Assembly (NCBI GenBank): GCA_050250895.1
Contig: JBFWNU010000001.1
Location: 840,008-904,007 of the forward strand
Origin: Vulcanimicrobiota bacterium
Lineage (GTDB): Bacteria > Vulcanimicrobiota > Xenobia > Xenobiales > JADMJV01
Length of the DNA stretch: 64,000 nucleotides
Reading direction: 5' to 3'
The translations under genes were made by a program, and so were the position numbers. Positions 1 to 64,000 of the stretch are shown piece by piece. Below the pieces are notes generated by a model. It saw only the letters and a list, made by a program, of their open reading frames with translations. It did not search any database and was not told the DNA's origin. Each line of letters begins with the position of its first letter. Within the stretch, counting starts at the first letter, position 1.

Positions 1-257
<257 letters not shown>

Positions 258-563
258 TTATTCGATGATGGCGAGAATTTCAGACTCTTTGACGATCAGA
301 TAATCTTCGCCATCGAGCTTGACTTCGGTGCCGGAATACTTGCCGTAGAGAACGCGATCGCCGACTTTGACAGTCATTTTGATCAGCTCTCCCGAGTCGG
401 CAATCTTGCCGTTGCCGACGGCAACGACTTCGCCCTGCTGGGGCTTTTCTTTAGCGGTGTCGGGAAGGATCACGCCGCCAGCGGTTTTCTCTTCCTGGGG
501 AAGGGCGGAAATGATGACCCGGTCGCCCATGGGACGAACTTTCAATTTGCTCTTGGTGGCCAT
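258..563 (-). CDS. groES: Co-chaperonin GroES
   Basis: [10 protein letters not shown]...[24 protein letters not shown]...[12 protein letters not shown]; ATG at 563 preceded by AGGAGG. Confidence 0.97.
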
Positions 564-596
564 TCTGGCTAACCTCCTCTGTTGTTTAAGGGAATA

Positions 597-757
597 CCCG
601 TTATACGCATAGCCCTGGAGTAGCCAGGGCGGATGAACCACTGCGAGCCTCATCCTAAACGGTTCACGTTAGACGTGTACCAGAATACTGTTAGAACTGT
701 ATTAGAGGCTCGAAGCCGCCTGGCTACTGGATTTCTCAGATACCCGAAGGGAACGGG
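597..757. other. Long nested inverted-repeat (rod-like) structure upstream of groES
   Basis: Complementary pairs 597-602/752-757, 619-632/716-728 (one bulge) and 644-651/705-712. Confidence 0.5.
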
Positions 758-849
758 CCTCCAAACCATGTGGAGGAAGTTCACATTCTGTTAACAGAAG
801 GTCCGTCGCATCCAATCTCTGGCCTGGGGTTGGGCCCTAAAGTAGGGCT

Positions 850-1059
850 ATGAACGCTGCCATGCCAAAAAACCTCCGCGCCGACTTCATGAAGGCCCTG
901 ACCACGATGCCGAGCTTTCCCAGCTTCGAGCTGCCCAAAGCGGGCCAGGTCAGCCCCATCGGGACTCCCGAGTTGATGAAGTTCATGAAAGCGATGGACC
1001 AGTTCTACACCGGTCTTTCGGGCTTTGCTGGCAACCCGTTCAACGTTCACCAGGCCTGA
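850..1059 (+). CDS. Small hypothetical protein (69 aa)
   Basis: ORF fills the gap, codons are GC3-rich, converges on the acyl-CoA dehydrogenase gene. Confidence 0.55.
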   Translation: MNAAMPKNLRADFMKALTTMPSFPSFELPKAGQVSPIGTPELMKFMKAMDQFYTGLSGFAGNPFNVHQA

Positions 1060-1061
1060 TT

Positions 1062-2837
1062 TCAAGCGAAGACCAGGGCGGCGGACTCCTCGGTCTCGGT
1101 GACGGTCAGGCGCTCGCTGGCTTGAAGCACCCGGGCCAACCCGTGGTTGAGCGGTAACTCGTACTGATAGAAGAACTTCATGGCGTGGATCTTGGCTTTG
1201 AGAAACTCGGAGCCGGCGCCCTCCTGGTGAGCCGTAACGGCCATCTTCATCCACAGCCATCCAATTACGATGTTGGAGAAGAACTCCATATAGACGGTGG
1301 CATCCGAGAGAAAAGTTTCGATTTCTCCCTGCATGGCCAGCGGCATCAGGTGTTTGAGAACCTCACGATTGAGAACCAGTTGCTCTTCGAGTTGCTGAGC
1401 CTGCTCAGCGAAGGTGGACTGGGCCAGAGTGGCTCGAATCTCTCGCTCGAGCAGGTCGAGGGCCCGCCCCTTCTGGTCGAGGATCTTACGGCCCAAAAGG
1501 TCGAGCGACTGAATCCCGGTCGTGCCTTCATAGATCGACATGATCCGGATGTCGCGATAGTAGAGTTGCAGGATGTATTCGTCGCAGAAACCCGCCCCGC
1601 CTAAGACCTGAACGCCCAGGTCGACCGAACGCTTGCCGGCCTCGGAAGGATAGGTCTTGGTCACCGGCGTCAAAAGCTCCAAAAGGAGGTGGTACTTCTG
1701 CGCCTCGTCGCCCTGGGCCGCGTGGGCCATATCGTAGTAGTAAGCGGTCTGAAGGATCAGGGCCAGCGAGGCCTCGGAGATGCACTTCTGGGTGAGCAAC
1801 ATCCGGCGCACATCCGGGTGGTTGATGATCAGGGTTTGCTCTTGACTGACATCCTTCTTGCCGCCGTTGCTCAGCCGGCGACCTTGAGGTCGTTCTTTGG
1901 CAAAGGCCAGCGAGGCTTCGTAGGCGGCGGTGGCAATGGCCGCGGCCGAGCGACCGACGGCCAGCCTGGCCGAGTTCATCATCTGGAACATCTGAGCCAG
2001 GCCGTGGTGAAGCTTGCCCACCAGATAGCCACGGCAGTCGTCCTCTTCGCCGAACACGATGTGGGTGGTACAATAGCCGCGCTGGCCCAGCTTCTGGAAA
2101 TCGCCGGCGCAAGCCACGTCGTTGGGAGTGCCGTCCAGGCGGAACTTGGGCACCACCATCAGCGAGATGCCTTTGGTGCCGGGACCGCCCCCTGGTACCC
2201 GGGCCAGCACCAGGTGAACGATGTTGTCGACGTACTTATAATCCCCCCCCGAAATCCAGATCTTCTGGCCGCGAATCTTGTAGCTGCCGTCTTCCTGGGG
2301 GATAGCCTCGGTCTTGACATCCGACAACGAGCTGCCGGCCTGGGGCTCGGTGAGGCACATCGTGCCGCCCCAGCGACCCTCCAGCATTTTGGGAAGATAG
2401 TCGTCCTTGAGCTGTTGCGAGCCGAACACGGCCACCAGCTCGGCCGCGCCGAAAGTCAGGTTAGAGTAGCCCGAGACGTGGTTGTTGGCGGCATCGATGA
2501 CGTAGTTGAGGGCCTGGAAAAGGGTCATAGGCAGCTGCAATCCGCCGTCGTCATAGTCGAGGGGAGCCCCGATCATGCCCATCTCGCCCAGGGTCTTCAT
2601 GGTCGTGCCCACCACCGGATGCACCACCACCGAGCCGTCTTCAAAGCGGGCCGGGGCCGCGTCCATCTCGCGCAGGGTGGGATAGAGCTCGCTATCGGAC
2701 AGCTTCTTGACCGTCTCGAGGATCTGCTTGAACGAGACCACATCGTGATCGGAGAAACGGGCCAGGCGAGTCAACGACTCCAACCCGACCACCTTGAAGA
2801 GCTGCCACTGGACGTTGTCCATATCGACGTATTTCAT
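1062..2837 (-). CDS. Acyl-CoA dehydrogenase
   Basis: GTMCLTEPQAGSSL, GQKIWISGG, QVLGGAGF and SIYEGTTGIQ motifs; start taken at MKYVDM. Confidence 0.93.
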   Translation of the reverse strand: MKYVDMDNVQWQLFKVVGLESLTRLARFSDHDVVSFKQILETVKKLSDSELYPTLREMDAAPARFEDGSVVVHPVVGTTMKTLGEMGMIGAPLDYDDGGLQLPMTLFQALNYVIDAANNHVSGYSNLTFGAAELVAVFGSQQLKDDYLPKMLEGRWGGTMCLTEPQAGSSLSDVKTEAIPQEDGSYKIRGQKIWISGGDYKYVDNIVHLVLARVPGGGPGTKGISLMVVPKFRLDGTPNDVACAGDFQKLGQRGYCTTHIVFGEEDDCRGYLVGKLHHGLAQMFQMMNSARLAVGRSAAAIATAAYEASLAFAKERPQGRRLSNGGKKDVSQEQTLIINHPDVRRMLLTQKCISEASLALILQTAYYYDMAHAAQGDEAQKYHLLLELLTPVTKTYPSEAGKRSVDLGVQVLGGAGFCDEYILQLYYRDIRIMSIYEGTTGIQSLDLLGRKILDQKGRALDLLEREIRATLAQSTFAEQAQQLEEQLVLNREVLKHLMPLAMQGEIETFLSDATVYMEFFSNIVIGWLWMKMAVTAHQEGAGSEFLKAKIHAMKFFYQYELPLNHGLARVLQASERLTVTETEESAALVFA

Positions 2838-3017
2838 GGGCCGCCCCTTCGCTGGAGGTGATCTCCATTCTTGCCTACCCGTGATCTGCAACCGGAGTTC
2901 GAGGGGGACTCGCTGGTCGCCCTGGCTTTGGGAACCTGGGGTGAGGAAGAGTCCCTGGCAGCCGTCATCCCACCGGGCTACCTTCCCAGCTGGGAGCGAA
3001 GCGAATAGCCTCGGTCT

Positions 3018-3740
3018 CTACCCCAGAAACTGGGGCAGCCACTCGACCAGGTCGGCCTCGACCCGATGGGTGGCCAGGTGGTCGTGGTCGGTGGCTCCGC
3101 GATTGACGACCACGTAAGGAACGCCCCGCTGGGCCGCCAGCCTGGGCACCGAGGCGGCGGGTTCGACCGAAAGGGTCGAACCCAGACTCAAGACCAGGTC
3201 GGCCTCTTCGGCCAGGCTGAAGGCTCGTCCGAGCAAAGCCTGGTCCAGGGCCTGTCCAAACGAGATGGTGGCGGGCTTTAGCCAGCCTCCGCAGGCGGGA
3301 CATTTGGGTGGCTGGCGGCTGGCCTCGAACTCGCGAAACGAGCGCTCGGGTTGCTCACGATGGTCGCAGCCAAGGCAAGCCACCAGGCGATTGGTGCCGT
3401 GCAACTCCAGCACCTTGTCCTCGGGCAGGCCGGCCAGCACGTGCAAGCCGTCGATGTTCTGGGTCACCACCGCCAATAACTTGCCCCGCCGGTCGAGTTC
3501 GACCAGAGCCAGATGCGCCGCGTTGGGCTGGGCCAGGCAAAAGCCCTCATAGCCTTCGAGCTTGTAGTCCCAGTATTCGACCCGCTTTTCGTGGTCGGCC
3601 AGAAACTCCTGAATCAAGACCGGCTGGCGTCGCTTCCAAACCCCCTGGGGACCACGAAAGTCGGGAATCCCCGAGCCCGTCGAGATGCCCGCCCCGGTAA
3701 AAACCAGCACTTTGCTTGCCCGCGCTAACAGCTCTTGCAT
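3018..3740 (-). CDS. cobB: NAD-dependent deacylase, Sir2/sirtuin family
   Basis: TGAGISTGSGIPDFRG, TQNIDGLH, ELHG and two CxxC pairs; start at MQELLAR. Confidence 0.9.
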   Translation of the reverse strand: MQELLARASKVLVFTGAGISTGSGIPDFRGPQGVWKRRQPVLIQEFLADHEKRVEYWDYKLEGYEGFCLAQPNAAHLALVELDRRGKLLAVVTQNIDGLHVLAGLPEDKVLELHGTNRLVACLGCDHREQPERSFREFEASRQPPKCPACGGWLKPATISFGQALDQALLGRAFSLAEEADLVLSLGSTLSVEPAASVPRLAAQRGVPYVVVNRGATDHDHLATHRVEADLVEWLPQFLG

Positions 3741-3796
3741 CGCCCCCTCTTCGGGCCGGCCAGGGTGCCGACCTGGAGAGGCCGAACCTGACCCCC

Positions 3797-4885
3797 ATGA
3801 AAACCCTGGCCGACCTTCAAGCCACCACCGAAGCCCTGGTGCGGATTCCCTCCATCTCGAGCGACCGCCAGGCCTGCAACGACGTTCTGGATTTCCTGCG
3901 CTCCCAACTGGTCGACCCCGACTCGTTCCACCTCGAGGTTTTCGAATACCAGGGCTATCGCTCGCTGATCGTCTCGACCGTGCCCGGGCGCCAGGCCCCA
4001 CTGATCCTCAACGGCCATGTGGACGTGGTCTGGGCCGACACCGACCAGTTCGTACCTCGGCCCCAGAACGGCCATCTCTGGGGTCGGGGCACCTATGACA
4101 TGAAGGGCTCGGTGGCCGTCTTTCTCGAGATTCTCAAGGACCTCGGCAAGCTGCCCCCCGCCCAACGCCCCAAGGTTCAATTCCAATTTGTTTCCGACGA
4201 AGAGATTGGCGGTCATCGCGGGGTCGAGCGTATGGTCGACGAGGGCTTCGACACCGACTTGATGATCGCCGGTGAACCCACCGACCTGGGCATCTGCCAC
4301 CAGGCCAAAGGGGTCTACTGGTTGACCCTTCGCCTGAAGGGCCAGCCCGGGCACGCCGCCCGCCCCTGGCTCACTCGCAATCCGATCCTGGCTCTGTCGC
4401 GCGGCCTCAACGCCCTTTTGGCTCGCTACCCCACTCCCATCGAGCCGGTCTGGCAGACCACCGCCACTCCCACCGGGCTTTTGGCCGGCAACTCGCACAA
4501 CCGGGTACCCGACACGGTCGAGTTCAAGCTCGACATCCGTTACGTTCCCGAAGACGCCCCCGAGGACATCCGTCGCTTTCTCGAAAGCGTCTTTCCCCAT
4601 TGCGAGATCGAAGTGGTCCAGTTAGCCGTGCCCTTGATGACTGCCGCCGACCACCCCCTGGTCGAGCGGGTGGCGGGGCTGCAAGAGCAGATGCTGGGCC
4701 AACGGCCGCGCTTCTTCTCCGAGCACTTCGCCTCGGACGCCCGCTATTATAGCGCCAAAGGCACCCCGGCCATTTGCTGGGGACCGTGTGGGGCCGGCAT
4801 GCACGCCGACGACGAGCGGGTCGAACTCGAGAGTCTCCACACCTACTATCGACTGGTGCACCAGTTGCTGACCCTCTATCGTTAG
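3797..4885 (+). CDS. M20 family metallopeptidase (ArgE/DapE-like)
   Basis: LNGHVDVV, GRGTYDMKG, SDEEIGG, GEPT and MHADDE. Confidence 0.88.
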   Translation: MKTLADLQATTEALVRIPSISSDRQACNDVLDFLRSQLVDPDSFHLEVFEYQGYRSLIVSTVPGRQAPLILNGHVDVVWADTDQFVPRPQNGHLWGRGTYDMKGSVAVFLEILKDLGKLPPAQRPKVQFQFVSDEEIGGHRGVERMVDEGFDTDLMIAGEPTDLGICHQAKGVYWLTLRLKGQPGHAARPWLTRNPILALSRGLNALLARYPTPIEPVWQTTATPTGLLAGNSHNRVPDTVEFKLDIRYVPEDAPEDIRRFLESVFPHCEIEVVQLAVPLMTAADHPLVERVAGLQEQMLGQRPRFFSEHFASDARYYSAKGTPAICWGPCGAGMHADDERVELESLHTYYRLVHQLLTLYR

Positions 4886-4894
4886 GAGCCACCT

Positions 4895-5662
4895 GTGGGC
4901 AAAGCGTCACGCAAGAAAAAACAACACAGACTGGCTCCCTCTTACACCGAGCAACTGCTAAGTCGGGCCGACCCGGCCCTACGAAAGTTCTACAAGTCGG
5001 CCTGCCGCGAGCAAGAGAAGCGCACCCGGGCCCGCCTGGAGAAAGACGATCCGATGTCGGCCATCCGCGCGGCGCTCGACTCCATCCGCTCGCTCGAGCA
5101 ACTCGCCCTCAACCTGCAGCTCGATTTCTCGCCCCAACTGGCCTGCCGCCAGGGTTGCTCGTTCTGCTGCTATCCGCCCGTGTCGGCCAACCTGCCCGAA
5201 GTGCTCAACCTGGTGGCCTACCTCAAGACCCAGACCAGCCCCGAAACCTTCGACCGCCTGCGCCAGAAAGTGCGTGAGCGGGCCGAGCAAACTCAGGCCA
5301 TGACCACCGCCGAGCGCCACCGCATCAGTCTGGCCTGCCCCTTTCTCGAAGACGGCAAGTGCAGCGTCTATCCGGCCCGTCCCCTGGCCTGTCGCGGCTT
5401 TAACTCACGCGATGTGGCTGCCTGCGAGAAAGCCTTCCAAGCTCCTGAGGAGCCCCCACAAATCCCGGCTTTTCTACCCCTACTACTGGCGGCTCAGGCC
5501 GTCAAAGACGGGCTGCGCCTGGGTATCGAGGCCAGCGGCCTGCCGTCCGAGCTGCTCGACCTTACCAAGGCTTGCGACCTGGTGATGGATGACCTCGACG
5601 GAGTGGCCCAGGGCTTTATCGAAGGGCGGGGCCTCGACTCCTCAGCCCGGGCCTTTGAATAG
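4895..5662 (+). CDS. YkgJ-family cysteine-cluster protein
   Basis: CRQGCSFCC...CPFLEDGKCSVYPARPLACR. Confidence 0.82.
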   Translation: MGKASRKKKQHRLAPSYTEQLLSRADPALRKFYKSACREQEKRTRARLEKDDPMSAIRAALDSIRSLEQLALNLQLDFSPQLACRQGCSFCCYPPVSANLPEVLNLVAYLKTQTSPETFDRLRQKVRERAEQTQAMTTAERHRISLACPFLEDGKCSVYPARPLACRGFNSRDVAACEKAFQAPEEPPQIPAFLPLLLAAQAVKDGLRLGIEASGLPSELLDLTKACDLVMDDLDGVAQGFIEGRGLDSSARAFE

Positions 5663-5739
5663 GTCGCCCCCCCTTCGGATGGCCCCCTTCTATCAATGTG
5701 GATGCCTTCCGGGAAGGCCCCGAGTGCTAGCCTGAATCC

Positions 5740-6267
5740 ATGAGAAATTTTCTAACCCTGACCCTTTTGTTACTCTTGTTCGCGCCCGCCCTGGCTCAGA
5801 ACCAGGCCGTGGCGGTGATCGAATCGACCAACCAGCGCGAGGCCCCCCAGGAGCGTCGCCTGGGTGAGGTCTATTTTCATGAAGAGGGCGGTGCCCTGGT
5901 CATTCAGGGCCATCTCGAAGGACTCGCACCGGGCAGCAAGCATGGCTTTCATATCCATAAGTTTGGTGACCTCAGCCAGGCCGACGCCACCAGCGCCGGC
6001 GGTCATTACGCTCCGGAAGGACATCCTCATGGCGCTCCCGATGCCGCCCAACATCACGCTGGCGACCTGGGCAACGTGACGGCCGACCAGAACGGAGAGG
6101 TCGATATCAAGATCCGAGCCGATTGGCTGACCCTGAAAGACATTATGGGGCGCTCCATGGTGCTCCACGCCGATGATGACGATCTGAAAAGCCAACCGAG
6201 CGGCGACGCAGGTCCTCGCATTGGCGCCGGAGTGATCGGGTGGGCCAACACCGAGAAGAAGAAATAG
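5740..6267 (+). CDS. sodC: Cu/Zn superoxide dismutase (secreted)
   Basis: Signal peptide; HGFHIH, SAGGHY, HAGDLGN, VLHADDDD and GDAGPRIGAGVI. Confidence 0.92.
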   Translation: MRNFLTLTLLLLLFAPALAQNQAVAVIESTNQREAPQERRLGEVYFHEEGGALVIQGHLEGLAPGSKHGFHIHKFGDLSQADATSAGGHYAPEGHPHGAPDAAQHHAGDLGNVTADQNGEVDIKIRADWLTLKDIMGRSMVLHADDDDLKSQPSGDAGPRIGAGVIGWANTEKKK

Positions 6268-6291
6268 CAGCACCGGCTTGGCCGGCCAGAG

Positions 6292-6699
6292 CTAGAGAGC
6301 CTGGATGTTGGTCACGGCAAAGAAGAAGAAATCTTGCAGCGTGGGTACGCGGTAGATGAACTCGGCGTCGACGGCTTCGGCCGCCTGCATGGCCAACTTC
6401 CAGGCGTCCCCCTCGCCGCAGCCGGGATAGACGTCTTTCATGCCTTCAATGGGAGCCATGTTCGGGTTGAAGGTGTTGCCCTCCGCCGCCCAGGCCATGG
6501 TCACCGAACCGAAGCGCAGGGAGTAGTGGCAAAGGCCGCGGGCTTCGGCTTTCACGCGGGGAGTGCCGTCGCGCTCGACCCACTGGAGGATGCCTTCTTC
6601 GGTGTTGACCCGCAGGTCGAGTTCCAGGGCGCCCAGGTTGGCGAGCTGTTGATGCAACTGGGCCTGCTTGCCGCGCCAGCGTTCGACCAGGTCGCTCAT
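6292..6699 (-). CDS. Hypothetical protein (DUF6882-like); paralogue of the 51379 ORF
   Basis: WRGKQAQL...QW...SVTMAWA...AWKLAMQAAEAVDAEFIYRVP aligns by eye with the ORF after valS. Confidence 0.65.
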   Translation of the reverse strand: MSDLVERWRGKQAQLHQQLANLGALELDLRVNTEEGILQWVERDGTPRVKAEARGLCHYSLRFGSVTMAWAAEGNTFNPNMAPIEGMKDVYPGCGEGDAWKLAMQAAEAVDAEFIYRVPTLQDFFFFAVTNIQAL

Positions 6700-7577
6700 G
6701 CGCCGATCCCCGAGCGCTTGCGATAGCGAAACTCGATCTTCGAGATCTCGTCAAGATCGAGGCCAATCTTCTCCCCGGCGCTGACCACCTCGCCGCGAGC
6801 CACCGGGTCGGGACCGCCGTCGCCATAGACTCGCGAAAAACGCTCGTCGACCACGTAGCATTGGGCGAAGCGTCGCAATTCCCAGGCGCGCAGGTCAGGA
6901 ATCTCCAGGGCCTCGGCGTAGCGCTCGAGCAGGCTCACTTCTTCGTGAGCCAATTCGTCATCGCAGCAGGCCATGGCGTAGCCCAGCATCAGCATCGTCT
7001 CGCGCACCGAGCGGTCCTTGACCTGAGTCAGTTCGCGCTCCTCGAGAGGCTCTTTCAAAAAGAGGCCTTTGCCCCCTTCAGGGGTCTCGCCCACCAGGTC
7101 GGCAAAAAGGTCGATCTCTTCGGGGGCCGCTACGCCATCCGAACGGAGTACCTCGGTCAGCACCCGCTTGAGCAGGTCGCGCTCGGACTTGTCTTCCACT
7201 GCTCCCGCTTCGAGTTGCTCGAAGAAACGCACCACGGCGTCGTTGGCTTCCCACCATGTCCAGCGCGTCCCATCCCAGACGAAATCGGCGGCTACGGCTT
7301 CGAAAGCCATCACGGCCGCAGCCTCGATCTCGTCGCGGGTGTAGTCACGCTCCTGCCAGACCTCGCGATCCTCACTGCCGAAAATCGTAGCCAGGACCCC
7401 GAAGAAGCCTTCCTTTGGGGTCTCTTCGAGAGAGGCCAGATGTTCTTGCCCAGGCACGATCGGAGCCTCGATCTCAAGACCCGTGGCGGGACACCGAAAC
7501 GTGAAAAAGACGACCTCGCCATCCTGTTCGACCTGGGTCAGCAGGGGCTCGATCGCCTCGAAACTGAACTTTTCCAC
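6696..7577 (-). CDS. TerB-like domain protein
   Basis: LRSDGVAAPEE and MACCDDELAHEEVSLLERYAEALEI, typical TerB helical repeats. Confidence 0.65.
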   Translation of the reverse strand: MEKFSFEAIEPLLTQVEQDGEVVFFTFRCPATGLEIEAPIVPGQEHLASLEETPKEGFFGVLATIFGSEDREVWQERDYTRDEIEAAAVMAFEAVAADFVWDGTRWTWWEANDAVVRFFEQLEAGAVEDKSERDLLKRVLTEVLRSDGVAAPEEIDLFADLVGETPEGGKGLFLKEPLEERELTQVKDRSVRETMLMLGYAMACCDDELAHEEVSLLERYAEALEIPDLRAWELRRFAQCYVVDERFSRVYGDGGPDPVARGEVVSAGEKIGLDLDEISKIEFRYRKRSGIGA

Positions 7578-7581
7578 AGCG

Positions 7582-7938
7582 CTAGGCTTCGGCTTCGACC
7601 GATTCCTGGGCCATTTCTTCGGTCGCCTCGACTTCGGCTTCTTCTTCGGTCTCGGTGACTTCAGACACGTCGGTCTCGGCCGCTTCGACCGGAGCCTCTT
7701 CTACAGCCGAGCGAGCGAAGAGCCGTTTCTCGGCTTCGGCGGCACGCTCGGCGCGCTCCTTCACGAAGTCGCCACCGCTCTTCTCGCGGTATTCGAGGGG
7801 GATGAACTTGCCCTGTTTCTCGGCCGTCTCACGCAACCACTTCGAGCCGCCGATGCGCACCCAGTCACGCCCTTCGACAGGGGCACCGGAACCACGGCAT
7901 TTGGACTCTTTCGGTCGCTTATGGGATCCTTTAGCCAC
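7582..7938 (-). CDS. Hypothetical protein with basic N-terminus and very acidic tail
   Basis: Typical codon usage, upstream GAGGA, heads a three-gene minus-strand run. Confidence 0.65.
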   Translation of the reverse strand: MAKGSHKRPKESKCRGSGAPVEGRDWVRIGGSKWLRETAEKQGKFIPLEYREKSGGDFVKERAERAAEAEKRLFARSAVEEAPVEAAETDVSEVTETEEEAEVEATEEMAQESVEAEA

Positions 7939-8066
7939 AGGATTGTCCTCGCTTTCTCACAGAGCACTCACCATACTAGGGTGCTCGACTCAAATCCTTC
8001 CAGCAGGAACTGGACGGTTGATGATACAAGAGACGCGACTAAATTACAACCCCTGTGAGGTCCTCC

Positions 8067-8906
8067 ATGAGTACTGTCGATGTCGAGACTATCCAGAGCC
8101 GCATCCGCGCGGGCGTGGACTATCTCAAAGGCAAAGTCAGCCGCCGTCCTGACATCGGGGTCATTCTCGGCTCGGGCCTGGGAGAGCTCGCCGACGAGAC
8201 CCAGGACAAGCAGGTCATCCCCTACACCGACATCCCCGAGTTTCCCCGGGCTACCGCGCCGGGCCACAAGGGCAACCTGGTCTTCGGCACGCTGGGCGGC
8301 AAGTCGGTCATGCTGATGCAGGGACGCGTCCACACCTATGAGGGATACAGCCAGGCCGAATGCACCATGCCGGTGGTCATGATGAAAGAACTCGGCGTCA
8401 AGACGATGATCGTGACGGCCGCCACCGGGGGCCTCAACTACAATCACAAGTCAGGCGACCTGATGCTGATTCGCGATCATATCAACTTCACCGGCACCAA
8501 CCCGCTGGTGGGACCCAATGACGAGAAAATCGGCCCCCGCTTTCCGGTGATGTTCGATGCCTACTCGCCCGAACTGCGCGAAGTGGCTCGTCAGGTCGCC
8601 CTCAAGCAGGGCATCAATCTGCACGAAGGCGTCTATTGTGGCGTGCAGGGCCCGGTCTTTTTCACCAAGTCCGAACTGCGCATGCTGATGCTGTGGGGGG
8701 CCGACTCGATCGGCATGTCGACCGTGCCCGAAGTCATCGTGGCCGTTCACCGAGGGATGCAGGTGCTAGGTATTGCCGTGGTGAGCGACATCGCGATTCC
8801 CGATGCTGGTCATCACGCCACCGAGGCCGAGGTGCTCGAGACCGCCCGCCAAACCGGTCCGCGCTTCCGCCAACTGGTCAAGGGCATCCTAGAAGCCATG
8901 CCTTGA
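8067..8906 (+). CDS. punA: Purine-nucleoside phosphorylase (trimeric type)
   Basis: VILGSGLG, GHKGNLVFG, MQGRVHTYEGY and GMSTVPE. Confidence 0.92.
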   Translation: MSTVDVETIQSRIRAGVDYLKGKVSRRPDIGVILGSGLGELADETQDKQVIPYTDIPEFPRATAPGHKGNLVFGTLGGKSVMLMQGRVHTYEGYSQAECTMPVVMMKELGVKTMIVTAATGGLNYNHKSGDLMLIRDHINFTGTNPLVGPNDEKIGPRFPVMFDAYSPELREVARQVALKQGINLHEGVYCGVQGPVFFTKSELRMLMLWGADSIGMSTVPEVIVAVHRGMQVLGIAVVSDIAIPDAGHHATEAEVLETARQTGPRFRQLVKGILEAMP

Positions 8907-8932
8907 CAATCGGCTTGTGGATAACCTAATAT
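8903..8932 (+). promoter_or_regulatory. Sigma70-like promoter of rpmB with a DnaA-box sequence in the spacer
   Basis: TTGACA (8903-8908), 18-bp spacer, TAATAT (8927-8932); TGTGGATAA at 8916-8924. Confidence 0.5.
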
Positions 8933-8970
8933 CATGCGTCTGAGGGCAGGCCCTCGAAAGGAGCAAAGCG

Positions 8971-9198
8971 ATGGCTCGAGTTTGTGAACTCACCGGAAAA
9001 CGCCCGGGGTCGGGTAACAAGGTTTCCCACTCGCAGCGCAAGACTCGTCGGCGCTGGTTGCCGAACCTGATCACTCAGCGATTCTGGCTCGAGAGCGAGA
9101 AGCGCTGGATCAAGCTTCGCGTTAGCGCCCGCGCTTTGAAGACCATCAAGAAGCTTGGCCTGGAGAAGGCCATGAAGAAGTACGGTCTCAACAAGTAG
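8971..9198 (+). CDS. rpmB: 50S ribosomal protein L28
   Basis: [32 protein letters not shown]; RBS AAGGAG. Confidence 0.97.
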
Positions 9199-9223
9199 TC
9201 TTTCCGACCAAAACGATTTTGCC

Positions 9224-9250
9224 AGGCAGGGTACCCCCTGCCTTTGTTCT
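9224..9250 (+). terminator. Intrinsic terminator after rpmB
   Basis: GGCAGGG-TACC-CCCTGCC followed by TTTGTT. Confidence 0.6.
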
Positions 9251-9263
9251 AATTTGGCCCCCC

Positions 9264-10178
9264 ATGCGAAGAGTTTTCTTGTTTCTGTGGTTGGCCGCGT
9301 TCTCGGCCGCGGCCATGGCCGAACCGATGGCCGACCTGTGGGTCCAAACCACGCCCGAGTATCAGGCCTGCTGCCTGCAGACCTACAACCTGGCCACTCG
9401 CAATCTCGAGGACCTGGCCAAGTTGCTCGAAAAAGACGCTCAGGGTCGCGCCTGTCTACCAGGCACCAAAACCCCCGTTGCCATCGTGATGGACCTCGAC
9501 GAAACGGTGGTTGACAACTCGGGCTTTCAGGCCTTTTCGATCCAGACCAACACCACCTACTCCGACGATCTCTGGCTGGACTGGATGCGTTTTCAGGCCC
9601 AGACCCCGGCCGCCTGTCGGGCCGTCCCGGGAGCGGTCGAATACATCGCCCGCGCTCAGGCCCTGGGTTTGACGCCCGTCTTCATCTCCAACCGCCAGAA
9701 CGAGGGCTGGGAGGACACCAAGGTCTTGCTCGAGACCCTCAAAATCAATACTGACAATCTGCCAGAGCGCCTGTTGCTCAAGCTGCCCAAGGCCGAAGAG
9801 ACGGCCAGGGCTCGCGCTCTGGTGGACCGACTGGGCCTGGATACCGACTCTCAAGAGGCGCTCGAGATTCTGCAGAGCGAGGGCACAAAGGAAACCCGCC
9901 GCCGCCTGATCGCCGAAAAATACGCCGTGGCCGGCTATTTCGGAGACATGCTCAGCGACTTCGCTCCTTACCTCAAAAAGCCCAACAGCCCCACTCCGGC
10001 CGCCGATCGGGCCGCCCAGGCCGAGCGTTACCGGCGCCGCTGGGGCAACCACTGGTATGTGCTGCCCAACCCCACCTACGGTTACTGGGCCCCCGGCCAG
10101 ACCCTGCCCGCGGAACATCCCGAAGGTGCGCTCAACGACTACGGCTTCGCTGAATACCTGAAGAAAGCTCACCACTGA
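9264..10178 (+). CDS. HAD acid phosphatase / 5'-nucleotidase, e(P4) class C family
   Basis: Signal peptide; VMDLDETVVDNS, FISNR, FGDMLSDF and LPNPTYGYW. Confidence 0.87.
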   Translation: MRRVFLFLWLAAFSAAAMAEPMADLWVQTTPEYQACCLQTYNLATRNLEDLAKLLEKDAQGRACLPGTKTPVAIVMDLDETVVDNSGFQAFSIQTNTTYSDDLWLDWMRFQAQTPAACRAVPGAVEYIARAQALGLTPVFISNRQNEGWEDTKVLLETLKINTDNLPERLLLKLPKAEETARARALVDRLGLDTDSQEALEILQSEGTKETRRRLIAEKYAVAGYFGDMLSDFAPYLKKPNSPTPAADRAAQAERYRRRWGNHWYVLPNPTYGYWAPGQTLPAEHPEGALNDYGFAEYLKKAHH

Positions 10179-13100
10179 ACGCGCCTTTTTCTGCCACCAC
10201 CCAGGCCTGGTTCGAGCGCCATTTCGCCGCCCCGACCAAGGTCCAGCGAGAAGGCTGGGAGGCCATCTCGCGGGGCGAGCACGCCTTGCTGCTGGCTCCT
10301 ACCGGCAGCGGCAAGACGCTGGCGGCTTTTCTGTGGTGCATCGACCGCCTGATCAACCAGAACCAGCGCAAAGGCACCTCGGTAGTCTATGTCTCGCCCT
10401 TGAAAGCGTTGGTCTACGACATCGAACGCAATCTGCGGGCGCCCCTGGCCGGCGTCACCCGGGCCGCTCAACTCGAGAATCCCCCCACCGTGGCGGTGCG
10501 CACCGGCGACACCCCTCAGCGGGAACGGGCCCGCCAACTAAAGCATCCGGCCGACATTCTGGTCACCACCCCAGAATCGCTCTACCTGATGTTGGGCTCG
10601 CGCCAGGCTCTGAATCTGACCGCCGTCGAGACGGTCATCATCGACGAAATCCACGCTCTGGCCGGCACCAAGCGAGGGGCCCATCTAGCCCTGACCCTCG
10701 AGCGCCTGGCCCGACTGGGCCAGGGCGATCCGCAGCGAGTAGGTTTGTCGGCCACCGTGCGTCCGGTCGACACGGTGGCCCGTTACCTGGGTGGCGATCG
10801 GCCCGTTACCGTCGTCGATACCCTCGAGCCCCCCCATATCGAGCTCGAGATCATCGTTCCGGTCGAAGACATGGAAAATCCCGGACCTGCGCCCGAACCC
10901 TCCGGGGGCTCGGTCTTGGGTCAGCTGCTCTCACAAGAGCAGGGGTCCGAAGGCACCGCCAGTGTGTGGCCCTCGATCTACCCGCGCCTGCTCGAGCAGA
11001 TTCAGGCTCATCGCTCGACCATCGTGTTCGTCAATAGCCGCGGCCTGTGCGAACGGCTGGCTCTGCGGCTCAACGAACTGGCCGGTCAGGAGCTGGTGCG
11101 GGCCCATCATGGTAGCGTCTCGCACGAAAAACGGGAAGAGATGGAAGAATCGCTCAAGAGCGGCCAGCTCAAGGCGATCATCGCCACCAGCTCGTTGGAA
11201 CTGGGCATCGACATGGGAGCGGTCGACCTGGTGCTGCTGGTCGAATCGCCCGGCTCGGTGGCGCGAGGACTGCAAAGGGTCGGGCGGGCTGGTCACCAGG
11301 TCGGCGAAATCAGCGCCGGGAAGATCTTTCCCAAGTTTCGCGGAGATCTGCTCGAGTGCGCGGTGGTGGCCAATCTGATGCGGCAGGGAGCCCTGGAGCC
11401 CCTGCGATTGCCCCATAACCCACTCGACGTGTTGGCCCAGCAGGTTGTGGCCATGGGCGCCACCGGGCCTCTCAAGCTCGAAGAACTCGAAGCCTTGCTG
11501 GCCCGCACGGCCAGCTTTGAAAGCCTGTCGCGCGAGATTTTGTTGGGACTGCTCGACATGCTGAGCGGGCGGTTCCCCTCCACCGATTTCGGTGAACTAC
11601 GGGCCCGGCTGGTCTGGGATCGCGACACCGACACGCTGACCGCTCGACCGGGGGCCAAACAGCTGGCCCTGGTCAATGCCGGCACCATCCCCGACCGGGG
11701 CCTCTACGGTGTCTACATCGGTCACGACGGCCCCCGGGTGGGCGAACTCGACGAAGAGATGGTCCACGAGGTCCGGCCCGGTCAGAACTTCTTGCTGGGA
11801 GCCAGTTCCTGGCGCATTCAAGAGATCACACGGGATCGAGTCATCGTCAGCCCTGCCCCCGGTGAGCCGGGTCGCATGCCGTTCTGGCATGGCGATCGCC
11901 CCGGGCGACCCATCGAACTCGGCCGGGCCATCGGCGCGTTCCTGGGCGAACTGGGCGCCAAGAAACGCTCGGCCGCCGAAAGTTGGCTCGAAGAGCACAC
12001 TGTTCTCGACGTTCTGGCTCGTCGCAACCTGCTGGACTATCTCGACGAGCAGAAGTCTTTCACGGGCGTGCTACCCACCGACCGGCGGGTCATCATCGAG
12101 CGTTTCCGGGATGAGCTGGGGGACTGGCGGGTCTGTATCCTGACCCCTTTTGGGGCACGCGTTCATGCTCCCTGGGCTCTCGCCATCGAGTCGGTGCTCA
12201 GCCAGCAAGCCGGCTTTGATTTTCAGACCCTTTGGACCGACGACGGCATCGTGCTCAGGCTAGCCGAAACCGACGAGTTGCCGCGCCTGGACCTGCTGGT
12301 GCCCGACCCCGATCTGGTCGAGGACCTGGTGCTCGAGCAACTGGCCAACTCGGCCGTGTTCGCCAGTCACTTCCGTGAGAACGCGGCTCGGGCCCTGCTC
12401 TTGCCCCGCCGGCGACCAGGCAAGCGCACCCCGCTGTGGAGCCAGCGTTTGCGAGCCAAGAACCTGCAAGCCGTAGCCATGGCCCACTCCAACTTTCCCA
12501 TCGTGCTCGAGACCTACCGAGCGTGCCTGCAAGACGTCTTCGACATGCCGTCGCTGGTCGAGTTGCTGCGCATGTTGTCGGATCGGCGCATCGCCCTCGA
12601 AGAGGTCGAGACCGAATCGGCTTCGCCCTTTGCTCGCTCGCTGGTCTTTGCCTATGTGGCCGAGTATCTGTACGAGGGCGACAATCCCCTGGCCGAGCGC
12701 AAGGCCCAGGCCCTGACCCTCGACCGCAACCTGCTGCGCGAACTGCTCGGACAAGAAGAGTTGCGCGACCTGCTCGACTCCGCCGTGCTCGACGAAGTCG
12801 AGGCCGAACTGCAGGGGCTAGCTGCGGACCGTCAGGCCACTTCTCGCGAAGCGCTATTTGACCGGCTGCGTCGCCTGGGAGACCTCAGCCTGGCCGAGGC
12901 CGAGGCCCGTTGCCAGGGGCCGGCTCGCCAGTGGCTCGGGGAACTCGAGAAAGAACGTCGGGTGGTCCGCCTTCACCTGGGCGGCGAGCCTCGCTGGGTC
13001 AGCCTGGAAGACGTGGCTCTCTACCGCGATGCTCTGGGGGCCGTCCCGCCTGGCGGGCTGCCGGCCGCTTTGCTCGAGCCCGTCAGCGGCGCGCTCGAGC

Positions 13101-14518
13101 AGCTGCTCCACCGCTACGCTCGCTATCACACCCCCTTTCTCACCCGTGAGGTGTCGGAGCGCTATGGGGTGCCAGCCGGCCAGCTCGACCCGGCCCTGCG
13201 CCTGCTGGTGGCCCGCAAAAGGCTGCTCTGGGGGGATTTTCGCCCTCTGGGTAGCGAGCGAGAATGGTGCGACCCCGAGATCCTGCGCCTGCTCCGCCGT
13301 CGCACTTTGGCGAAACTACGCAACCAGGTGGCTCCCGTCGACGCCCTGGTGCTGGCCCGCTTTCTCCAGGGCTGGCAGGGAATCGGAGAAACCCTGCGTC
13401 TGCCCGAGGTGGTGGCCCGCCTCGAGGGGCTGCCCCTGCCGTTTAGCGACCTGGAGAAACGCATCTTGCCGGCTCGCCTGCCGGCGTATGAGGGCAGCCA
13501 GCTCGATGAGTTGGGCCAACTGGGAGCCCTGGTTTGGGTGGGCTGCGGCTCGCTGGGCCGGGGTGACGGCAAGATCGCTCTCTATCGCCGCGATCGCATC
13601 GCCCGCCTGCTCGCCCCCCCGCCTCCCCCCGAGGAACTCGAGCCGCTGCAGGCCCAGCTCTATGGCTATCTCGAGCAACGGGGCGCCTCGTTCTTCTACG
13701 ACCTGCTGCAGGCCACCGGCAACCCCAAAGCCGAAACCCTGCTCGAGGCCCTGTGGCAACTGGTCTGGGCCGGCCAGGTCAGCAATGACAGCCTGGTGCC
13801 GCTGCGCCACCTGGGAGCTTCGGCCCGGCGAAAGCGAGGGTCCACCTTAATGGCCGGAGCCGGGCGCTGGTCGCTGGTGCGCGATCTGGTGCGCCAACCG
13901 GCCAGTGACACCGAGCGCCTCATGGCCTGGGTTCAGACCTTTCTCGACCGCTACGGAGTGGTCACTCGCGAGGCCGTCACGGCCGAGGGTTTCACGGGTG
14001 GATTTACCCCTGTCTATCAGACCCTGAAGGCGCTGGAAGAGTCTGGCAAAGTGAGGCGAGGCTACTTTGTAGAAGGGCTGGCCGGGGCCCAGTTCGCCCG
14101 AACCGGCACTGTCGACCGGCTGCGCGACCAACGAGACGAAGCGGGCCAGCCCGAAGTTCGCTGGCTGGCTGCCACCGATCCGGCCAACCCTTACGGCGCT
14201 CTTTTGCCCTGGCCCGAATGTCAGGGGCGCCCGCGGCGCGCGGCCGGAGCCAGCCTGATCATGGCCGATGGGCGTCCGCTGCTGTTTCTCGAGAAGAAGG
14301 GCAAGAAGGTGCTGAGCTTTCCTGCCGCCCACGAGCCGGAACTGATGCGAGCGAGTCTGGAAACCCTCCATCGCTTTGCGCGCTCGATCCGGGGTCGGGT
14401 GTGGCGCCTGGAGACCATCGATGGCGAGCCCGCTCGCAAGCATGCGCTGGCCGGCCTGCTCGAGCAACTCGGATTTCGGCAAGATTTTCTGGGCCTGATG
14501 CTGGTGGCCGGTGCCTGA
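10175..14518 (+). CDS. lhr: Lhr-family ATP-dependent helicase (long form); probable CTG start
   Basis: APTGSGKT, DEIH, SAT, ELGIDMG and QRVGRAGH, plus C-terminal AATDPANPYG; Q-motif region lies upstream of the TTG at 10286. Confidence 0.92.
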   Translation: MNAPFSATTQAWFERHFAAPTKVQREGWEAISRGEHALLLAPTGSGKTLAAFLWCIDRLINQNQRKGTSVVYVSPLKALVYDIERNLRAPLAGVTRAAQLENPPTVAVRTGDTPQRERARQLKHPADILVTTPESLYLMLGSRQALNLTAVETVIIDEIHALAGTKRGAHLALTLERLARLGQGDPQRVGLSATVRPVDTVARYLGGDRPVTVVDTLEPPHIELEIIVPVEDMENPGPAPEPSGGSVLGQLLSQEQGSEGTASVWPSIYPRLLEQIQAHRSTIVFVNSRGLCERLALRLNELAGQELVRAHHGSVSHEKREEMEESLKSGQLKAIIATSSLELGIDMGAVDLVLLVESPGSVARGLQRVGRAGHQVGEISAGKIFPKFRGDLLECAVVANLMRQGALEPLRLPHNPLDVLAQQVVAMGATGPLKLEELEALLARTASFESLSREILLGLLDMLSGRFPSTDFGELRARLVWDRDTDTLTARPGAKQLALVNAGTIPDRGLYGVYIGHDGPRVGELDEEMVHEVRPGQNFLLGASSWRIQEITRDRVIVSPAPGEPGRMPFWHGDRPGRPIELGRAIGAFLGELGAKKRSAAESWLEEHTVLDVLARRNLLDYLDEQKSFTGVLPTDRRVIIERFRDELGDWRVCILTPFGARVHAPWALAIESVLSQQAGFDFQTLWTDDGIVLRLAETDELPRLDLLVPDPDLVEDLVLEQLANSAVFASHFRENAARALLLPRRRPGKRTPLWSQRLRAKNLQAVAMAHSNFPIVLETYRACLQDVFDMPSLVELLRMLSDRRIALEEVETESASPFARSLVFAYVAEYLYEGDNPLAERKAQALTLDRNLLRELLGQEELRDLLDSAVLDEVEAELQGLAADRQATSREALFDRLRRLGDLSLAEAEARCQGPARQWLGELEKERRVVRLHLGGEPRWVSLEDVALYRDALGAVPPGGLPAALLEPVSGALEQLLHRYARYHTPFLTREVSERYGVPAGQLDPALRLLVARKRLLWGDFRPLGSEREWCDPEILRLLRRRTLAKLRNQVAPVDALVLARFLQGWQGIGETLRLPEVVARLEGLPLPFSDLEKRILPARLPAYEGSQLDELGQLGALVWVGCGSLGRGDGKIALYRRDRIARLLAPPPPPEELEPLQAQLYGYLEQRGASFFYDLLQATGNPKAETLLEALWQLVWAGQVSNDSLVPLRHLGASARRKRGSTLMAGAGRWSLVRDLVRQPASDTERLMAWVQTFLDRYGVVTREAVTAEGFTGGFTPVYQTLKALEESGKVRRGYFVEGLAGAQFARTGTVDRLRDQRDEAGQPEVRWLAATDPANPYGALLPWPECQGRPRRAAGASLIMADGRPLLFLEKKGKKVLSFPAAHEPELMRASLETLHRFARSIRGRVWRLETIDGEPARKHALAGLLEQLGFRQDFLGLMLVAGA

Positions 14519-15317
14519 AGGCGACACCGTTCACAAGGTGGCCCGGGTGATCGGGTCGGACCTGGTGGGCCAAACGCTAATCCAGGTGTCCCTTCAAGGC
14601 GTATTTGCCGACCAGAAACTGGTGGGTCGAAAGGTCGAAAAGGTCGAGGCGCTGGGCAAACACCTGCTGGTCGAAATCGAAGGCGGGGCGACCCTGCGCG
14701 TGCACCTGGGCATGCGGGGCAAATGGCACCGCTATCGGCCCGACGAACCGTGGAAGAGAAAGTCGAACGGAGCAGCGGTGGTATTGGCAACCAGCGAGCG
14801 AACCCTGGTTTGCTTTTTCGCCTCTGAGGTCGAAGTCTTTGCTACCAAGCGTCGTCGCTGGCACCCCCAGCTTTCGAGACTGGGCCCCGACCTGCTAGGG
14901 GCAGAGCCCGACTATCGCGACATCGTGGTCAGGGCCAGACAACTCTGTACGGTCGACCGGCTACTGGGCGAGGTCTTGCTCGACCAGCGCGTGGCCGCCG
15001 GAATCGGCAATGTCTACAAAAGCGAAGTCGCTTTCATGGGAGCAGGCTCCGGCTTTGGACCCAGCCCTCGGGGGGTCAGCCCCTGGCGTCCTCTGGCCAG
15101 CCTGGGCGACCAACAACTTGCCGACCTCTATCGCCGGGCCCGTAGCCTTCTGTTGGTCAATCTCGGCGGCCATCGTCGCATGACTCGAGAACAGGGACTC
15201 TGGGTCTATCAACGCGAGGGCGAAACTTGTCTCCGCTGCGGCAATCTAATTAGAAGTCGCCATCAAGGTCTCGAAAATCGGGCGACCTTCTGGTGTGATG
15301 GCTGTCAGGATGGTTAG
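14511..15317 (+). CDS. nei: Fpg/Nei family DNA glycosylase
   Basis: N-terminal MPEGDT, HLGMRG, GIGNVYKSE (H2TH) and C-terminal CxxC...CxxCQ zinc finger. Confidence 0.9.
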   Translation: MPEGDTVHKVARVIGSDLVGQTLIQVSLQGVFADQKLVGRKVEKVEALGKHLLVEIEGGATLRVHLGMRGKWHRYRPDEPWKRKSNGAAVVLATSERTLVCFFASEVEVFATKRRRWHPQLSRLGPDLLGAEPDYRDIVVRARQLCTVDRLLGEVLLDQRVAAGIGNVYKSEVAFMGAGSGFGPSPRGVSPWRPLASLGDQQLADLYRRARSLLLVNLGGHRRMTREQGLWVYQREGETCLRCGNLIRSRHQGLENRATFWCDGCQDG

Positions 15318-15495
15318 TTTCCAGGATGTTCGTAATCCTGTCGAATGGCATACTTAACGGGACCGGTCGCGGCGCCTCCGGGGGGAACAGCGCGCGCCGG
15401 TCGTTTTCCTTTGCGGGAGGAATGACGCCCACCCGTCAGAACCTATGTTCGAGTACCGGTTCCTCCGCCGCTCAGCCACCGAATGACCTGGAAAC
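15317..15495 (+). ncRNA. ssrS: Probable 6S RNA
   Basis: About 179 nt closed by GTTTCCAGG/CCTGGAAAC; 5' GATGTTCG and 3' CACCCGTCAGAACCTATGTTCGAG resemble conserved 6S elements; apical stem GACCGG...CCGGTC. Confidence 0.65.
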
Positions 15496-15516
15496 CTTCG
15501 GTGGCTTATTTCTTTT
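15474..15516 (+). terminator. Intrinsic terminator overlapping the 3' end of the putative 6S RNA
   Basis: AGCCACCGAA...TTCGGTGGCT followed by TATTTCTTTT. Confidence 0.55.
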
Positions 15517-15577
15517 CCAGAGATTCCAGGTGATCCGAGATCTCAAAGGAAAAGACACCTCTGGGTATTAAGACTGC

Positions 15578-16294
15578 ATGGTGTTCAACAACGTATTCGG
15601 GGCCTTTCGGCGCCTACTGCCGGGCGGGGGCACACCCACCGACGAAAGGCGCGAGATCGTCCGGGTCAACTGCAAGCTCCCGGCTAGTTGCGAGATCGGG
15701 GGTGACAAGATCTCGGTGACGGTTGTCGACATGGGGTTGCGCGGCCTGCGCATCGAAAGCCCGAAACGCCTCGGTAAAGGCCGCAAGGTGACGGTCAGCC
15801 GACCCAACCACGGCGGCCCGGTCGAGTGCAAGGTAGTCTGGAGTTCGGCCAGACGGTTCGCCGAGGTCTTTCAGGCCGGCCTGCAATTCACCGACACCGT
15901 CGATAACATGCGTAAGTCCTGGATTAAAGGCACCCTCCAGCAATTGGGGTTCTCGCCCGGGCGAATCAAAGAAAAACGCAAACACATCCGCCTGCCAGCC
16001 GAACAACGGGCCACCATCCAGAACACTTCCGGAGATATCCTCACCGACGGAGTGGTCATCAATCTCGGGATTGGCGGCGCCCTGATAGCCCTGGACATCG
16101 AGGTGGCCAAGACGGTCCCCGTGGTCTTGGTGGTCGACCCTCTCGCGAATTTGGCGCCCCTCGAGATGCCCAGCGAAATCCGAAGCTGCTACCGCCCCAA
16201 GAATTCCAGACAATATTTTCACGGCCTTCGTTTTCACGATCAGGATAACGATCTGGTCAAGCGCTACCTCGCGGTCCTTTTGAAGGGCCACTGA
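15578..16294 (+). CDS. Tandem PilZ-domain protein
   Basis: ERREIVR...DMGLRG and EKRKHIR...NLGIGG motifs. Confidence 0.8.
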   Translation: MVFNNVFGAFRRLLPGGGTPTDERREIVRVNCKLPASCEIGGDKISVTVVDMGLRGLRIESPKRLGKGRKVTVSRPNHGGPVECKVVWSSARRFAEVFQAGLQFTDTVDNMRKSWIKGTLQQLGFSPGRIKEKRKHIRLPAEQRATIQNTSGDILTDGVVINLGIGGALIALDIEVAKTVPVVLVVDPLANLAPLEMPSEIRSCYRPKNSRQYFHGLRFHDQDNDLVKRYLAVLLKGH

Positions 16295-17295
16295 TGAAAG
16301 ACCGTTTCGGCCGACCCCTCAAGAGCCTGCGCATCTCGGTCACGGACCGTTGCAACTTGCGCTGCCTGTACTGCATGCCCGAAGAGGAGTACGTCTGGCT
16401 CCGGCGTGACGACCTCCTGAGTTTCGAAGAACTCTCCGACACCGTGGACCACTTTCTCTCGTTGGGACTCGAGCGGGTCCGCCTCACCGGCGGTGAGCCG
16501 CTACTGCGCCGCAATCTGCCCCATCTGGTCGAGCTACTGAGTTCGAAACCCGCTCTGCGCGAGGTGGCCCTGACCACCAACGGGCTCCACCTGGCCCGTC
16601 ACGCCAGGTCGCTTTTCGAGGCTGGGCTGAGCCGCGTCACCGTCAGCCTGGACACTCTCTCGCCTGACCGATTCAAACGCCTGGCTCGGCGTCACAACCT
16701 CGAGGATGTGCTGGCCGGCATCGCGGCGGTGGCCCATACGCCGGGACTGAAATTCGACACGGTCGTGTTGGCCGACGAAAACGACCAGGAGTTGCCTCAA
16801 CTGCTCGAATTCGCCGCCCAGGTGGGAGCCGAGGCCCGTTTCATCGAGTACATGGATGTGGGCGGAGCTACTCAGTGGTCGCCCGGCCGTGTCGTCACGG
16901 CCAGCGAGATGCTGGCTCGCCTGGAGCGCGAGTTCGGGGCCATCACTCCCCTGCCCGCGCTCGATTCGGCGCCGGCCCGGCGCTATCGATTGGCCGATGG
17001 TCAAACCTTCGGAATCATTTCGTCGGTGAGCGAGCCGTTCTGCGCCAGTTGTGACCGCGCTCGACTGACTGCCGACGGCCAGCTCTTGCTCTGCCTGTAT
17101 GCCACCCGCGGACACGACTTACGGGGCTGGTTGCGGGGCGGCGAGGATGTCTCGGCCCGGCTCACCCAGGTGTGGTCGGCCCGCACCGACCGGGGCGCCG
17201 AACAGAGGGCTGCCCTGGAAAAACGGGGAACTTTCATCCCCATCGAAGAACTGCGTTGCGATCCACATCTAGAAATGCACACGCGAGGCGGATAG
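16294..17295 (+). CDS. moaA: GTP 3',8-cyclase MoaA
   Basis: LRISVTDRCNLRCLYC, LTGGEP, FCASCDRARL and C-terminal GG. Confidence 0.95.
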   Translation: MKDRFGRPLKSLRISVTDRCNLRCLYCMPEEEYVWLRRDDLLSFEELSDTVDHFLSLGLERVRLTGGEPLLRRNLPHLVELLSSKPALREVALTTNGLHLARHARSLFEAGLSRVTVSLDTLSPDRFKRLARRHNLEDVLAGIAAVAHTPGLKFDTVVLADENDQELPQLLEFAAQVGAEARFIEYMDVGGATQWSPGRVVTASEMLARLEREFGAITPLPALDSAPARRYRLADGQTFGIISSVSEPFCASCDRARLTADGQLLLCLYATRGHDLRGWLRGGEDVSARLTQVWSARTDRGAEQRAALEKRGTFIPIEELRCDPHLEMHTRGG

Positions 17296-17918
17296 TGGCC
17301 ACCGAATTACAAGCCTATCAAGAAATTCTCGATCGCCTCAAGCCCGCCCTCGACCAGGAAGGCCTCGAGGTCGAGTTGCTGGGGGTCGAGGACCAGACCC
17401 TCAATATCCGCGCCCGGCGCGTGGGTCCGGGCGTGCCCGTGGCGTTCATGGTGCGGGCCATCTCGGGGACGTTTCGCCGCTATCAGCCCGATATCCAGGA
17501 TGTCTGCCTGACCGAATACGACCCCGGTCCCGAGGACCTCAGGCCAACCAAGCCTTCGCCCGATTTCGAAAAGGTTCTCAACCACCGGCCCGCCAGTCCG
17601 ATCCCGCGGGCCCGAGGCATCCCCGGCGTGGACCTGTCGGGCCTGGACCGACGCCAGGCCGTGCGGGCGCTGGAAGCTTTCATCCGCTCCTGGTCACGAC
17701 GAAGCAAGCGCCTGCGCGTGTTAGGGCTCGAAGAAGAGCAGCCGCGACGGGCAGCCGAGAAGTGGGCATCCTATTACGAGCAAGAGTTTCATCGGATAAG
17801 AAAGGACGAAGATCAGCCCGGCGCCTGGACTATTGAACTCGAGGAGGGACTCGAGGCGGTCACCCCTGACGACCTCGTCGAAGTCATTCCGGGCAAAGTC
17901 TTCCTGGTCGAGCCATGA
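17295..17918 (+). CDS. Hypothetical protein with degenerate NifU-like and Smr-like segments
   Basis: GTG start overlaps the moaA stop; ILDRLKPALDQEGLEVELLGVED and VDLSGLDRRQAVRALEAFI. Confidence 0.6.
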   Translation: MATELQAYQEILDRLKPALDQEGLEVELLGVEDQTLNIRARRVGPGVPVAFMVRAISGTFRRYQPDIQDVCLTEYDPGPEDLRPTKPSPDFEKVLNHRPASPIPRARGIPGVDLSGLDRRQAVRALEAFIRSWSRRSKRLRVLGLEEEQPRRAAEKWASYYEQEFHRIRKDEDQPGAWTIELEEGLEAVTPDDLVEVIPGKVFLVEP

Positions 17919-18445
17919 GCGAAAAAGAAAGCCAACAAGAACCAGCTTCCCAGGGTGCCGGATTTCGCATTCTGTTGATCGTCACACTACTGGTGATGCT
18001 TTTCAACATGCGTCCGGGGGCGGTTGCCAACCAGAAGATCGGGGAGTGTGAAAGCCACCTCAAGTCGCTGGGGATCGCGCTGGAAAAATATGCCTATCGG
18101 CACAACGGGACCTATCCGGACAAGCTTCAGGAACTGGTTCCCGACTACATCGAGGCCCTCCCGACCTGCCCCGCCGCCCGCCAGGACAGCTACTCGCCCG
18201 GCTACGAGAAACACGAAGGTGGCGGGTATCGCCTGGTCTGCAAAGGAGAAAACCATGGCGATCTCGACATCCCCGCGGACTATCCGAGGATAAATTCTCC
18301 CCAGCTTGAAAATTCCTTAAGTGAAGAAAAATCCCAAGCAGAGTCGCCCGCCCCTCAAGAATCGCCAACGCCCGAAGAGTCGCCCACCCTTGATGACTCC
18401 GAGCGAGCGCCAGAAAATCATTTGCAGCCTGCTGATCCTCAGTAG
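17915..18445 (+). CDS. Pseudopilin/T2SS-G-like membrane-anchored protein
   Basis: One TM helix, then CESHLKSLGIALEKY...YPDKLQELVPDYIEALPTCP. Confidence 0.6.
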   Translation: MSEKESQQEPASQGAGFRILLIVTLLVMLFNMRPGAVANQKIGECESHLKSLGIALEKYAYRHNGTYPDKLQELVPDYIEALPTCPAARQDSYSPGYEKHEGGGYRLVCKGENHGDLDIPADYPRINSPQLENSLSEEKSQAESPAPQESPTPEESPTLDDSERAPENHLQPADPQ

Positions 18446-18632
18446 CTTTTTCCTCTTCCTGGGCTACGCCTCTGGTGCTCTGACGGCGCGCTCCTCGGGT
18501 CAGGGAATGTGTTTGTTGGTGCGCGACGCGGGTGGCACCGAGCGCGTGGCCCTGACTGTCTCTTCGTCTCGCTGGCCAAAACTCAGCGTATATGCGGCCA
18601 GTGGGGTTCAGGTGCTGGGCACGCGCGAATAG
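18393..18632 (+). CDS. Small hypothetical membrane protein
   Basis: MTPSERQKIICSLLILSSFFLFLGYASG hydrophobic N-terminus; fills the gap. Confidence 0.4.
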   Translation: MTPSERQKIICSLLILSSFFLFLGYASGALTARSSGQGMCLLVRDAGGTERVALTVSSSRWPKLSVYAASGVQVLGTRE

Positions 18633-21133
18633 ACCGCCAACGTCGCCGGCCCCAGTTCAAACTGGCGAGTGGCTCGATGCGCGAGCCGGCCTCGACCGCC
18701 GAAGCGCCGCTCTTCACTGGATAGAAGCAAGTCCCAACTGCCATCGATGCTCACCTCGGCCTTCTTCGACCCGAGGTTGACCAGCAGCAAACAGTGGCCG
18801 CGCCGCAGCGCCAGCACTCCCCGACTTCCGTCCACCCAGAGCGGTTGGGCCGGCACTCGTGCCCGCAAATCGCTGCGCTGGCGACGCAGGCCCAGCATCG
18901 CCTGAAAGTAGACAAAATGTCGCCAGCGTGGCCCGCGGCGGCGTTCCCACCAATCCCAGCCCAGGTCCCAGCTGTGAGGTAGTCCCCAGGAAAAGTAATT
19001 GCTGGCGAGGTTCTCGGTGCCCTGAAAAAAGATGGGAATGCCCGGAGCCAGCAGGCCCAGCCCGCACACCACCCTGGCCAGGGCCAGACTGCGACTATCC
19101 GAGCCGTGGCCCTGGCTGGCCACACCGATAATCCGCTTGGCGTTGCCGACCTCGTCGTGGTTGGACAGCACCGTGATGCTTTGCAGGTAGTCCGAGAAAC
19201 CTTCGGGCTCGGTCAGATGGTCGACGAAACGCTCCAGTGACATCGGTTGGCCCGTCGCCGCTTGCTGTAGCACCGAGGGGCGATGATGGTCATACACCAA
19301 TCGATGCTGGAACTCCGTGTTCCACATGCCGTCAAAGCCGGCGCCGCCCTCACCGTGCCCCCCGGCCGGGGTGGCGATGATGGGGTGCTGAGGGAACTCC
19401 TCAGCATAAGTCAGCGCCTCCGGAAAAAAACGCCGCACGGTCCGGTGCATCCGGCGCAACATCGACCACCCCGCCGAGCCTCCGCCGCTCCGGTTATGGA
19501 TCAGATGGGTAAAATCGAAGCGGATACCGTCGAAACCAAACTCGTGTAACTGGCCCAGGGCGTGATCGATGAAGAACTGGGCCACGGCCTTCTTACTATA
19601 GGCCGGGATGGGTCCCCAGGGGGTGTGCCTGGTGGTGTCTCGCCGGTTCTGGCTGCGGGCCTCGGCGGTAGCCGAGGGGAAGCGTGGCAAAGGCTTGCTC
19701 AGGGCCGGGTCGGGCTCGACCTGGTGCTCCCACTCGAACCAGGAATTGCGCTTGCCGTCGAATTCCCAGAGGTTGTTATGGTCGCCCCCGATGTGATTGT
19801 AGACTACATCGTTGAGGACCTTGATGCCGCGACCGTGGGCGGCATCGATGAAGCGCTTGAGGGCCAGAGCCCCGTCCACCCAGCCGTGCTCGTCGAAATA
19901 GCCGTAGTTCTGGCTGACTCCCAGACTGGCCGTGCCCGTGTAGCCCCAGTCGCGATGCCCTTCGAAGGTGTTGGTCGGCAACAACTCGATGGCGTTGACG
20001 CCCAGTTGCTCGAAATAGTCCAGATGCTCCAGCAGATCGCCCAGATGCGAGGAACGGCGATTTCCAAAGGCGCCCCGCCAGGAGCCAATGTGAAGCTGAT
20101 AGACCACCATTTCTTCGGGACCGAAGCTCGGCTTGGGATGGCACCAGCGAAATTCTTCTCGAGGCGGAACCAAACCCAGGGCCGGCCACAGGTGCAGGTC
20201 GCGCAACTCGGTTCGCCAGCGGTCGTGGTGGGCTCGTCCCTCAGCGTCTACCAAAGCATATTCAAGACCCACCAGGGTCTCGGGGCGAGGCACCAGCACC
20301 GACCAGGTGGGACCTTTCCCGGCCAGTTCGATCCGACCATCGGCCCCCACCCGATCCCGCCAGAAGGCCTCCTGCGCCCGGGCCGCCAGGGCGCGCCCTC
20401 GCCCCGACAAACGCTCCCTGAGCTGGGACGCCGACAGTGCCCGCCCGTGGTGATGATGAAAGCTCAGCCAGACCGGACCGGTGGAGCTGACTGCCTCGAA
20501 ACGCAAGAACCGCTCCATCGGTACCTTGGCATAGCGGTGAACGACCCGTCCGGAGGGCTTCTCGAGGTACACCTCGCACACGCCGCGCTGAGGGCCCTGG
20601 AAAGACCGCGCGTAGGGATCGCTGCGCACCACCCGGTCGCCCTCGGCGGTGACCAGCTCGAAGCCGTAAGCACACCCCTCGAAAACTCGCCCGTCGGCCA
20701 GCCGGGCGAACCAGAACTCCCCTTGCCGCTCGAGCCCGAACCGATTCTGCCGGGGGCCTTCAAAGAACAGCTCGACCGCTTGGGCGTGAGGTGCCCACAG
20801 CCTCACTTCAAGTGCTCTGCCGTGCCAGCAAAGGCCCAGGCTGGTCAGCCCGCTGACCTGATACTGTTGCTGACCCGAAGCCTCGTCCAGCCGAAACGCC
20901 AGGGGTTCTTCCTCGAACAGCATCCAGCCCTGCGGACCGCGCACGCCCCACTGAAAGAGCTGACCGGGCCGGCCCGTCAGCTTGCGACTAGCCCGCCAGC
21001 ACCCGTCCGACCCTCGCTTCATGGAACTTGCCGTCCAGCTCTCTGAAAAACGTCCACGGCGATTCCATGAACCGATCAACTCCAGATCGGCGGTGGGTAG
21101 TCCCCCCGGGTCATAGCAAAAGTCGACCTGCAT
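18608..21133 (-). CDS. GH13 alpha-amylase-family enzyme (branching enzyme/trehalohydrolase-like)
   Basis: LWAPHA (CBM48-like), YQLHIGSW, WGY, DVVYNH, GFDGIRFD, AEE and SNHDE. Confidence 0.85.
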   Translation of the reverse strand: MQVDFCYDPGGLPTADLELIGSWNRRGRFSESWTASSMKRGSDGCWRASRKLTGRPGQLFQWGVRGPQGWMLFEEEPLAFRLDEASGQQQYQVSGLTSLGLCWHGRALEVRLWAPHAQAVELFFEGPRQNRFGLERQGEFWFARLADGRVFEGCAYGFELVTAEGDRVVRSDPYARSFQGPQRGVCEVYLEKPSGRVVHRYAKVPMERFLRFEAVSSTGPVWLSFHHHHGRALSASQLRERLSGRGRALAARAQEAFWRDRVGADGRIELAGKGPTWSVLVPRPETLVGLEYALVDAEGRAHHDRWRTELRDLHLWPALGLVPPREEFRWCHPKPSFGPEEMVVYQLHIGSWRGAFGNRRSSHLGDLLEHLDYFEQLGVNAIELLPTNTFEGHRDWGYTGTASLGVSQNYGYFDEHGWVDGALALKRFIDAAHGRGIKVLNDVVYNHIGGDHNNLWEFDGKRNSWFEWEHQVEPDPALSKPLPRFPSATAEARSQNRRDTTRHTPWGPIPAYSKKAVAQFFIDHALGQLHEFGFDGIRFDFTHLIHNRSGGGSAGWSMLRRMHRTVRRFFPEALTYAEEFPQHPIIATPAGGHGEGGAGFDGMWNTEFQHRLVYDHHRPSVLQQAATGQPMSLERFVDHLTEPEGFSDYLQSITVLSNHDEVGNAKRIIGVASQGHGSDSRSLALARVVCGLGLLAPGIPIFFQGTENLASNYFSWGLPHSWDLGWDWWERRRGPRWRHFVYFQAMLGLRRQRSDLRARVPAQPLWVDGSRGVLALRRGHCLLLVNLGSKKAEVSIDGSWDLLLSSEERRFGGRGRLAHRATRQFELGPATLAVYSRVPST

Positions 21134-21218
21134 ACGAATCTGCCCGGTTCCGGGTCGTGGCGCCAATCCCTCCACACCCTTCGGGGGAACTTTGGCCGCC
21201 CTTTCGAAGCAGCTTGGC

Positions 21219-21677
21219 ATGCGCAAATGTCCGGCCTGCCAGGACACCATCATGCTCGACTATGGCGATGACGAGTCGGCTCTGGTCATCGACTCTTGTC
21301 CGGAGTGTTTCGGACTCTGGTTTGATGGCGAAGAGCTTAGCCGCTTTTTTCAGAGCCCGCGATTGTCCCAGCATATTCTCGAGGAAGACGCGATTCCTGA
21401 CGTGCCTTCACCGAGCAGACCCGCCGAGACGCGAACCTGCCCCCAATGCCAAACCCCCTTGCGGCCTTCGCTGTTGGGCGATGTCAACCTCGACTACTGC
21501 GAGACTTGCCAGGGTATCTGGCTCGATCACGGCGAGCTCAACCGGGTGGTCGAGCTTTACAATTCGGGCCAACGAGGCAATCTGGTGGTGGTCAACCAAC
21601 TGGCCGAAGGGCTGCGGGCCGAGAAGCGGCGCCAGAGCTTTCTCCGGGCAGCCCTCTGGTTGTTCAGCGGAGACTAA
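21219..21677 (+). CDS. Tandem zf-TFIIB-like zinc-ribbon protein
   Basis: Two CPxC...CxxCxGxWxDxxEL repeats. Confidence 0.8.
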   Translation: MRKCPACQDTIMLDYGDDESALVIDSCPECFGLWFDGEELSRFFQSPRLSQHILEEDAIPDVPSPSRPAETRTCPQCQTPLRPSLLGDVNLDYCETCQGIWLDHGELNRVVELYNSGQRGNLVVVNQLAEGLRAEKRRQSFLRAALWLFSGD

Positions 21678-21718
21678 GCCGCGAAGGTTGCCCCCGGGCC
21701 GAGCTAGAATCGTCTCCG

Positions 21719-22861
21719 ATGCGCCCTGTGATCGTCTTACTGGCTCTAGTGCTGCTAGCTACCCCGGTCGGTGGTGAGCCTGCGCCCAACCCCGTCAACG
21801 CCTTCTCGGCCGAACTCTCTGGCCAGTTGCACGCCGGCCAGGATAACCTTGTCTTGTCACCCTATTCCATCGAGTGCGCCATGGCGGCCCTGGGGCTGGG
21901 CACCCGGGGCGAAACCGCTGACGAACTCTGGAAAGCTCTGCATTTAAATCCAGACCATCTAAAAGACTTCGCTCAGACCACGAGCGAGATGGCCGCCCGT
22001 AACAACGGGCCCAAGGCCGAGTGGGTGGTGGCCAACGCCCTCTGGACCTCGCTCCAGGAACCACCTTTGCCGGGCTACGTTGAACAGGTGAAGCAGAACT
22101 TTGGCGCCGAGGTCCGGGCGCTCGACTTTGGCCAGGCCGAACAAGCCAGAAAGACCATCAACAGCTGGGTGAGCCAAGCCACCCGTGAGAAGATCATCGA
22201 CTTATTGCCGACCGGAGCCATCGACGGCTCGGTGCGACTGGTCATCACCAACGCAGTCTACTTTAAAGCCAACTGGAAGAGTCCATTCGACCCGAAACTG
22301 ACCCAGCCTCGGCCCTTTCGCTCGACCCAGGGCCCCCAGGAGGTGCCCACCATGACCCAGCGAGCCACCTTCGAACTGGCCACCGGGCGCGACTTCCAGG
22401 CCCTCATCTTGCCCTACGCCGAGAGCGAAGTGGTGGCTGTGGTCGTCTTGCCGTCGGAGGACGACGGCCTCGACCCGGTGGTCAAGAGCTTCGAGCCCTC
22501 CAGTCTGGGCAACATCTTGCGAACCGGCGAGCCCACTGATTTGAGGGTCTGGCTGCCTCGCTTCACCCTGCGCTCTACCACCAACCTGATACCTGTCTTT
22601 GAGCGGCTTGGGGTAAAACGCATCTTTGGGGGGGGCGACTTGAGCGGTCTGACCGGAAAGCCCGGTCTGTTCGTCAGCCTCATCATCCATCAGGCTTTTG
22701 TCGAAGTGAACGAGGCTGGCACCGAGGCCGCGGCGGCCACGGCGGTGGGAGTTTCTCGCTCGATGCCGACGGAATTCAAGGTCGACCATCCCTTCCTATT
22801 TTTGTTGGTGGATCGCCCTTCGGGCACCATTCTCTTCTCGGGGCAGGTTCGCAAAATCTGA
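21719..22861 (+). CDS. Secreted serpin
   Basis: Signal peptide; NLVLSPYSI, NAVYFKANW, hinge EAGTEAAAAT and FKVDHPFLF. Confidence 0.93.
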   Translation: MRPVIVLLALVLLATPVGGEPAPNPVNAFSAELSGQLHAGQDNLVLSPYSIECAMAALGLGTRGETADELWKALHLNPDHLKDFAQTTSEMAARNNGPKAEWVVANALWTSLQEPPLPGYVEQVKQNFGAEVRALDFGQAEQARKTINSWVSQATREKIIDLLPTGAIDGSVRLVITNAVYFKANWKSPFDPKLTQPRPFRSTQGPQEVPTMTQRATFELATGRDFQALILPYAESEVVAVVVLPSEDDGLDPVVKSFEPSSLGNILRTGEPTDLRVWLPRFTLRSTTNLIPVFERLGVKRIFGGGDLSGLTGKPGLFVSLIIHQAFVEVNEAGTEAAAATAVGVSRSMPTEFKVDHPFLFLLVDRPSGTILFSGQVRKI

Positions 22862-22897
22862 AAAGGATCGTCCTGACCGGATCAGGAACCCCGAGCG

Positions 22898-25120
22898 ATG
22901 ACCCAAGAGACCATCGGAACCTCGGTTCCTCGCAAAGAGGGCTGGAAGAAGCTCACCGGCGAGGCGGTCTACATCGACGACCTTCGCTTTGACGACATGA
23001 TCTATGGCGCCACCATCCGCAGCCGGGTGGCCCGGGGCAAGATCCAGAAAATCGCCTTCACGGGAGACCTCCCCTGGGACGAATTCACGGTGGTGACGGC
23101 CGACGACATACCCGGCCTCAATATCGTCAAGCTGCTGGTCGACGATCAGCCCTTTCTGGCTAAAGATCGCATCAACCACCCCGACGAACCGGTGGTGCTC
23201 ATCGCCCACCCCAACAAGCATCTAGTGGCGCGCGCTCGCGAACACGTCGAGATCGTCGTCGAACAAGAACCCGGTGTGTTCACCATCGAAGACTCGCTGG
23301 CCCAAAAGCATATCATCTGGGGTCAGGACAACATCCTCAAGACCATCGTCATCGAGAAGGGCGAAGTCGCCTCGGTCTGGGACCAGGCCGACATCATCAT
23401 CGAAGGCACTTATACCACCGGTGCATCCGAGCAGCTCTACATCGAAAATAACGGCATGATCGCCACCTTTAACGCCGACGAGGGAGTGACCGTGTGGGGC
23501 TCGATGCAATGCCCCTACTACGTCCATCCGGGGCTGTGCTCGCTCTTTGGCCTGCCCAAGGCCAAGATCCGCGTCATTCAAACCGAGACCGGCGGGGGTT
23601 TCGGAGGCAAGGAAGAGTATCCCACCCTGGTGGCCGGCCACGCCGCTTTGCTGGCGATGAAATCCGGCCGGCCGGTTAAACTGGTCTATGACCGCGAAGA
23701 GGACATGGCTGCGACTACCAAACGCCACCCGTCGCGCACCCACCACAAGACAGCCCTCACCAGGGACGGCAAGCTGTTGGCCATGGAAGTCGACTTTGTG
23801 CTGGATGGGGGCGCTTACGTCACCTTGAGCCCGGTGGTGCTCTCGCGAGGCAGCATCCACGCGGCCGGACCTTATCGGTGCGACCACGTGCGCATTCACG
23901 GGCGAGCGGTAGCCACCAACACTCCCCCCCACGGGGCCTATCGAGGCTTCGGCAACCCTCAGTGCTTCTTCGCGGTCGAGCGCCACATGGACAAGATCGC
24001 CCGCGAACTGGGTCTGGCCCCCGAAGAGTTACGACGTCGCAACTTCCTCAAGGACGGCGACACCACCGCCACCGGCCAGGTGGTTCGCGACGGGGTCGAC
24101 ATGGGTCAGTTGATGGACGAGACGCTGGCCGCCATCGGCTATCATGAGAAGCGCCAGCGCTTCGCCAGAGAAAACACCGGCCCGGTCAAGCGAGGGGTCG
24201 GCATGGCCGCCTTCTTCCACGGCTCGGGCTTCACCGGCGGAGGCGAGAAGAAGCTGGCTTCGGTGGCCGGCATCGAGGGCACGGCCGAAGGCAAGGTGCG
24301 GGTGCTGGCGGCCAGCACCGAGATCGGCCAGGGCACCAACACCATCTTCAGCCAGATCGTGGCCGACACCCTCGAGTTACCCTACGAGATGATCGAAGTG
24401 GCCCAGCCCGACACCGACAACGTCCCTAACAGCGGACCAACGGTGGCCTCGCGCACCTGCATGGTGGTGGGCAAGTTGATCGAAACGGCGGCCATCAGCC
24501 TCAAACAGACCCTGGTTCAAGAGGGCGGCCTGGACGAGGTCTATACGCCCGAGCAATTCGCCGCCGCCTGTCAGGCCTATGTCAAAGCGCACGGCCAACT
24601 GAGGCGCTATTCGCAATACCAGCAGCCGGCCAACATCCGTTGGAGCGACGAGACCTATCAAGGGGACGCCTACGCGGCGTATGGTTGGGCCATCTACGTG
24701 GCCGAAGTCAGCGTCGACACCCGCACCTTCGAGACTCGAGTGGACGACTTCGTGGCCATGCAAGAGATCGGCCGCATCGTCAACCCGATTATGGCCGAAG
24801 GCCAGGTCCAGGGCGGAGTGGCTCAAGGCATCGGCTACGCCCTCTACGAGAACGTCGTCTATCACGACGGTCAGGTCAAGAACAACCAGATGACCAACTA
24901 CATCATGCCGACCGCGGCCGACCTGCCCGTCATCCGCGTAATGTTCCATGAGGTTCCGTATGCCGGTGGCCCAAGAGGGGCCAAAGGGGTCGGAGAATTG
25001 CCCATCGACGGCCCGGCACCGGCCATTCTGAGCGCCGTCGAAAACGCGGTGGGAGTCAGCGTGAACCACATTCCCGCCACCCCCGAAGTCTTGATGAAAG
25101 AGATGGTAGTCCATGTCTGA
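22898..25120 (+). CDS. Xanthine dehydrogenase family molybdopterin-binding subunit
   Basis: GGGFGGKE, AYRGFGNPQ, EIGQG, GQVQGGVAQG and AKGVGE. Confidence 0.92.
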   Translation: MTQETIGTSVPRKEGWKKLTGEAVYIDDLRFDDMIYGATIRSRVARGKIQKIAFTGDLPWDEFTVVTADDIPGLNIVKLLVDDQPFLAKDRINHPDEPVVLIAHPNKHLVARAREHVEIVVEQEPGVFTIEDSLAQKHIIWGQDNILKTIVIEKGEVASVWDQADIIIEGTYTTGASEQLYIENNGMIATFNADEGVTVWGSMQCPYYVHPGLCSLFGLPKAKIRVIQTETGGGFGGKEEYPTLVAGHAALLAMKSGRPVKLVYDREEDMAATTKRHPSRTHHKTALTRDGKLLAMEVDFVLDGGAYVTLSPVVLSRGSIHAAGPYRCDHVRIHGRAVATNTPPHGAYRGFGNPQCFFAVERHMDKIARELGLAPEELRRRNFLKDGDTTATGQVVRDGVDMGQLMDETLAAIGYHEKRQRFARENTGPVKRGVGMAAFFHGSGFTGGGEKKLASVAGIEGTAEGKVRVLAASTEIGQGTNTIFSQIVADTLELPYEMIEVAQPDTDNVPNSGPTVASRTCMVVGKLIETAAISLKQTLVQEGGLDEVYTPEQFAAACQAYVKAHGQLRRYSQYQQPANIRWSDETYQGDAYAAYGWAIYVAEVSVDTRTFETRVDDFVAMQEIGRIVNPIMAEGQVQGGVAQGIGYALYENVVYHDGQVKNNQMTNYIMPTAADLPVIRVMFHEVPYAGGPRGAKGVGELPIDGPAPAILSAVENAVGVSVNHIPATPEVLMKEMVVHV

Positions 25121-25586
25121 GGTCGACAAAGTCAAAGTCCGCTTCGAGGTCAACAATGAGGCCCGCGAAGTCGAGACCTATCCCATGGCGCGGTTGCTCG
25201 ACGTGCTGCGCGAAGAGCTACGCTTGACCGGCGCCAAGGAGGGATGTGGCGAGGGCGAATGCGGTTCTTGCTCGGTGTTGCTGGACGGGCAGGTGGTCAA
25301 CAGCTGTCTGATCCCGATCTTGCAGCTCGAGGGCCGCTCGGTGACCACCATCGAGGCTCTCGGCAAAGACCCGCTCGGGCGTCGTATTCAAGAGTCTTTT
25401 CTTGAAAACAACGGTGCCCAATGCGGCATCTGTACCCCTGGCATGCTGATGGCCAGCTACCATCTGCTCAAGCGCAACCCCAACCCCAGCCTGGAAGAGA
25501 TCAAAGACGGGCTGGCCGGCAACCTGTGCCGCTGCACCGGTTATAAAAAGATCTTCGATTCGGTTGCCGAGGTGGCCAAGCCGTGA
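25113..25586 (+). CDS. Xanthine dehydrogenase family (2Fe-2S) subunit
   Basis: GCGEGECGSC, QCGICTPG and NLCRCTGY. Confidence 0.94.
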   Translation: MSEVDKVKVRFEVNNEAREVETYPMARLLDVLREELRLTGAKEGCGEGECGSCSVLLDGQVVNSCLIPILQLEGRSVTTIEALGKDPLGRRIQESFLENNGAQCGICTPGMLMASYHLLKRNPNPSLEEIKDGLAGNLCRCTGYKKIFDSVAEVAKP

Positions 25587-26440
25587 GAGCCTATGTGCCT
25601 GGATACGAAGTGGTCGCTCCCGAGGGTTTGAGCGAGGTATTGCAGTTGCTGGCCGACCAGCCGGGCATTTATCGGCCCCTGGCCGGCGGCACCGATGTCA
25701 TGGTGCTCTACAACGCAGGCAAGCTAAAGCACACGCGTTACGTGTCGATCGCCGGCCTCAAGGAACTGACCGGCATCGAGGTCGGCCCCGATTCGATCCG
25801 GATCGGAGCGCTGGCAACCTACACCGAGGTGCGTCATCATTCGGTGTTGCGAGAAGAGTTCCCGATGCTTAGCCAGGCGGCCGCCGAGAGCGGGGCTGTG
25901 GCCATTCAGAATCGCGGCACCATCGGGGGCAACATCGCCAACGCCTCGCCGGCGGCCGACACTCCACCGGCCTTGCTGGCTTATGATGCCGAGCTCGAAA
26001 TCGTCTCTAGCGCCGGCTCGCGCCGACTCGCCTATCGGGTCTTTCACACTGGCTACAAGCAGATGCAGCTCGAGCCTCATGAACTGATCGCGGCCGTCCA
26101 CCTGCAGCGCAAACCCGGACGCGGCCACTACTATCGCAAAGTCGGCACCCGCAAAGCCCAGGCCATCTCCAAGGTCTGCCTCGCCGCCAGCCACATCATC
26201 GGCAACGGCCAGGCGACGAATGTCGGTATCGCTATGGGAAGTGTGGCTCCCATCGTGTGTGTCTGCTCGCACACCATGGCTTTGCTCGAGGGCAAGCCTG
26301 TCGGTGCCGGCCTTGAAAACGAGATTCGCGAGGCGGTTCTTCGTGATATCTCGCCCATCGACGACATTCGCTCGACCCGCGACTACCGCCTGACGGTGGC
26401 CGCCAATCTAGCCGTTGACTACTGGAAGAGTCTATCGTGA
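25583..26440 (+). CDS. Xanthine dehydrogenase family FAD-binding subunit
   Basis: AGGTD, IQNRGTIGGNIANASPAAD and PIDDIRST. Confidence 0.92.
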   Translation: MRAYVPGYEVVAPEGLSEVLQLLADQPGIYRPLAGGTDVMVLYNAGKLKHTRYVSIAGLKELTGIEVGPDSIRIGALATYTEVRHHSVLREEFPMLSQAAAESGAVAIQNRGTIGGNIANASPAADTPPALLAYDAELEIVSSAGSRRLAYRVFHTGYKQMQLEPHELIAAVHLQRKPGRGHYYRKVGTRKAQAISKVCLAASHIIGNGQATNVGIAMGSVAPIVCVCSHTMALLEGKPVGAGLENEIREAVLRDISPIDDIRSTRDYRLTVAANLAVDYWKSLS

Positions 26441-27798
26441 AAGGGACCATTATGCAGCCGACTTTGCAGGCCGATCTTCTCGGCCCCATTCTCAGCAGCC
26501 TCGAGACCGCCAACCGGGCTTTTCTGGCCACCTATCCGGGCGATTCGGGCGACCGCCAACCAGTGCATACCGTCTATGGCGGGGCTCAGCTTTTCACCCA
26601 CGACACAGCCGTCAAACTGGGCGAAAAGGCTCGTGCGGCCATGGCCGAATTTGGAGCCGACCCGAGCGTGTTCGTGAGCGCCCTCGAGCCCCATGCTCCC
26701 ATGGACCACGAATTCGCCAAACGCTTACACGAGCGGGTCCAAGACAAGCTCGAAAAGGAGCCGGTAGAAGACTTTCGTATCGACTTTGAAGACGGCTACG
26801 GCAATCGTCCCGACGCCGAAGAAGACGGCCACGCCATCCAGGCCGCCCAGGAAGTCATCAAGGCTCATCGGGCCGGCACCCTGCCCCCCTTTATCGGCAT
26901 TCGCCTCAAGCCATTCAACGACGAACTCAAGGTCCGCAGCATCCGCACGCTCGACCTCTTCCTGAGCACTCTGGTGAAAGAAAGCGGCGGCGAGGTGCCC
27001 CAACCTTTCTACATCACCCTGCCCAAGGTCACGGTGCCCGAGCAGGCCCGCGCTCTGGCCGAGTTGCTCACCCACCTCGAGAAGGCCCTGGGCGTGCCCC
27101 CCAAGACCTTCGAGGTCGAGTTGATGATCGAAACCCCCCAATCAATCTTCAACCAGGATGGCGACGTGCCCCTGTTGCGTATGGTAGCGGCCACCCAGGG
27201 CCGCTGCCGGGGCGCTCACTTTGGCACCTACGACTACACCGCCTATTGCAAGATCACGGCCGCCTATCAAGACATGCTTCACCCAGCCTGCGACTTCGCC
27301 CGCGACGTGATGCAGGTAGCCCTGGCCGGGACCGGAGTCTGGATCTCGGACGGAGCCACCAACATTCTGCCGGTAGCCCCCCATCGAGGCGAGTTGACCC
27401 CGGCCCAAAAAGACGAGAACACGCTCGTGGTGCATGAGGCCTGGCGCCTGCACTATCAACACGTCCAGAGCTCTCTGCGCAAAGCTTACTACCAGGGTTG
27501 GGATCTCCATCCGGCTCAGCTGCCCACCCGCTATGCCGCCATCTATGGCTTTTTCCTCAGAGGTCTCGATGCGGCCGGCGAGCGCCTGCGAAACTTTGTC
27601 AGCAAAGCCGCCCAGGCCACGCTGGTGGGCGATGTCTTCGATGACGCCGCCACCGGCCAGGGGCTACTCAACTTCTTCCTCAAAGCCCTCAACTGTGGCG
27701 CCATTACCGAAGAGGAAGCCCTCGAGTGCACCAGTCTGACCCTCGACGAGCTGCACAGCCGGTCTTTCCTGAAGATCCTCGAAAATCGACGCGGGTGA
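26437..27798 (+). CDS. HpcH/citrate-lyase-like TIM-barrel protein (DUF6986-like)
   Basis: YPGDSGDRQPVHTVYGGA, DFRIDFEDGYG, HFGTYDY and QGWDLHPAQL; start could also be the ATG at 26452. Confidence 0.75.
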   Translation: MKGTIMQPTLQADLLGPILSSLETANRAFLATYPGDSGDRQPVHTVYGGAQLFTHDTAVKLGEKARAAMAEFGADPSVFVSALEPHAPMDHEFAKRLHERVQDKLEKEPVEDFRIDFEDGYGNRPDAEEDGHAIQAAQEVIKAHRAGTLPPFIGIRLKPFNDELKVRSIRTLDLFLSTLVKESGGEVPQPFYITLPKVTVPEQARALAELLTHLEKALGVPPKTFEVELMIETPQSIFNQDGDVPLLRMVAATQGRCRGAHFGTYDYTAYCKITAAYQDMLHPACDFARDVMQVALAGTGVWISDGATNILPVAPHRGELTPAQKDENTLVVHEAWRLHYQHVQSSLRKAYYQGWDLHPAQLPTRYAAIYGFFLRGLDAAGERLRNFVSKAAQATLVGDVFDDAATGQGLLNFFLKALNCGAITEEEALECTSLTLDELHSRSFLKILENRRG

Positions 27799-27899
27799 TC
27801 TCACAGCGCCGCCGGGGCTGGCCCGAGCCCCGCGCCCCAAAACAAGCTAAGAGCCCAAATTGAAGAGGGTATTGCTCTAAACTCAGCAAAGTCGCCGCT

Positions 27900-29774
27900 A
27901 TGCCTGAGCTTCTAAGCCTCATCTCACAGCGGGTCGCGGTCGTCGATGGCGCCATGGGTACCCGTCTTCAATCGCTCACCGGCAACGCCCACTCTTGTAT
28001 CGACGGCTTTAACCTCGACCCGACCTTTTCCGAGATCGTGCAACTGGTCCACCGTTCGTATATCGAGGCCGGTGCCGACATCATTTTCACCAACACCTAC
28101 GGAGCCAATGCCTTCAAGCTTCAGCGCTACGGACGCAAATCGCAGACCGTAGCCATCAACTTCGAGGGAGCCCGCCTGGCCCGCCGGGTGGCCGGTTCCG
28201 ACACCCTGGTCGGGGGCTCGGTGGGCCCGCTCGAGGTCTACGCCTTTCGAGACGAAGTTTCTGAAGAAGAGTTGACCCACGTCTTTAGCGAGCAGATCGG
28301 CGCCCTGGTCGAAGGCGGGGTCCACTTTCTGGCCCTCGAGACCTTTCAGGATCCGGTCGAGTCGACTTGCGCGCTGCGAGCCGCCTCAGAATTCGGCCTG
28401 CCCATCGTCTTTTCGATCGGTGGTGTCCACAACGGCCGCACCGGCACCGGCGCAGAAGCGCAAGATATCGCGCTGATCGCCGCCGACATGGGCGCAGCCG
28501 TGATCGGAGCCAACTGCCGAGGCCCCTTCGACATCCTCGAGACGGTGAGGCTGTTGGCCCAGGTGACCAGCCTGCCGCTTTTGGCCATGCCGAATGCGGG
28601 CTCGCCCGAGATCGATCGTGGCCGGGTTGCCTATCACGTCGAGCCCCAACAACTCCGTACTTACACCCGCCGCCTGGTGGAAGCGGGGGCGGTCATAGTG
28701 GGCGGTTGCTGCGGCACCGGCCCCGAGCACATCCGCGAAATGGCCGACGAAGCCTCCAAGCTCGCGCTACCCCCGGCCCGAGCCGTGTCCCGGGTGCGGG
28801 TGGTGGCCGCCTCGCCCAAAGCGGCCCATCGCAAGCAGCAGCAGACCAACCATGTGGCCCAGGTTTTCGACTCGGTAAAGACGATTGTCAGCGTCGAAAT
28901 GCGTCCGGTCCGGGCCGGCGCCTTCGAAGACTATCTCGAAGCGGGACGCTTGCTGGCTCGCGAGGGAGTCCACCTCTTCGACGTGCCCGACAACGCGGGA
29001 GCCAAAGTGACCCTCGACCCCATGGTGTCGGCCGCCCGGCTGCAGAGCGAGACCCGCATTCCGACCATCATGCACTTGTCCACCTCGCACCGCAATCTGA
29101 TCGCCACCCAGTCCTACCTGCTGGGCTGTTGGGAAAGCGGCCTTCAGGCCATTCTGGCGGTGACCGGCGACCATCCCAACGTGGGGGATCACGACAAATA
29201 CGCCAACCGGGTCAACGATGTCAAGAGTTCGGTCAACCTGATGAAACTAATCGGTGACCTCAATCAGGGCAAGCTCTTCAACGGCACTCCCTGTCTCGAG
29301 ACCGCCTTTCTAGCGGGGGGCGGTTTCAACCCGATGCGCAATCTGACGCCCCAGCTGAAATGGCTGAAGCGCAAACTCGACGCCGGAGCCCAATTCGTCT
29401 ACACCCAGCCACTTTACACCGAAGAAGACGTCGACCGCCTGCTCGAGGCCACCGAGGAGTTCAAAGTGCCGGTGCTGCTGGGAGTTCTCCCGCTCACCTC
29501 ACGCCGCAATGCCGAGTTCTTCGCGGCCGGCAAAATCCCCGGCATCATCGTGCCGCCCCATATCGTAGAAGCCTTCGAGAAGGTCGAAAAGCGAGAAGAC
29601 GGTATCCGGCTGGGCATGGACCTCGCGTGCGAATTCTTGACCCGTATCAAAGATCGCATCCGGGGGTGCTATATCATCCCGCCGTTTGCAGAGGAAAAAT
29701 ACAACCTGGTGGTCGACCTCCTGCGCCACACCGGAATGGTGGAAGCCCAGGAAGTCGCCGCCGAGACCAGATGA
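27900..29774 (+). CDS. Bifunctional homocysteine S-methyltransferase / methylenetetrahydrofolate reductase (YitJ-like)
   Basis: DGAMGT, GANC and GGCCGT in the N-terminal domain; MTHFR-like C-terminal domain (TGD, TQP). Confidence 0.88.
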   Translation: MPELLSLISQRVAVVDGAMGTRLQSLTGNAHSCIDGFNLDPTFSEIVQLVHRSYIEAGADIIFTNTYGANAFKLQRYGRKSQTVAINFEGARLARRVAGSDTLVGGSVGPLEVYAFRDEVSEEELTHVFSEQIGALVEGGVHFLALETFQDPVESTCALRAASEFGLPIVFSIGGVHNGRTGTGAEAQDIALIAADMGAAVIGANCRGPFDILETVRLLAQVTSLPLLAMPNAGSPEIDRGRVAYHVEPQQLRTYTRRLVEAGAVIVGGCCGTGPEHIREMADEASKLALPPARAVSRVRVVAASPKAAHRKQQQTNHVAQVFDSVKTIVSVEMRPVRAGAFEDYLEAGRLLAREGVHLFDVPDNAGAKVTLDPMVSAARLQSETRIPTIMHLSTSHRNLIATQSYLLGCWESGLQAILAVTGDHPNVGDHDKYANRVNDVKSSVNLMKLIGDLNQGKLFNGTPCLETAFLAGGGFNPMRNLTPQLKWLKRKLDAGAQFVYTQPLYTEEDVDRLLEATEEFKVPVLLGVLPLTSRRNAEFFAAGKIPGIIVPPHIVEAFEKVEKREDGIRLGMDLACEFLTRIKDRIRGCYIIPPFAEEKYNLVVDLLRHTGMVEAQEVAAETR

Positions 29775-29784
29775 AGGAGAGCCG

Positions 29785-31167
29785 ATGACCACAAGTAGCG
29801 CCGAAGCCACTCTCCCCGCGTGGCTGCAAATGGGAGAAGTCCTGAGTGCCCAAGAATGCGAAGAGTCCTGCCAGCAGTGGCTGGAATTGACCGGGGCCCA
29901 CATCAACCGGCTGCTCGCCATCGGGCTCAAAGCCTCGGGCAACCCCTTCGTCGAATGGCGTTCGGAGGGCATCCACGTCTATCGGCCCACCGGTGAAGCC
30001 CTGTTTGACTGTCTGGGTGCCGGCGGCGTTTTCGGCCTCGGCTTTCGCCATCCCCAGGTGGTGGCGGCCGTCAAAGCCCAGCTAGACCGCTGCCCTTTGA
30101 GCACGCGCATGGGGGTGGTGCCGGCTCAGGCCGAGTTAGCCAAGAGGCTGTTAGCCCACGCCCCCGAGGGCATGACCAACGTCTTCTTCGGAAACAGCGG
30201 GACCGAGTCGGTTGAGGCCGCCATCAAACTGGCTCGCCTGGCCACGGGCCGCAGCGGTCTGGTCGGCACCCACCAGGGCTACCACGGTATGTCTACGGGA
30301 ACGATCTCGCTGAGCGGCCTGAGTATGTGGCGCGACGGCCTGGGCTCGCCCCTGGGGGACACTCGACTGGTGGCCCACGGCAAACTCGACGCCCTCGAGC
30401 GGACGCTGGACTCGACGGTGGCGGCGGTGGTCCTCGAACCCATCCAGTGGGCCTCGGGCTGCCGGGTGGCCCCGCCCGAATATTTCCAAGGTGTCCGCGA
30501 GCTATGCGATCAGCACGGGGCGCTTCTGATTCTCGATGAAGTCCAGACCGGACTGGGCCGAACCGGGACCTGGTATGCTTGCGAGCATTGGGGCGTGACC
30601 CCTGACATTCTGTGCGTTGGAAAGGTGCTTTCGGGTGGAGTGGTCCCCATCTCCGCCACTCTCTACAATAAACGAGTCTTCGCCAACGAAAAGAACCGGG
30701 CCCTGTTCAACAACTCGAGCTTCGGAGGCAACCCTCTGGCGTGCACGGCCGGCGTGGCCACGATGGATGTGCTCGAGAATGGCCTGCTGGAGCGTTCGCG
30801 GCAGCTGGGCCAGCAGCTCGAGACGGGCTATGACGAGCTCTGCAAAGAGTTCCCGCGCGTGGTCAAAGGCCAGCACGGCATCGGCTTGATGCGTTGCCTC
30901 GAGTTTGCTCACCCGGTCTACGGCTACGTATTCCAAGAAACCCTGCGCTCGGCCAAGTCGATTATCGTGGCGGCCATGGCCCACATCCCTCAATACGTCA
31001 GGGTTTCTCCACCCTTCATCTGCACCGACGAGGATATGGCCCACCTGATCAAGTGCACCCGAGAGGTGATTCAGGATCTGCATGAGCAAGGCTTTCAAAA
31101 AGTCCACCAGCAATTCGGCGAAATCGTGCAACGAGCTCAGGCCGAAATGGCGAAAGAGGCTAACTGA
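29785..31167 (+). CDS. Class III aminotransferase (putrescine/acetylornithine-type)
   Basis: NSGTESVEAAIK, YHG, LILDEVQTGLGRTG, GKVLSGG and FGGNPLAC. Confidence 0.88.
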   Translation: MTTSSAEATLPAWLQMGEVLSAQECEESCQQWLELTGAHINRLLAIGLKASGNPFVEWRSEGIHVYRPTGEALFDCLGAGGVFGLGFRHPQVVAAVKAQLDRCPLSTRMGVVPAQAELAKRLLAHAPEGMTNVFFGNSGTESVEAAIKLARLATGRSGLVGTHQGYHGMSTGTISLSGLSMWRDGLGSPLGDTRLVAHGKLDALERTLDSTVAAVVLEPIQWASGCRVAPPEYFQGVRELCDQHGALLILDEVQTGLGRTGTWYACEHWGVTPDILCVGKVLSGGVVPISATLYNKRVFANEKNRALFNNSSFGGNPLACTAGVATMDVLENGLLERSRQLGQQLETGYDELCKEFPRVVKGQHGIGLMRCLEFAHPVYGYVFQETLRSAKSIIVAAMAHIPQYVRVSPPFICTDEDMAHLIKCTREVIQDLHEQGFQKVHQQFGEIVQRAQAEMAKEAN

Positions 31168-31463
31168 TGGAGAGTCGTATCGGACTATCACCAGAAGAAC
31201 TGATCACCATCTTCAATCGAATGTATCTCGAGGTGTGGGCCAAGACCCGGGAAAAGGTCGACTGGGAATCGGCCAAGATCTCCAAGCAGCTCGCTGAAGG
31301 CAAAGAGGTCGATATCGCAAGCCTTCTGGTAGAACTGATGGAGGTGGTCATCACCGCCGCCCGCGACGGGACGATCCTGGCCATCTATGAAAACAACGAG
31401 AAGGTTGTCGAAGACCTGCGCCAGGCCGGCATCGAGCTTCCTCAGCGAGAACTTACCAATTGA
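31167..31463 (+). CDS. Hypothetical protein (98 aa)
   Basis: TGATG-coupled to the aminotransferase; typical codon usage. Confidence 0.7.
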   Translation: MESRIGLSPEELITIFNRMYLEVWAKTREKVDWESAKISKQLAEGKEVDIASLLVELMEVVITAARDGTILAIYENNEKVVEDLRQAGIELPQRELTN

Positions 31464-31638
31464 CCTAGACAACCGGATCTTTTGCGGTAAGATATGGATG
31501 TGAAGGCCTATCCCATAAATGTTTTGGAAACCAAATACCTTTACAAAAAATTAACAAATCATGTCTTTCAATTTGAAAGAGTGGATGGGATAATAGCCCC
31601 AACAGATAAAAGGCTGGTTTGAAGGAGGAGTTTATACA

Positions 31639-31902
31639 ATGGGACAAGCAGGAGTTGGCGGCGGACAGTTTAACCAGGCGAGTCAGGCAGCCCTATTGCA
31701 GATGCAGGCGACCGACCTGCAGCAGGCACAGACGATCTACACCCAGGTCGCGGCTGACGCTCAGAAGCAGCAGACTCAGCGCTGGAAGATCATGACCGAC
31801 ACCCAGACCAAGATTTTCGAAATCACTCAGGATGTCACTACCAACAAAGCGAAGGCCGCCGACAAAGCGTTCAACGCGATGGACCAGTACATCCGCAGCT
31901 AA
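31639..31902 (+). CDS. Small Gln/Thr-rich helical protein, possible secreted filament subunit
   Basis: Strong RBS AGGAGG, own terminator, AT-rich upstream region; C-terminus paralogous to the next gene. Confidence 0.75.
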   Translation: MGQAGVGGGQFNQASQAALLQMQATDLQQAQTIYTQVAADAQKQQTQRWKIMTDTQTKIFEITQDVTTNKAKAADKAFNAMDQYIRS

Positions 31903-31923
31903 GAGTCAAAGACTCTAACCCGG

Positions 31924-31954
31924 AAGCGGCCCCAAACGGGGTCGTTTTTATTTT
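31924..31954 (+). terminator. Intrinsic terminator
   Basis: AAGCGGCCCC-AAAC-GGGGTCGTTT followed by a T-rich tract. Confidence 0.7.
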
Positions 31955-32047
31955 CTGCGCGCTTTGCAGAGAGTTTACAAAAGGGGCAAACCGCTTTCTT
32001 TACCGAAAGAAGATGCGCCGGTATAATAGCCGAGTAAGGGAGCCACT

Positions 32048-33016
32048 ATGGATAGGATTAATCAACAGAACCTTCTCAATGCCGCCACCACACGCGCCCA
32101 GTCGAGGGTGGCCGCAACCCACGGTCGCGCCGCTACAGGCGTCAAGAACGAAGAAGAGAAGAAGATCGAAAAGCCTGGCGATCAGGTCCACATCTCGACT
32201 CCTCACGTAGCCGAAGGCGAGCCGGCCCACGAGCAGCCGCAGGCCGAAACCAGGACCCAGCCCGATGCCGCCAAGGCCGGAGCCAACCAGGCCCGCCAAG
32301 AAACTCCCTACGAAAAGCTCGACCGCCTGAGCGAAAAGATGCTCAACACCATCGCTTCGAATTTCTCGGAAGAAGAGCAAAAAGAGCTGTCCGCCCGGGT
32401 GGAAAAAGCTGGCGTGCCTCCCGAAGGCATCATTCCCGCTCTAGCCGAGAACGCCCGGGATATGGCCCTCGAAAAGGCCAACCAACTGGCCCCCAACACC
32501 AGCGAAGCCGAAAAGCTCGAGATGGCCAAGACCAATCCCGAGATGGCCCGCCTGGGCCGCGTCGCGGGTAGCGCTCAGTCCTTCATTCAAGGCGCCCTGG
32601 ATGTCGCTCAGCAGCGCCAGGGCCCAACCCCCGGCCCCAACGGACCTATTCCTGGTCAACCCGGACCAGGCCAACCCAACGGCTTTGGCCCCGGAATGCC
32701 GCCCGGTGGGATGCCCCCTGGCGGAATGCCGCCCGGCTCCTCCGGCGTTCCCGGCATGCCCCCCGGCGGGATGCGCCCCGGCATGTCCGATGTAGAACTC
32801 GCCCAGCAGATGGCTCAGCGCAAGCAAGAGATGGAGCAGGTTCGCACCATCTGGGCCGAAACGTGGGCCATGATGCAAAAAGAGATGATGAAGCGCTGGC
32901 AGCTGATGCAAGATACTTTCACCGAGATCTCCAAGATCATCATGGACGTGTCGGTTTATCGCGCCCAAACCTTCTCTCGCGCCGCCGAAGCCTTCGACGC
33001 GTACCTGCGCTCTTAG
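32048..33016 (+). CDS. Hypothetical protein with GMPPG repeats and a C-terminal domain homologous to the 31639 protein
   Basis: RWQLMQDT...DV...AFDAYLRS versus RWKIMTDT...DV...AMDQYIRS. Confidence 0.75.
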   Translation: MDRINQQNLLNAATTRAQSRVAATHGRAATGVKNEEEKKIEKPGDQVHISTPHVAEGEPAHEQPQAETRTQPDAAKAGANQARQETPYEKLDRLSEKMLNTIASNFSEEEQKELSARVEKAGVPPEGIIPALAENARDMALEKANQLAPNTSEAEKLEMAKTNPEMARLGRVAGSAQSFIQGALDVAQQRQGPTPGPNGPIPGQPGPGQPNGFGPGMPPGGMPPGGMPPGSSGVPGMPPGGMRPGMSDVELAQQMAQRKQEMEQVRTIWAETWAMMQKEMMKRWQLMQDTFTEISKIIMDVSVYRAQTFSRAAEAFDAYLRS

Positions 33017-33027
33017 GGGTTATCAAG

Positions 33028-33057
33028 AAAAGACCCGGCTAGTCCGGGTCTTTTTTT
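33028..33057. terminator. Hairpin terminator between convergent genes
   Basis: AAAAGACCCGG-CTAGT-CCGGGTCTTTTTTT. Confidence 0.6.
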
Positions 33058-33620
33058 GTTTCGCGGCGCTTGTCGCGGCTGTGGTCGTGGGCCCGTTCCT
33101 TATCGGGTCGCCCAGGCATCTTGGCCGGTCCCTCCGGCGTGCAGGCCATGGCAATCTTGTAACGCTCGACCACAAAACCCATCCTGAGCGATTTCAGGTA
33201 GCTTCGTCGATTGGCCGCGGTGATTTCGGCGGTGACGTAGCGGTGCCCGGCCTGGCCCGACAACTGGGCCGCCTTGCGGGTCAGCATCGGGCCGGCCTGA
33301 GTGCCCCAGAACCTTTCCTCTACACCCAGGTCGAAGATGTAGCCCTGCCGCTCGCCGGTGCTTGGCTCGGTGTGATTGAGGTCGAGCAAGAGGTAGCCCA
33401 TCCTCTCGCCTGCATCGCGGTCCTCAGCGATCAGCACAACGAAGTCGTCACTGCTGCGGGCGCGTCCGAGCACCTGATCGGCGGTGGAACGCACGGTTGC
33501 CTTCACCGCCCGATTGGGAATATCGCGATTGACCGGGATGTTGTAGATCGAACTCTCGATCATCAAACGGCGGACGTAAGGAAAATCCTCTTCGTCCGCC
33601 TTGCGAATATAGATATCCAA
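33039..33620 (-). CDS. GNAT family N-acetyltransferase
   Basis: YIFDLGVEERFWGTQAG motif A-like segment; N...GF motif B. Confidence 0.75.
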   Translation of the reverse strand: MDIYIRKADEEDFPYVRRLMIESSIYNIPVNRDIPNRAVKATVRSTADQVLGRARSSDDFVVLIAEDRDAGERMGYLLLDLNHTEPSTGERQGYIFDLGVEERFWGTQAGPMLTRKAAQLSGQAGHRYVTAEITAANRRSYLKSLRMGFVVERYKIAMACTPEGPAKMPGRPDKERAHDHSRDKRRETKKDPD

Positions 33621-33632
33621 GGACCCGACCGA

Positions 33633-34088
33633 CTACATCATAGTAGAGGAGTCGATGTACATCTCTTCGAGACGCTTGCGATTGTCGCGGTTGATGCGCA
33701 TCGCCTCGTTGATGTGATCGTTGCCCTGCCGGCAGATATCCAGGCCTTCTTCGAGATGAGCCACATCGAGGTCGTCGGCGAACAAAGCCATGCGAGCGAC
33801 CCCTTCGTGCCACAACTGGATACCGGTGAAGCCGACTTCGAGTTCCTCGCGGAAATCCTCGACCGCCTCAGGGGGAATCTCGATCTGGCGAATCTGCTCT
33901 TCGCGCTCGGCCAGCGTCTGAGCCAGCCCCTCGATGAACTCGGAAAACTGGTCCGTCGTCCACTCACCCGAGGCAGCCTTCTCTGCCGCCTCTTCGGCTT
34001 CGCGCAGCCGCTGGTCGACCGTATCAGGCTCGGGCTCACGGGCCTGCTGAGCCATTCTCGCTTGCTGGGGGTTGCTACCTTGCTCCAC
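33633..34088 (-). CDS. Hypothetical helical protein (paralogue of upstream gene)
   Basis: GTG start with GAGGA RBS; aligns with 34172-34621. Confidence 0.7.
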   Translation of the reverse strand: MEQGSNPQQARMAQQAREPEPDTVDQRLREAEEAAEKAASGEWTTDQFSEFIEGLAQTLAEREEQIRQIEIPPEAVEDFREELEVGFTGIQLWHEGVARMALFADDLDVAHLEEGLDICRQGNDHINEAMRINRDNRKRLEEMYIDSSTMM

Positions 34089-34171
34089 CTTATATTCCTC
34101 GGGGTTTTCCTGAATTTCGGCACAGGTTCGTCGATTCGCCAAGCATTCCCTTCCTCAGAGCTTGCTAGCGA

Positions 34172-34621
34172 TCACACCGCAGGGCCTGCTCCCATCGAGT
34201 CAAGAAGCTCCTCCGCCGCCTCATCGAGCGTCAGGCACAACTCCCAGGCGTGAGCGATGCCGTCATTTAACATCGAATCGCCCTGGGCAGCCATCGCCAG
34301 CGCCCCGTCTTGAAGGCTCTTATCGGGACTAGAAGCCCATTGCTCCAACATGCTGATGGCCTGCAACTGATATTCGACCCCGCGCCGGCCCGCCTCGAAC
34401 AACTCCTTGCCCGCCAGCCAGGTCTCGGCGTCCAGGTTCGTCTCTGAGAATTCGGCCAGAATCGCCTGTCCGGCCATGCGCTCGCGCTGTAGATAGTCCA
34501 AGAATTCTTCCTGCGTGATGTCTCCGGTGCGGTATTCAAGAATCTTCTCGTTGAAATTCTCTTTCTTACCTGGTAGTCGAGGCAGGCCTCGTTCGCGCAT
34601 TTCTTCATGGAATGACGACAT
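34172..34621 (-). CDS. Hypothetical helical protein
   Basis: Start taken at MSSFHEE; aligns with 33633-34088. Confidence 0.65.
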   Translation of the reverse strand: MSSFHEEMRERGLPRLPGKKENFNEKILEYRTGDITQEEFLDYLQRERMAGQAILAEFSETNLDAETWLAGKELFEAGRRGVEYQLQAISMLEQWASSPDKSLQDGALAMAAQGDSMLNDGIAHAWELCLTLDEAAEELLDSMGAGPAV

Positions 34622-34871
34622 GTAGCGTCCATCTTCTGGCTTGCCCAGCTTTCCCCTCCGAAATTCCATCCTCCATACAACCCAAACCAACAGCATCAAA
34701 TCCTTACGCGATATAGCCTTGAGGCTTGTCGTCAAGACCAATCCCAGAATAAACCAGGAGCCGAACGCCAAGAACAAACTTTCGGCCGGCCTAAAAAAGG
34801 AATCGCCTGATGAGGACGGGAAGCCATTTAGGTCCTTTTTGGAATTATTTTCAACTAAAAGGAGAAACGAC

Positions 34872-35603
34872 TTGAGACAAAGTCTTCGAAATACGCTCAT
34901 AAAACTGGTTACCATCGGCATGTTATCTGGCTGGGCCCAGGCCGATATTCTCTACTCGGTGCGCCCTGGCGACTCCATCGAGAGCATTGCCAAAGCCTAC
35001 GGCCTGCAAACCGAAGAGATTTTGGCGGCCAACCCCAAACTTGGCGATCTGGCCGCCGGCCAGGTGCTGGTCCTACCCGAGAAAAGCCCGGAACGAGTCC
35101 AGGCCAGCGCCCCCGAAGACCCCCAACTGGTGTCCGGCGTTGACTACGATCCGCCCCAGGCCACCAAGGTCTCGATGCTCGACGAAAAAGAGCAGGCCGC
35201 CGCCCACCGGCGCCGCAGCCTGAGCGCTCGCCGCGGCCGCATGGTTCGTGGCATCACCTCGACCGCCACTCGCTTCATCGGCGTACCCTACCGCATGGGC
35301 GGCACTACTTCGCGCGCTTTTGACTGCTCGGGCTTCACCCAGGCGGTCTACCGCATCAACGGAATCACCCTGCCTCGCACCGCCGATGTGCAGTACAACG
35401 TCGGCAAGCGTGTTCCCAGCGGCAAAGAGGCCCCCGGCGACCTGGTCTTTTTTGAAACCTACCTGCCCGGCGCATCCCACTGCGGCATCTATTTGGGCAA
35501 CGGCAAATTTATTCACGCCTCGTCTTCGCGAGGGGTCACCATCAGCAGTTTGAGCGAGACCTATTATCGCAATCGATATCTCGGGGCCAAACGAGTCTTC
35601 TAG
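34872..35603 (+). CDS. LysM + NlpC/P60 peptidoglycan endopeptidase
   Basis: TTG start after AAGGAG; YSVRPGDSIESIAKAYG (LysM); PYRMGG, FDCSGF, SHCGIY and FIHASS. Confidence 0.9.
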   Translation: MRQSLRNTLIKLVTIGMLSGWAQADILYSVRPGDSIESIAKAYGLQTEEILAANPKLGDLAAGQVLVLPEKSPERVQASAPEDPQLVSGVDYDPPQATKVSMLDEKEQAAAHRRRSLSARRGRMVRGITSTATRFIGVPYRMGGTTSRAFDCSGFTQAVYRINGITLPRTADVQYNVGKRVPSGKEAPGDLVFFETYLPGASHCGIYLGNGKFIHASSSRGVTISSLSETYYRNRYLGAKRVF

Positions 35604-35624
35604 ACCGAGCCCGCGGCTGATTCC

Positions 35625-35652
35625 GAGGCGCCACCTGGCGCCTCTTTCATTT
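35625..35652 (+). terminator. Intrinsic terminator
   Basis: GAGGCGCCA-CC-TGGCGCCTC followed by TTTCATTT. Confidence 0.6.
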
Positions 35653-35695
35653 CCCAGTGCCAGGGTTTTTGGGAACAGCGCCTAAGTTGTCCCGT

Positions 35696-36079
35696 ATGAG
35701 CAGAGAAGATCGCTTACTGGCCACGCTGGCCTACCCGTTCTGGTATCTCGTGTACCCGCTGATCTACATGACCCCCGACAAACGCAACGATCCGTTTTTG
35801 CGCCACCATGCCTATCACGCCCTGTTCATGGGGCTCGGCCTATGGGTCGGAGGCATCCTTCTGCACACCGGGGTAGCCATCATCGGCAAGTTCTTTATCG
35901 TCTTCGGCATCCTGCTTTACCCCCTGGTCAAGCTTCTCAGCTATGCTGCGGTCGGCATGACGATCTACGCCATGTTCACGGCCTGGCAGGGCAAAAAGCT
36001 TTCCTTGCCCTACCTGAGCGAGTTTGCCGAGCCGTTCATCAACGAGAACGCCAGCAGCCTCCACTCCGACCAGGAATAA
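35696..36079 (+). CDS. DUF4870-like small membrane protein
   Basis: LATLAY...FLRHHAYHAL...AWQGKKLSLPYL; three TM helices. Confidence 0.72.
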   Translation: MSREDRLLATLAYPFWYLVYPLIYMTPDKRNDPFLRHHAYHALFMGLGLWVGGILLHTGVAIIGKFFIVFGILLYPLVKLLSYAAVGMTIYAMFTAWQGKKLSLPYLSEFAEPFINENASSLHSDQE

Positions 36080-36143
36080 AGCGCCGCCCTGCTTCTGGCG
36101 CCGACCGTTTTTGGACGAGGGAAGACTCTGGTCCACGAAAGGA

Positions 36144-36172
36144 TTGACGGCATCGGGCCGGTGTGCTAGACT
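36144..36172 (+). promoter_or_regulatory. Sigma70 promoter of tRNA-Leu
   Basis: TTGACG, 17-bp spacer, TAGACT with an extended TG. Confidence 0.65.
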
Positions 36173-36183
36173 CACCCCTGCCC

Positions 36184-36270
<87 letters not shown>

Positions 36271-36273
36271 GAT

Positions 36274-36300
36274 AAGCCCCGAAAGGGGCTTTCTTCATTT
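36274..36300. terminator. Terminator after tRNA
   Basis: AAGCCCC-GAAA-GGGGCTT followed by TCTT. Confidence 0.7.
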
Positions 36301-36304
36301 TCTG

Positions 36305-37426
36305 CTACGGGTCGATGACCTCTAACAGACTGAACTGAAAGTGATCATAGACGGCGTCGAGCCCGTCGGCATGGAGCATCAACTCGGCCTCGACCGTGTC
36401 CAAGGCCCGATAGTAATCCTCGCGCTCGACCTCTTCTTCCGCGTAGCAGAGAGTATAGAATCGCAAAACCTCATAGAGACAGTTGAGCGCCAGCAGACGG
36501 CCCAAGCAGGAGCCGTGACCCAGAAACTTTCGATAGACCACGTGCTCGAAGTAGCGTCGGACCTGTGCGTCAAACCAGTCCGGCAGCGGCTTTGCCCCCA
36601 TCTGCAACTCGACCGACAGTCGCGGCGAGAAAAATGAACGACCCTGAGCCCAGGCTTCGGCCACCTCTCGTCGGGCCGGCCCGCCGGCCGGAACTTCGAC
36701 CACCGAGACCAGCGCCCCGGCTAGACCCCGGATCACCTCATCCGGCGGCTCGCCCACCTCGACCGCCTGAAAGCTCTCCAACTCGAAAGGCGTTTCGTCG
36801 TTGAGATGCTTGAGAAAGGCCATCCCCAAACTGACAGCCGCTTGCCACAGGGCATGCCTGAAGGGAGTCCTCCCCAAAAACTCGAGTACACGAGACTCGA
36901 CTCCACGATAGATCGGCCACGGGATCGCCACCCCGGGACCCAGAGGAATGGCCAACTCTTGCAACTGGCTGGGAGGATGCTCCAGGGCCAACTCTTCCAC
37001 AGCCACCTCGATATCGGCCCGATGCTCCTCCAGCGGGCGTCCCGAATCGCGCTGGACCGCCGAGCACAGAAAGGACATCCCGATAACGTAGCCCTCGGGC
37101 GTATTGATGGGATGAAAAGGAAACTGCCGGCAAGGCCGAGGCTTTGCCTCAAACCCCTGCTCCGCGTGAATCGAGCACAGACGGTCTTCTTGGAGAAACA
37201 AGCAGCGCCCGTCCTCATGTCGACCGATCACCTGCAGCCCGCTCTCGAGCGACTCGATGGGAGTGTAGCCCTGACGAGACAACCTTTGTCCCGGGCCACC
37301 TCGCCGAATGCCTTGCGCAGTCTCGGGCGTCACGACAATGGTCCAGCGAATCTCACAACCCTTGCCACACTGTAGACAGTCGTAGCGGAGGTCAGGCAGA
37401 TGGATGGGCCGTTTTTCAGTGGTCAT
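36305..37426 (-). CDS. YkgJ-family cysteine-cluster protein with C-terminal extension
   Basis: CLQCGKGC...CLFL...CSIH...KPRPCRQFPF; start uncertain (37426 or 37453). Confidence 0.75.
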   Translation of the reverse strand: MTTEKRPIHLPDLRYDCLQCGKGCEIRWTIVVTPETAQGIRRGGPGQRLSRQGYTPIESLESGLQVIGRHEDGRCLFLQEDRLCSIHAEQGFEAKPRPCRQFPFHPINTPEGYVIGMSFLCSAVQRDSGRPLEEHRADIEVAVEELALEHPPSQLQELAIPLGPGVAIPWPIYRGVESRVLEFLGRTPFRHALWQAAVSLGMAFLKHLNDETPFELESFQAVEVGEPPDEVIRGLAGALVSVVEVPAGGPARREVAEAWAQGRSFFSPRLSVELQMGAKPLPDWFDAQVRRYFEHVVYRKFLGHGSCLGRLLALNCLYEVLRFYTLCYAEEEVEREDYYRALDTVEAELMLHADGLDAVYDHFQFSLLEVIDP

Positions 37427-37599
37427 GCCAGAGTCTTCGAAATTGTTGGGCATAGTTCATACTTTTGTTAAAACTGTTTACATTGGCAACAATACAACAA
37501 CATCTCCAGGTTAGCGCACGACTCGCGGAGAACGTAACCTTAAGCTAAGACAATAGGACCGACTAAAGTCGGCACTTAGAGCGAAGGAGACCCACATCG

Positions 37600-38418
37600 A
37601 TGGCCATCAAGAAAACCGGCGCCGCCCCCAAAGCTGCAGCACCCAAACCAGCCCCCAAGGCGCCCCCGAAAACCGACAACAAAGTAGCCAAAGGACCCGA
37701 GGTCAAAGCCGACAACAAGACCGACAAGACTGACGCCACTGGCAAGGTCGACGGCGACAAGAAGACTGATGCCAAAAAGGCTGAAGACCCGAAAGACAAG
37801 TCCGATATAGAAAAGGCTAAAAACGAGAAGCCTGAAACCAAGGAAGAGAAGGAAGCTCTCGAAAAAAGAATTGAAGATCTCGAAAAAGCCCTGGCCGCCA
37901 AAGAAGGCAAAGATGGCAAAGACGACCAGAAGGCCGAAGAGGCAGCCGGCAACGAAGGCGCCCAGCAGGCCGGAGGCGGTGCTCCCGCTCAGAACCAGGG
38001 TGGCGGTCAGCAAGACATCAACCAGGAACTCCAGGGCCTGGCTTCGGCTGTCCTTGGCGGCGGTGGTCAGGGCGGCGGACCCCAGGGTCCGGGCGGCGGT
38101 GGCCAGCAGGGCCCTCGCGGCATCCAGGCGGCCGGCGGCCCTCGCGGTGGCGGCGGCCCGGGCGGAGCCCAGGGTGGCGGTCAACTGAAGAACGTTCTCG
38201 CCAGCCGCTACGGCCAGGCTCTCCAGAACAACGCCAACGAGATCAAAGACGAGACCCACCAGCTGGTTCAGGCAGCCCTGGGCGGGGGCGGCGGTCTCGG
38301 CGGCGGCGGCCAGAATGGCCTCAACGCTCTCGGTGGCGCGCTCAACCAGTTGCTGGGAGGCGGCGGTCAGGGTGGTGGCCCGCTAGCTGGTCTCGGCGGC
38401 GGTCAGCGCCTCGGCTAA
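37600..38418 (+). CDS. Low-complexity Lys/Asp-rich and Gly/Gln-rich protein (harpin-like composition)
   Basis: RBS AAGGAG, own terminator; no Cys or Trp. Confidence 0.75.
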   Translation: MAIKKTGAAPKAAAPKPAPKAPPKTDNKVAKGPEVKADNKTDKTDATGKVDGDKKTDAKKAEDPKDKSDIEKAKNEKPETKEEKEALEKRIEDLEKALAAKEGKDGKDDQKAEEAAGNEGAQQAGGGAPAQNQGGGQQDINQELQGLASAVLGGGGQGGGPQGPGGGGQQGPRGIQAAGGPRGGGGPGGAQGGGQLKNVLASRYGQALQNNANEIKDETHQLVQAALGGGGGLGGGGQNGLNALGGALNQLLGGGGQGGGPLAGLGGGQRLG

Positions 38419-38438
38419 AAGGCTAATCGATGACTCTT

Positions 38439-38466
38439 CAGAAGCCCCTCCACGGAGGGGCTTCTG
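38439..38466 (+). terminator. Hairpin terminator
   Basis: CAGAAGCCCCTCC/GGAGGGGCTTCTG. Confidence 0.6.
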
Positions 38467-38525
38467 TGTCTAAGGAAGGGTTTGCCGAACGTCTGGCTTC
38501 GTTATAATATAGAGTCAAGGACCTC

Positions 38526-40832
38526 ATGAACAAGGCCAACGTCGACCATAGAATTCGCATACTGGACAGGGCTATCGTCGACAATCCCGATGACGCCACG
38601 CTCTTGGTCAAGAAGGCGCGCTGCTACTCCGAGAAGGAAGACTACGCTCAAGCGGTGCGCCTTCTTGAGGCTGCCACCAAGATCGATAGCCACTATGCCC
38701 AGGCTAGCTTCGAATTGGGCATCGCCTACTCTCGACTCAAGAACTACGACAGCGCTATTCGCGAATGGGAAAAGATGGTCGACGCGGACGGTGACCTCAA
38801 TCTCGACGCCGTCGACTACAGTCGCTATCAAGCCATCGGCGGCGCCCTGGAGCGTTGGGCCGAATACCGCAAGGTCCGCGAAGAGAACATCTTCACCTAC
38901 TACAATCTCGGCATCGCCGCCATGGTCCTGGGCCGCGCCAAAGACGCTCTGCGAGCCTTTGACGAGGTCTCGAAGGTCAACACCTCCTTCGAGAAATGCC
39001 AGTATTACCGGGCCCGAATCTTGCGCCGAGAGAACAGAACCAGCGAAGCCATCACGGCCCTGACGAGATTTCTCGAATCGCGCCCCCGCGATCCTCACGC
39101 CAACTATCAACTCGGCCTGTGCCTGATGGAAGAGGGACGCACCAATCAGGCCATCAACTGCTTCAAGAAAGTGTTCGTAGACCGCCCCGAACACACCAAG
39201 AGCCACCTGCAGATGGCAGCCGCTTACGCCAACCTGATGCAGTTCGACGAGGCCATCGAGCACCTCCAGCGGGCCCTCAAGGTCAACTCGAATTCTCCCG
39301 AGGCTCACTATCAAATGGGGCAGTGTCTCGAGAAGAAATACCACATGGACGAGGCCTGCCAGGCCTACGAACGAGCCCTGGCCGCTCGCCCCGACTTCAA
39401 AGATGCCCACTTCTCGCTGGGGCTGCTGCAACGAACCCTGGCCCAGCACGAGAAAGCCCTTTTTCACCTCAACCGCACCGTCGAACTCGATCCCGAAGAG
39501 TCCGAGGCTTATTACTACAAGGGTATCGTGCTCTCGGATCTCAAACGTTACGACGAGGCCCTCAACCCGCTTCGCGAGGCAACCCAAAAGTCTCCCGACA
39601 ACGCCTTTGCTCACTATACGCTGGGCAAAGCATGCATGGGGTGCGGACACCTCGAAGAGGCCATCGGCTGCTTCCGCCGAGCCCTCGACATCAATCCCCG
39701 CGATGTCAAAGCCCGCACCGCGATGGGCCAGGCGTTTTTCGAACTCAATGAACTCACTCGCGCCAAGCGCCAATTCGAGAAGGTCATCGAATCCAATCCG
39801 AAAGAGGCCGAGGCCCACTATTTCTTGGGAGCCTGCGAATTTCGCCTCCACGACTATGGCCGCGCCATCGCCGCCTACCAAAAAGCGGCCCAGGTCAACC
39901 CGAAGAGCGCCCTCTACCATTTCACCCAGGGCGCCTTTTACTCGTACAACCGGCGCTACGACGAGGCCATCCAGTGGTTCATGCACGCTAGCGAAATCCG
40001 TCCCGAGAATGAAGCCGACCTCGGCATGTTCGCAACCCTGCAACTGCTGGCCACCGTCGGGATCGAGCACGCCCAGACCGGTATCGAATTACAGAAGTTC
40101 GCCAAGGAACGAGACCAGTTGTTCATGCGGTTCGTGCTGGCGCTGGCGCAATTTCTCGACGCCCGTGACCCTTACACCCGCTACCACTCGCGCCGAGTGG
40201 CGTCGATCGGCACCTTGCTGGCGCGGGACGGCCTGCAAAACATGGTCCGCACCGGCAAACTCGATCGCACCTACGTGCTGCCCAAGAACAAACTGGAAGG
40301 CATCTGGGTCGGCGGCTTGCTGCACGACATCGGCAAGATCGGAATTCGCGACAACGTTTTGCTCAAGAAGGGCAAGCTTGAGGACGATGAATACGAGAAG
40401 ATCAAGATGCACCCGGTCATCGGCTTCGAAGGCTTGCAGGGCGTAGACTTTCCCTGGCCTGAGGTGCTGCCCATCGTGCGCCACCATCACGAGAAATGGA
40501 ACGGTCATGGCTATCCCGACGGCAAAGCTCGCGACGATATCCCCTTCGAAGCCCAGATCATCGGCGTAGCCGACTTCTACGACGCACTGACCACTCACCG
40601 CCCTTATCGCCCCGCCTTTTCCGCGGACAAAGCCATGCGGATCATGATCGAAGAGAGCGGTAAATTCTTCAACCCCCTGCTGGTCGACGCCTTCGCCTCG
40701 ATTCTCGACACCGTGATGCTGCTGCCCGAGGCCCCCATCGACGAAACCGGCGAGTACGATTTCGCACCCTACGAGGAAGCTTTCGATAATCTACGAATCT
40801 CGTGGGGTTTCGGCGTTCCGGCCGCCACCTGA
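38526..40832 (+). CDS. TPR-repeat protein with C-terminal HD-GYP phosphodiesterase domain
   Basis: Many TPR units; RDPYTRYHSRRV, LLHDIGKIG, HHHEKWNGHGYPDG and VADFYDALTTHRPYR. Confidence 0.9.
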   Translation: MNKANVDHRIRILDRAIVDNPDDATLLVKKARCYSEKEDYAQAVRLLEAATKIDSHYAQASFELGIAYSRLKNYDSAIREWEKMVDADGDLNLDAVDYSRYQAIGGALERWAEYRKVREENIFTYYNLGIAAMVLGRAKDALRAFDEVSKVNTSFEKCQYYRARILRRENRTSEAITALTRFLESRPRDPHANYQLGLCLMEEGRTNQAINCFKKVFVDRPEHTKSHLQMAAAYANLMQFDEAIEHLQRALKVNSNSPEAHYQMGQCLEKKYHMDEACQAYERALAARPDFKDAHFSLGLLQRTLAQHEKALFHLNRTVELDPEESEAYYYKGIVLSDLKRYDEALNPLREATQKSPDNAFAHYTLGKACMGCGHLEEAIGCFRRALDINPRDVKARTAMGQAFFELNELTRAKRQFEKVIESNPKEAEAHYFLGACEFRLHDYGRAIAAYQKAAQVNPKSALYHFTQGAFYSYNRRYDEAIQWFMHASEIRPENEADLGMFATLQLLATVGIEHAQTGIELQKFAKERDQLFMRFVLALAQFLDARDPYTRYHSRRVASIGTLLARDGLQNMVRTGKLDRTYVLPKNKLEGIWVGGLLHDIGKIGIRDNVLLKKGKLEDDEYEKIKMHPVIGFEGLQGVDFPWPEVLPIVRHHHEKWNGHGYPDGKARDDIPFEAQIIGVADFYDALTTHRPYRPAFSADKAMRIMIEESGKFFNPLLVDAFASILDTVMLLPEAPIDETGEYDFAPYEEAFDNLRISWGFGVPAAT

Positions 40833-40931
40833 TGGAGGAAACGGCGAGGATACAGCAGAAGTAAGTCTAGAATTTTATTCAATCTTGGCCGATTTCCGAA
40901 CAGAAATCGTGCAGGTAGGGGTGCTAGCAAC

Positions 40932-42644
40932 TTGAAACAGCGCAGCCTCAAGCTGACCGTCCTGTGTCTCTTCGCCCTGGTCGCCTCCGCTGCGGCGGAC
41001 ACCTCCTTTGGGCACCTCACCTATCGTGGTGAGAACTTTCAACCTGAACTCAAGCAAGTAGACGGCCGAACTTTCTACTCGCTCGACGATCCCGAAATCA
41101 AACGACTGCTCGGCTACTCGACCTCACAACTCCAGTGGTCGTCTTCGGGCCAGACCCTCTATGTCTTCACCCCCGGCCGCGAGTCGTTTTGGTCCAACAA
41201 TTCCGATCGCGTCTCCGTCAACAAACAAGACATGACCGCCCCCGGACGGCTGCTTGCCTCCAACCAGGCGCGCCTGATGGAGCCTCAGGCTCTGCTTTAC
41301 GCCCTGAGTCTCCGGCCGTTTGCCAACGGCCAGGGCATGACCCTGTTGCCGGCGGTCACCGAAATGAAGGCAGTGGTCAGCGACGAGGCTACCAGCCACA
41401 TCGTGCTCCACACTTCTTCCCCGGTCAAGCCCACCGTCTCCAAGCCGATGCCCAACGTGTGCCAACTGTCCCTGGGCGAAGTCGTGTGGGACCTGCCCGA
41501 GCGCAAGTTCTGGTGTGGACCAGCCTGGGCCGAAGTCAAGGGAGGCACTGGCCTCGACGACCCTTTGACCATCGAACTGACCTACCGCCACAACTGGACC
41601 GGCCGACTCGACAACTCGAGCTTGCTCAACGATGTCAAAGTCGCTCTACAGCCCGACTTTCCCATCCCCAGCAACGCACCCAACTCTCGACTTGGCCAGG
41701 TCACGGTGCGCCCTCAGGCCAACGGCAACGTCGCCATGGTGGTCCTCGACACTCCCATGCAATACTTCTGGGACTACGACAAGCGCTCTGGCTGGGTAAC
41801 CATCGAAATCCCCCACGTTGAAGCAGCGAACCTGCCTCAACTGAAAGGCGTGTTCGAAGAAGCCAGGCTCAGCCTGATCGAGACCAGCGCCTATCCCGTT
41901 TTGCGCCTGGAAGGCCGTCTGCCTCAGGGCCAGGGCTTCGAGTTCTTCGAAGTAGAAGACTCGCCTTCGACGCTAGGTCTGCGCGTCGGCGCCGGCATCC
42001 AGGTAGCCGAGGCGCGCGGCGCTGCCACGACCGCCGGCTACGCCGTAGCACGCGGCACCATCGTCATCGACCCGGGCCACGGCGGCTCGGACCCGGGCTG
42101 TATGAACCGTACACTGGGGGTTCGCGAGTGTGACGTGACCCTGCAAATCTCCCTGAAACTGGCCGACATCCTTCGGGCCCAGGGATGGGAAGTGGTGCTC
42201 ACCCGCACCACCGATCGTGACGTCACCTACGCCGGCTCACCCGACAAGGACGAACTGGTGGCCAGATCCGATGTTGCCAACCGCATCAACGCCGACATCT
42301 TCGTCAGCATCCATTGCAACGCCGCCTACTCGAGCGCCCACAACGGCACCTCGATCCATTGGTACAAAGCCGAAGACTATCAGCTGGCCCAGAGCCTCGA
42401 GAACGTCCTCGGCTACAACGTCGGCTTCGGCCAGAAGGGCCTCATCCGCAACCGTTTCGTGGTCCTTCGCTACGCCCAGATGCCGTCGGTCCTGGTGGAG
42501 ACCGCCTACCTGACCAACAACCGCGAGGGTGCCATGCTCAGCAATCCCGCCTTCCAGAAGGTCATCGCTGAACAACTCGCCGGCGGATTGGCCAGCTACA
42601 TGCAGGGCGTCTACGCCAGCACCAAGCAACGTCGCAGCCAGTAG
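40932..42644 (+). CDS. N-acetylmuramoyl-L-alanine amidase (Amidase_3)
   Basis: Signal peptide; IVIDPGHGGSDPG, FVSIHCNA and PSVLVETAYLTN. Confidence 0.88.
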   Translation: MKQRSLKLTVLCLFALVASAAADTSFGHLTYRGENFQPELKQVDGRTFYSLDDPEIKRLLGYSTSQLQWSSSGQTLYVFTPGRESFWSNNSDRVSVNKQDMTAPGRLLASNQARLMEPQALLYALSLRPFANGQGMTLLPAVTEMKAVVSDEATSHIVLHTSSPVKPTVSKPMPNVCQLSLGEVVWDLPERKFWCGPAWAEVKGGTGLDDPLTIELTYRHNWTGRLDNSSLLNDVKVALQPDFPIPSNAPNSRLGQVTVRPQANGNVAMVVLDTPMQYFWDYDKRSGWVTIEIPHVEAANLPQLKGVFEEARLSLIETSAYPVLRLEGRLPQGQGFEFFEVEDSPSTLGLRVGAGIQVAEARGAATTAGYAVARGTIVIDPGHGGSDPGCMNRTLGVRECDVTLQISLKLADILRAQGWEVVLTRTTDRDVTYAGSPDKDELVARSDVANRINADIFVSIHCNAAYSSAHNGTSIHWYKAEDYQLAQSLENVLGYNVGFGQKGLIRNRFVVLRYAQMPSVLVETAYLTNNREGAMLSNPAFQKVIAEQLAGGLASYMQGVYASTKQRRSQ

Positions 42645-42661
42645 CCCCGACGACTCCAACG

Positions 42662-42690
42662 AAAGCCCTCGCCTCGGCGGGGGCTTTTTT
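42662..42690 (+). terminator. Intrinsic terminator
   Basis: AAAGCCCTCGCC-TC-GGCGGGGGCTTT followed by a T tract. Confidence 0.7.
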
Positions 42691-42715
42691 CGTTAGGGCA
42701 GCGGTGGGGCTGGAG

Positions 42716-43014
42716 AAAACCGCAAAGGCGCTGAGGCGCCGAGAGACCAACCTTCCAGCCTTGCCATCCACGCTCCAGCCGCACCGGCCTCAACCATAAA
42801 GATCCTAGAGAGCCTACTCCCCGCAAGCCTGCCACCCCTCCGCGCCTCTTTTCCTCTGCGGTTCATTCTTTCGTGGTGCAGCGCTGCAAAAACCGCAAAG
42901 GCGCCGAGGGACCAACCTCCCAGCCGCAACGGCCTCAACCATAAAGATGCTAGAGAGCCTACTCCCCGCAAGCCTGCCACCCCTCCGCGCCTCTTTCCTC
43001 TGCGGTTCATTCTT
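42716..43014. repeat. Two tandem copies of an intergenic repeat (about 125-155 bp)
   Basis: Near-identical CCAGCCGCA(C/A)CGGCCTCAACCATAAAGAT(C/G)CTAGAGAGCCTACTCCCCGCAAG...CTCTGCGGTTCATTCTT at 42716-42870 and 42888-43014. Confidence 0.9.
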
Positions 43015-43041
43015 CTCCAGGCTCGCTCGCGAGCGCCCGGC

Positions 43042-43072
43042 AAGAAAAAAGCCCCCTTTCGGGGGCCTTCTT
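43042..43072 (-). terminator. Terminator of ftsZ
   Basis: GCCCCC-TTTC-GGGGGC with an A tract on the plus strand. Confidence 0.65.
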
Positions 43073-44450
43073 ACTTGGCCTGGGCTTCTTCGCCCGACTC
43101 TTTGCGCCGGCTTCGGCGCCAGATGGCCGGAAGGTTCATCCAGCCGTTCTTGCGGTCGGCCGCGTTCTCGCGCTGGACCGGAGTCGGCATCGGCGGCTTG
43201 GGTGGCAGCGTCGGCTTGGCAGCCACCGCGGCCGCAGCTGTGGGCTTGGGAGCCATCGACGGCTTGGGAGCCATGGCCGGCTTGGGGGCCGTCGGGGCAG
43301 CAGGCTTGGCCGCCAAACCCGAGCGAGGAGGTGGAGGCAGCGTGCCGGCCGTCGGCTTGGCATCCGGCTTGTCCACCTGACGACGCCGCTCGAACGCGGT
43401 CAATTCTGAAGGAGGTAGCGCGGCAGTGGCCAGAGGGAGGATGTCGTTCTCGCGAAAGGTGGGCGCGTCAGCTTGAAAGCTGGGCAGCACCTCCCTTCCC
43501 TCCACGACGTCTTGAACCCGAGTGGCCACGACGGTGGCACGAGCCCGACCCGTCATGGTCTCATCCTGAACAAACCCGCACAAAACCATGGCGTCAGGCG
43601 CCGCCGATTCTTGCAGCAAACGAGAGGCCTCGGAGTAGTCGCGTAGCGACATGTCCGGACCGCCGGTGATATTCAGCAAGCAGCCACCGGCACCGTCTGG
43701 CGATCCGCCGACCAGGGGATTGGAAAGCGCCAGTTCGACGGCTCGAGTAGCCGTCGCCGCCGTGGCCATGCCGAAGATGGCTTTGCCAGAGCCCTCGAGC
43801 ACGGCCCGCACATCGGCAAAGTCCAGATTGATCACCCCGGGAACGGTGACAATCTCGGTCATTCCGCGAACGGCGTCGCAGAGCACCTGATCCACCACTT
43901 TGAAGCTTTCGTCGAGCGAACCCGAGCAGGCGTCCAACTGCAGCAATTTCTGGTTGGGCAACACCAACAAGGTATCGACCTCTTCTTCGAGCGCGGCCAC
44001 GCCCTCTTCGGCGACCCTGGTGCGACGCCGACCCTCGAACTCAAACGGCTTGGTGACGACAGCCACCACCAGGGCGCCCGCCTTCTTGGCCTCACGAGCC
44101 GCGATGGGAGCCGCACCGGTCCCGGTGCCACCCCCGAGCCCCGCGGTCAGAAACACCATGTCCACGCCCTGAAAGAGTTGACCCAGGCGGGAAGCGCTTT
44201 GCTCGGCCGCAAGACGCCCTAGCTCGTGGTTCGAGCCCGCGCCAAGCCCTCGGGTGGACCCCTCTCCGAGGAACAACACTTTAGGCCCCTTCTTGGTAGA
44301 CAACAGGGCCTGAGCGTCAGTATTGGCCAGGACCAGTTCGACCCCGACCGGCGGCCGCTCGGACAGCCGCGTGACTAGATTGCAGCCGGCTCCACCGAGA
44401 CCCATTACCAGGATACGGGCCGGTTGATCCGCGTGATTTCGGGTGGGCAT
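43071..44450 (-). CDS. ftsZ: Cell division protein FtsZ
   Basis: [28 protein letters not shown]7 loop INLDFADV; C-terminal NLPAIWRR. Confidence 0.92.
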
Positions 44451-44616
44451 ATCAGCACCCGCCTTTCAATAAATGCTGCTGGAATATTCTTCAATTTATC
44501 CTGACCTCCTTCTCCCCTGATCAAAAAAACTTCGATTTCATGGGATTTAGAACGTCTGTTCGCAAGTCCCGCCCTGCCGGGGCAAGAAAGGTTGCCCCTC
44601 CGTCGAAGCCCCGGCG

Positions 44617-45549
44617 ATGGACGGTAGTGAGTTTTTCGAGAAGATGCTGGCCAACCTCGAGCGGGTGGTCCGGGGCAAGAAGGAAGTGCTGGAACAGTTG
44701 CTGGTCGCCATTCTGGCCGGAGGCAACGTGCTGCTCGAAGATGTTCCCGGAGTCGGCAAGACCACTCTGGCCAAGACGCTGGCCCGCACCATCGGGGGCG
44801 ACTTCAAGCGAGTCCAGTTCACGCCCGACTTGCTGCCTACCGACATTCTCGGCTCTTCCATCTACAACCCCAAGGAAGGCTCTTTCGATTTCAAACGGGG
44901 TCCGGTCTTTGCCAACATCCTGCTAGCCGACGAAGTCAACCGCGCCTCGCCCCGCACCCAGTCGAGCCTGCTCGAGGCCATGAGCGAGCGCCAGGTCACC
45001 ATCGAGGGCGTCAGCTATCCTCTGCCCGAGCCCTTTCTGGTTCTGGCCACCCAGAATCCGGTAGAATTCCACGGCACCTATCCCCTGCCCGAGGCCCAGC
45101 TCGACCGCTTCGCCATGAAACTGGCCATGGGCTATCCCAGCCTGGAAGACGAATTGTCGGTGCTCGAAGGCCAACGGCGGGCCCACCCCCTCGACAGCCT
45201 GGAGGTGGCCGCCAAACTCGAAGAGGTGATCGAGGCCCAGGCAGCCGTGCGCGAGGTGAAGGTAGCGCCCGAGGTTTCTCGCTACATCCTTGGCCTGGTC
45301 CACGCCACCCGTGAAGAGCCGCGCTTGAAGCTCGGCTCGAGCCCCCGCGGTGCCCTGGCCCTCTATCGCAGCAGCCAGGCGCGGGCCTTCACCCAGGGCC
45401 GAGACTACGTCTTGCCCGACGACGTCAAGGCCCTGGCCATGGCCGTGTTGGCTCACCGGTTGGTGCTCGACACCAAGTCCAAGTATTCGGGGGTCTCCAA
45501 AGCCACCATCACTCAGGAGTTGCTCGAAAAGGTGCCCGTCACGGCTTGA
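44617..45549 (+). CDS. MoxR-family AAA+ ATPase
   Basis: LLEDVPGVGKT, QFTPDLLPTD, ADEVNRASP and ATQNP...PLPEAQLDRF. Confidence 0.93.
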   Translation: MDGSEFFEKMLANLERVVRGKKEVLEQLLVAILAGGNVLLEDVPGVGKTTLAKTLARTIGGDFKRVQFTPDLLPTDILGSSIYNPKEGSFDFKRGPVFANILLADEVNRASPRTQSSLLEAMSERQVTIEGVSYPLPEPFLVLATQNPVEFHGTYPLPEAQLDRFAMKLAMGYPSLEDELSVLEGQRRAHPLDSLEVAAKLEEVIEAQAAVREVKVAPEVSRYILGLVHATREEPRLKLGSSPRGALALYRSSQARAFTQGRDYVLPDDVKALAMAVLAHRLVLDTKSKYSGVSKATITQELLEKVPVTA

Positions 45550-46772
45550 GACGCTTCGACCTGGGAGAGACTTTCCTGGCTCGCTGGATGCGCGCCCTCT
45601 TCCGCGATCGCTTGACCGAACCGGGCCGCTGCGTGTTCTGGTTGTTCCTGCTGGCCACCGCCATCGGCATGACCTCTTTCGTGGTGCATGTCTACCTGGT
45701 CTGGTGCGCTTTGCTGGGCATCAGCCTGACCTCGATCGTGGCCGCCCGACTGGCCCGAGTGCCACTGAGCCTGAGAGCCGAACTGCCCGAGCGGGTGACC
45801 TGCGGAGCCGAGGTGGCCATCACCGTGACCGCCCACAACCCCAACCCACGCCGCGCTGTGGATATCGAATTGCGGCCCTATCGACTGCCCCCGACCATGC
45901 AGTGCCGGCCCACCACCGTGCGTTTTCAAGAGATCGCGCCAGACCAGACCGTGAAATCGGCCCTGCAACTAAGCTTCCGGCAACGAGGCCACTACCTCTT
46001 GCCGGGCTGGCGCCAGGACTGTCTCTTCCCCTGGGGATTATGGCGCGACAGCCTGACTCACGAGCGACCCGCCGCCCTGCTGGTCTATCCTCACTTCATT
46101 CCACTGGCCAGCCTGGACATTCCAGTGGGGCGACGCTACCAGCCCGGAGGCATCGCGCTCACTTCTTACCTGGGCGACAGCACCGAGTTCTTGTCCACCC
46201 GCGAGTTTCGCGAAGGCGACAGCATCCGCTCCATCCATTGGAAGTCGTGGGCCCGTCTGGGCAAACCGATCGTCAAGGAATTCCAGGAAGAGTACTTCTG
46301 CCGGATCGCCCTCCTGCTGGACACCTTCCTACTCGACTCCGGCCAGGAGCGCGACACCTTCGAGGCGGCCGTGTCACTGGCCGCGGCCGTGGCCGACAGC
46401 CTATCGCGCGATGAATACGTCATCGACATCTTCGCGGCCGGGCCTGAACTGTATCACTTTCAGGCCGGACGCAGCCTGGCTTATCTGCAGAACGTGATGG
46501 ACATCCTGGCCTGCATCGAGCCCTCGCAAGACCCGCCTTTCGAGAAGATCGAGCCCGTCCTCTTGGAGTTTCTCGAGAACATCACCACCACCGTGGTGGT
46601 CCTGCTCGACTGGGATGAACGCCGTCAGCGGATGCTGCGCGTGATCCGCGAGCGCGGTTCGGCCGTAAAAGCCGTGTTGGTGCGCGAGACTCCCCCCAAG
46701 CAAGACCCGGCTGAAGAGGGCCTGATCTGGCTCAAACCCGAACAAATTCGAGCCGGAGTCGAAGACCTGTGA
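45546..46772 (+). CDS. DUF58 domain protein
   Basis: EFLSTREFREGDSIRSIHWKSWAR...IVKEF. Confidence 0.88.
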   Translation: MRRFDLGETFLARWMRALFRDRLTEPGRCVFWLFLLATAIGMTSFVVHVYLVWCALLGISLTSIVAARLARVPLSLRAELPERVTCGAEVAITVTAHNPNPRRAVDIELRPYRLPPTMQCRPTTVRFQEIAPDQTVKSALQLSFRQRGHYLLPGWRQDCLFPWGLWRDSLTHERPAALLVYPHFIPLASLDIPVGRRYQPGGIALTSYLGDSTEFLSTREFREGDSIRSIHWKSWARLGKPIVKEFQEEYFCRIALLLDTFLLDSGQERDTFEAAVSLAAAVADSLSRDEYVIDIFAAGPELYHFQAGRSLAYLQNVMDILACIEPSQDPPFEKIEPVLLEFLENITTTVVVLLDWDERRQRMLRVIRERGSAVKAVLVRETPPKQDPAEEGLIWLKPEQIRAGVEDL

Positions 46773-48748
46773 GCCGCCTGGAACTGGCCGTGGTAGCCTG
46801 CGGACTGGTGGCCTTCGGCGTAGTGGCCGGTCCCATCTGGCAAAGCGCCGCCACGGTCCTGCTGGGGCTGCTAGCCATCGGTCTGCACGCAAGTCTGGAA
46901 ATCCCGCGCTTCGGTCTCTTGCTGGCCGGCCTGGGGCTGGCCCTGGTCAACTTCTTCCGCACGCCCACCGAACTGCCCGAGGGTTGCTCCTTCGTGGGGC
47001 CGGCCAGCCTGGTGGTAGCGTTCTATATGGTGCTGCTCACTCTGCTGGGCGTCATCCGGCGCAACGCCAGGTCAGAGCGACTGGTGGTGCTGGCGGGGGC
47101 GGTGGCCATCAGCATCGCCAGCGGCATGACCACCAGGTTCTTTCCCTTCGTGGTGGTGGTGCTCGCCCAGGCCGTGTTGCTGGCGCTGGCCCTGCGTCAC
47201 TATCGCGGTCTGCCCTTTCGCCCGGGCACCTTGTTGGCCTTCCTTCCGGCCATGCTCCTGGCCGGGGGTCTGGCCGTTTCCCTCAAGTGGTCTGATGGTC
47301 AACTCAACAGCTGGGTCGGGCTTTTCTCGTCGGCCGTTTCGGTATCGGCTCGCTTTCCGGCCACGGCCAAGTTGACAGCCATCCAGAGCCTGCAGGGCAG
47401 CGACGGCATCGTGATGAGAGTCTTCTCGGACAAGCCCCCAGAGTACCTGGCCGGTCGTTGCTATACCCTGTTCACCGGCGATAGCTGGGAGTGGAAATCC
47501 GAACAACGCGGCAGCCATCCTGAACCCGGCCTGACGCTAACGGGCATCACGCCCGAAATGCAGGTCTATCAGGTGGTGGCCGAGGTCGAACCGGAGCGGG
47601 TCGACCGCTACGAATTTCCCGGGGGGCGCTACGCCGGAGCCACGCTCTTCACCCCGCGCGACATGGTCCGACTGGCCATCGAGGTAGGAGGACTGAAGAT
47701 CTATCGCGGGGAGATCTATCAGTTGCTGGCCGCCGACGCCTTTTCGGGCACCTATTACGTGGGGCGCAACCCCGCCTATCATCACCAAGAGAAACTCACG
47801 CCCGAGCTCCGTGAGGCCTATCTCCAATTGCCCAAAGCGCTACCGCCGGTGGTAGGACGGTTGGCCCAGGAGGTGGCCGGCCGCCAACCGGATCTGGCCG
47901 CGGCGGCCACCCTCGAGAAGTATCTGCAAGAGAACTTTCAGTACGGATTCGACTATCCGTTCGACTCCGGCAGAAATGCCCTGGAGCAGTTCTTGACCGA
48001 ACGCCCGCCCGCCCACTGCGAATTCTTCGCCACCTCGCTGACCATGATGCTGCGCACTCGCGGCATCCCGGCTCGCTACGTCACCGGCTTTCTGGTGCGC
48101 GAAGAGAGCCCCTGGGGGGGGTATCACGTGGTGCGAGTAAAACACGCCCACGCCTGGGTCGAAGCCCATCTGGGAGGGGAATGGGTCCGCTTTGATCCCA
48201 CCCCTCCCGGCGCCCTACCTGAGCCGGGGGCCTTCGAGTCTTTCTATCACGGCCTGCTGGAGTACATGGCCTACCAGTGGCGCCGCTTTCGCTCTTTTCT
48301 GTCGCTCTCGCCGATGGCCATGGCGCGGGCTCTTTTGGCCCGCTTGAGCGGGGCGGGGCGGTGGTTGACCGCCAACCCGTGGGTGGTCCTGTTGGCCCTC
48401 GGCCTGGGGGCGGGGTGGCTGGGTCGGGGGAGACTGGCCGATTGGTTCGCCTCCTGGGGCGGGAAACCACGCTGCGAGCCTACCACCCCGGACCCGCTGG
48501 GACTGCAACTGTTCGAGTTCGAAAAGCTCATGGCCGCGGCCGGACTGCCTCGCCCTCCCCATCTGACCCTGCTGGAATGGTCGGGCGGCTGGGCCCACCA
48601 GGACGAAGAGGCTCTGGCTCTGGCCAGACAATGGGTCGACTCTTTCTGCCGGGCGCGCTACGGCTTCGCCCCGCCGGAGCCTCAGCTCGAGCAACTGCTA
48701 GAGCAACTCTCCAAGAGGAACTGGGACAACTCCGCGAGAACGCGGTGA
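46769..48748 (+). CDS. Membrane transglutaminase-like protein (TgpA-type)
   Basis: Multiple TM helices; HCEFFAT, ARYVTGF, HAWVE and FDPTP triad motifs. Confidence 0.87.
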   Translation: MSRLELAVVACGLVAFGVVAGPIWQSAATVLLGLLAIGLHASLEIPRFGLLLAGLGLALVNFFRTPTELPEGCSFVGPASLVVAFYMVLLTLLGVIRRNARSERLVVLAGAVAISIASGMTTRFFPFVVVVLAQAVLLALALRHYRGLPFRPGTLLAFLPAMLLAGGLAVSLKWSDGQLNSWVGLFSSAVSVSARFPATAKLTAIQSLQGSDGIVMRVFSDKPPEYLAGRCYTLFTGDSWEWKSEQRGSHPEPGLTLTGITPEMQVYQVVAEVEPERVDRYEFPGGRYAGATLFTPRDMVRLAIEVGGLKIYRGEIYQLLAADAFSGTYYVGRNPAYHHQEKLTPELREAYLQLPKALPPVVGRLAQEVAGRQPDLAAAATLEKYLQENFQYGFDYPFDSGRNALEQFLTERPPAHCEFFATSLTMMLRTRGIPARYVTGFLVREESPWGGYHVVRVKHAHAWVEAHLGGEWVRFDPTPPGALPEPGAFESFYHGLLEYMAYQWRRFRSFLSLSPMAMARALLARLSGAGRWLTANPWVVLLALGLGAGWLGRGRLADWFASWGGKPRCEPTTPDPLGLQLFEFEKLMAAAGLPRPPHLTLLEWSGGWAHQDEEALALARQWVDSFCRARYGFAPPEPQLEQLLEQLSKRNWDNSARTR

Positions 48749-48763
48749 TTCCCGGAGGTTAAG

Positions 48764-51382
48764 ATGGCAGAGATTCCCAACAAATACCAGCACCAGAAAT
48801 TTGAACCGCGCTGGAACGAGCAATGGAAGGATTGGGGGATCTATCACTGGGACCCCAACCGTCCCCGCGAAGAGACGTTCGTGGTCGACTCGCCCCCACC
48901 CACCGTCTCGGGCTCTCTGCATGTCGGTCACGTTTTCAGCTATACCCATCAAGACCTGCTCGCCCGCTATCAGCGGATGCAGGGTCGCAACATCTGCTAT
49001 CCGATGGGCTGGGACGACAACGGTCTGCCCACCGAGCGACGGGTGCAGAACCTATTCCGGGCGCGTTGCAACCCGCATCTGCCCTATGACCCCAACTGGA
49101 AGGCCGAACGCCGCAAGAAGGGTCCCGTCGAAGAGATTTCACGCCGCAACTTCATCGAAGCGTGCGCCACCGTGACCGAAGAAGACGAGCGAGCCTTCGA
49201 GGACCTGTGGCGCTCGCTCGGCCTATCGATCGATTGGACGCTGCAATACGCCACCATCGATGAGCACTGCCGCAAGATATCCCAAGCCTCGTTCCTGGAA
49301 CTGGTAGAGAAAGGTCAGGCCTACTCCACCGAAGCCCCCACCATGTGGGATGTCGACTTCCAAACGGCGGTCGCCCAGGCCGAAGTCGAGGATCGGGTCC
49401 GACCCGGAGCCTTTCACGATATTCGTTTTCTGGTGGAAGGGGGAGGCGACTTCGTCATTACCACCACCCGACCCGAGTTGCTGGCCGCCTGCATCGCGGT
49501 GGTGGCCCACCCCGATGACGAGCGCTATCAGGGCCTCTTCGGCAAACACGCCATCACGCCGTTGTTTGGTGCTCGCGTGCCCATCATGCCGGCCGAGCAC
49601 GCCGATCCCGAAAAGGGAACCGGCATTCTCATGGTGTGTACCTTCGGCGACTCCACCGATGTCGAATTCTGGAAGCACTCCGACCTGCCCATCAAGCAGA
49701 TCATCGGACGCAACGGAACGTTGCTCGAAGCCACTTTCGGCAAGGCCCCTTTCGACAGCACCGATGCGGCCAAAGCCCAGCACAACTACGATCAACTGGT
49801 GGGCTTGGCGGTCAAACAAGCCAAGGCTCGCACGGTCGAGTTGCTGGCCCAGGACGTCGACAGCGCCGGCGACTGCCCGCTTCAAGCCGAGCCTCGCGCG
49901 GTCGAACATCCGGTCAAGTTCTACGAAAAGGGCGACCGGCCCCTCGAGTTCGTGCCCACCCGCCAGTGGTTCGTTCGCCTGCTCGAGCACCGTGAGGCCC
50001 TCAAAGAGCAGGGACGCAAGATTCAGTGGCATCCGGCCCACATGGAAACCCGTTACCAGCACTGGGTCGACGGCCTCAACCTGGACTGGTGCGTCAGTCG
50101 CCAGCGCTATTTCGGCGTGCCTTTTCCGGTCTGGTATCCCCTCGACAACAACGGTGAACCGCTGTACGACCAGCCGATCTTCGCCGAGCGCGACCAACTG
50201 CCCGTCGACCCGCTCTCGCAGACGCCTCCCGGCTATGGCGAAGAGCAGCGTGGCGTACCCGGCGGTTTCGCGGGTGACCCCGACGTAATGGATACCTGGG
50301 CCACCTCGTCGATGACCCCGCAGATCGTCAGTCACTGGGGCCTCGACCCGGCCCGTCACGAAAAGCTCTTCCCCATGGACATCCGACCCCAGTCCCACGA
50401 GATCATCCGCACCTGGGCCTTCTACACTATCGTGAAGGCCTGGATGCACCATAACGAAATCCCCTGGAAGCATGTGGTCATCAGTGGCTGGATTCTCGAC
50501 CCCGACCGCAAGAAGATGAGCAAGTCGGTGGGCAACGTGATCACCCCCCACCACCTGCTCGAAGAGTATTCAGCCGACGGAGTCCGCTATTGGGCCTCAC
50601 GGGCTCGCCTGGGCGCCGACACCGCCTTTGACGAAAGCGTGCTCAAGGTCGGCAAGCGCCTGTGCACCAAACTGTTCAACGCCAGTCGCTTCGTGATCGG
50701 TCAGCTCGATCGGGTCGAGTTCAAAGAATTGCGCGTGGCCGACATCACCGAGCCCGTCGACCGGGCCCTGGTGGGCAGGCTTCGCAAGACCATCGAAGAG
50801 GCTACCCGCTCCTTTGACAAGTTTGACTATGCGGGCGCGCTGGAGGCCACCGAGAAAGAGTTCTGGGCCTTCTGCAACGACTATCTGGAATTGGTCAAAC
50901 GCCGCTCCTATGAAGACGAGGACAGCGCCGGCCGGCGCTCGGCGGTGGCCACCCTGGCCCTGGCCCTACGGACGTTCTTGCGCTTGTTCGCCCCGTTTGT
51001 TCCGTTTATCACCGAAGAGATCTGGTCGTGGCGCTTTGCCGATGCCAACCAACCGTCAATCCATAAAGCGCCCTGGCCCAGCCTGGCCGAAAGCGATCAG
51101 GTCGAGGCGGGCGATTCCAGCCTCTACGACGGTGCCGTCGAGGTCCTCTCCAAGATCCGCTCAGCCAAGACCGAGGCCAAACGCAACCTGCGCTGGCCCG
51201 TGGTCGAGCTGGTGCTGGTGGGCCCCAAAGCCAATTACCAGGCGGTCGAGGCGGCCCTCAATGATGTCCTCGAAGCGGGGGCGGCCGGCGGCAGCACCGT
51301 GCGCCACGAAGACGGCGAGGCCCCGGCGGGAGAGAAGTTCGAGGTTCGGGTAGTGCTGGGCGAAGAGGTGGCCTCGAGCTGA
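48764..51382 (+). CDS. valS: Valine--tRNA ligase
   Basis: DSPPPTVSGSLHVGH, DWCVSRQRYFG, DTWATSS and KMSKS. Confidence 0.95.
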   Translation: MAEIPNKYQHQKFEPRWNEQWKDWGIYHWDPNRPREETFVVDSPPPTVSGSLHVGHVFSYTHQDLLARYQRMQGRNICYPMGWDDNGLPTERRVQNLFRARCNPHLPYDPNWKAERRKKGPVEEISRRNFIEACATVTEEDERAFEDLWRSLGLSIDWTLQYATIDEHCRKISQASFLELVEKGQAYSTEAPTMWDVDFQTAVAQAEVEDRVRPGAFHDIRFLVEGGGDFVITTTRPELLAACIAVVAHPDDERYQGLFGKHAITPLFGARVPIMPAEHADPEKGTGILMVCTFGDSTDVEFWKHSDLPIKQIIGRNGTLLEATFGKAPFDSTDAAKAQHNYDQLVGLAVKQAKARTVELLAQDVDSAGDCPLQAEPRAVEHPVKFYEKGDRPLEFVPTRQWFVRLLEHREALKEQGRKIQWHPAHMETRYQHWVDGLNLDWCVSRQRYFGVPFPVWYPLDNNGEPLYDQPIFAERDQLPVDPLSQTPPGYGEEQRGVPGGFAGDPDVMDTWATSSMTPQIVSHWGLDPARHEKLFPMDIRPQSHEIIRTWAFYTIVKAWMHHNEIPWKHVVISGWILDPDRKKMSKSVGNVITPHHLLEEYSADGVRYWASRARLGADTAFDESVLKVGKRLCTKLFNASRFVIGQLDRVEFKELRVADITEPVDRALVGRLRKTIEEATRSFDKFDYAGALEATEKEFWAFCNDYLELVKRRSYEDEDSAGRRSAVATLALALRTFLRLFAPFVPFITEEIWSWRFADANQPSIHKAPWPSLAESDQVEAGDSSLYDGAVEVLSKIRSAKTEAKRNLRWPVVELVLVGPKANYQAVEAALNDVLEAGAAGGSTVRHEDGEAPAGEKFEVRVVLGEEVASS

Positions 51383-52062
51383 TCGACTGGCAGGCCAAAC
51401 AAGACGCCCTGACGGCCTTCTTGCGCGAGCACAAGGTCGAACGGGCCCCTTATCGCTACAACCTCGACCAGCAGCTGATCTTCTGGCTCGACCCCCAAGA
51501 ACGACCGGTGGTCGTGGCCGACTGCAGGGCGATCCTCAGCTATGCGCTGTCGAACAACTCGGTGCTCATGGGCTGGGGCTGGCCCAATAGTTCGTGGGAA
51601 CAGGGCCACACCATCGCGCCTGTCGAGGGGATCGAGACCTATCAGCGCGACCTCACCCCCGAGAAGGTCTGGACCCTGGCCATGCAGGCGGGCGAGGCGG
51701 CGGCAGCCGACGCTCTGTTCAAAGCTCCTAATCCCCAGCGCTGGGTGATGCTGGCTCTGTGGAACCTGCGTCCCGCCGGCTCGGCTCGATTCGAGCCCGA
51801 GAACCCCACCGGCTATGTGCTCTCGGTGCTCGACAGCCTGCCTCGCCAGGCCGACCCTGAGCAACGCAAGGTCCTGGTTGGCAATTATGCCCGCGATTTT
51901 CTGCACATGGCCGAAAATGCCCATCGCCAGCCGCCTTTCGCCGAGATGCTCAAGGCCAGCGCCCACCAGATGCTGGGCTGGCTAGAAAGCGAGCAGTGGG
52001 AAGATCGCATGCAAGCCGAACTCGAGGGACTCAGAACCCCTTGGGAGCGCTCCTCGAGCTAA
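51379..52062 (+). CDS. Hypothetical protein (DUF6882-like N-terminal domain); probable CTG start
   Basis: In-frame extension IDWQAKQDAL matches WRGKQAQL of the 6292 paralogue. Confidence 0.6.
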   Translation: MIDWQAKQDALTAFLREHKVERAPYRYNLDQQLIFWLDPQERPVVVADCRAILSYALSNNSVLMGWGWPNSSWEQGHTIAPVEGIETYQRDLTPEKVWTLAMQAGEAAAADALFKAPNPQRWVMLALWNLRPAGSARFEPENPTGYVLSVLDSLPRQADPEQRKVLVGNYARDFLHMAENAHRQPPFAEMLKASAHQMLGWLESEQWEDRMQAELEGLRTPWERSSS

Positions 52063-52186
52063 CTACGGGATCGCAGGTCGTGGGGGCGCGGCGCGTGGTC
52101 GAAGCGCAGGTCGGTGTGGCTCACCAGTGGGGCGGATCTGGCACCGGCACCACCTGGCATGCGGCGTCTTGAACTACGGTGGAACG

Positions 52187-52283
52187 ACCTTCCAGCCGCA
52201 CCGGCCTCAACCATGAAAATCGCTAGAGAGCCTACTCCCCCAAACTCTGCAACCCCTCCGCGAACTCAGCGTCCTCCGCGGTT
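52187..52283. repeat. Third, diverged copy of the 42.7-kb intergenic repeat
   Basis: TCCAGCCGCACCGGCCTCAACCATGAAAATCGCTAGAGAGCCTACTCCCC...CCCCTCCGCG...CCGCGGTT. Confidence 0.8.
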
Positions 52284-52319
52284 TATACCTCAAGCAAGCG
52301 CCCACGTTGTGTGATCGAG

Positions 52320-53093
52320 CTAGTTAGCTTTGGGGCGGGCTTCGATGTCGAAGTCTTCGAGGGTGGCGAAGCGTCGCTGGCCTACCTGGCCCGAAATGGC
52401 CGAGTCGATGAAGACCTCGACCCGTTCGCGACAATAGGTATCGAGGTTGGTGAATTCCATCCCGATGAGGTACTGCCCAAAGGCGTTCTCTTTCTGCCAG
52501 GACACTCGAGCCGTGACATCGATGGGTGGCTTGTCGTATTCGAGTAAGATCCGAAACGGAATATCGAGGTCCTCCGGCAAGGGAAACTCGTGGTTGATTC
52601 GCATGCCGGTAGTCGACAGGTCGAGGGTGAAAACGCCAAATTTTTGCTTGGTCGAGCCCAAGACCATCTCGACCACGAGAATACGCTCGAGTCGAAAAGC
52701 GCGCCGCTTGTTCTCGGGCGAGTAGCGCTCGAGAAAGCTCTTGAGGCGACTGGTGTCTTCGTCGCTGATGCCCTCGAACCGAAGCCCCAGCACGTGCATG
52801 CCGCCGATTAGCTCTTTGGCCCAGATGCGCTTGACCTGGACTTCGAGCTGCTCGTCGAGATGGAGCTTGAGCGGCACCGTAATCTCTTCGGGAAAATTGA
52901 AGTCGGTGTGAATGCGCATGCCACCTTCACTGAGGTCGTGAATGTGCACAAAGCAATGCTGCGAGGCACCATCGACGGTGACCTCGGCCGCAAAAATCTT
53001 CTTGACTTTGATCTTGCGTCGGGCGAGTTGCCGGCGTTCGTCGTCGTCTTCGTCTTCGACGAGGGAGCCGATCAAGTTGTCTGGTTCTGTCAT
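52320..53093 (-). CDS. Tandem PilZ-domain protein
   Basis: ERRQLAR...DLSEGG and KRRAFR...DLSTTG. Confidence 0.82.
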   Translation of the reverse strand: MTEPDNLIGSLVEDEDDDERRQLARRKIKVKKIFAAEVTVDGASQHCFVHIHDLSEGGMRIHTDFNFPEEITVPLKLHLDEQLEVQVKRIWAKELIGGMHVLGLRFEGISDEDTSRLKSFLERYSPENKRRAFRLERILVVEMVLGSTKQKFGVFTLDLSTTGMRINHEFPLPEDLDIPFRILLEYDKPPIDVTARVSWQKENAFGQYLIGMEFTNLDTYCRERVEVFIDSAISGQVGQRRFATLEDFDIEARPKAN

Positions 53094-53219
53094 AACAGTC
53101 CCCCGAACTATGCGGCAGGGTTCGCGAAGCCAATCCTGAGTTCCTGGCCAAAGGGAGCATCTGAGGGCCTGCCGAAACCTTTTAGATTGCTATCTGTTCG
53201 ACCCTTGGAGGTCTCCCTG

Positions 53220-53600
53220 TTGAAAAGAATCACGACCGTCGCGCTGTTGCTGTGCATCCTGGTGGCTCCAGCCCTGGCTCTGGAAGATATCAACGAGCCC
53301 GGCAAGAAGACCAGTGTCAAGCAACACTTCGAAGAAGGCAAGAAGACCATGGTCTTCTTTTACGCCCGCTGGGACAAAACCGCCAACCGTCTTCAGGTCG
53401 AACTCGACCGGTTCGACAAAGTCGACGAAGAGTGGAAAATCCTACGCGTTCGATTGAAAACCCTCAAGGATCCGGTGGCCGGCCAGTATGCTATCAGCCA
53501 GGTACCTGCGTTTCTCCTCTACGACGAAAAGGGCAATCTGATGGCCCAGGGCGCTACGGCCTATAGCGAAGTCCTCAAAATGCTCGAAGCTAATCGATGA
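53220..53600 (+). CDS. Secreted thioredoxin-fold protein lacking CxxC
   Basis: TTG start after GGAGG; signal peptide; FFYARWDKTA and cis-Pro-like VPAFLLYD. Confidence 0.65.
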   Translation: MKRITTVALLLCILVAPALALEDINEPGKKTSVKQHFEEGKKTMVFFYARWDKTANRLQVELDRFDKVDEEWKILRVRLKTLKDPVAGQYAISQVPAFLLYDEKGNLMAQGATAYSEVLKMLEANR

Positions 53601-54763
53601 CCGAACTGGCCAGTTGGCGCGCCGACACCCCCGGCTGCGCCCAGGTAGCCCATTTCAACAACGCCGGAGCAGCCTTGATGCCTGGTCCCGTCATTCGGGC
53701 GGTAAACGAGCATCTACAGCTGGAAGCCGAGCGCGGGGGGTACGAGGCGGCCCGTCGCCACCACGACCGACTCGAAGCGGTCTATGACTCGGTGGCCCGT
53801 CTTCTGGGCTGTGCACGCCACCAGGTGGCCCTGCTCGAAAATGCCACCCGCGCCTGGGACACGGTGTTCTATTCGCTGCCGCTGCGAGCGGGCGACCGCA
53901 TCCTCACCTCGGTCTCCGAGTATGCCAGCAACTACATCGCCTTTCTCCAGCGCGCCCGCCACACCGGAGCGTGCATCGAGGTCGTTCCCAACGACCGTCA
54001 CGGGCAACTCGACCTGGCCGCCCTGGCCGAGATGCTCGATGAGCGGGTTGTGCTAGTGGCCGTCAACCATGTTCCCACCAACAGCGGGTTGGTTCAACCG
54101 GCCGCGGCGATTGGTGCTCTGCTGGCCGACCATCCCGCCCTTTACCTTCTGGATGCCTGCCAATCGGTAGGCCAGATGCCCACCCAGGTGGACGATCTCG
54201 GCTGCGATTTTCTCTCGGCTACCAGCCGAAAATATCTGCGAGGCCCGCGAGGGGTTGGCTTTCTGTATGTCCGCCGACCGGCAGCCCTCGAGCCGGCCGT
54301 GTTGGACCTGCATGCAGCCCAGTGGACCGCGCCCCAAAGCTATACCATCCGAGAGGACGCGCGACGGTTCGAGACCTGGGAGGGATTCGTAGCCGGACGC
54401 CTGGGGTTGGGGGCGGCCGTCGACTACGCTCTCGAAGTGGGCCTGAAGCGAGCTTGGGCGCGCCTGTCGCGATTGGCCGAGCAACTCCGGAGCAAGCTGT
54501 CGCAGATAGAAGGAATTACCTTGACCGACTACGGCGAGAGACTGGGCGGAATCGTGACGTTCACTTGCGGTCTGGCTGCCGACGACCTCCGGGACCGCCT
54601 CGAGCGAGAAAACATCAATGTGTCGACCTGTTCTAACTTCTCCGCTCGCCTGGACATGGAGGGCAAAGGACTAGAAAGAGTAGTGCGGGCCTCGGTGCAT
54701 TACTACAACAGCGAGGACGAAATCGACCGATTGGCTCAAACTCTGAGTTTGCTCAGGGCCTGA
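53597..54763 (+). CDS. Class V PLP-dependent enzyme (cysteine desulfurase / C-S lyase-like)
   Basis: HFNNAGA, LDACQSVG, ATSRKYLRGPRG and RASVHYYN. Confidence 0.87.
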   Translation: MTELASWRADTPGCAQVAHFNNAGAALMPGPVIRAVNEHLQLEAERGGYEAARRHHDRLEAVYDSVARLLGCARHQVALLENATRAWDTVFYSLPLRAGDRILTSVSEYASNYIAFLQRARHTGACIEVVPNDRHGQLDLAALAEMLDERVVLVAVNHVPTNSGLVQPAAAIGALLADHPALYLLDACQSVGQMPTQVDDLGCDFLSATSRKYLRGPRGVGFLYVRRPAALEPAVLDLHAAQWTAPQSYTIREDARRFETWEGFVAGRLGLGAAVDYALEVGLKRAWARLSRLAEQLRSKLSQIEGITLTDYGERLGGIVTFTCGLAADDLRDRLERENINVSTCSNFSARLDMEGKGLERVVRASVHYYNSEDEIDRLAQTLSLLRA

Positions 54764-55296
54764 CGGTGGCGGGGCCGCAAGCGCACCAATCGAACTCCGA
54801 GCTCGTAACCACCCTCAGAGGGCCGGCACCAGCGCACCTCTCCTCGGAGCTTAAGTTGACTGGAGGCGTCGAGATGCAACGAAAGCGGCACCAATACCCC
54901 TTCATCGACAGGCTCGCCGGCCTTGATGCGTAAGCCTTGGAGCGAGAAATCGCGGGCTTCCGCTATGCGACCCGGCAACTGCGCGGACGCCACCTTCAGA
55001 CTACACGGAATGCGGGGCACGGCCCGCCGCTCGGTCATCTGCTCTTGCAGAGATTGGCCCACAAACTCCCCACCCTGGCGTTCCTCAACCAGGAAAGTGC
55101 GCAGCGTCGAAGCCACGCCCTCGAAAGCCTTGACCCGACAAAAGCCGAGGCGGACTCTTCCCCTAATCACTCTGAACCGGACCCGGCCGCCGTCGGTTTC
55201 ATCGAGAATCTTGACGACCGGAACCAGAAAATCCCCAGTCCCTTCCATCTTGATAGTATAATCGGTTTGGTCAAATAGTTCAAATGTACCCCCCAA
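54736..55296 (-). CDS. PilZ-domain protein
   Basis: ERRAVPR...DFSLQG...GEVRWC...YELGVR; start uncertain. Confidence 0.65.
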   Translation of the reverse strand: MGGTFELFDQTDYTIKMEGTGDFLVPVVKILDETDGGRVRFRVIRGRVRLGFCRVKAFEGVASTLRTFLVEERQGGEFVGQSLQEQMTERRAVPRIPCSLKVASAQLPGRIAEARDFSLQGLRIKAGEPVDEGVLVPLSLHLDASSQLKLRGEVRWCRPSEGGYELGVRLVRLRPRHRQALSKLRV

Positions 55297-55433
55297 AATG
55301 GGAACTTGCGATCCGAAAAGCGCGTTGTTGAGGCCGTCAAGGAGGGATCGTTCTGTCAGAACGATAACTAGTGCACCCCCGTTACCACTACCGTGCCCGC
55401 CGCCAGGCAGGCTCAGGAAAGGAACTCAGCAAA

Positions 55434-56573
55434 GTGAAATTTCCCCCATTCGATCTCCAGCGCCTCTTGAAAACGGTCTTCGAGCCAGCCAAAGGCGAAA
55501 AGGTCTGTATTCTGATCGACCTGGACGACCCCACCAAAGTCCGCGATTTCGCCTTTCTGAAAGACTCTCGCTGGAGCGTCCAAAAGATGGCCCACGACCA
55601 CTTCTATCAGGGCCTGAAAAACGGGGCTGCCGAAGCTCTTGGTCTGACCGGAGGCGAGCTTTTCTGCTATGAGATGACCGGCGGCAGCAACCTCGACCTG
55701 CCGGACCGGGCCGTGGCCGTCGACGGCACCGAACTTAGCCTGGAGAAGGACATTTACCCCAACTACGACCTGATTCTCTGCATCTCGACCTATTCGGCCA
55801 CCGCTCCGCTGACCGCCTCGGCCAAGCAGCACGGCTTCCGCGGGGCGACCCTGCACGGACTCAACGACATCATTCTCAATTCGGGTCTGGCCGTCGACTA
55901 CAACCAGGTGAGCGAGCAAGCCGAGCGCCTGCGCAAAGGCATGTCGGGTGCTGACGCGGTCGAGATCGACACCAGCGTGAACGGCAAGACCTATACCGTT
56001 CGCATCGAGTTGGGCAAGCAAGAAGCCCAAAAGAGCCACGGTCTGTGCCGCACCGGGCCCGACATCGCCAACCTTCCGGCTGGCGAGGTCTACTTTGTTC
56101 CTACGGGAGGCGAGGGCCAATTCCCCTTCAAGCTCGAAGACGGCAGCCTGGCCCTGCTCGAGGTCGAGGGTGGACGCGTGGTCGAAGTCGGCTTCCTGTC
56201 TGGCGACCAGACCGAGGTCGAGTCCTTCCGCCAGCGAATCCTAACCGACCCTGCCACCGGCTTTTTGGGCGAGCTGGGCTTCGGCACTCAGGAACTGCCC
56301 GTTTCTGGCCAGGACATTCAAGACGAGAAGATCTTCGGTACCTTCCACCTGGCCACCGGACGCAACGACCACCTCGGCGGAGACATTACCACCGACAAGT
56401 TCGAAGAGAAGAAGAACGCTTCGCACGACGACATCCTCTTCTCGCGCGAGAAGACTCCCGAGATCGGCGCCCCCAAAGTGCGTATGTATCGGGGAGACTC
56501 GGTGCAGGTGCTCTACGAGAACTATGGAGCAGGAGAGTATCTGAAATCGCTGGCCCATGGCCAACCCGTATGA
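55434..56573 (+). CDS. Aminopeptidase-like protein (M29/thermophilic metalloprotease fold)
   Basis: NLPAGEVY, GELGFG, DEKIFGTFHLATG and HDD. Confidence 0.72.
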   Translation: MKFPPFDLQRLLKTVFEPAKGEKVCILIDLDDPTKVRDFAFLKDSRWSVQKMAHDHFYQGLKNGAAEALGLTGGELFCYEMTGGSNLDLPDRAVAVDGTELSLEKDIYPNYDLILCISTYSATAPLTASAKQHGFRGATLHGLNDIILNSGLAVDYNQVSEQAERLRKGMSGADAVEIDTSVNGKTYTVRIELGKQEAQKSHGLCRTGPDIANLPAGEVYFVPTGGEGQFPFKLEDGSLALLEVEGGRVVEVGFLSGDQTEVESFRQRILTDPATGFLGELGFGTQELPVSGQDIQDEKIFGTFHLATGRNDHLGGDITTDKFEEKKNASHDDILFSREKTPEIGAPKVRMYRGDSVQVLYENYGAGEYLKSLAHGQPV

Positions 56574-57312
56574 AACCGATAAGCTGGTAGCTGAATACCT
56601 GCTTCTTCACTACGGTGAACCGGCCCAGGTCTTCCCTTACGGCTTCGGCCCCAGGGAGGCCCTGGGCTTTCCCGTGCGCTGCGTCCACGAGTTGGCCCAG
56701 CCCCAGCCCGGCTCGACCGCACTGGAGTTGGGATGCGCGGTGGGGCGGGCCGCCTTCGAACTTTCGCGCACCTGCTCGAGAGTCGTGGCCATCGACTACT
56801 CTCAAGCCTTTATCCAGGCTGCCCAGAGAATGGCCTACCAGCGCGAAGTGGCCTTCCGGGTGCCCGATGAAGGCGAACTGACCACCGAGTGTCAGGCCCG
56901 GCTCTCGGATGAAATGCACCCCGAACGGGTCGAATTCGAGGTAGGCGACGCCACCGCTCTGCGGGCCGATCTGGGCAGTTTCGACCTGGTGCTGGCCGCG
57001 AATCTGCTGTGCCGGCTGCCGGATCCCCAGCGCTTGCTCAGCCGGCTGCCCGAACTAGTCAACCCGGGCGGCAGGTTGGTGATTACCTCACCCTACACCT
57101 GGATGGAAGAATACACTCCGCGTTCACGCTGGCTGGGCGGCTTTCACCGGGACGGCGAAGCGGTTCGCAGCCTGAGCAGCTTGCAAGCGGCTCTGGCCGA
57201 CAGCTTTCAACTCGACGAGACCCGGGACGTCCCGTTCTTGATCCGCGAGCATGCCCGCAAATACCAGTGGAGCGTGGCCCAGGCCAGCCTGTGGCGGCGG
57301 GCAGGAGCCTGA
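56557..57312 (+). CDS. SAM-dependent methyltransferase resembling the OvoA C-terminal (mercaptohistidine N-methyltransferase) domain
   Basis: NPYETDKLVAEYLLLHYG, ALELGCAVGR, ANLLCRLPDP, SPYTW and PFLIREHARKYQ. Confidence 0.78.
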   Translation: MANPYETDKLVAEYLLLHYGEPAQVFPYGFGPREALGFPVRCVHELAQPQPGSTALELGCAVGRAAFELSRTCSRVVAIDYSQAFIQAAQRMAYQREVAFRVPDEGELTTECQARLSDEMHPERVEFEVGDATALRADLGSFDLVLAANLLCRLPDPQRLLSRLPELVNPGGRLVITSPYTWMEEYTPRSRWLGGFHRDGEAVRSLSSLQAALADSFQLDETRDVPFLIREHARKYQWSVAQASLWRRAGA

Positions 57313-57358
57313 CCCTTCTCGTCAGAAAACGTCCACCCAATGACGACGGGGGCTGGTT

Positions 57359-57757
57359 TTGAAAAAGGTTTACCCTGAGCGATACGACTACCTCGAGGTC
57401 ACCGAGGTTGGCAAAGAACTCTTCGTTTTCTGTCCCAGAGAGAACCAGGCCTATGCCATGAACCCCACGGCCGCCGAGTTCTTTGGCTGGTGCGATGGCC
57501 AGACCTCGGTGTCAGAGATGGAGCAACGCCTAGGGGGCGGCGAGCAAGCTCACGATCTGGCTCTATTGACTCTCGGCTCGCTGCGTTCGCAGGGGTTGAT
57601 CGCCATGGACGAGGGTAGCCTCAACCGCCGTGAGTTCTTGCTAAAGTGGGGCACGGCAGCGGCCGCCCTGCCGGTCGTCTCTTCGGTCTTCGTTCCCAAA
57701 GCCGCCGAGGCAGCCAGTGCCACCAGCTCCACCACTACCACGGAAACGCCTGCTTGA
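57359..57757 (+). CDS. PqqD/RRE domain fused to an RR-leader and a Ser/Thr-rich tail (candidate precursor 1)
   Basis: EVGKELFVF...AYAMNPTAAEFFGWCDGQTSVSEM...LRSQGLI, then NRREFL...AAEAASATSSTTTTETPA. Confidence 0.8.
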   Translation: MKKVYPERYDYLEVTEVGKELFVFCPRENQAYAMNPTAAEFFGWCDGQTSVSEMEQRLGGGEQAHDLALLTLGSLRSQGLIAMDEGSLNRREFLLKWGTAAAALPVVSSVFVPKAAEAASATSSTTTTETPA

Positions 57758-57838
57758 GCTAGAGCCATGTCTGATGGCAGGAGTCTGCCCCTCTCGTCAG
57801 AAGTCCTGCCGCAGACTGATGACTAAGGGGGTCTGGTT

Positions 57839-58273
57839 ATGAAACGCACTTTCCCTGAACGCTACGAATATCTCGAGGTTACCGAGGTCGGCGACGAACT
57901 CTTCGTTTTCAGCCCTAAAGAGAACCAGGCCTATTCTCTGAATCCCACTGCAGCCAAACTTTTTGGTTGGTGCGACGGCAAGACCTCGGTGCCAGAGATG
58001 GAGCAACGCCTCGGAGGCGACGAGCAAGCCCGGGACCTGGTGCATTTGACTCTTGGCACACTGGCTTCGCAAGGACTGATCGCGATGGACGAGGGCGGCC
58101 TCAACCGACGAGAGTTCTTGCAAAAGTGGGGGGCGGCTGTGGCCGCCCTACCGGTGGTGACTTCGGTCTTCGTGCCCAAAGCTGCCCGGGCCGCCAGTGC
58201 CACCACCACCACGAGCACCACCGAAGAAGCCACGACCACCGAAGAATCTACCACTACCACAGAACCGCCTTGA
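57839..58273 (+). CDS. PqqD/RRE domain fused to an RR-leader and a Thr/Glu-rich tail (candidate precursor 2)
   Basis: Paralogue of 57359; NRREFL...AARAASATTTTSTTEEATTTEESTTTTEPP. Confidence 0.8.
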   Translation: MKRTFPERYEYLEVTEVGDELFVFSPKENQAYSLNPTAAKLFGWCDGKTSVPEMEQRLGGDEQARDLVHLTLGTLASQGLIAMDEGGLNRREFLQKWGAAVAALPVVTSVFVPKAARAASATTTTSTTEEATTTEESTTTTEPP

Positions 58274-58274
58274 G

Positions 58275-58934
58275 CTAAAAGCAATAGCCCAGATGAGCCA
58301 GTTCTCTCGCGAAGAGTTCCTCTACGTAGCGGCGGCTCTCGGGGGTAGGATACCACTTCATGTAGGGTTGCCGATCGCTGCGATATCTCGTCTTTGCTTT
58401 CGGTAGCTCGACTTGCGCCTCGATCCCGATCCGTTCAAGAGCCAGAGCCAGGTCGGCCTCGAGGTCCTCAAAGCGCCCGATGAAATCGACCGCCTGACGC
58501 CCCGCCAGACTCCAGATGTTCCAATCGGCCAACCTTCGGTAGCGACCCCGGGCGAGAAACTCTTGGAAGCTCAACCCTCTGGCGGCCCGAGAGCGTTGAA
58601 AGAAATAGCTCGAAACGAGCTTGTCAAAAGGATTTCTCTCAAAGCAAAACTTGAAGTAATCACTGAGAAACTCAATGCTCTCGCCTTGCGCCTTGAGCTT
58701 TTCGAGCACCTGCGCCAAGGTGACGTGAGCACGAAAGCGCAGGCGCCCCTCAGACGCCAGATGGTTCTGGGGCCCCGGATAGCCGAGCCGCCGCCGCAGA
58801 CGCTCATCCTCTGGACTGACTTCGGTGATGATATCCGCCGGCCCGCAAAACTGGGAAAGAAAGATCTCGATGCTCGTCCCAGCGGTCTTGTGGGTCTTGA
58901 GGAAAAGAAATTTATGCTTGTGGGACAAGATCAC
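58275..58934 (-). CDS. Sulfotransferase (Sulfotransfer_2-type)
   Basis: HKHKFLFLKTHKTAGTSI (5'-PSB), FERNPFDKLVSSY (3'-PB) and DFIGRFEDL. Confidence 0.82.
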   Translation of the reverse strand: MILSHKHKFLFLKTHKTAGTSIEIFLSQFCGPADIITEVSPEDERLRRRLGYPGPQNHLASEGRLRFRAHVTLAQVLEKLKAQGESIEFLSDYFKFCFERNPFDKLVSSYFFQRSRAARGLSFQEFLARGRYRRLADWNIWSLAGRQAVDFIGRFEDLEADLALALERIGIEAQVELPKAKTRYRSDRQPYMKWYPTPESRRYVEELFARELAHLGYCF

Positions 58935-59022
58935 TAGGGCGCCTTCCACGCCAAACTCGGTTGACCTTGGAGTTGGCCCTGGAAGGAACGGCTCATTCTC
59001 TCACAAAGGAGCGGAAACTACG

Positions 59023-59748
59023 ATGAGTTCGCGCAAATTTCGAGCCTATGGAGTGCCGTTCAGCATCGATGGTCCGGATTCGATCGAGCTGCCGGTAGGA
59101 ACCCAGGTCAGCTCGGAGGGGGTTGGCGTCGGTCTCCATTTTCAAATGCGGACCGAGGGCAAGGGTCGCGTTCTTTATCTCGATGGCCAAAGAATAGGGC
59201 GCCCCTATCGACGTCACGAGACTTTTCTCCGTCACGCAGCCAGAAAAGTCGAGTTTCAAATCGCCCTGCGGGCCCCCGACCTGGTCTTCGTTCACGCGGG
59301 GGTGGTCGAGTGGAGCGGTCTCGGTTGGTTGCTTCCGGGCTCTTCAAGGGCCGGCAAGAGCACCCTGGTGGACGCTCTCTTGCGAGCGGGGGCAACCTAC
59401 TATTCGGATGAGTTTGCCCTCATCGACGAACACGGTCTGGTGCACCCCTACCCTCGCCCCCTCAAGCTTCGCAACGGCACTCCCACCGCAGCCGCGAAGC
59501 TGGCCGACAAGCCTCTGGTAGTCGATAGGGTGCTGGTGACCGAGTTCGAACCAGGCGCGGCCTGGCAGCCTGTTTCCCTGAGCCCGAGCGAGGTCTGCGT
59601 TCAGCTGATGGCCCACACCCTCACGGCTCGTCGACACCCCGGTCGGGCCATGGCCTTTTTGGCCAGATTGGCCCAAGGCGCCCGAGGCTTTCAGAGTCTT
59701 CGCGGTGAGGTGGTCGAGACCGTCGAACGCTTGAAGGACCTGACATGA
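59023..59748 (+). CDS. HprK-related P-loop kinase
   Basis: RBS AAGGAG; FVHAGVV, GSSRAGKSTL, YYSDEFALID and HPYPRPL. Confidence 0.8.
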   Translation: MSSRKFRAYGVPFSIDGPDSIELPVGTQVSSEGVGVGLHFQMRTEGKGRVLYLDGQRIGRPYRRHETFLRHAARKVEFQIALRAPDLVFVHAGVVEWSGLGWLLPGSSRAGKSTLVDALLRAGATYYSDEFALIDEHGLVHPYPRPLKLRNGTPTAAAKLADKPLVVDRVLVTEFEPGAAWQPVSLSPSEVCVQLMAHTLTARRHPGRAMAFLARLAQGARGFQSLRGEVVETVERLKDLT

Positions 59749-60479
59749 CAGGCGAGCAGGTCAGGCTGCTGGTGCTGGGGGCGCCCCGGTCGGGGACCAC
59801 CCTGGTCACGGCCATGCTCGCCTGCCATCCCGAGATCGCCATGCTCAACGAGGATCTCAACGGTTCTATCAGGCTCTTGCTGTCCAAGCGTGTGGTGGGC
59901 AACAAGCTGTGCGTCCCTAATCAGATCGGGCTAGAGCCTCCGGGACACTTCGAGGCTATGGCCCGTCGTTTCTATTTCCGTCACCAGGCGGTCAGAAAAT
60001 TGGCGCGACGACTGGGTCTGGGCTGGTGGAACCCGATGTCCAGGCTGCCCCTGCGGGGCTATCTTCGCTTGCCGGGCAGCCGGGTGCTGGGCATCCTGCG
60101 CCACCCGGGGGCCGTGATTCCGTCGATCATGCGTCGCGGCGGACAGCCAGAGTGGGTGGCCCGGCGGCGATGGAACCAGGCTGTCGACATTCTAGCCCGT
60201 TTGAGACAGACCATCCCCGACCGTTGTATCCTGCTTTCCTTTGAAGAGCTACTCGAGAACCCACCGGTCGTGTTGGACCGGCTGCTCGAGCGGCTCGATT
60301 GTGCCTATGACCCACGGGTTTTGTTCGGTTTCGCGCATACCCGTAACTATCAAAACACCAGTCTGGATCGCTCGAAGATCGTGCCCGAATGGTCCGACGA
60401 CCAATGCGGCGGGCTCCGAAACTGGCGCCTCTACCAGGATTTGAAAGGCCTAACCATCGGCCACGAGAAGGATGCCTAG
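59745..60479 (+). CDS. Sulfotransferase
   Basis: VLGAPRSGTTLV, LRHPGAVIPS and SFEELLENP; ATGA-coupled to the kinase. Confidence 0.82.
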   Translation: MTGEQVRLLVLGAPRSGTTLVTAMLACHPEIAMLNEDLNGSIRLLLSKRVVGNKLCVPNQIGLEPPGHFEAMARRFYFRHQAVRKLARRLGLGWWNPMSRLPLRGYLRLPGSRVLGILRHPGAVIPSIMRRGGQPEWVARRRWNQAVDILARLRQTIPDRCILLSFEELLENPPVVLDRLLERLDCAYDPRVLFGFAHTRNYQNTSLDRSKIVPEWSDDQCGGLRNWRLYQDLKGLTIGHEKDA

Positions 60480-61347
60480 CGTGCTCATGCACGAAAAGAT
60501 GGTTTACCTCCAGCCTTTCGTGCGCTCTCCGCAGGCCGACGACATCGTCGTTCTGGGAAGCGGAAGAAGCGGCACCACCTGGCTGCTCGAGATGTTGATC
60601 AGCCTGCCTGGCTATCGCGGCGTGATGGAGCCGTTTCAGCCCAAGAACGCCAGCCACTTTCCCCAGAATCCCCGCTATAGCCGTCGCTATCTCAGAGAGG
60701 GCGCCTGTGAGCCCGAACTGGAGGCCTATTTTCAAAGGCTCTTTCACCAGGAACTCGACTCTGACTGGTGGTGCGCCTGGCCCGCTTTCAATCGGCGGCC
60801 CCGGCGTTACCAGACCGTGCTCAAGACCATTCGGGGCTTGCTGATGATCAACTGGATGAAGACCTTGCCCGTTCGCTTTATCTACTTGCAGCGCGAGCCG
60901 GTAGCTACCCTCGGCAGCTGGGTCAGAATCGGGTGGGGAGAATCGGTGACGGATCTGGCCGTGTTTGTAAACCAACCCGAGTTGGTGGAAGACCACCTTC
61001 AACCGGTCCACCACCTCCTCGGCCGAGTGCAAGCCGAGGGCAGCAAGTTCGAGCAGGCAGCCGCCTGCTGGTGGATCGAGAACCTGGTGGCCCAGAGAAC
61101 TCTACCGCCCGGCAGCCTGAGGCTCAGCTATCAAGAGCTTACTGACAATCGCCCAGAGAGCCTCGATCTCATCTGTGGCTTCATGGGTCAAGAGCGCCCG
61201 GAGTTCCTGGTCAGCAGCAGCCAGCGGCGTTCCAAAACGACGGTAGGAGTCACCCGGCCAAACCCTGAGCTGGAGAGAGCTGTTCGAAGAACGCTAGACT
61301 CGCTGGAGGAACTGGCCCCACGCACTGGTCGGGTCAGAAACGGCTGA
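60472..61347 (+). CDS. Sulfotransferase
   Basis: VLGSGRSGTTWL, MEPF, QREPVATLGS and SYQEL. Confidence 0.82.
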   Translation: MPSVLMHEKMVYLQPFVRSPQADDIVVLGSGRSGTTWLLEMLISLPGYRGVMEPFQPKNASHFPQNPRYSRRYLREGACEPELEAYFQRLFHQELDSDWWCAWPAFNRRPRRYQTVLKTIRGLLMINWMKTLPVRFIYLQREPVATLGSWVRIGWGESVTDLAVFVNQPELVEDHLQPVHHLLGRVQAEGSKFEQAAACWWIENLVAQRTLPPGSLRLSYQELTDNRPESLDLICGFMGQERPEFLVSSSQRRSKTTVGVTRPNPELERAVRRTLDSLEELAPRTGRVRNG

Positions 61348-64000
61348 TGCTCTGGAACCAGAGCCGGGGTTGACCCAGCTCGTCAAAGGCGGTGCGCACC
61401 AGCAGGTTCTGGGCGAAGCGCCACTCTATCCCGAAGAGGTTCTCGGTGTAGGAACTATTGCTGCGGATGATGCGGGTCAAAGTCAACAAGAAGTCATCGT
61501 TTCGATCGAGAGCTTTGGCTAGTTTGACCACGTAGTCGGCGGGCGGGATGTATTCAAAGGAGATCTCGGACAGGAACAGGGCGCGCCCGATGCCCTCGGT
61601 CAGCCGATTGGTCAGGATGCCAGAGATGAACGAGACGCCCTGAGAGGCTAGAAAGCCCTGGAAACCCTGGGGCGAAGTGGCATTGGCCGTCTGCTGATCC
61701 TGGAAGGTGGTGGGCAAACCGCCCAGCACCACCAGACGGGACAGTTCAGCCTGGGGCAGGGGCGGGTCCGAGAACAGCTCGACATTGATGTTGTCGGGAT
61801 AGGTTCCGTCCACCCGGGCGATGATGCGATAACCGCCCAGGTCGGTAACCGCTTCCACCGCCTCGAGGGTGGGCACCAGCGTGCGATTCCAGTAGGCAGT
61901 GCCCTGGCGCAGCCGGAAGCTGGCATCGTAGAAAGGGATGCGGATATTGCCGCGAGAGAGCCCCAACTGCCCGATCAACAAAGGCTTAGAGCTTCCGCTA
62001 GCGTTGACCACCTTGAGTTCGCCCCGGGCGCGTACTTGCGAGTCGAGGGCCCGGGCCCAAACATCGTCGCCGAGATTGAGGTCGAGGTCGTAAAGGAAGG
62101 GAAAGGCCCCCGCCACCGAGCCTCGCTTCTCGGCCCCTTCGACGGCCGATACGGGTATTTCGATGTCGCCCTCGGGAATGACCACGGTGCCCTCGATGAC
62201 CGGCACCAGAACGGGTCTGTCGGGGTCATCTCCGGGCACCCCCTGCATTGCCAGGTCGACCGTGGCCGTGCCGTGAAAAAGGTGGGGGATGTGAATGGGC
62301 AGCGAGTCACCGAAGAGCCTGATGTCGAGATACGTGGGTTCAAGACCGATCAACTCGGCTTTGCCTTGAAGCTTGAACGCCTGCCCACCCAGCCGCCCTT
62401 CGAAGCGCTCGATGGCATAGCGATTGATCACCTCGCCGTCGAGAGTGCGCCCGATGGCCGAGGGCTCGGCCTCGGCAGCGTCGACCCGATCGAAATGGGT
62501 AATGATGTTGAGTTCCGTCAGATCGCCATACTCGCGCGAGAGCACCGAGGCGTCTTTGACCTCGATCACACCCGCCAACTCGGGCTCTTCGAAACTGCCC
62601 TCGAGACTGAGGGTGCCCTCGATCTCGCCGGCTGTCTTGACGCCCGGACCCAGCACGGCCGCCACCAGCAACATGCCTTTGTCGGTGAGGGTGGCCTCGG
62701 CATTGATCCTGGAAGTGCGGCTCAGACGCTTGCCCAACCAGGCCAGGTGCAAGCGGTCGTCATGGGGCTGACCGCTGTCTAACCAGTCTAGCTGGGCCTT
62801 GCCTTTGAGACCCAGCGAGTGGTCAAGACTCTTCTTGTCCCCGAGATAAACCTGGGACGGCTGGCCCCCGGGGCCGGTGAAAGTTAACTCGTAGTTACCT
62901 TCGGGACTGTTGCCGCCCACGATACCCAGCACCCCCTCAGCCAGATGAACGCTGCCCAGAGTCGCCTGGCTGAGGCGACCGACCACGCCCAGATTGGGCC
63001 GCAGCAGCGGCCCGTCCAGCTGCACCTCGAGCTGGTCGATGGTGCCTTTGAGACCCAGACTCTCGGGCAGCAAGAAGGCCAGATTCTCGAGCGGCAAGCT
63101 CAGCGCTGCCAGTTGGAAATGACTGTCGGGATTGGCTCCGGCCGCCTCCATCAGGGCCAGCTCGCCACTGGCCTCGAGGCGGCCTCCCACGGTTTGAGAA
63201 ACCGGTCCCTGCTCGAGTCGGAAGAACGCCAACGTCAGCGGCTCGAGCACCAGGCGACCGGCGGTCTGGTCCCGCTGGTAGCGGAGCTGGGTCGGGTCCT
63301 CCAGACGGAAGCCCGAGACGACCCCGGCGTTTTCCCCCTCGACCCGCAGTTCGTCGAGGTGCAGGGCGTAGCGCGGCAGTCCGCTGCCAGCCCCAAGCTG
63401 GTGGTCGCGATACCATTGGCCTTCGAGTTCGAGGCTGCCACTGGCCAGGATCGACCCTTCGGTCAAAGGACGGCCGGCCACTCGCTCCAGGGCACGGCGG
63501 GTCAGCCGTTCGGCCTGGAACCGAAAAGGCAATCCGCCCCGCCCGAAGTCGGGGCCGGCGGGCGAGGCGAAGTAGTCCTCCAGACTCTGCTCAGAGGCCG
63601 GCAAACCGAAGTGGACGGTGCCCTCGGCCGCCAGTTCGGGGGCCTCGGCCTCTTCACCGAGGCGCACATGAAAAGCGCTCGCGGGAATCTGCACTTCGAC
63701 TCGCTCACCGTCCAGACGCAAACGCACTCCCTGACCGGGCCCGGTGCTGGGCCGGGCGTTCTGGCGGTCGATGTAGCCAAACACCAGGCCGTCAAGATTC
63801 ATCGGAGAGCCTTCGCCGGTGAGGACCGAGGGGTCCCAGACCAATCGATCGGACTCGAGACCAAGATAGATGACCGGCGCCCGCCCCCCCTTGCCTTCGA
63901 CCGAGACGGCCACGTCGAGCTGGCCGGTCAGGCCATCAAAAGGATGACCCAGCGGGGCGAACAGCGAGGTGGGCACCTGACCCGCCCACAGGCTACCCAC
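61334..64000 (-). CDS. Translocation/assembly module TamB-like protein (C-terminal part; start outside window)
   Basis: Beta-rich repeats; LEGSFEEPELAG, LFSDPPLPQAELSRLVVLG and a C-terminal beta-strand ending in F. Confidence 0.75.
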   Translation of the reverse strand: MGSLWAGQVPTSLFAPLGHPFDGLTGQLDVAVSVEGKGGRAPVIYLGLESDRLVWDPSVLTGEGSPMNLDGLVFGYIDRQNARPSTGPGQGVRLRLDGERVEVQIPASAFHVRLGEEAEAPELAAEGTVHFGLPASEQSLEDYFASPAGPDFGRGGLPFRFQAERLTRRALERVAGRPLTEGSILASGSLELEGQWYRDHQLGAGSGLPRYALHLDELRVEGENAGVVSGFRLEDPTQLRYQRDQTAGRLVLEPLTLAFFRLEQGPVSQTVGGRLEASGELALMEAAGANPDSHFQLAALSLPLENLAFLLPESLGLKGTIDQLEVQLDGPLLRPNLGVVGRLSQATLGSVHLAEGVLGIVGGNSPEGNYELTFTGPGGQPSQVYLGDKKSLDHSLGLKGKAQLDWLDSGQPHDDRLHLAWLGKRLSRTSRINAEATLTDKGMLLVAAVLGPGVKTAGEIEGTLSLEGSFEEPELAGVIEVKDASVLSREYGDLTELNIITHFDRVDAAEAEPSAIGRTLDGEVINRYAIERFEGRLGGQAFKLQGKAELIGLEPTYLDIRLFGDSLPIHIPHLFHGTATVDLAMQGVPGDDPDRPVLVPVIEGTVVIPEGDIEIPVSAVEGAEKRGSVAGAFPFLYDLDLNLGDDVWARALDSQVRARGELKVVNASGSSKPLLIGQLGLSRGNIRIPFYDASFRLRQGTAYWNRTLVPTLEAVEAVTDLGGYRIIARVDGTYPDNINVELFSDPPLPQAELSRLVVLGGLPTTFQDQQTANATSPQGFQGFLASQGVSFISGILTNRLTEGIGRALFLSEISFEYIPPADYVVKLAKALDRNDDFLLTLTRIIRSNSSYTENLFGIEWRFAQNLLVRTAFDELGQPRLWFQSISRF

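Follow-up and report, generated by a model that had tools for sequence, protein, structure and literature searches.

A Vulcanimicrobiota Gene Cluster Encoding Candidate Exported Peptides with a Fused RRE and Tat-Type Signal, an HprK-Related Kinase and Three Sulfotransferases

Introduction

Linear polyphosphorylated peptides (LPPs) and lasso peptides of the paeninodin type are each phosphorylated on one Ser by HprK-like kinases, and in these systems the acceptor either adjoins the cleavage site or lies C-terminally (PMC13381572, PMC8498205). The LPPs (lppA-K-B-S-D-N) are, according to the paper, restricted to Bacillota; in them LppK adds several phosphates to core Ser3, beside a signal-peptidase-I-type cleavage site, and leader cleavage favours the phosphorylated form (Popov et al., Nat Commun 2026, PMC13381572). 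In the paeninodin/pseudomycoidin type, an HPr-kinase homologue accompanies a PqqD-type RRE and phosphorylates just one Ser of the still linear precursor, sometimes repeatedly; putative, uncharacterised sulfotransferase genes are noted in some of these clusters (PMC8498205).

No paper was found on the HPr-rel-A system, for which NCBIfam holds a kinase (TIGR04352) and a PqqD family peptide chaperone (TIGR04353). TorD and DmsD are proofreading chaperones that bind Tat signals, and RaxX/RaxST is a tyrosine-sulfated RiPP system, the TPSTs being eukaryotic.

Here, a cluster is described within a 64,000-nucleotide stretch of DNA from a Vulcanimicrobiota bacterium (the window), the product of which is probably a secreted, negatively charged peptide whose chemistry, export, cleavage and role we infer. 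The original prediction held that it fits no standard class; a close published class nonetheless exists, LPP being the closest of the described systems (PMC13381572, 2026). The likeness is that of an RRE-dependent linear RiPP without cyclase, in which an HprK-like kinase would be the primary tailoring enzyme and target one Ser near the leader cleavage, a signal-peptidase-I-type enzyme removing the leader. It extends to a conserved precursor front with highly variable C-termini, to clusters holding between one and three precursor genes, and to related cassettes often lying in polysaccharide loci, as in the relatives studied here. By contrast, precursor and RRE form one chain here, the RRE of LPP being discrete, the leader carries a Tat-type signal instead of the motif YxxPxVLxHQxIxFETxxS, the window lacks a SipW-like peptidase, an MsbA-like exporter and an NTP transferase, three sulfotransferases are present, and the cluster belongs to a diderm (TamB and TatC are present), LPP hosts being Bacillota. 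The terms 'sulfotransferase', 'twin-arginine' and 'signal peptide' have 0 occurrences in the text of the LPP paper (PMC13381572).

The paeninodin/pseudomycoidin type likewise pairs an HPr-kinase homologue with its PqqD-type RRE, and a lasso-type cluster of the same genome (L071), with kinases and three sulfotransferases, belongs to it. Unlike that type, the window has neither an Asn-synthase-like cyclase nor a B2 peptidase, its putative acceptor Ser lies away from the C-terminus, and its precursors carry the RRE in cis together with a Tat-type signal.

Gene Organisation

All six genes of the original prediction (two precursors, a kinase and three sulfotransferases) are present where it placed them (Table 1). 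The ST1 gene is convergent with gene B and divergent from the kinase gene, from which a gap of 73 bp separates it. The kinase stop and the ST2 start overlap in ATGA, and the end of ST2 and the beginning of ST3 have 8 nt in common. For the kinase, an ORF start at 58825 was rejected as too long, the ATG at 59023, preceded by GGAG, being preferred. As predicted, Pfam scans of the window ORFs revealed neither a lasso cyclase nor a B2 peptidase gene adjoining the cluster, nor one for a peptide-type radical SAM protein or NTP_transf_5, the sole radical SAM of the window being a MoaA-type gene (16294-17292).

Table 1. Features of the cluster, in window positions.
Feature	Position	Strand	Description	Profile match
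Precursor A	57359-57757	+	132 aa, TTG start	Family profile, E 2.2e-41
A, RRE/PqqD-like domain	57359-57613		Residues 1-85	
A, Tat-type signal (predicted)	57620-57718		Residues 88-120	
A, tail	57719-57754	+	12 residues, Thr/Ser-rich	
Precursor B	57839-58273	+	144 aa	Pfam PqqD, 27.2 bits; TIGR01409, 20.0 bits
B, RRE/PqqD-like domain	57839-58093			
B, Tat-type signal (predicted)	58100-58198			
B, tail	58199-58270	+	24 residues, Thr/Glu-rich	
ST1 sulfotransferase	58275-58949	-	224 aa; KTAGTS in translation	Sulfotransfer_2 PF03567, 52.2 bits, E 1.2e-13
HprK-related P-loop kinase	59023-59748	+	241 aa	TIGR04352, 61.7 bits
ST2 sulfotransferase	59745-60479	+	244 aa	Sulfotransfer_3 PF13469, 63.9 bits
ST3 sulfotransferase	60472-61347	+	291 aa	Sulfotransfer_3 PF13469, 31.3 bits; Sulfotransfer_1 PF00685, 21.4 bits

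Precursor Architecture and Export Signal

Precursors A and B combine an RRE in cis, a Tat-type export signal and a hydroxyl/acid-rich tail. The predicted tandem of PqqD-like domains with near-identical RR segments and divergent tails was borne out, 92 of 116 residues being identical (79%, E 2e-71) and identity stopping where the tails start. The tails that follow Ser120, ATSSTTTTETPA in A and ATTTTSTTEEATTTEESTTTTEPP in B, both lack Tyr; they are the variable part and are presumably released. The PqqD assignment held by Pfam profile for B, above the cut-off of 23.4 bits, but not for A (21.7 bits). The N-terminal domain does model as an RRE, as had been proposed: residues 1-85 of B reach AF2 pLDDT >90 with the order beta-beta-beta-alpha-alpha-alpha, and the top Foldseek matches, despite weak E-values (best 7.4e-3), are all RREs, namely those of the lasso B1 proteins TbiB1 (5v1u_B, TM 0.76 on target) and TfuB1 (6jx3_B, TM 0.80, rmsd 2.1), followed by the PbtF RRE and then PqqD (5sxy).

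The RR segment comprises NRREFL and a hydrophobic stretch, and it ends in PKAAEAAS (A) or PKAARAAS (B). Its conservation and hydrophobicity had been noted, but it appears to be more than that, since residues 88-118 of B match NCBIfam TIGR01409 (TAT_signal_seq) above its cut-off of 16.7 bits, as do 3 of 21 other paralogues scanned. Among 151 family proteins, R88 (151/151), R89 (149/151), P103 (144/151), P111 (143/151) and A116 (143/151) are nearly invariant, and position 118 carries Ser wherever it is aligned (141 sequences; the other 10 have a gap there). Ser120 is never substituted. Judged from its sequence, the segment is a putative Tat-type signal peptide with an A-x-A-x-S site at a c-region end of the form P-x-P-A-x-A-x-S, for which export and cleavage are predicted, and TatC is encoded in the genome (213.9 bits). 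General machinery could thus perform export and leader removal, which would explain the missing protease and transporter. The signal shares with Tat substrates of TorD/DmsD the (S/T)RRxFL motif, an Ala-rich h-region, a basic c-region residue, the AxA site and an associated cytoplasmic binding domain; it differs in that a folded domain comes first, the signal starting only near residue 88, and in that this domain is a cis-fused RRE and not a TorD-family protein. This unusual position counts against the explanation preferred here.

A and B are two short-tailed members of a large family and no isolated oddity. In this genome the RRE-signal family has 27 full modules, most of which carry Cys-rich cargo; at E<=1e-10 it takes in 5,075 clusters of the library. 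RRE and signal are its conserved part, while cargo length runs from 0 to >450 residues; beyond A and B the cargo is of extracytoplasmic type (Cys-rich domains; a vWA domain at one locus, L033), and MauE/thioredoxin genes are neighbours at 3 loci. HPr-rel-A provides the best NCBIfam match for the RRE domains of 8 of 21 scanned paralogues (20.6-23.3 bits, far under the curated cut-off of 35); its PqqD protein is free-standing, whereas here it is fused to signal and cargo, and the window lacks the nucleotidyltransferase.

The positive-inside RR motif, the single hydrophobic stretch and the variable outer part would also suit uncleaved single-pass membrane proteins, N-terminus in and tail out, with the RRE recruiting the kinase for anti-sigma-like signalling, and sigma factor or two-component genes do lie close to several paralogue loci. 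Nonetheless, we consider this very improbable: the stretch is short, Ala-rich and interrupted by the conserved P103, the near-invariant motif after it is typical of a cleaved signal, tails of 12-24 residues make poor sensor domains, and no regulator is kept beside the module in the annotated paralogue and relative loci.

The Kinase and Its Probable Target

The predicted kinase motifs are present (H91-A-G-V, G105-SSRAGKST-113 and S128-D-E130), while the best NCBIfam match, HPr-rel-A TIGR04352 (HprK_rel_A, E 5.8e-17), falls far under its curated cut-off of 200 bits. Against the PDB, phmmer returned no HprK at E<=1 and a profile search reached HprK at E 0.004 at best; the AF2 model (pLDDT 93.7) has HprK/P and PEP carboxykinase as fold matches.

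Co-occurrence with the module had been predicted for both kinase and sulfotransferases, and it was found for the kinase. Across 40 relatives, a kinase match lies within 5 kb of 18 of 36 full-module genes and a module within 5 kb of 22 of 42 kinase matches. By family, module and kinase are present, respectively, in 11/15 and 13/15 relatives (f1), 4/5 and 4/5 (f2), and 1/19 and 0/19 (f3). As in HPr-rel-A, an NTP_transf_5 gene accompanies the cassette, here in 6 of 20 annotated loci. The co-location supports the kinase as a conserved partner of the RRE-signal family. In this genome, a kinase is found within 5 kb of just 2 of the 27 full modules, so for the other 25 it would act in trans or be dispensable.

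The modelled complex of kinase and B scored 0.86 (three runs: 0.86, 0.86, 0.85), the best control reaching 0.01; the mark for this score was attained by 116 of 157 solved complexes, as against 2 of 215 mismatched pairs. Agreement between runs covers at least 72% of contacts, with partner pLDDT of at least 75. In the model, the kinase sits on the RRE sheet of B, its helices 187-218 contacting B residues 13-35, and H91, S107 (P-loop), E130 and F131 contact B residues 108-119, immediately before Ser120, which is itself absent from the confident contacts. The original prediction had placed phosphorylation on the tails; by analogy with the single Ser of the described relatives, the likeliest target would be the never-substituted Ser120 rather than the Thr-rich tail.

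The same model bears on another explanation, by which the fused RRE is a built-in Tat proofreading chaperone that masks its own signal and the kinase licenses export through c-region phosphorylation, with no RiPP chemistry and an untailored tail. The conserved RRE and signal before cargo of such varied length, an ordinary vWA domain included, the signal-binding chaperones TorD and DmsD of Tat substrates, and a strand at signal residues 107-111 in the monomer model of B (pLDDT 65-70) would fit it. However, in the complex the RRE sheet is occupied by the kinase and not by the signal, the sulfotransferases would be left without a role, and the described HprK-like partners of RREs are tailoring enzymes (PMC13381572, PMC8498205), which makes this explanation improbable.

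Sulfotransferases

All three sulfotransferases were confirmed, with Pfam scores over the cut-offs. Among solved structures, ST2 is nearest to the CurM sulfotransferase (E 3.5e-6) and to protein-tyrosine sulfotransferases (E 8e-6), while ST3 gave weak PDB matches alone, to cytosolic sulfotransferases. A PAPS-dependent TPST/CurM-like enzyme beside a ribosomal peptide precursor recalls RaxX/RaxST and the TPSTs, from which the cluster differs in its Tyr-free tails and in having three sulfotransferases of two Pfam families. Tyr is the acceptor of the nearest solved protein-sulfating relatives of ST2, and its absence from the tails counts against their sulfation; we are aware of no named enzyme that O-sulfates Ser/Thr of peptides.

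Co-occurrence failed for ST2, which has no match at E<=1e-6 in the 40 relatives, and neither module nor kinase occurs at the loci of its relatives in other phyla (0/7; these relatives come from Flavobacteriales, Vicingaceae and other MAGs). Thus, the sulfotransferase link is not conserved, and it is conceivable that the kinase serves the RRE-signal module while the sulfotransferases act elsewhere, on polysaccharide, lipid or a small molecule, A and B being mucin-like peptides, exported and carrying phosphate at most. The Tyr-free tails would agree with this, as would the module-kinase cassettes of relatives, which lie amid exopolysaccharide genes (Wzz, Poly_export, Polysacc_synt_3, GT4, Wzy_C). 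Nonetheless, we hold it to be rather unlikely, considering that (i) Pfam found no polysaccharide genes (glycosyltransferase, polysaccharide export) among the scanned ORFs of the window, (ii) translational coupling ties ST2 and ST3 to the kinase, and (iii) the link recurs within this genome. Both loci with short Thr-rich tails (the window and L009) carry sulfotransferase or sulfotransferase-like genes, that beside the third Thr-rich paralogue, at L009, encoding 389 aa with a GSRSGST motif and a Sulfotransfer_3 match under the cut-off (E 5e-5), as against 0 of 19 Cys-rich-cargo loci with a sulfotransferase; and at L071 two HprK-related kinase genes and three sulfotransferases stand by a 44-aa lasso-type precursor ORF ending in Ser. 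An APS kinase is also present in the genome. Tail sulfation, which this clustering within one genome suggests, is a weaker link than that of the kinase.

Conclusions

To the reading of A and B as precursors of a ribosomal peptide, which the kinase and the three sulfotransferases would tailor and the Tat system would export before its release, we give an even chance. The fused, PqqD-like winged-helix RRE would remain in the cytoplasm, where the kinase would dock on its beta-sheet and phosphorylate Ser120, possibly several times, and the three PAPS-dependent sulfotransferases would tailor the Thr/Ser-rich core, still cytoplasmic. The Tat system would then export the tail, and signal peptidase I would cut at the A-x-A site, freeing a strongly anionic peptide. 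Such a route to an anionic secreted peptide was not found in the literature searched; relative to the kinase-tailored RiPPs, the new parts are the cis-fused RRE with its putative Tat signal and the sulfotransferase trio.

Organization of the cluster

The six genes named in the original prediction were all found to be real genes of the window, and they comprise two tandem precursor genes (A and B), an HprK-related P-loop kinase and three sulfotransferases (ST1, ST2 and ST3), with coordinates collected in the table below. A and B each encode a module, formed by a PqqD/RRE-like domain and a Tat-type signal ending in A-x-A-x-S, and beyond the Ser that closes the c-region of this signal (Ser120) a tail, the putative core, rich in Thr, Ser and Glu. 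They are tandem copies with 79% identity over their first 116 residues, diverging only in their tails, and a GGGGG ribosome-binding-like run is found upstream of both. Since the upstream DNA of the two genes is similar, the duplication includes the leader region. The ATG at 59023 is preferred as the start of the kinase over a long ORF from 58825, and lies 73 bp from the start of ST1 in divergent orientation. The stop of the kinase gene overlaps the start of ST2, and the stop of ST2 overlaps the start of ST3; translation of both these sulfotransferases is coupled to that of the kinase.

The remainder of the window is of housekeeping character (ValRS, FtsZ, xanthine-dehydrogenase-type genes, TamB and PilZ proteins). 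In agreement with the absence claimed beforehand, Pfam scans of the window's ORFs revealed no lasso, peptide-type radical-SAM or NTP_transf_5 gene; in particular, an Asn-synthase-like macrolactam cyclase of the lasso type and a B2 peptidase are absent from the cluster, and no match to a signal peptidase, an ABC exporter or NTP_transf_5 was found near it. Directly upstream of A (53597-57312), three genes perhaps constitute a split thiol-histidine (ovothiol-like) set, with no link to the cluster seen. Further away, an operon includes a transglutaminase-like gene that, judged by its context, is not a lasso B2 peptidase.

Positions of the features discussed, numbered within the window or within the locus named
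Location	Feature	Position	Strand	Remarks
Window	MoxR AAA ATPase, DUF58 and transglutaminase-like gene	44617-48745		operon
Window	class-V aminotransferase	53597-54763		EgtE-like match
Window	400-aa protein	55371-56573		no family match; overlaps the methyltransferase gene below
Window	ovoA C-terminal-type methyltransferase	56557-57312		TIGR04345 239 bits, above cut-off
Window	A	57359-57757		132 aa
Window	B	57839-58273		144 aa
Window	ST1	58275-58949	opposite to B	convergent with B
Window	kinase	59023-59748	+	241 aa
Window	ST2	59745-60479	+	244 aa
Window	ST3	60472-61347	+	291 aa
L009 (G000:C1:493867-506268)	AAA_33/zeta-toxin-like P-loop kinase	5318-5902		kinase of another family
L009	short Thr-rich-tailed precursor	5995-6411		tail MDGPGGDTATTTDLTGTITG
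L009	389-aa protein	6512-7681		Sulfotransfer_3 E 5e-5 (below cut-off); GSRSGST motif
L071 (G000:C1:3471000-3487000)	cyclase-like gene	4162-6000		lass_lactam_cya 243 bits
L071	discrete lasso-type PqqD	6051-6380
L071	HprK-related kinase	7214-8131
L071	44-aa ORF	8128-8262	minus	WxxPxF leader motif, C-terminal Ser
L071	HprK-related kinase	9756-10589
L071	Sulfotransfer_2, _1 and _3 genes, GT8, 2OG oxygenase/TPR gene			the sulfotransferases are of the same three Pfam families as ST1-3

An RRE fused to a Tat-type signal

The PqqD-like domain proposed for both precursors is recognized by PF05402 in B (27.2 bits against a cut-off of 23.4) and falls just below it in A (21.7 bits), with paralogues reaching up to 43.1 bits. 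TIGR04353 (cut-off 35 bits) gives no match to A or B at E ≤ 0.01, and scores eight paralogues, all of them fused proteins, at 20.6-23.3 bits. An AF2 model of B, built on a 94-row alignment, shows residues 1-85 with pLDDT above 90 and folded as three strands (13-17, 20-25 and 30-34) followed by three helices (36-44, 51-57 and 62-77). The best Foldseek matches of this domain in the PDB are all RREs (TM on target 0.61-0.80, the best E-value being only 7.4e-3); they include TbiB1 and TfuB1, two B1 proteins of lasso systems (TM on target 0.72-0.80), as well as the PbtF RRE, TigE, cyanobactin heterocyclase RRE domains and PqqD. The expectation that the N-terminal domain would model as an RRE is thus borne out, and by its predicted fold we take this domain of A and B to be one.

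The segment that follows carries several of the known features of Tat signals, namely the (S/T)RRxFLK consensus, a basic residue in the c-region and the AxA rule. The model TIGR01409 (TAT_signal_seq, cut-off 16.7) scores B at 20.0 bits and three paralogues at 20.5-23.1 bits. Among 151 family proteins, the two Arg of the RR motif are kept in 151 and 149, respectively, while the c-region Pro and the Ala at position -2 from the Ser are each present in 143. TatC is encoded in the genome (213.9 bits). The RR segment is therefore best described, from its sequence features, as a probable Tat-type signal. The RR motif of A and B is not N-terminal; it stands at residues 90-91, behind the 85-residue folded domain, and a signal beginning at residue 88 is unusual. 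In the monomer model of B a strand is predicted at signal residues 107-111.

The Ser of the cleavage-site motif is Ser in all 141 family proteins aligned at this position, the other 10 of the 151 being gapped. Ordinary signal-peptidase sites tolerate Ala, Gly or Ser at position -1, yet this Ser is never substituted, which suggests a second constraint on Ser120. A lipoprotein reading was ruled out, the first Cys after the AAAS site lying at no fixed distance. One of three main rival readings is that A and B are membrane anchors that stay uncleaved.

A large family with variable cargo

With B as query, the 9.5-Mb genome to which the window belongs returned 23 matches, and a profile made from the N-terminal parts of B matches (A3) returned 30, 27 of them covering the whole module. 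Twenty-three own-genome members were aligned, leaving out the full modules C1:1863109, C1:355844, C11:17541 and C1:1560870 and the near-full C9:236198. All 23 share (i) a PqqD-like domain with a CDG motif, (ii) an (S/T)RRxFL motif, (iii) a short Ala-rich hydrophobic stretch interrupted by Pro, and (iv) P-x-P-A-A-A-A-S, its Ser being invariant. Beyond this Ser all similarity is lost. Twenty members, at 19 loci (L010-L028), bear a Cys-rich C-terminal domain of ~110 residues that usually ends in Y-x-C-C-x-x-C, four of these paralogues having in addition a second, tandem PqqD-like domain at the N-terminus; only A, B and a precursor at a third locus (L009) carry short Cys-free Thr-rich tails. The Cys-rich paralogues are scattered among unrelated genes. 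A common maturase beside them was ruled out, the 19 loci being heterogeneous and holding neither radical SAM nor kinase. One of them (L025) adjoins an ABC exporter and a QhpE-like subtilase (NF049966, 101.5 bits, below cut-off), and another (L010) a large subtilase.

A word-based homologue search with B recovered the window's own two proteins only. HMMER with A3 against 1.84 billion cluster representatives gave 10,210 matches at E ≤ 1e-3, 5,075 at E ≤ 1e-10 and 24 at E ≤ 1e-30, and among the matches listed 150 of 150 reach profile position 116 or beyond, through the signal to the cleavage-site motif. The cargo that follows the Ser in these library homologues ranges over knottin-like Cys patterns, Gly/Pro/Asp-rich stretches, collagen-like GPTG repeats and Thr runs (P0021, P0039 and P0010); some homologues end without cargo, part of which may be truncated records. 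Two metagenome scans showed no relatives of the Thr-rich P0021 and P0039. A vWA domain is the cargo of P0087 (632 aa) and also of a protein in a relative (L033, G002:C11:3575-6907), where an ordinary vWA-type protein of ~460 residues stands behind two PqqD-like domains and a Tat-type signal; full-size secreted proteins are therefore fronted by the module too. Across the phylum sample, 24 of 400 other genomes have a match at E ≤ 1e-12 (25 of 401 counting the window's own), mostly large genomes of the window's own order.

The kinase as partner of the module

The kinase scores 61.7 bits with TIGR04352 (HprK_rel_A), far short of its cut-off of 200, the match covering residues 117-217 of the longer ORF, and 13 related kinases either score 31.5-64.3 bits or match HprK_rel_B only. 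Its Walker A motif reads G105SSRAGKST113. A phmmer search of the PDB with the kinase found no HprK match at E ≤ 1, and the tie to HprK in sequence is weak. The structural model (pLDDT 93.7) has eight Foldseek matches at E ≤ 1e-3, including HprK/P (3tqf and 1kkl) and PEP carboxykinases, the two enzymes being known to share a common fold; as modelled, the kinase has an HprK/P-like P-loop fold.

Module and kinase show nearly the same distribution among the 40 nearest genomes, the module being present in 11 of 15, 4 of 5 and 1 of 19 members of three families of relatives (f1, f2 and f3) and the kinase in 13 of 15, 4 of 5 and 0 of 19, respectively. In these genomes 18 of 36 full-module matches lie within 5 kb of a kinase match, most at 0.2-3 kb, and 22 of 42 kinase matches lie within 5 kb of a module. 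The kinase is a conserved partner of the module. The co-occurrence of homologues on which the original prediction was to be tested holds for the kinase; ST2 has no match at E ≤ 1e-6 in the same 40 genomes. Because the pairs found in relatives include Cys-rich cargo genes (L031, L036, L038 and L040), it is the module that goes with the kinase, and not the Thr-rich tail. Within the window's own genome, no module besides A and B has a kinase at 5 kb or less, and the three further kinase loci lie elsewhere, which argues against an obligatory partnership in cis.

In relatives the kinases often come paired, an active copy with one of degenerate P-loop, a likely pseudokinase (L053, L057, L062, L064, L066 and L067; the two are adjacent in L053, L057, L064 and L067). 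Recurrent neighbours in 20 annotated loci are NTP_transf_5 (6), MauE with or without thioredoxin (3), Asn-synthase-like genes (3) and exopolysaccharide genes.

Prediction of the kinase-B complex scored 0.86 in three runs (0.86, 0.86 and 0.85), the best control reaching 0.01. In calibration, 116 of 157 solved complexes and 2 of 215 mismatched pairs attain this mark, counts that hold only roughly here because the prediction used our own alignments. At least 72% of the contacts are common to the runs, with partner pLDDT of at least 75. As modelled, kinase helices 187-218 contact RRE strands 13-35 of B, while H91, S107 of the P-loop, E130 and F131 of the kinase touch B at residues 108-119, ending just before Ser120. 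No solved kinase-RRE complex is known to us from which the predictor could simply have reproduced this arrangement. A second main rival reading is that RRE and kinase do no more than license export.

The sulfotransferases and their substrate

Three PAPS-binding sulfotransferases had been proposed, and Pfam recognizes each of them above its cut-off (ST1, 52.2 against 22 bits; ST2, 63.9 against 27; ST3, 31.3 against 27). The nearest solved relatives of ST2 are the CurM sulfotransferase and protein-tyrosine sulfotransferases, PDB searches found no informative relatives of ST1 and ST3, and PAPS synthesis capacity is encoded in the genome. The nearest reference-genome relatives of ST2 (31-33% identity) come from Flavobacteriales and Vicingaceae MAGs (L112-L114), with no RRE module or HprK-related kinase nearby.

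Whether the three enzymes act on the peptide is contested by a main rival, in which their substrate is another molecule. The lack of ST2 matches in the 40 relatives speaks for this rival, as do the ST2 relatives of other phyla, which have neither module nor kinase nearby in any of 7 loci, and the absence of Tyr from the tails of A and B, which counts against a role on peptides. Against it stand the coupling of ST2 and ST3 to the kinase and the divergent arrangement of ST1, the kinship of ST2 with protein-tyrosine sulfotransferases in a genome able to make PAPS, and the fact that no polysaccharide or glycan genes were found by Pfam among the window's scanned ORFs. Two other loci of the same genome also weigh against it. 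In L009, the genes flanking the third Thr-rich-tailed precursor encode a P-loop kinase from a different family, a sulfotransferase-like protein, a JmjC_2 protein and a 491-aa protein without family. In L071, a lasso-type cluster outside the window, two kinases occur with three sulfotransferases, and its product is a candidate phosphorylated, possibly sulfated lasso peptide. Uncharacterised sulfotransferase genes also occur in some lasso clusters, according to a review (PMC8498205). The 19 Cys-rich-cargo loci gave no sulfotransferase match in a scan that excluded L017:8690-12331, L021:1052-4480 and L028:1091-4228. To our knowledge, no bacterial enzyme has been described for O-sulfation of Ser or Thr in peptides.

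Comparison with known systems

Kinase-tailored RRE-dependent peptides are a known kind of system. The closest comparison is with linear polyphosphorylated peptides (LPP), whose clusters, as described by Popov et al. 2026 (PMC13381572), hold a precursor whose leader is conserved and whose C-terminus varies, a separate RRE, a kinase of HprK-like type, a SipW-like signal peptidase that acts as the leader peptidase, an exporter resembling MsbA and an NTP transferase. According to the same paper, the kinase adds up to four phosphates to core Ser3, the unphosphorylated form is cut poorly by the peptidase, and the authors consider LPPs restricted to Bacillota. The window system resembles LPPs in its RRE, its HprK-like kinase, the single Ser beside a signal-peptidase-type site, the variable cores and the lack of a cyclase. 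It differs in that (i) its RRE is fused and not a discrete LppB, (ii) no SipW-like LppS, MsbA-like LppD or NTP transferase LppN was found near the cluster by Pfam among the window's ORFs, and (iii) the leader motif YxxPxVLxHQxIxFETxxS is absent from A and B by inspection of the alignment. By analogy, the system appears to work like the LPP one, yet it is not itself an LPP system. HPr-rel-A (NCBIfam) provides the nearest curated families, all window and family scores being below cut-offs, and lasso peptides differ in that a cyclase-like gene is found only in the separate L071.

In a literature search that did not reach ~1.7 million PMC articles or the majority of subscription journals, no paper described an RRE joined to a twin-arginine signal, and within that same range none dealt with HprK-type RiPPs with sulfotransferases; the term 'HprK-related kinase' was not found in papers among the matches listed. 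What is new here is the cis-fused RRE with a Tat signal and the presumed reliance on general export machinery, together with the sulfotransferase trio beside a core rich in Thr and the expansion to 27 copies within a single genome.

Proposed mechanism and significance

According to our main reading, the precursor would be made in the cytoplasm, where the kinase would dock on the fused RRE and phosphorylate Ser120. The sulfotransferases may then decorate the hydroxyl-rich tail, the weakest step of the scheme. The Tat system would move the tail across the inner membrane, the RRE staying inside, and signal peptidase I would free an anionic peptide. Taken as a whole, from RRE-docked kinase and sulfated tail to Tat export and release, we judge this scheme about equally probable to hold or to fail. 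Decidedly more tentative, and rather improbable in our view, is the proposal of a self-contained route to tailored secreted peptides and mini-proteins, with RRE and Tat signal as leader, in which the general Tat system and signal peptidase would take the place of a dedicated exporter and protease and one kinase would serve ~27 cargo genes by way of the module they share, the product here bearing phospho-Ser and O-sulfo-Thr/Ser.

If the scheme is true, RiPP-style tailoring would extend beyond short leader peptides read by separate RRE proteins, the recognition domain being carried on the substrate by a very large, mostly unannotated family (5,075 library clusters at E ≤ 1e-10) that would use a general export route. 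It would also provide a new precursor signature for genome miners and a candidate substrate for the catalogued, unexplained cassettes of HprK-related kinase and PqqD, and at the window locus peptide sulfation on hydroxyl residues besides Tyr would become open to test. The 27 copies in a single genome, with Cys-rich cargo that changes fast, suggest a diversified secreted arsenal or a surface coat.

Follow-up and report, generated by a model that had tools for sequence, protein, structure and literature searches.

An internal twin-arginine-like signal behind an RRE domain in two adjacent putative precursor genes

Two adjacent genes of the window (the whole 64,000-nucleotide stretch of DNA that was analysed) raise the question of what an export-like signal could do when it is located behind a folded PqqD-type RRE domain and not at the N-terminus. 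The combination of an RRE, an internal signal and a Ser/Thr tail, beside genes for a kinase and three sulfotransferases, suggests an undescribed route to modified, exported peptides.

Architecture of the two proteins

The two genes and their parts are arranged as follows, all on the forward strand.

57359..57757, forward strand: ORF1, RRE-led precursor with a TTG start, 132 aa
57359-57604, forward strand: RRE of ORF1, residues 1-82
57614-57718, forward strand: Tat-like signal of ORF1, residues 86-120, followed by a Ser/Thr tail, residues 121-132
57839..58273, forward strand: ORF2, RRE-led precursor with an ATG start, 144 aa
57839-58084, forward strand: RRE of ORF2, residues 1-82
58094-58198, forward strand: Tat-like signal of ORF2, residues 86-120, followed by a Ser/Thr/Glu tail, residues 121-144

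This layout of RRE, internal Tat-like signal and Ser/Thr tail is confirmed in both proteins. When the two genes are aligned, the TTG start of ORF1 falls on the ATG start of ORF2, and the upstream motifs GGGGG-N-CTGGTT and CTCTCGTCAGAA are common to both genes. As the original prediction had it, both proteins carry L88-N-R90-R91-E-F-L-(L/Q)-K-W-G at residues 88-98, with the arginine codons at 57626-57631 in ORF1 and 58106-58111 in ORF2. The motif is followed by a hydrophobic stretch of 16 residues, WGTAAAALPVVSSVFV in ORF1 and WGAAVAALPVVTSVFV in ORF2; the stretch had rightly been predicted for both proteins, but its wording 'AAALPVV' is exact for ORF1 only. Next comes P113-K-A-A116-(E/R)-A118-A-S120, which includes the anticipated AxA site and, in ORF2, the basic c-region residues K114 and R117. 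A cut after A118 would release 14 aa (9 Ser/Thr) from ORF1 and 26 aa (16 Ser/Thr) from ORF2, in agreement with the predicted core sizes. Comparison of the two genes gives a dN/dS of 0.18 for the RRE and 0.19 for the signal-like part, which points to purifying selection on both.

The same layout is found in 26 genes of this genome (23 aligned and three more seen). The Pfam PqqD profile (PF05402) matches ORF2 with an E-value of 5e-6 (27.2 bits, above the cut-off of 23.4) and ORF1 with 2.5e-4 (21.7 bits, just under it); at E≤0.01 it matches 10 of the 23 paralogues, and the NCBIfam profile PqqD_rel_X of the HPr-rel-A system matches 11. Residues 1-80 of ORF2 are modelled by AlphaFold2 with a pLDDT above 90, and the predicted fold is a winged helix with a three-stranded sheet (strands 13-17, 20-25 and 30-34) and three helices (36-44, 51-57 and 62-77). 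The best Foldseek matches of this model are RRE domains, with TM-scores by target of 0.70-0.80 and probabilities of about 1.0, but E-values of 9e-3 or weaker; they comprise TbiB1 with leader (5v1u), TigE, the RRE of PbtF (8t19), lasso B1 (6jx3), the TruD/LynD heterocyclases and PqqD (5sxy).

The signal across the family and its possible contact with the RRE

An exhaustive profile search returned 9,899 matches with E≤1e-3; with E≤1e-10 there were 5,225 (cluster representatives). The family is present in several soil phyla, and its nearest ESM Atlas clusters are named only automatically, e.g. 'hypothetical protein' or 'PqqD family protein'. Of the family, 151 members were aligned with MAFFT; they were the top matches of a family profile that itself contains the motif, so that the counts are partly circular. 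R90 is present in 151/151 members, R91 in 149 (with K in the other two), S or T at position 89 in 108, F93 in 86, L94 in 113, P113 in 144, A118 in 146 and S120 in 146, with T in three more. A proline lies in the middle of the h-region in 133/151 members. Counting by regular expression gives RR in 124/151 and AxAxS/T in 98/151, an undercount relative to the alignment. Lack of conservation of RR and AxA had been named as grounds against the original prediction; both are near-invariant in the 151 aligned members. Together, the recurrence in 26 genes and the conservation of these columns argue that the layout is more than chance. A relative in genome G014 has R-A in place of R-R, which counts against the export reading proposed below.

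The n-region of the conserved segment reads S/T/N-R-R-x-F-L-K/R; it is followed by about 16 residues of h-region (median of 16 in the 151 members) and a c-region P-x-P-A-x-A-x-S. The NCBIfam profile TAT_signal_seq (TIGR01409) matches residues 88-118 of ORF2 (20.0 bits vs a cut-off of 16.7) and, at E≤0.01, 4 of the 23 paralogues; ORF1 has no NCBIfam match at this threshold. Indeed, when the whole genome was searched in six frames with TIGR01409, five of the seven best matches were members of the RRE-led family, and TatC is encoded in the same genome. A Tat signal is, however, N-terminal by definition, which also counts against the export reading: here the arginines are residues 90-91, and in the 151 members their distance from the N-terminus has a median of 92 residues and a minimum of 70. 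We found no experimental precedent in the literature for a Tat signal preceded by a soluble folded domain. The invariance of Ser120, of which the signal-peptidase rule alone gives no account, likewise speaks against this reading.

Behind the conserved Ser the tails are hypervariable across the family, and most members carry Cys-rich domains in this place. For one such paralogue, the Cys-rich domain is modelled by AlphaFold2 with a pLDDT of 83-97; in a Foldseek search of this protein against PDB, only the RRE part was matched, the Cys-rich domain remaining without match. In some members (P0103, P0083, P0089, P0114 and P0080) only 0-8 residues follow the conserved Ser, which would leave almost nothing for export in those relatives and thus speaks against the export reading, though some of them may be truncated gene calls. 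ORF1 and ORF2 are best read, from these comparisons of sequence, as belonging to a large family of RRE-led precursors, so far uncharacterised, with hypervariable cargo, in this case a Ser/Thr-rich tail of 12-26 residues. Since the family is large, spans several phyla and bears only automatic names, a functional assignment would touch many genomes and provide a new handle for genome mining.

RRE domains bind peptide as an extra strand beside β3. An AlphaFold model had been suggested for checking whether the leader docks on the RRE; two models, those of ORF2 and of a Cys-rich paralogue, do place a β-strand in the second half of the h-region (residues 107-111 and 101-105, respectively), but with a pLDDT of only about 66-70. 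Covariation analysis (MI-APC) couples β3 and α3 of the RRE to the h-region, α3 being coupled with residues 97-108. For instance, Y32 in β3 and S109 rank fourth of all covarying pairs, and ranks 5 and 6 belong to the pairs of L70 in α3 with A99 and W97. Pairs between groove and h-region make up 15 of the top 30 vs 31% expected (Mann-Whitney p 9e-5, a value that is overstated because covarying pairs are not independent), with groove residues set from known RRE-leader complexes after the top pairs had been seen. A complex prediction of RRE residues 1-85 with residues 86-144 scored 0.02; it gave no answer and is counted neither way for binding. Collectively, the models and the covariation are suggestive of an RRE that may bind the twin-arginine segment of its own chain in cis.

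Neighbouring genes and a proposed route

Downstream of ORF2, four genes encode the candidate tailoring enzymes.

58275..58949, reverse strand: sulfotransferase (Pfam Sulfotransfer_2, E 1.2e-13, 52.2 bits vs a cut-off of 22), convergent with ORF2
59023..59748, forward strand: HprK-related kinase-like P-loop protein, starting at the ATG of MSSRKF
59745..60479, forward strand: sulfotransferase (Pfam Sulfotransfer_3, E 3.4e-17)
60472..61347, forward strand: second Sulfotransfer_3 sulfotransferase (E 3.2e-7, 31.3 bits vs a cut-off of 27)

The kinase-like protein has the P-loop GSSRAGKST and matches TIGR04352 (HprK_rel_A) with an E-value of 5.8e-17, at 61.7 bits and thus far under the curated cut-off of 200 bits; a sequence search found no relative of it in PDB. 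A longer GTG frame of this gene, from 58825, overlaps the sulfotransferase gene 58275..58949. The sulfotransferase encoded at 59745..60479 is distantly like the CurM sulfotransferase (4gbm_A, E 3.5e-6) and TPST chains (8e-6 to 1.6e-4). The nearest solved Sulfotransfer_3 relatives act on Tyr or on a polyketide and there is no Tyr in the tails of ORF1 and ORF2, which counts against the export reading. The scan of 12 ORFs at 52.3-64.0 kb found the kinase and the three sulfotransferases, but no discrete PqqD and no match to a peptidase, a nucleotidyltransferase or a transporter, ABC transporters included; a 400-aa ORF at 55371-56573 had no match at all.

Other loci were compared for the same association. 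A search of contigs with three short-tail proteins found two loci in genome contigs and six in metagenome contigs, of which L041, L049 and L050 were informative; on the metagenome contigs L049 and L050, a HprK_rel_A-like kinase lies directly upstream of the family members. The match at the Burkholderia locus L042 is confined to residues 88-118 and was set aside as a probable ordinary Tat signal. Next to L009, the third short-tail paralogue, lie a weak Sulfotransfer_3 match (E 5e-5) and a JmjC protein, and at L048, in G014, a relative with a Cys/Ser/Thr tail is flanked by a YcaO cyclodehydratase and a Sulfotransfer_2 protein. A link between the type of tail and the tailoring enzymes is also favoured by the 78 scanned neighbours of 20 Cys-rich paralogues, in which no sulfotransferase, YcaO or radical-SAM match was seen at E≤1e-8. 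No family member lies beside C1:2697801-2698586, which encodes the second-closest homologue of the kinase in the genome. In the only same-genus genome searched (G001, 98% complete), the family profile gave only one match, of another type, and hence no support for conservation of this particular cluster, a point against the export reading proposed next.

We propose, with a probability of about one half, that ORF1 and ORF2 are secretory precursors bearing their own RRE. The cytoplasmic RRE, carried on the substrate and not on an enzyme or a separate PqqD protein, would dock the HprK-like kinase and the three PAPS sulfotransferases encoded alongside, and these would modify the tail and/or the invariant Ser120; meanwhile the h-region of the signal may sit in the groove of the RRE. 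The Tat translocase would then pass the modified tail over the membrane as a hairpin, leaving the RRE in the cytoplasm, and signal peptidase I would cleave at A116-x-A118 (or A118-x-S120), giving a small anionic peptide in the periplasm. PAPS supply requires an APS kinase, which the genome encodes. More tentatively, the RRE of the substrate could be a built-in chaperone of the Tat signal, gripping the h-region during decoration of the tail and then releasing the finished product for export. Such a self-carried RRE would have an analogue in chaperones of the TorD/DmsD type, which bind Tat signals as separate proteins.

The export reading supposes that the segment is cleaved. It could instead be an uncleaved N-in/C-out anchor, inserted by Tat or Sec, in which case the functional part would be the cytoplasmic RRE, a membrane-tethered adaptor for other peptides or enzymes, and the tail a short outer stub of no importance. 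In 98/151 members the most hydrophobic 19-residue window has a Kyte-Doolittle mean of at least 1.6, which is compatible with a membrane anchor, as is the existence of relatives with tails of 0-8 residues, and internal Tat signals ending as transmembrane helices are described for Rieske-type dual Sec-Tat proteins (PMC5449189, PMC3471239). Yet the best windows of ORF1 and ORF2 score only 1.55 and 1.53, a proline commonly interrupts the h-region, and the near-invariant P-x-P-A-x-A-x-S right after the 16 residues is the pattern of a cleaved signal. Hypervariable tails that include confidently folded Cys-rich domains also fit a mere stub poorly, and the neighbours track the type of tail, YcaO accompanying the Cys/Ser/Thr tail and sulfotransferases the Ser/Thr tails; a permanent anchor seems to us rather unlikely.

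The position of Ser120, two residues past AxA, recalls the phosphorylated Ser3 of the LPP peptides, which likewise follows the cleavage site, and raises another reading: the segment could be a RiPP leader for the RRE and the enzymes and not an export signal at all, AxAxS being the site of a dedicated protease together with a kinase-target Ser, and export taking another route. Binding of such a leader would agree with the strand seen in the models and with the covariation between groove and h-region. This reading is nevertheless improbable, given a segment that fits the full Tat consensus, beyond a mere binding motif, the lack of any peptidase or transporter match in the scanned ORFs and the Cys-rich domains of most members, which would be expected outside the cytoplasm. 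Translation from Met83 (57605-57607 in ORF1, 58085-58087 in ORF2) would turn the segment into a textbook N-terminal Tat signal and make the RRE-containing form minor or regulatory. The proposed in-frame ATG (MDEG) does stand seven codons 5' of RR in both genes, but only 27/151 members have a Met in the 15 residues that precede RR, so that an internal start finds no support as a feature of the family. The RRE and the signal are, moreover, under equal purifying selection in one frame, and their covariation argues that the two parts function as one chain; we regard an ordinary preprotein made from Met83 as highly improbable.

To our knowledge, all described RiPP pathways have the recognition element on the side of the enzyme. 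If the export reading is correct, a substrate with its own RRE would reverse this logic, a general export signal could double as a leader peptide, Tat could act on a signal behind a folded domain, and Ser/Thr sulfation would be added to the chemistry of bacterial peptides. If the RRE is also a built-in chaperone, the system would gate itself ('modify, then export') and yield O-sulfated or phosphorylated Ser/Thr peptides as well as, from the paralogues, secreted Cys-rich mini-proteins; its thousands of members would form a new RiPP-like class. Our literature search found no description of a PqqD/RRE fold joined to a twin-arginine signal in a precursor, and the main text of the RRE-Finder paper has no mention of signal peptide, HPr, sulfotransferase or transmembrane.

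Comparison with known systems

Among the closest counterparts are the linear polyphosphorylated peptides (LPP), RiPP clusters of Bacillota described by Popov et al. (2026, PMC13381572). In these clusters a stand-alone RRE brings the precursor to a protease resembling signal peptidase I, and a HprK-like kinase polyphosphorylates core Ser3 (PMC13381572). Both systems combine a PqqD-type RRE, a HprK-like kinase, leader removal of the signal-peptidase-I type (which we infer here), a conserved Ser just behind the site of cleavage and C-terminal cores that vary, in LPP with lengths of 35-200 aa (PMC13381572). On the other hand, the LPP RRE is a separate protein and the LPP leader has a YxxP motif in place of the twin-arginine signal (PMC13381572), whereas here the RRE is fused to the presumed substrate. 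LPP clusters also encode LppS (the peptidase), an NTP-transferase and a MsbA-like exporter (PMC13381572); these find no counterpart among the 12 window ORFs scanned, and the window has three sulfotransferases instead. By the features of an LPP cluster (discrete RRE, SpI-like peptidase, NTP-transferase, MsbA-like exporter and YxxP), the ORFs scanned at 52.3-64.0 kb do not qualify as one.

The HPr-rel-A system (TIGR04352, TIGR04353) and paeninodin-type lasso tailoring provide the best NCBIfam matches of the kinase and PqqD domains, all of them scoring far under the curated cut-offs and thus outside the equivalog range. Three other loci of the same genome combine a discrete PqqD, a HprK-like kinase and a sulfotransferase, whereas in ORF1 and ORF2 the PqqD domain and the presumed substrate form one protein. 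The scanned ORFs next to the two genes include, unlike a lasso cluster, no Asn-synthase-like cyclase and no B2 transglutaminase-like protease.

The segment has the elements of known Tat signals: S/T-R-R-x-F-L-K, an h-region of weak hydrophobicity, a c-region with Pro and a basic residue, and AxA. It differs in its start near residue 88, where a soluble folded domain precedes it, being neither N-terminal nor placed behind Sec-inserted helices as in the dual-pathway proteins described in PMC5449189.

Sulfonation of RiPPs is called 'rare and underexplored' in a report on sulfonated lanthipeptides (PMC11143521), where sulfotransferases are likewise encoded beside a ribosomal peptide substrate. The residue sulfonated there is Tyr5 of a cyclised lanthipeptide, modified in a leader-independent manner (PMC11143521), whereas the tails here contain no Tyr. 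Finally, bufferins are MNIO-modified RiPPs with Sec signal peptides, cleaved at the signal-peptidase site (PMC11626156). Their signal is N-terminal, their precursor is described without an RRE and their enzymes are MNIO and a DUF2063 protein (PMC11626156). Nevertheless, bufferins would share with the RRE-led family the order of cytoplasmic modification, export by a general pathway and a signal-peptidase cut, and many cargos are Cys-rich in both (PMC11626156).

Organization of the tandem proteins and their neighbourhood

ORF1 and ORF2 are encoded in tandem and share 77-79% identity, with the TTG start of ORF1 aligned with the ATG of ORF2. The duplication also takes in about 60 nt 5' of each start (CTCTCGTCAGAA..., GGGGG-N-CTGGTT-start). 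The genes of the region are as follows.

Genes of the pair and its surroundings in the window
53597-54763: EgtE/SufS-like PLP enzyme, upstream of the pair
55371-56573: 400-aa ORF without family, upstream of the pair
56557-57312: ovoA-C-terminal-type methyltransferase, upstream of the pair
Upstream of the pair: PilZ protein
57359-57757, + strand: ORF1, 132 aa, TTG start
57839-58273, + strand: ORF2, 144 aa, ATG start
58275-58949, - strand: Sulfotransfer_2 gene, adjoining the pair
59023-59748: HprK-related-kinase-like P-loop protein
59745-60479 and 60472-61347: two Sulfotransfer_3 genes
Past the sulfotransferases: TamB gene

In both proteins, a PqqD-like domain is followed by L88-N-R-R-E-F-L-(L/Q)-K-W-G, a hydrophobic stretch of 16 residues (Ala/Val/Leu/Ser, with Pro105 at its centre), the motif P113-K-A-A-(E/R)-A-A-S120 and a tail of 12 or 24 residues composed almost wholly of Thr, Ser and Glu. 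The analysis thus confirmed the shared layout read in the original prediction, including the 14 residues (9 Ser/Thr) and 26 residues (16 Ser/Thr) that follow A-x-A, and extended its support beyond what could be known from the window. ORF2 exceeds the Pfam PqqD cut-off and, over residues 88-118, that of the NCBIfam Tat-signal model; ORF1 falls slightly under the former and had no match in the NCBIfam model search. Since dN/dS between the two genes is 0.18 in the RRE (RiPP-recognition element) part and 0.19 in the signal-like part, both parts are maintained as coding sequence.

No discrete PqqD, peptidase or transporter was found among the ORFs neighbouring the pair. The upstream methyltransferase, 400-aa ORF, PilZ and EgtE/SufS-like genes are taken to be unrelated to it. 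The 400-aa ORF, which matched neither Pfam nor NCBIfam, lies downstream of the EgtE/SufS-like gene and overlaps the methyltransferase gene start by 17 nt at its 3' end, and might be part of a pathway of the thiohistidine type.

A conserved internal Tat-type segment

When 1.84 billion cluster representatives, from a library whose sequences are at most 50% identical to one another, were searched exhaustively with the profile, 9,899 matched at E<=1e-3; of these, 5,225 reached E<=1e-10 and 92 reached E<=1e-30. From those listed, 149 were aligned with the two window proteins. The profile that selected these 151 members holds the motif, so the following column counts are partly circular: R90 is present in 151/151 and R91 in 149/151 (K in the other 2), preceded by Ser/Thr in 108/151; F93 occurs in 86/151 and L94 in 113/151, with positions 95-96 mostly K/R; Pro105 is kept in 133/151, Pro113 in 144/151, A116 in 118/151, A118 in 146/151 and S120 in 146/151, plus 3 Thr. 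The twin arginines and the A-x-A site are therefore retained among homologues, as had been anticipated. In 76 of the 151, RR to Ser spans 31 residues (overall range 23-35).

The internal segment fits the curated Tat model, and five of the seven six-frame TIGR01409 matches found genome-wide (E<=0.01) belong to the family; the source genome also encodes TatC. Taken with the conservation, this supports, at the sequence level, the proposed reading of the segment as a conserved internal Tat-type signal; its position argues the other way, since RR lies at a median of 92 and a minimum of 70 residues from the N-terminus. Also in favour of a signal are the shortness of the h-region (median 16 residues), which is interrupted by a conserved Pro and followed by P-x-P-A-x-A, and the basic residues in the c-region of ORF2; the invariant Ser120, which the signal-peptidase rule leaves unexplained, counts against it. 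From work on thylakoids, a Tat signal can act as a hairpin, its extended N-terminus being left behind. Tat signals in an internal position are known from Rieske-type proteins, but there they follow Sec-inserted helices (PMC5449189 and PMC3471239).

Three other readings were weighed. An uncleaved membrane anchor would be compatible with the hydrophobicity of the family, in which a 19-residue window reaches 1.6 in 98/151 members, but the window pair itself attains only 1.55 and 1.53, and we consider an anchor unlikely. Still less probable is a leader without export function. Internal initiation, suggested earlier as a source of an RRE-free form, was not supported and is very improbable.

Matches to the family at E<=1e-3 were found in 17 of 41 related genomes, mostly in two taxonomic families (11/15 and 4/5 genomes, compared with 1/19 in a third), and an even, phylum-wide sample gave matches at E<=1e-10 in 27/151 genomes. 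A Microthrixaceae MAG encodes a member (L041:7938-8786) in which an RRE and L-S-R-R-A-L-I precede a hydrophobic stretch, followed in turn by an Ig-like domain and a Thr/Ala-rich tail; with this actinobacterial protein, the layout therefore crosses phyla. In the ESM Atlas, the closest clusters comprise proteins of 138-164 aa, named 'hypothetical' or 'PqqD family', that come from Gemmatimonadota and Acidobacteriota, and their structural alignment extends to residue 119, taking in the signal-like part.

The N-terminal RRE and its possible contact with the signal

AlphaFold2, run with a 150-row alignment, modelled residues 1-80 at pLDDT >90 as a winged-helix RRE, with its three strands and its three helices. 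The best Foldseek matches are the leader-bound lasso B1 proteins 5v1u, 5v1v and 6jx3, TigE, the PbtF RRE, the TruD/LynD heterocyclase RRE and PqqD itself, with probabilities near 1 yet E-values all 9e-3 or weaker. In NCBIfam, 11 of 23 paralogues have the HPr-rel-A system PqqD protein as their best relative. On the evidence of these models, the N-terminal domain of the family is an RRE.

Two separate AlphaFold2 runs, on ORF2 and on a Cys-rich paralogue with a different alignment, predicted a helix across RRxFLxK followed by a five-residue beta-strand in the later half of the h-region (pLDDT about 66-72). Covariation was examined by MI-APC on the 151 sequences, ranking pairs at least 5 residues apart. 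Y32 (beta3) with S109 is rank 4 of all pairs, and L70 (alpha3) with A99 and W97 gives ranks 5 and 6. When a groove set (residues 28-35 and 60-77), drawn from RRE-leader complexes after the top pairs had been seen, was compared with the remainder of the RRE, its pairs with the h-region (95-112) scored higher, with 15 of the 30 top pairs against 31% expected (Mann-Whitney p 9e-5, for non-independent pairs and related sequences). No comparable MI-APC excess linked the groove set to the n-region or c-region in these sequences. Binding of the signal in cis by the protein's own RRE is thus plausible, the covariation being a lead and not proof.

Cargo expansion, tailoring loci and known systems

In the 9.5-Mb source genome, 24 tblastn matches became, after frame reading, 26 genes with the full layout, a copy number far above that of every other genome searched. 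Short Cys-free tails occur in three (ORF1, ORF2 and C1:499867); in each of the remaining 23, the C-terminal domain contains Cys and measures about 100-130 residues, most of these domains ending in Y-x-C-C-x-x-C. In four paralogues, a tandem pair of RRE-like domains precedes the RR signal.

Paralogues with Cys domains (examples) or two RREs
L015:9739-10437: Cys domain
L016:8883-9575 and 11224-11922: Cys domains
L021:9869-10762: Cys domain, two RREs
L018:9414-10343: two RREs
L024:9709-10587: two RREs
L025:9499-10407: two RREs

The Cys-rich domain of L015 was modelled confidently (pLDDT 83-97) and gave no Foldseek match against the PDB. Across the 151 members, tails after the conserved Ser measure 0-160 residues. 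Cys-rich domains account for 135/151, a share inflated by the profile; the tails also include Ser/Thr runs, stretches rich in Gly/Asp/Pro, Cys peptides of knottin size and sequences as short as GGLPP. The source genome also holds a family pseudogene with five stops (C1:1560648) and two near-identical Cys-rich cargo copies lacking RRE and RR (C1:3776746-3777174 and C1:3779310-3779759; N-terminus MPGEVADIDFL...), one with a deletion spanning the P-x-P-A-x-A site. Perhaps these two are copies in decay, or else a form with different targeting.

At least three loci of the source genome combine an HprK-like kinase, sulfotransferases and a discrete PqqD, with genes called by an ORF heuristic and domains named partly from motif reading.

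Kinase and sulfotransferase loci of the source genome
C1:2161831-2167896: with PqqD, plus YcaO
C9:227737-236236: with PqqD, plus ABC transporter and Asn-synthase-like gene
C1:3477050-3483408: with PqqD
C4:128270-132845: further locus, HprK-like kinase and sulfotransferases

One of these four loci has an Asn-synthase-like gene with a 93-aa ORF. Kinase and sulfotransferase look like a recurrent tailoring pair of this genome. Because at least three such loci share the genome, the window cluster looks like a version of this set of tools in which the RRE has been transferred to the substrate, fused and discrete versions standing side by side. On two metagenome contigs (L049 and L050), an HprK_rel_A-like kinase lies immediately 5' of family members, and the locus of the third short-tail paralogue (L009) has a weak Sulfotransfer_3 match (E 5e-5) and a JmjC protein alongside. 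The 78 neighbours of 20 Cys-rich paralogues, varied housekeeping genes, gave no sulfotransferase, YcaO or radical-SAM match at E<=1e-8, a stricter scan that would miss a match as weak as that at L009. The genome encodes an APS kinase. Elsewhere in it, a 274-aa Gly-rich protein (MNFIGNNNQGGMFGMGGIGG..., C1:2698653-2699477) adjoins the closest paralogue of the window's kinase, 43% identical to it. In another genome (G014:C73), a relative at L048:104-3503 has T-R-A-D-F-L, with R-A replacing R-R, and a tail reading ACSCSCSC... (ACSCSCSCTTVTPPC...); it is flanked by a YcaO/TOMM cyclodehydratase with its own leader-binding domain and by Sulfotransfer_2.

For the window pair, we propose that the RRE carried by the precursor would dock the kinase and sulfotransferases, and that the tail would be modified, exported and then cleaved off, a full model to which we give a probability of roughly 0.5. 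Our literature search found no account of a substrate carrying its own fused RRE, nor of a PqqD domain placed in front of a Tat signal. RiPP precursors able to use a general signal peptide are described for bufferins (sections of PMC11626156), and PMC11143521 describes sulfonation as rare in RiPPs, the sulfonated residue of its own system being a Tyr. The present instance of the family adds a sulfotransferase-rich context with Ser/Thr tails, a 26-copy expansion, the coexistence of fused-RRE and discrete-RRE kits in one genome and a covariation signal. The closest described system is that of the linear polyphosphorylated peptides (LPP), for which sections of PMC13381572 describe a discrete RRE that presents the precursor to a protease resembling signal peptidase I, and the addition of several phosphates to core Ser3 by an HprK-like kinase. 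The A-x-A of our family, with an invariant Ser two residues on, is a striking parallel, whereas LPP clusters, as those sections present them, differ in having a YxxP leader, in encoding a peptidase and an exporter of their own, and in lacking a Tat motif.
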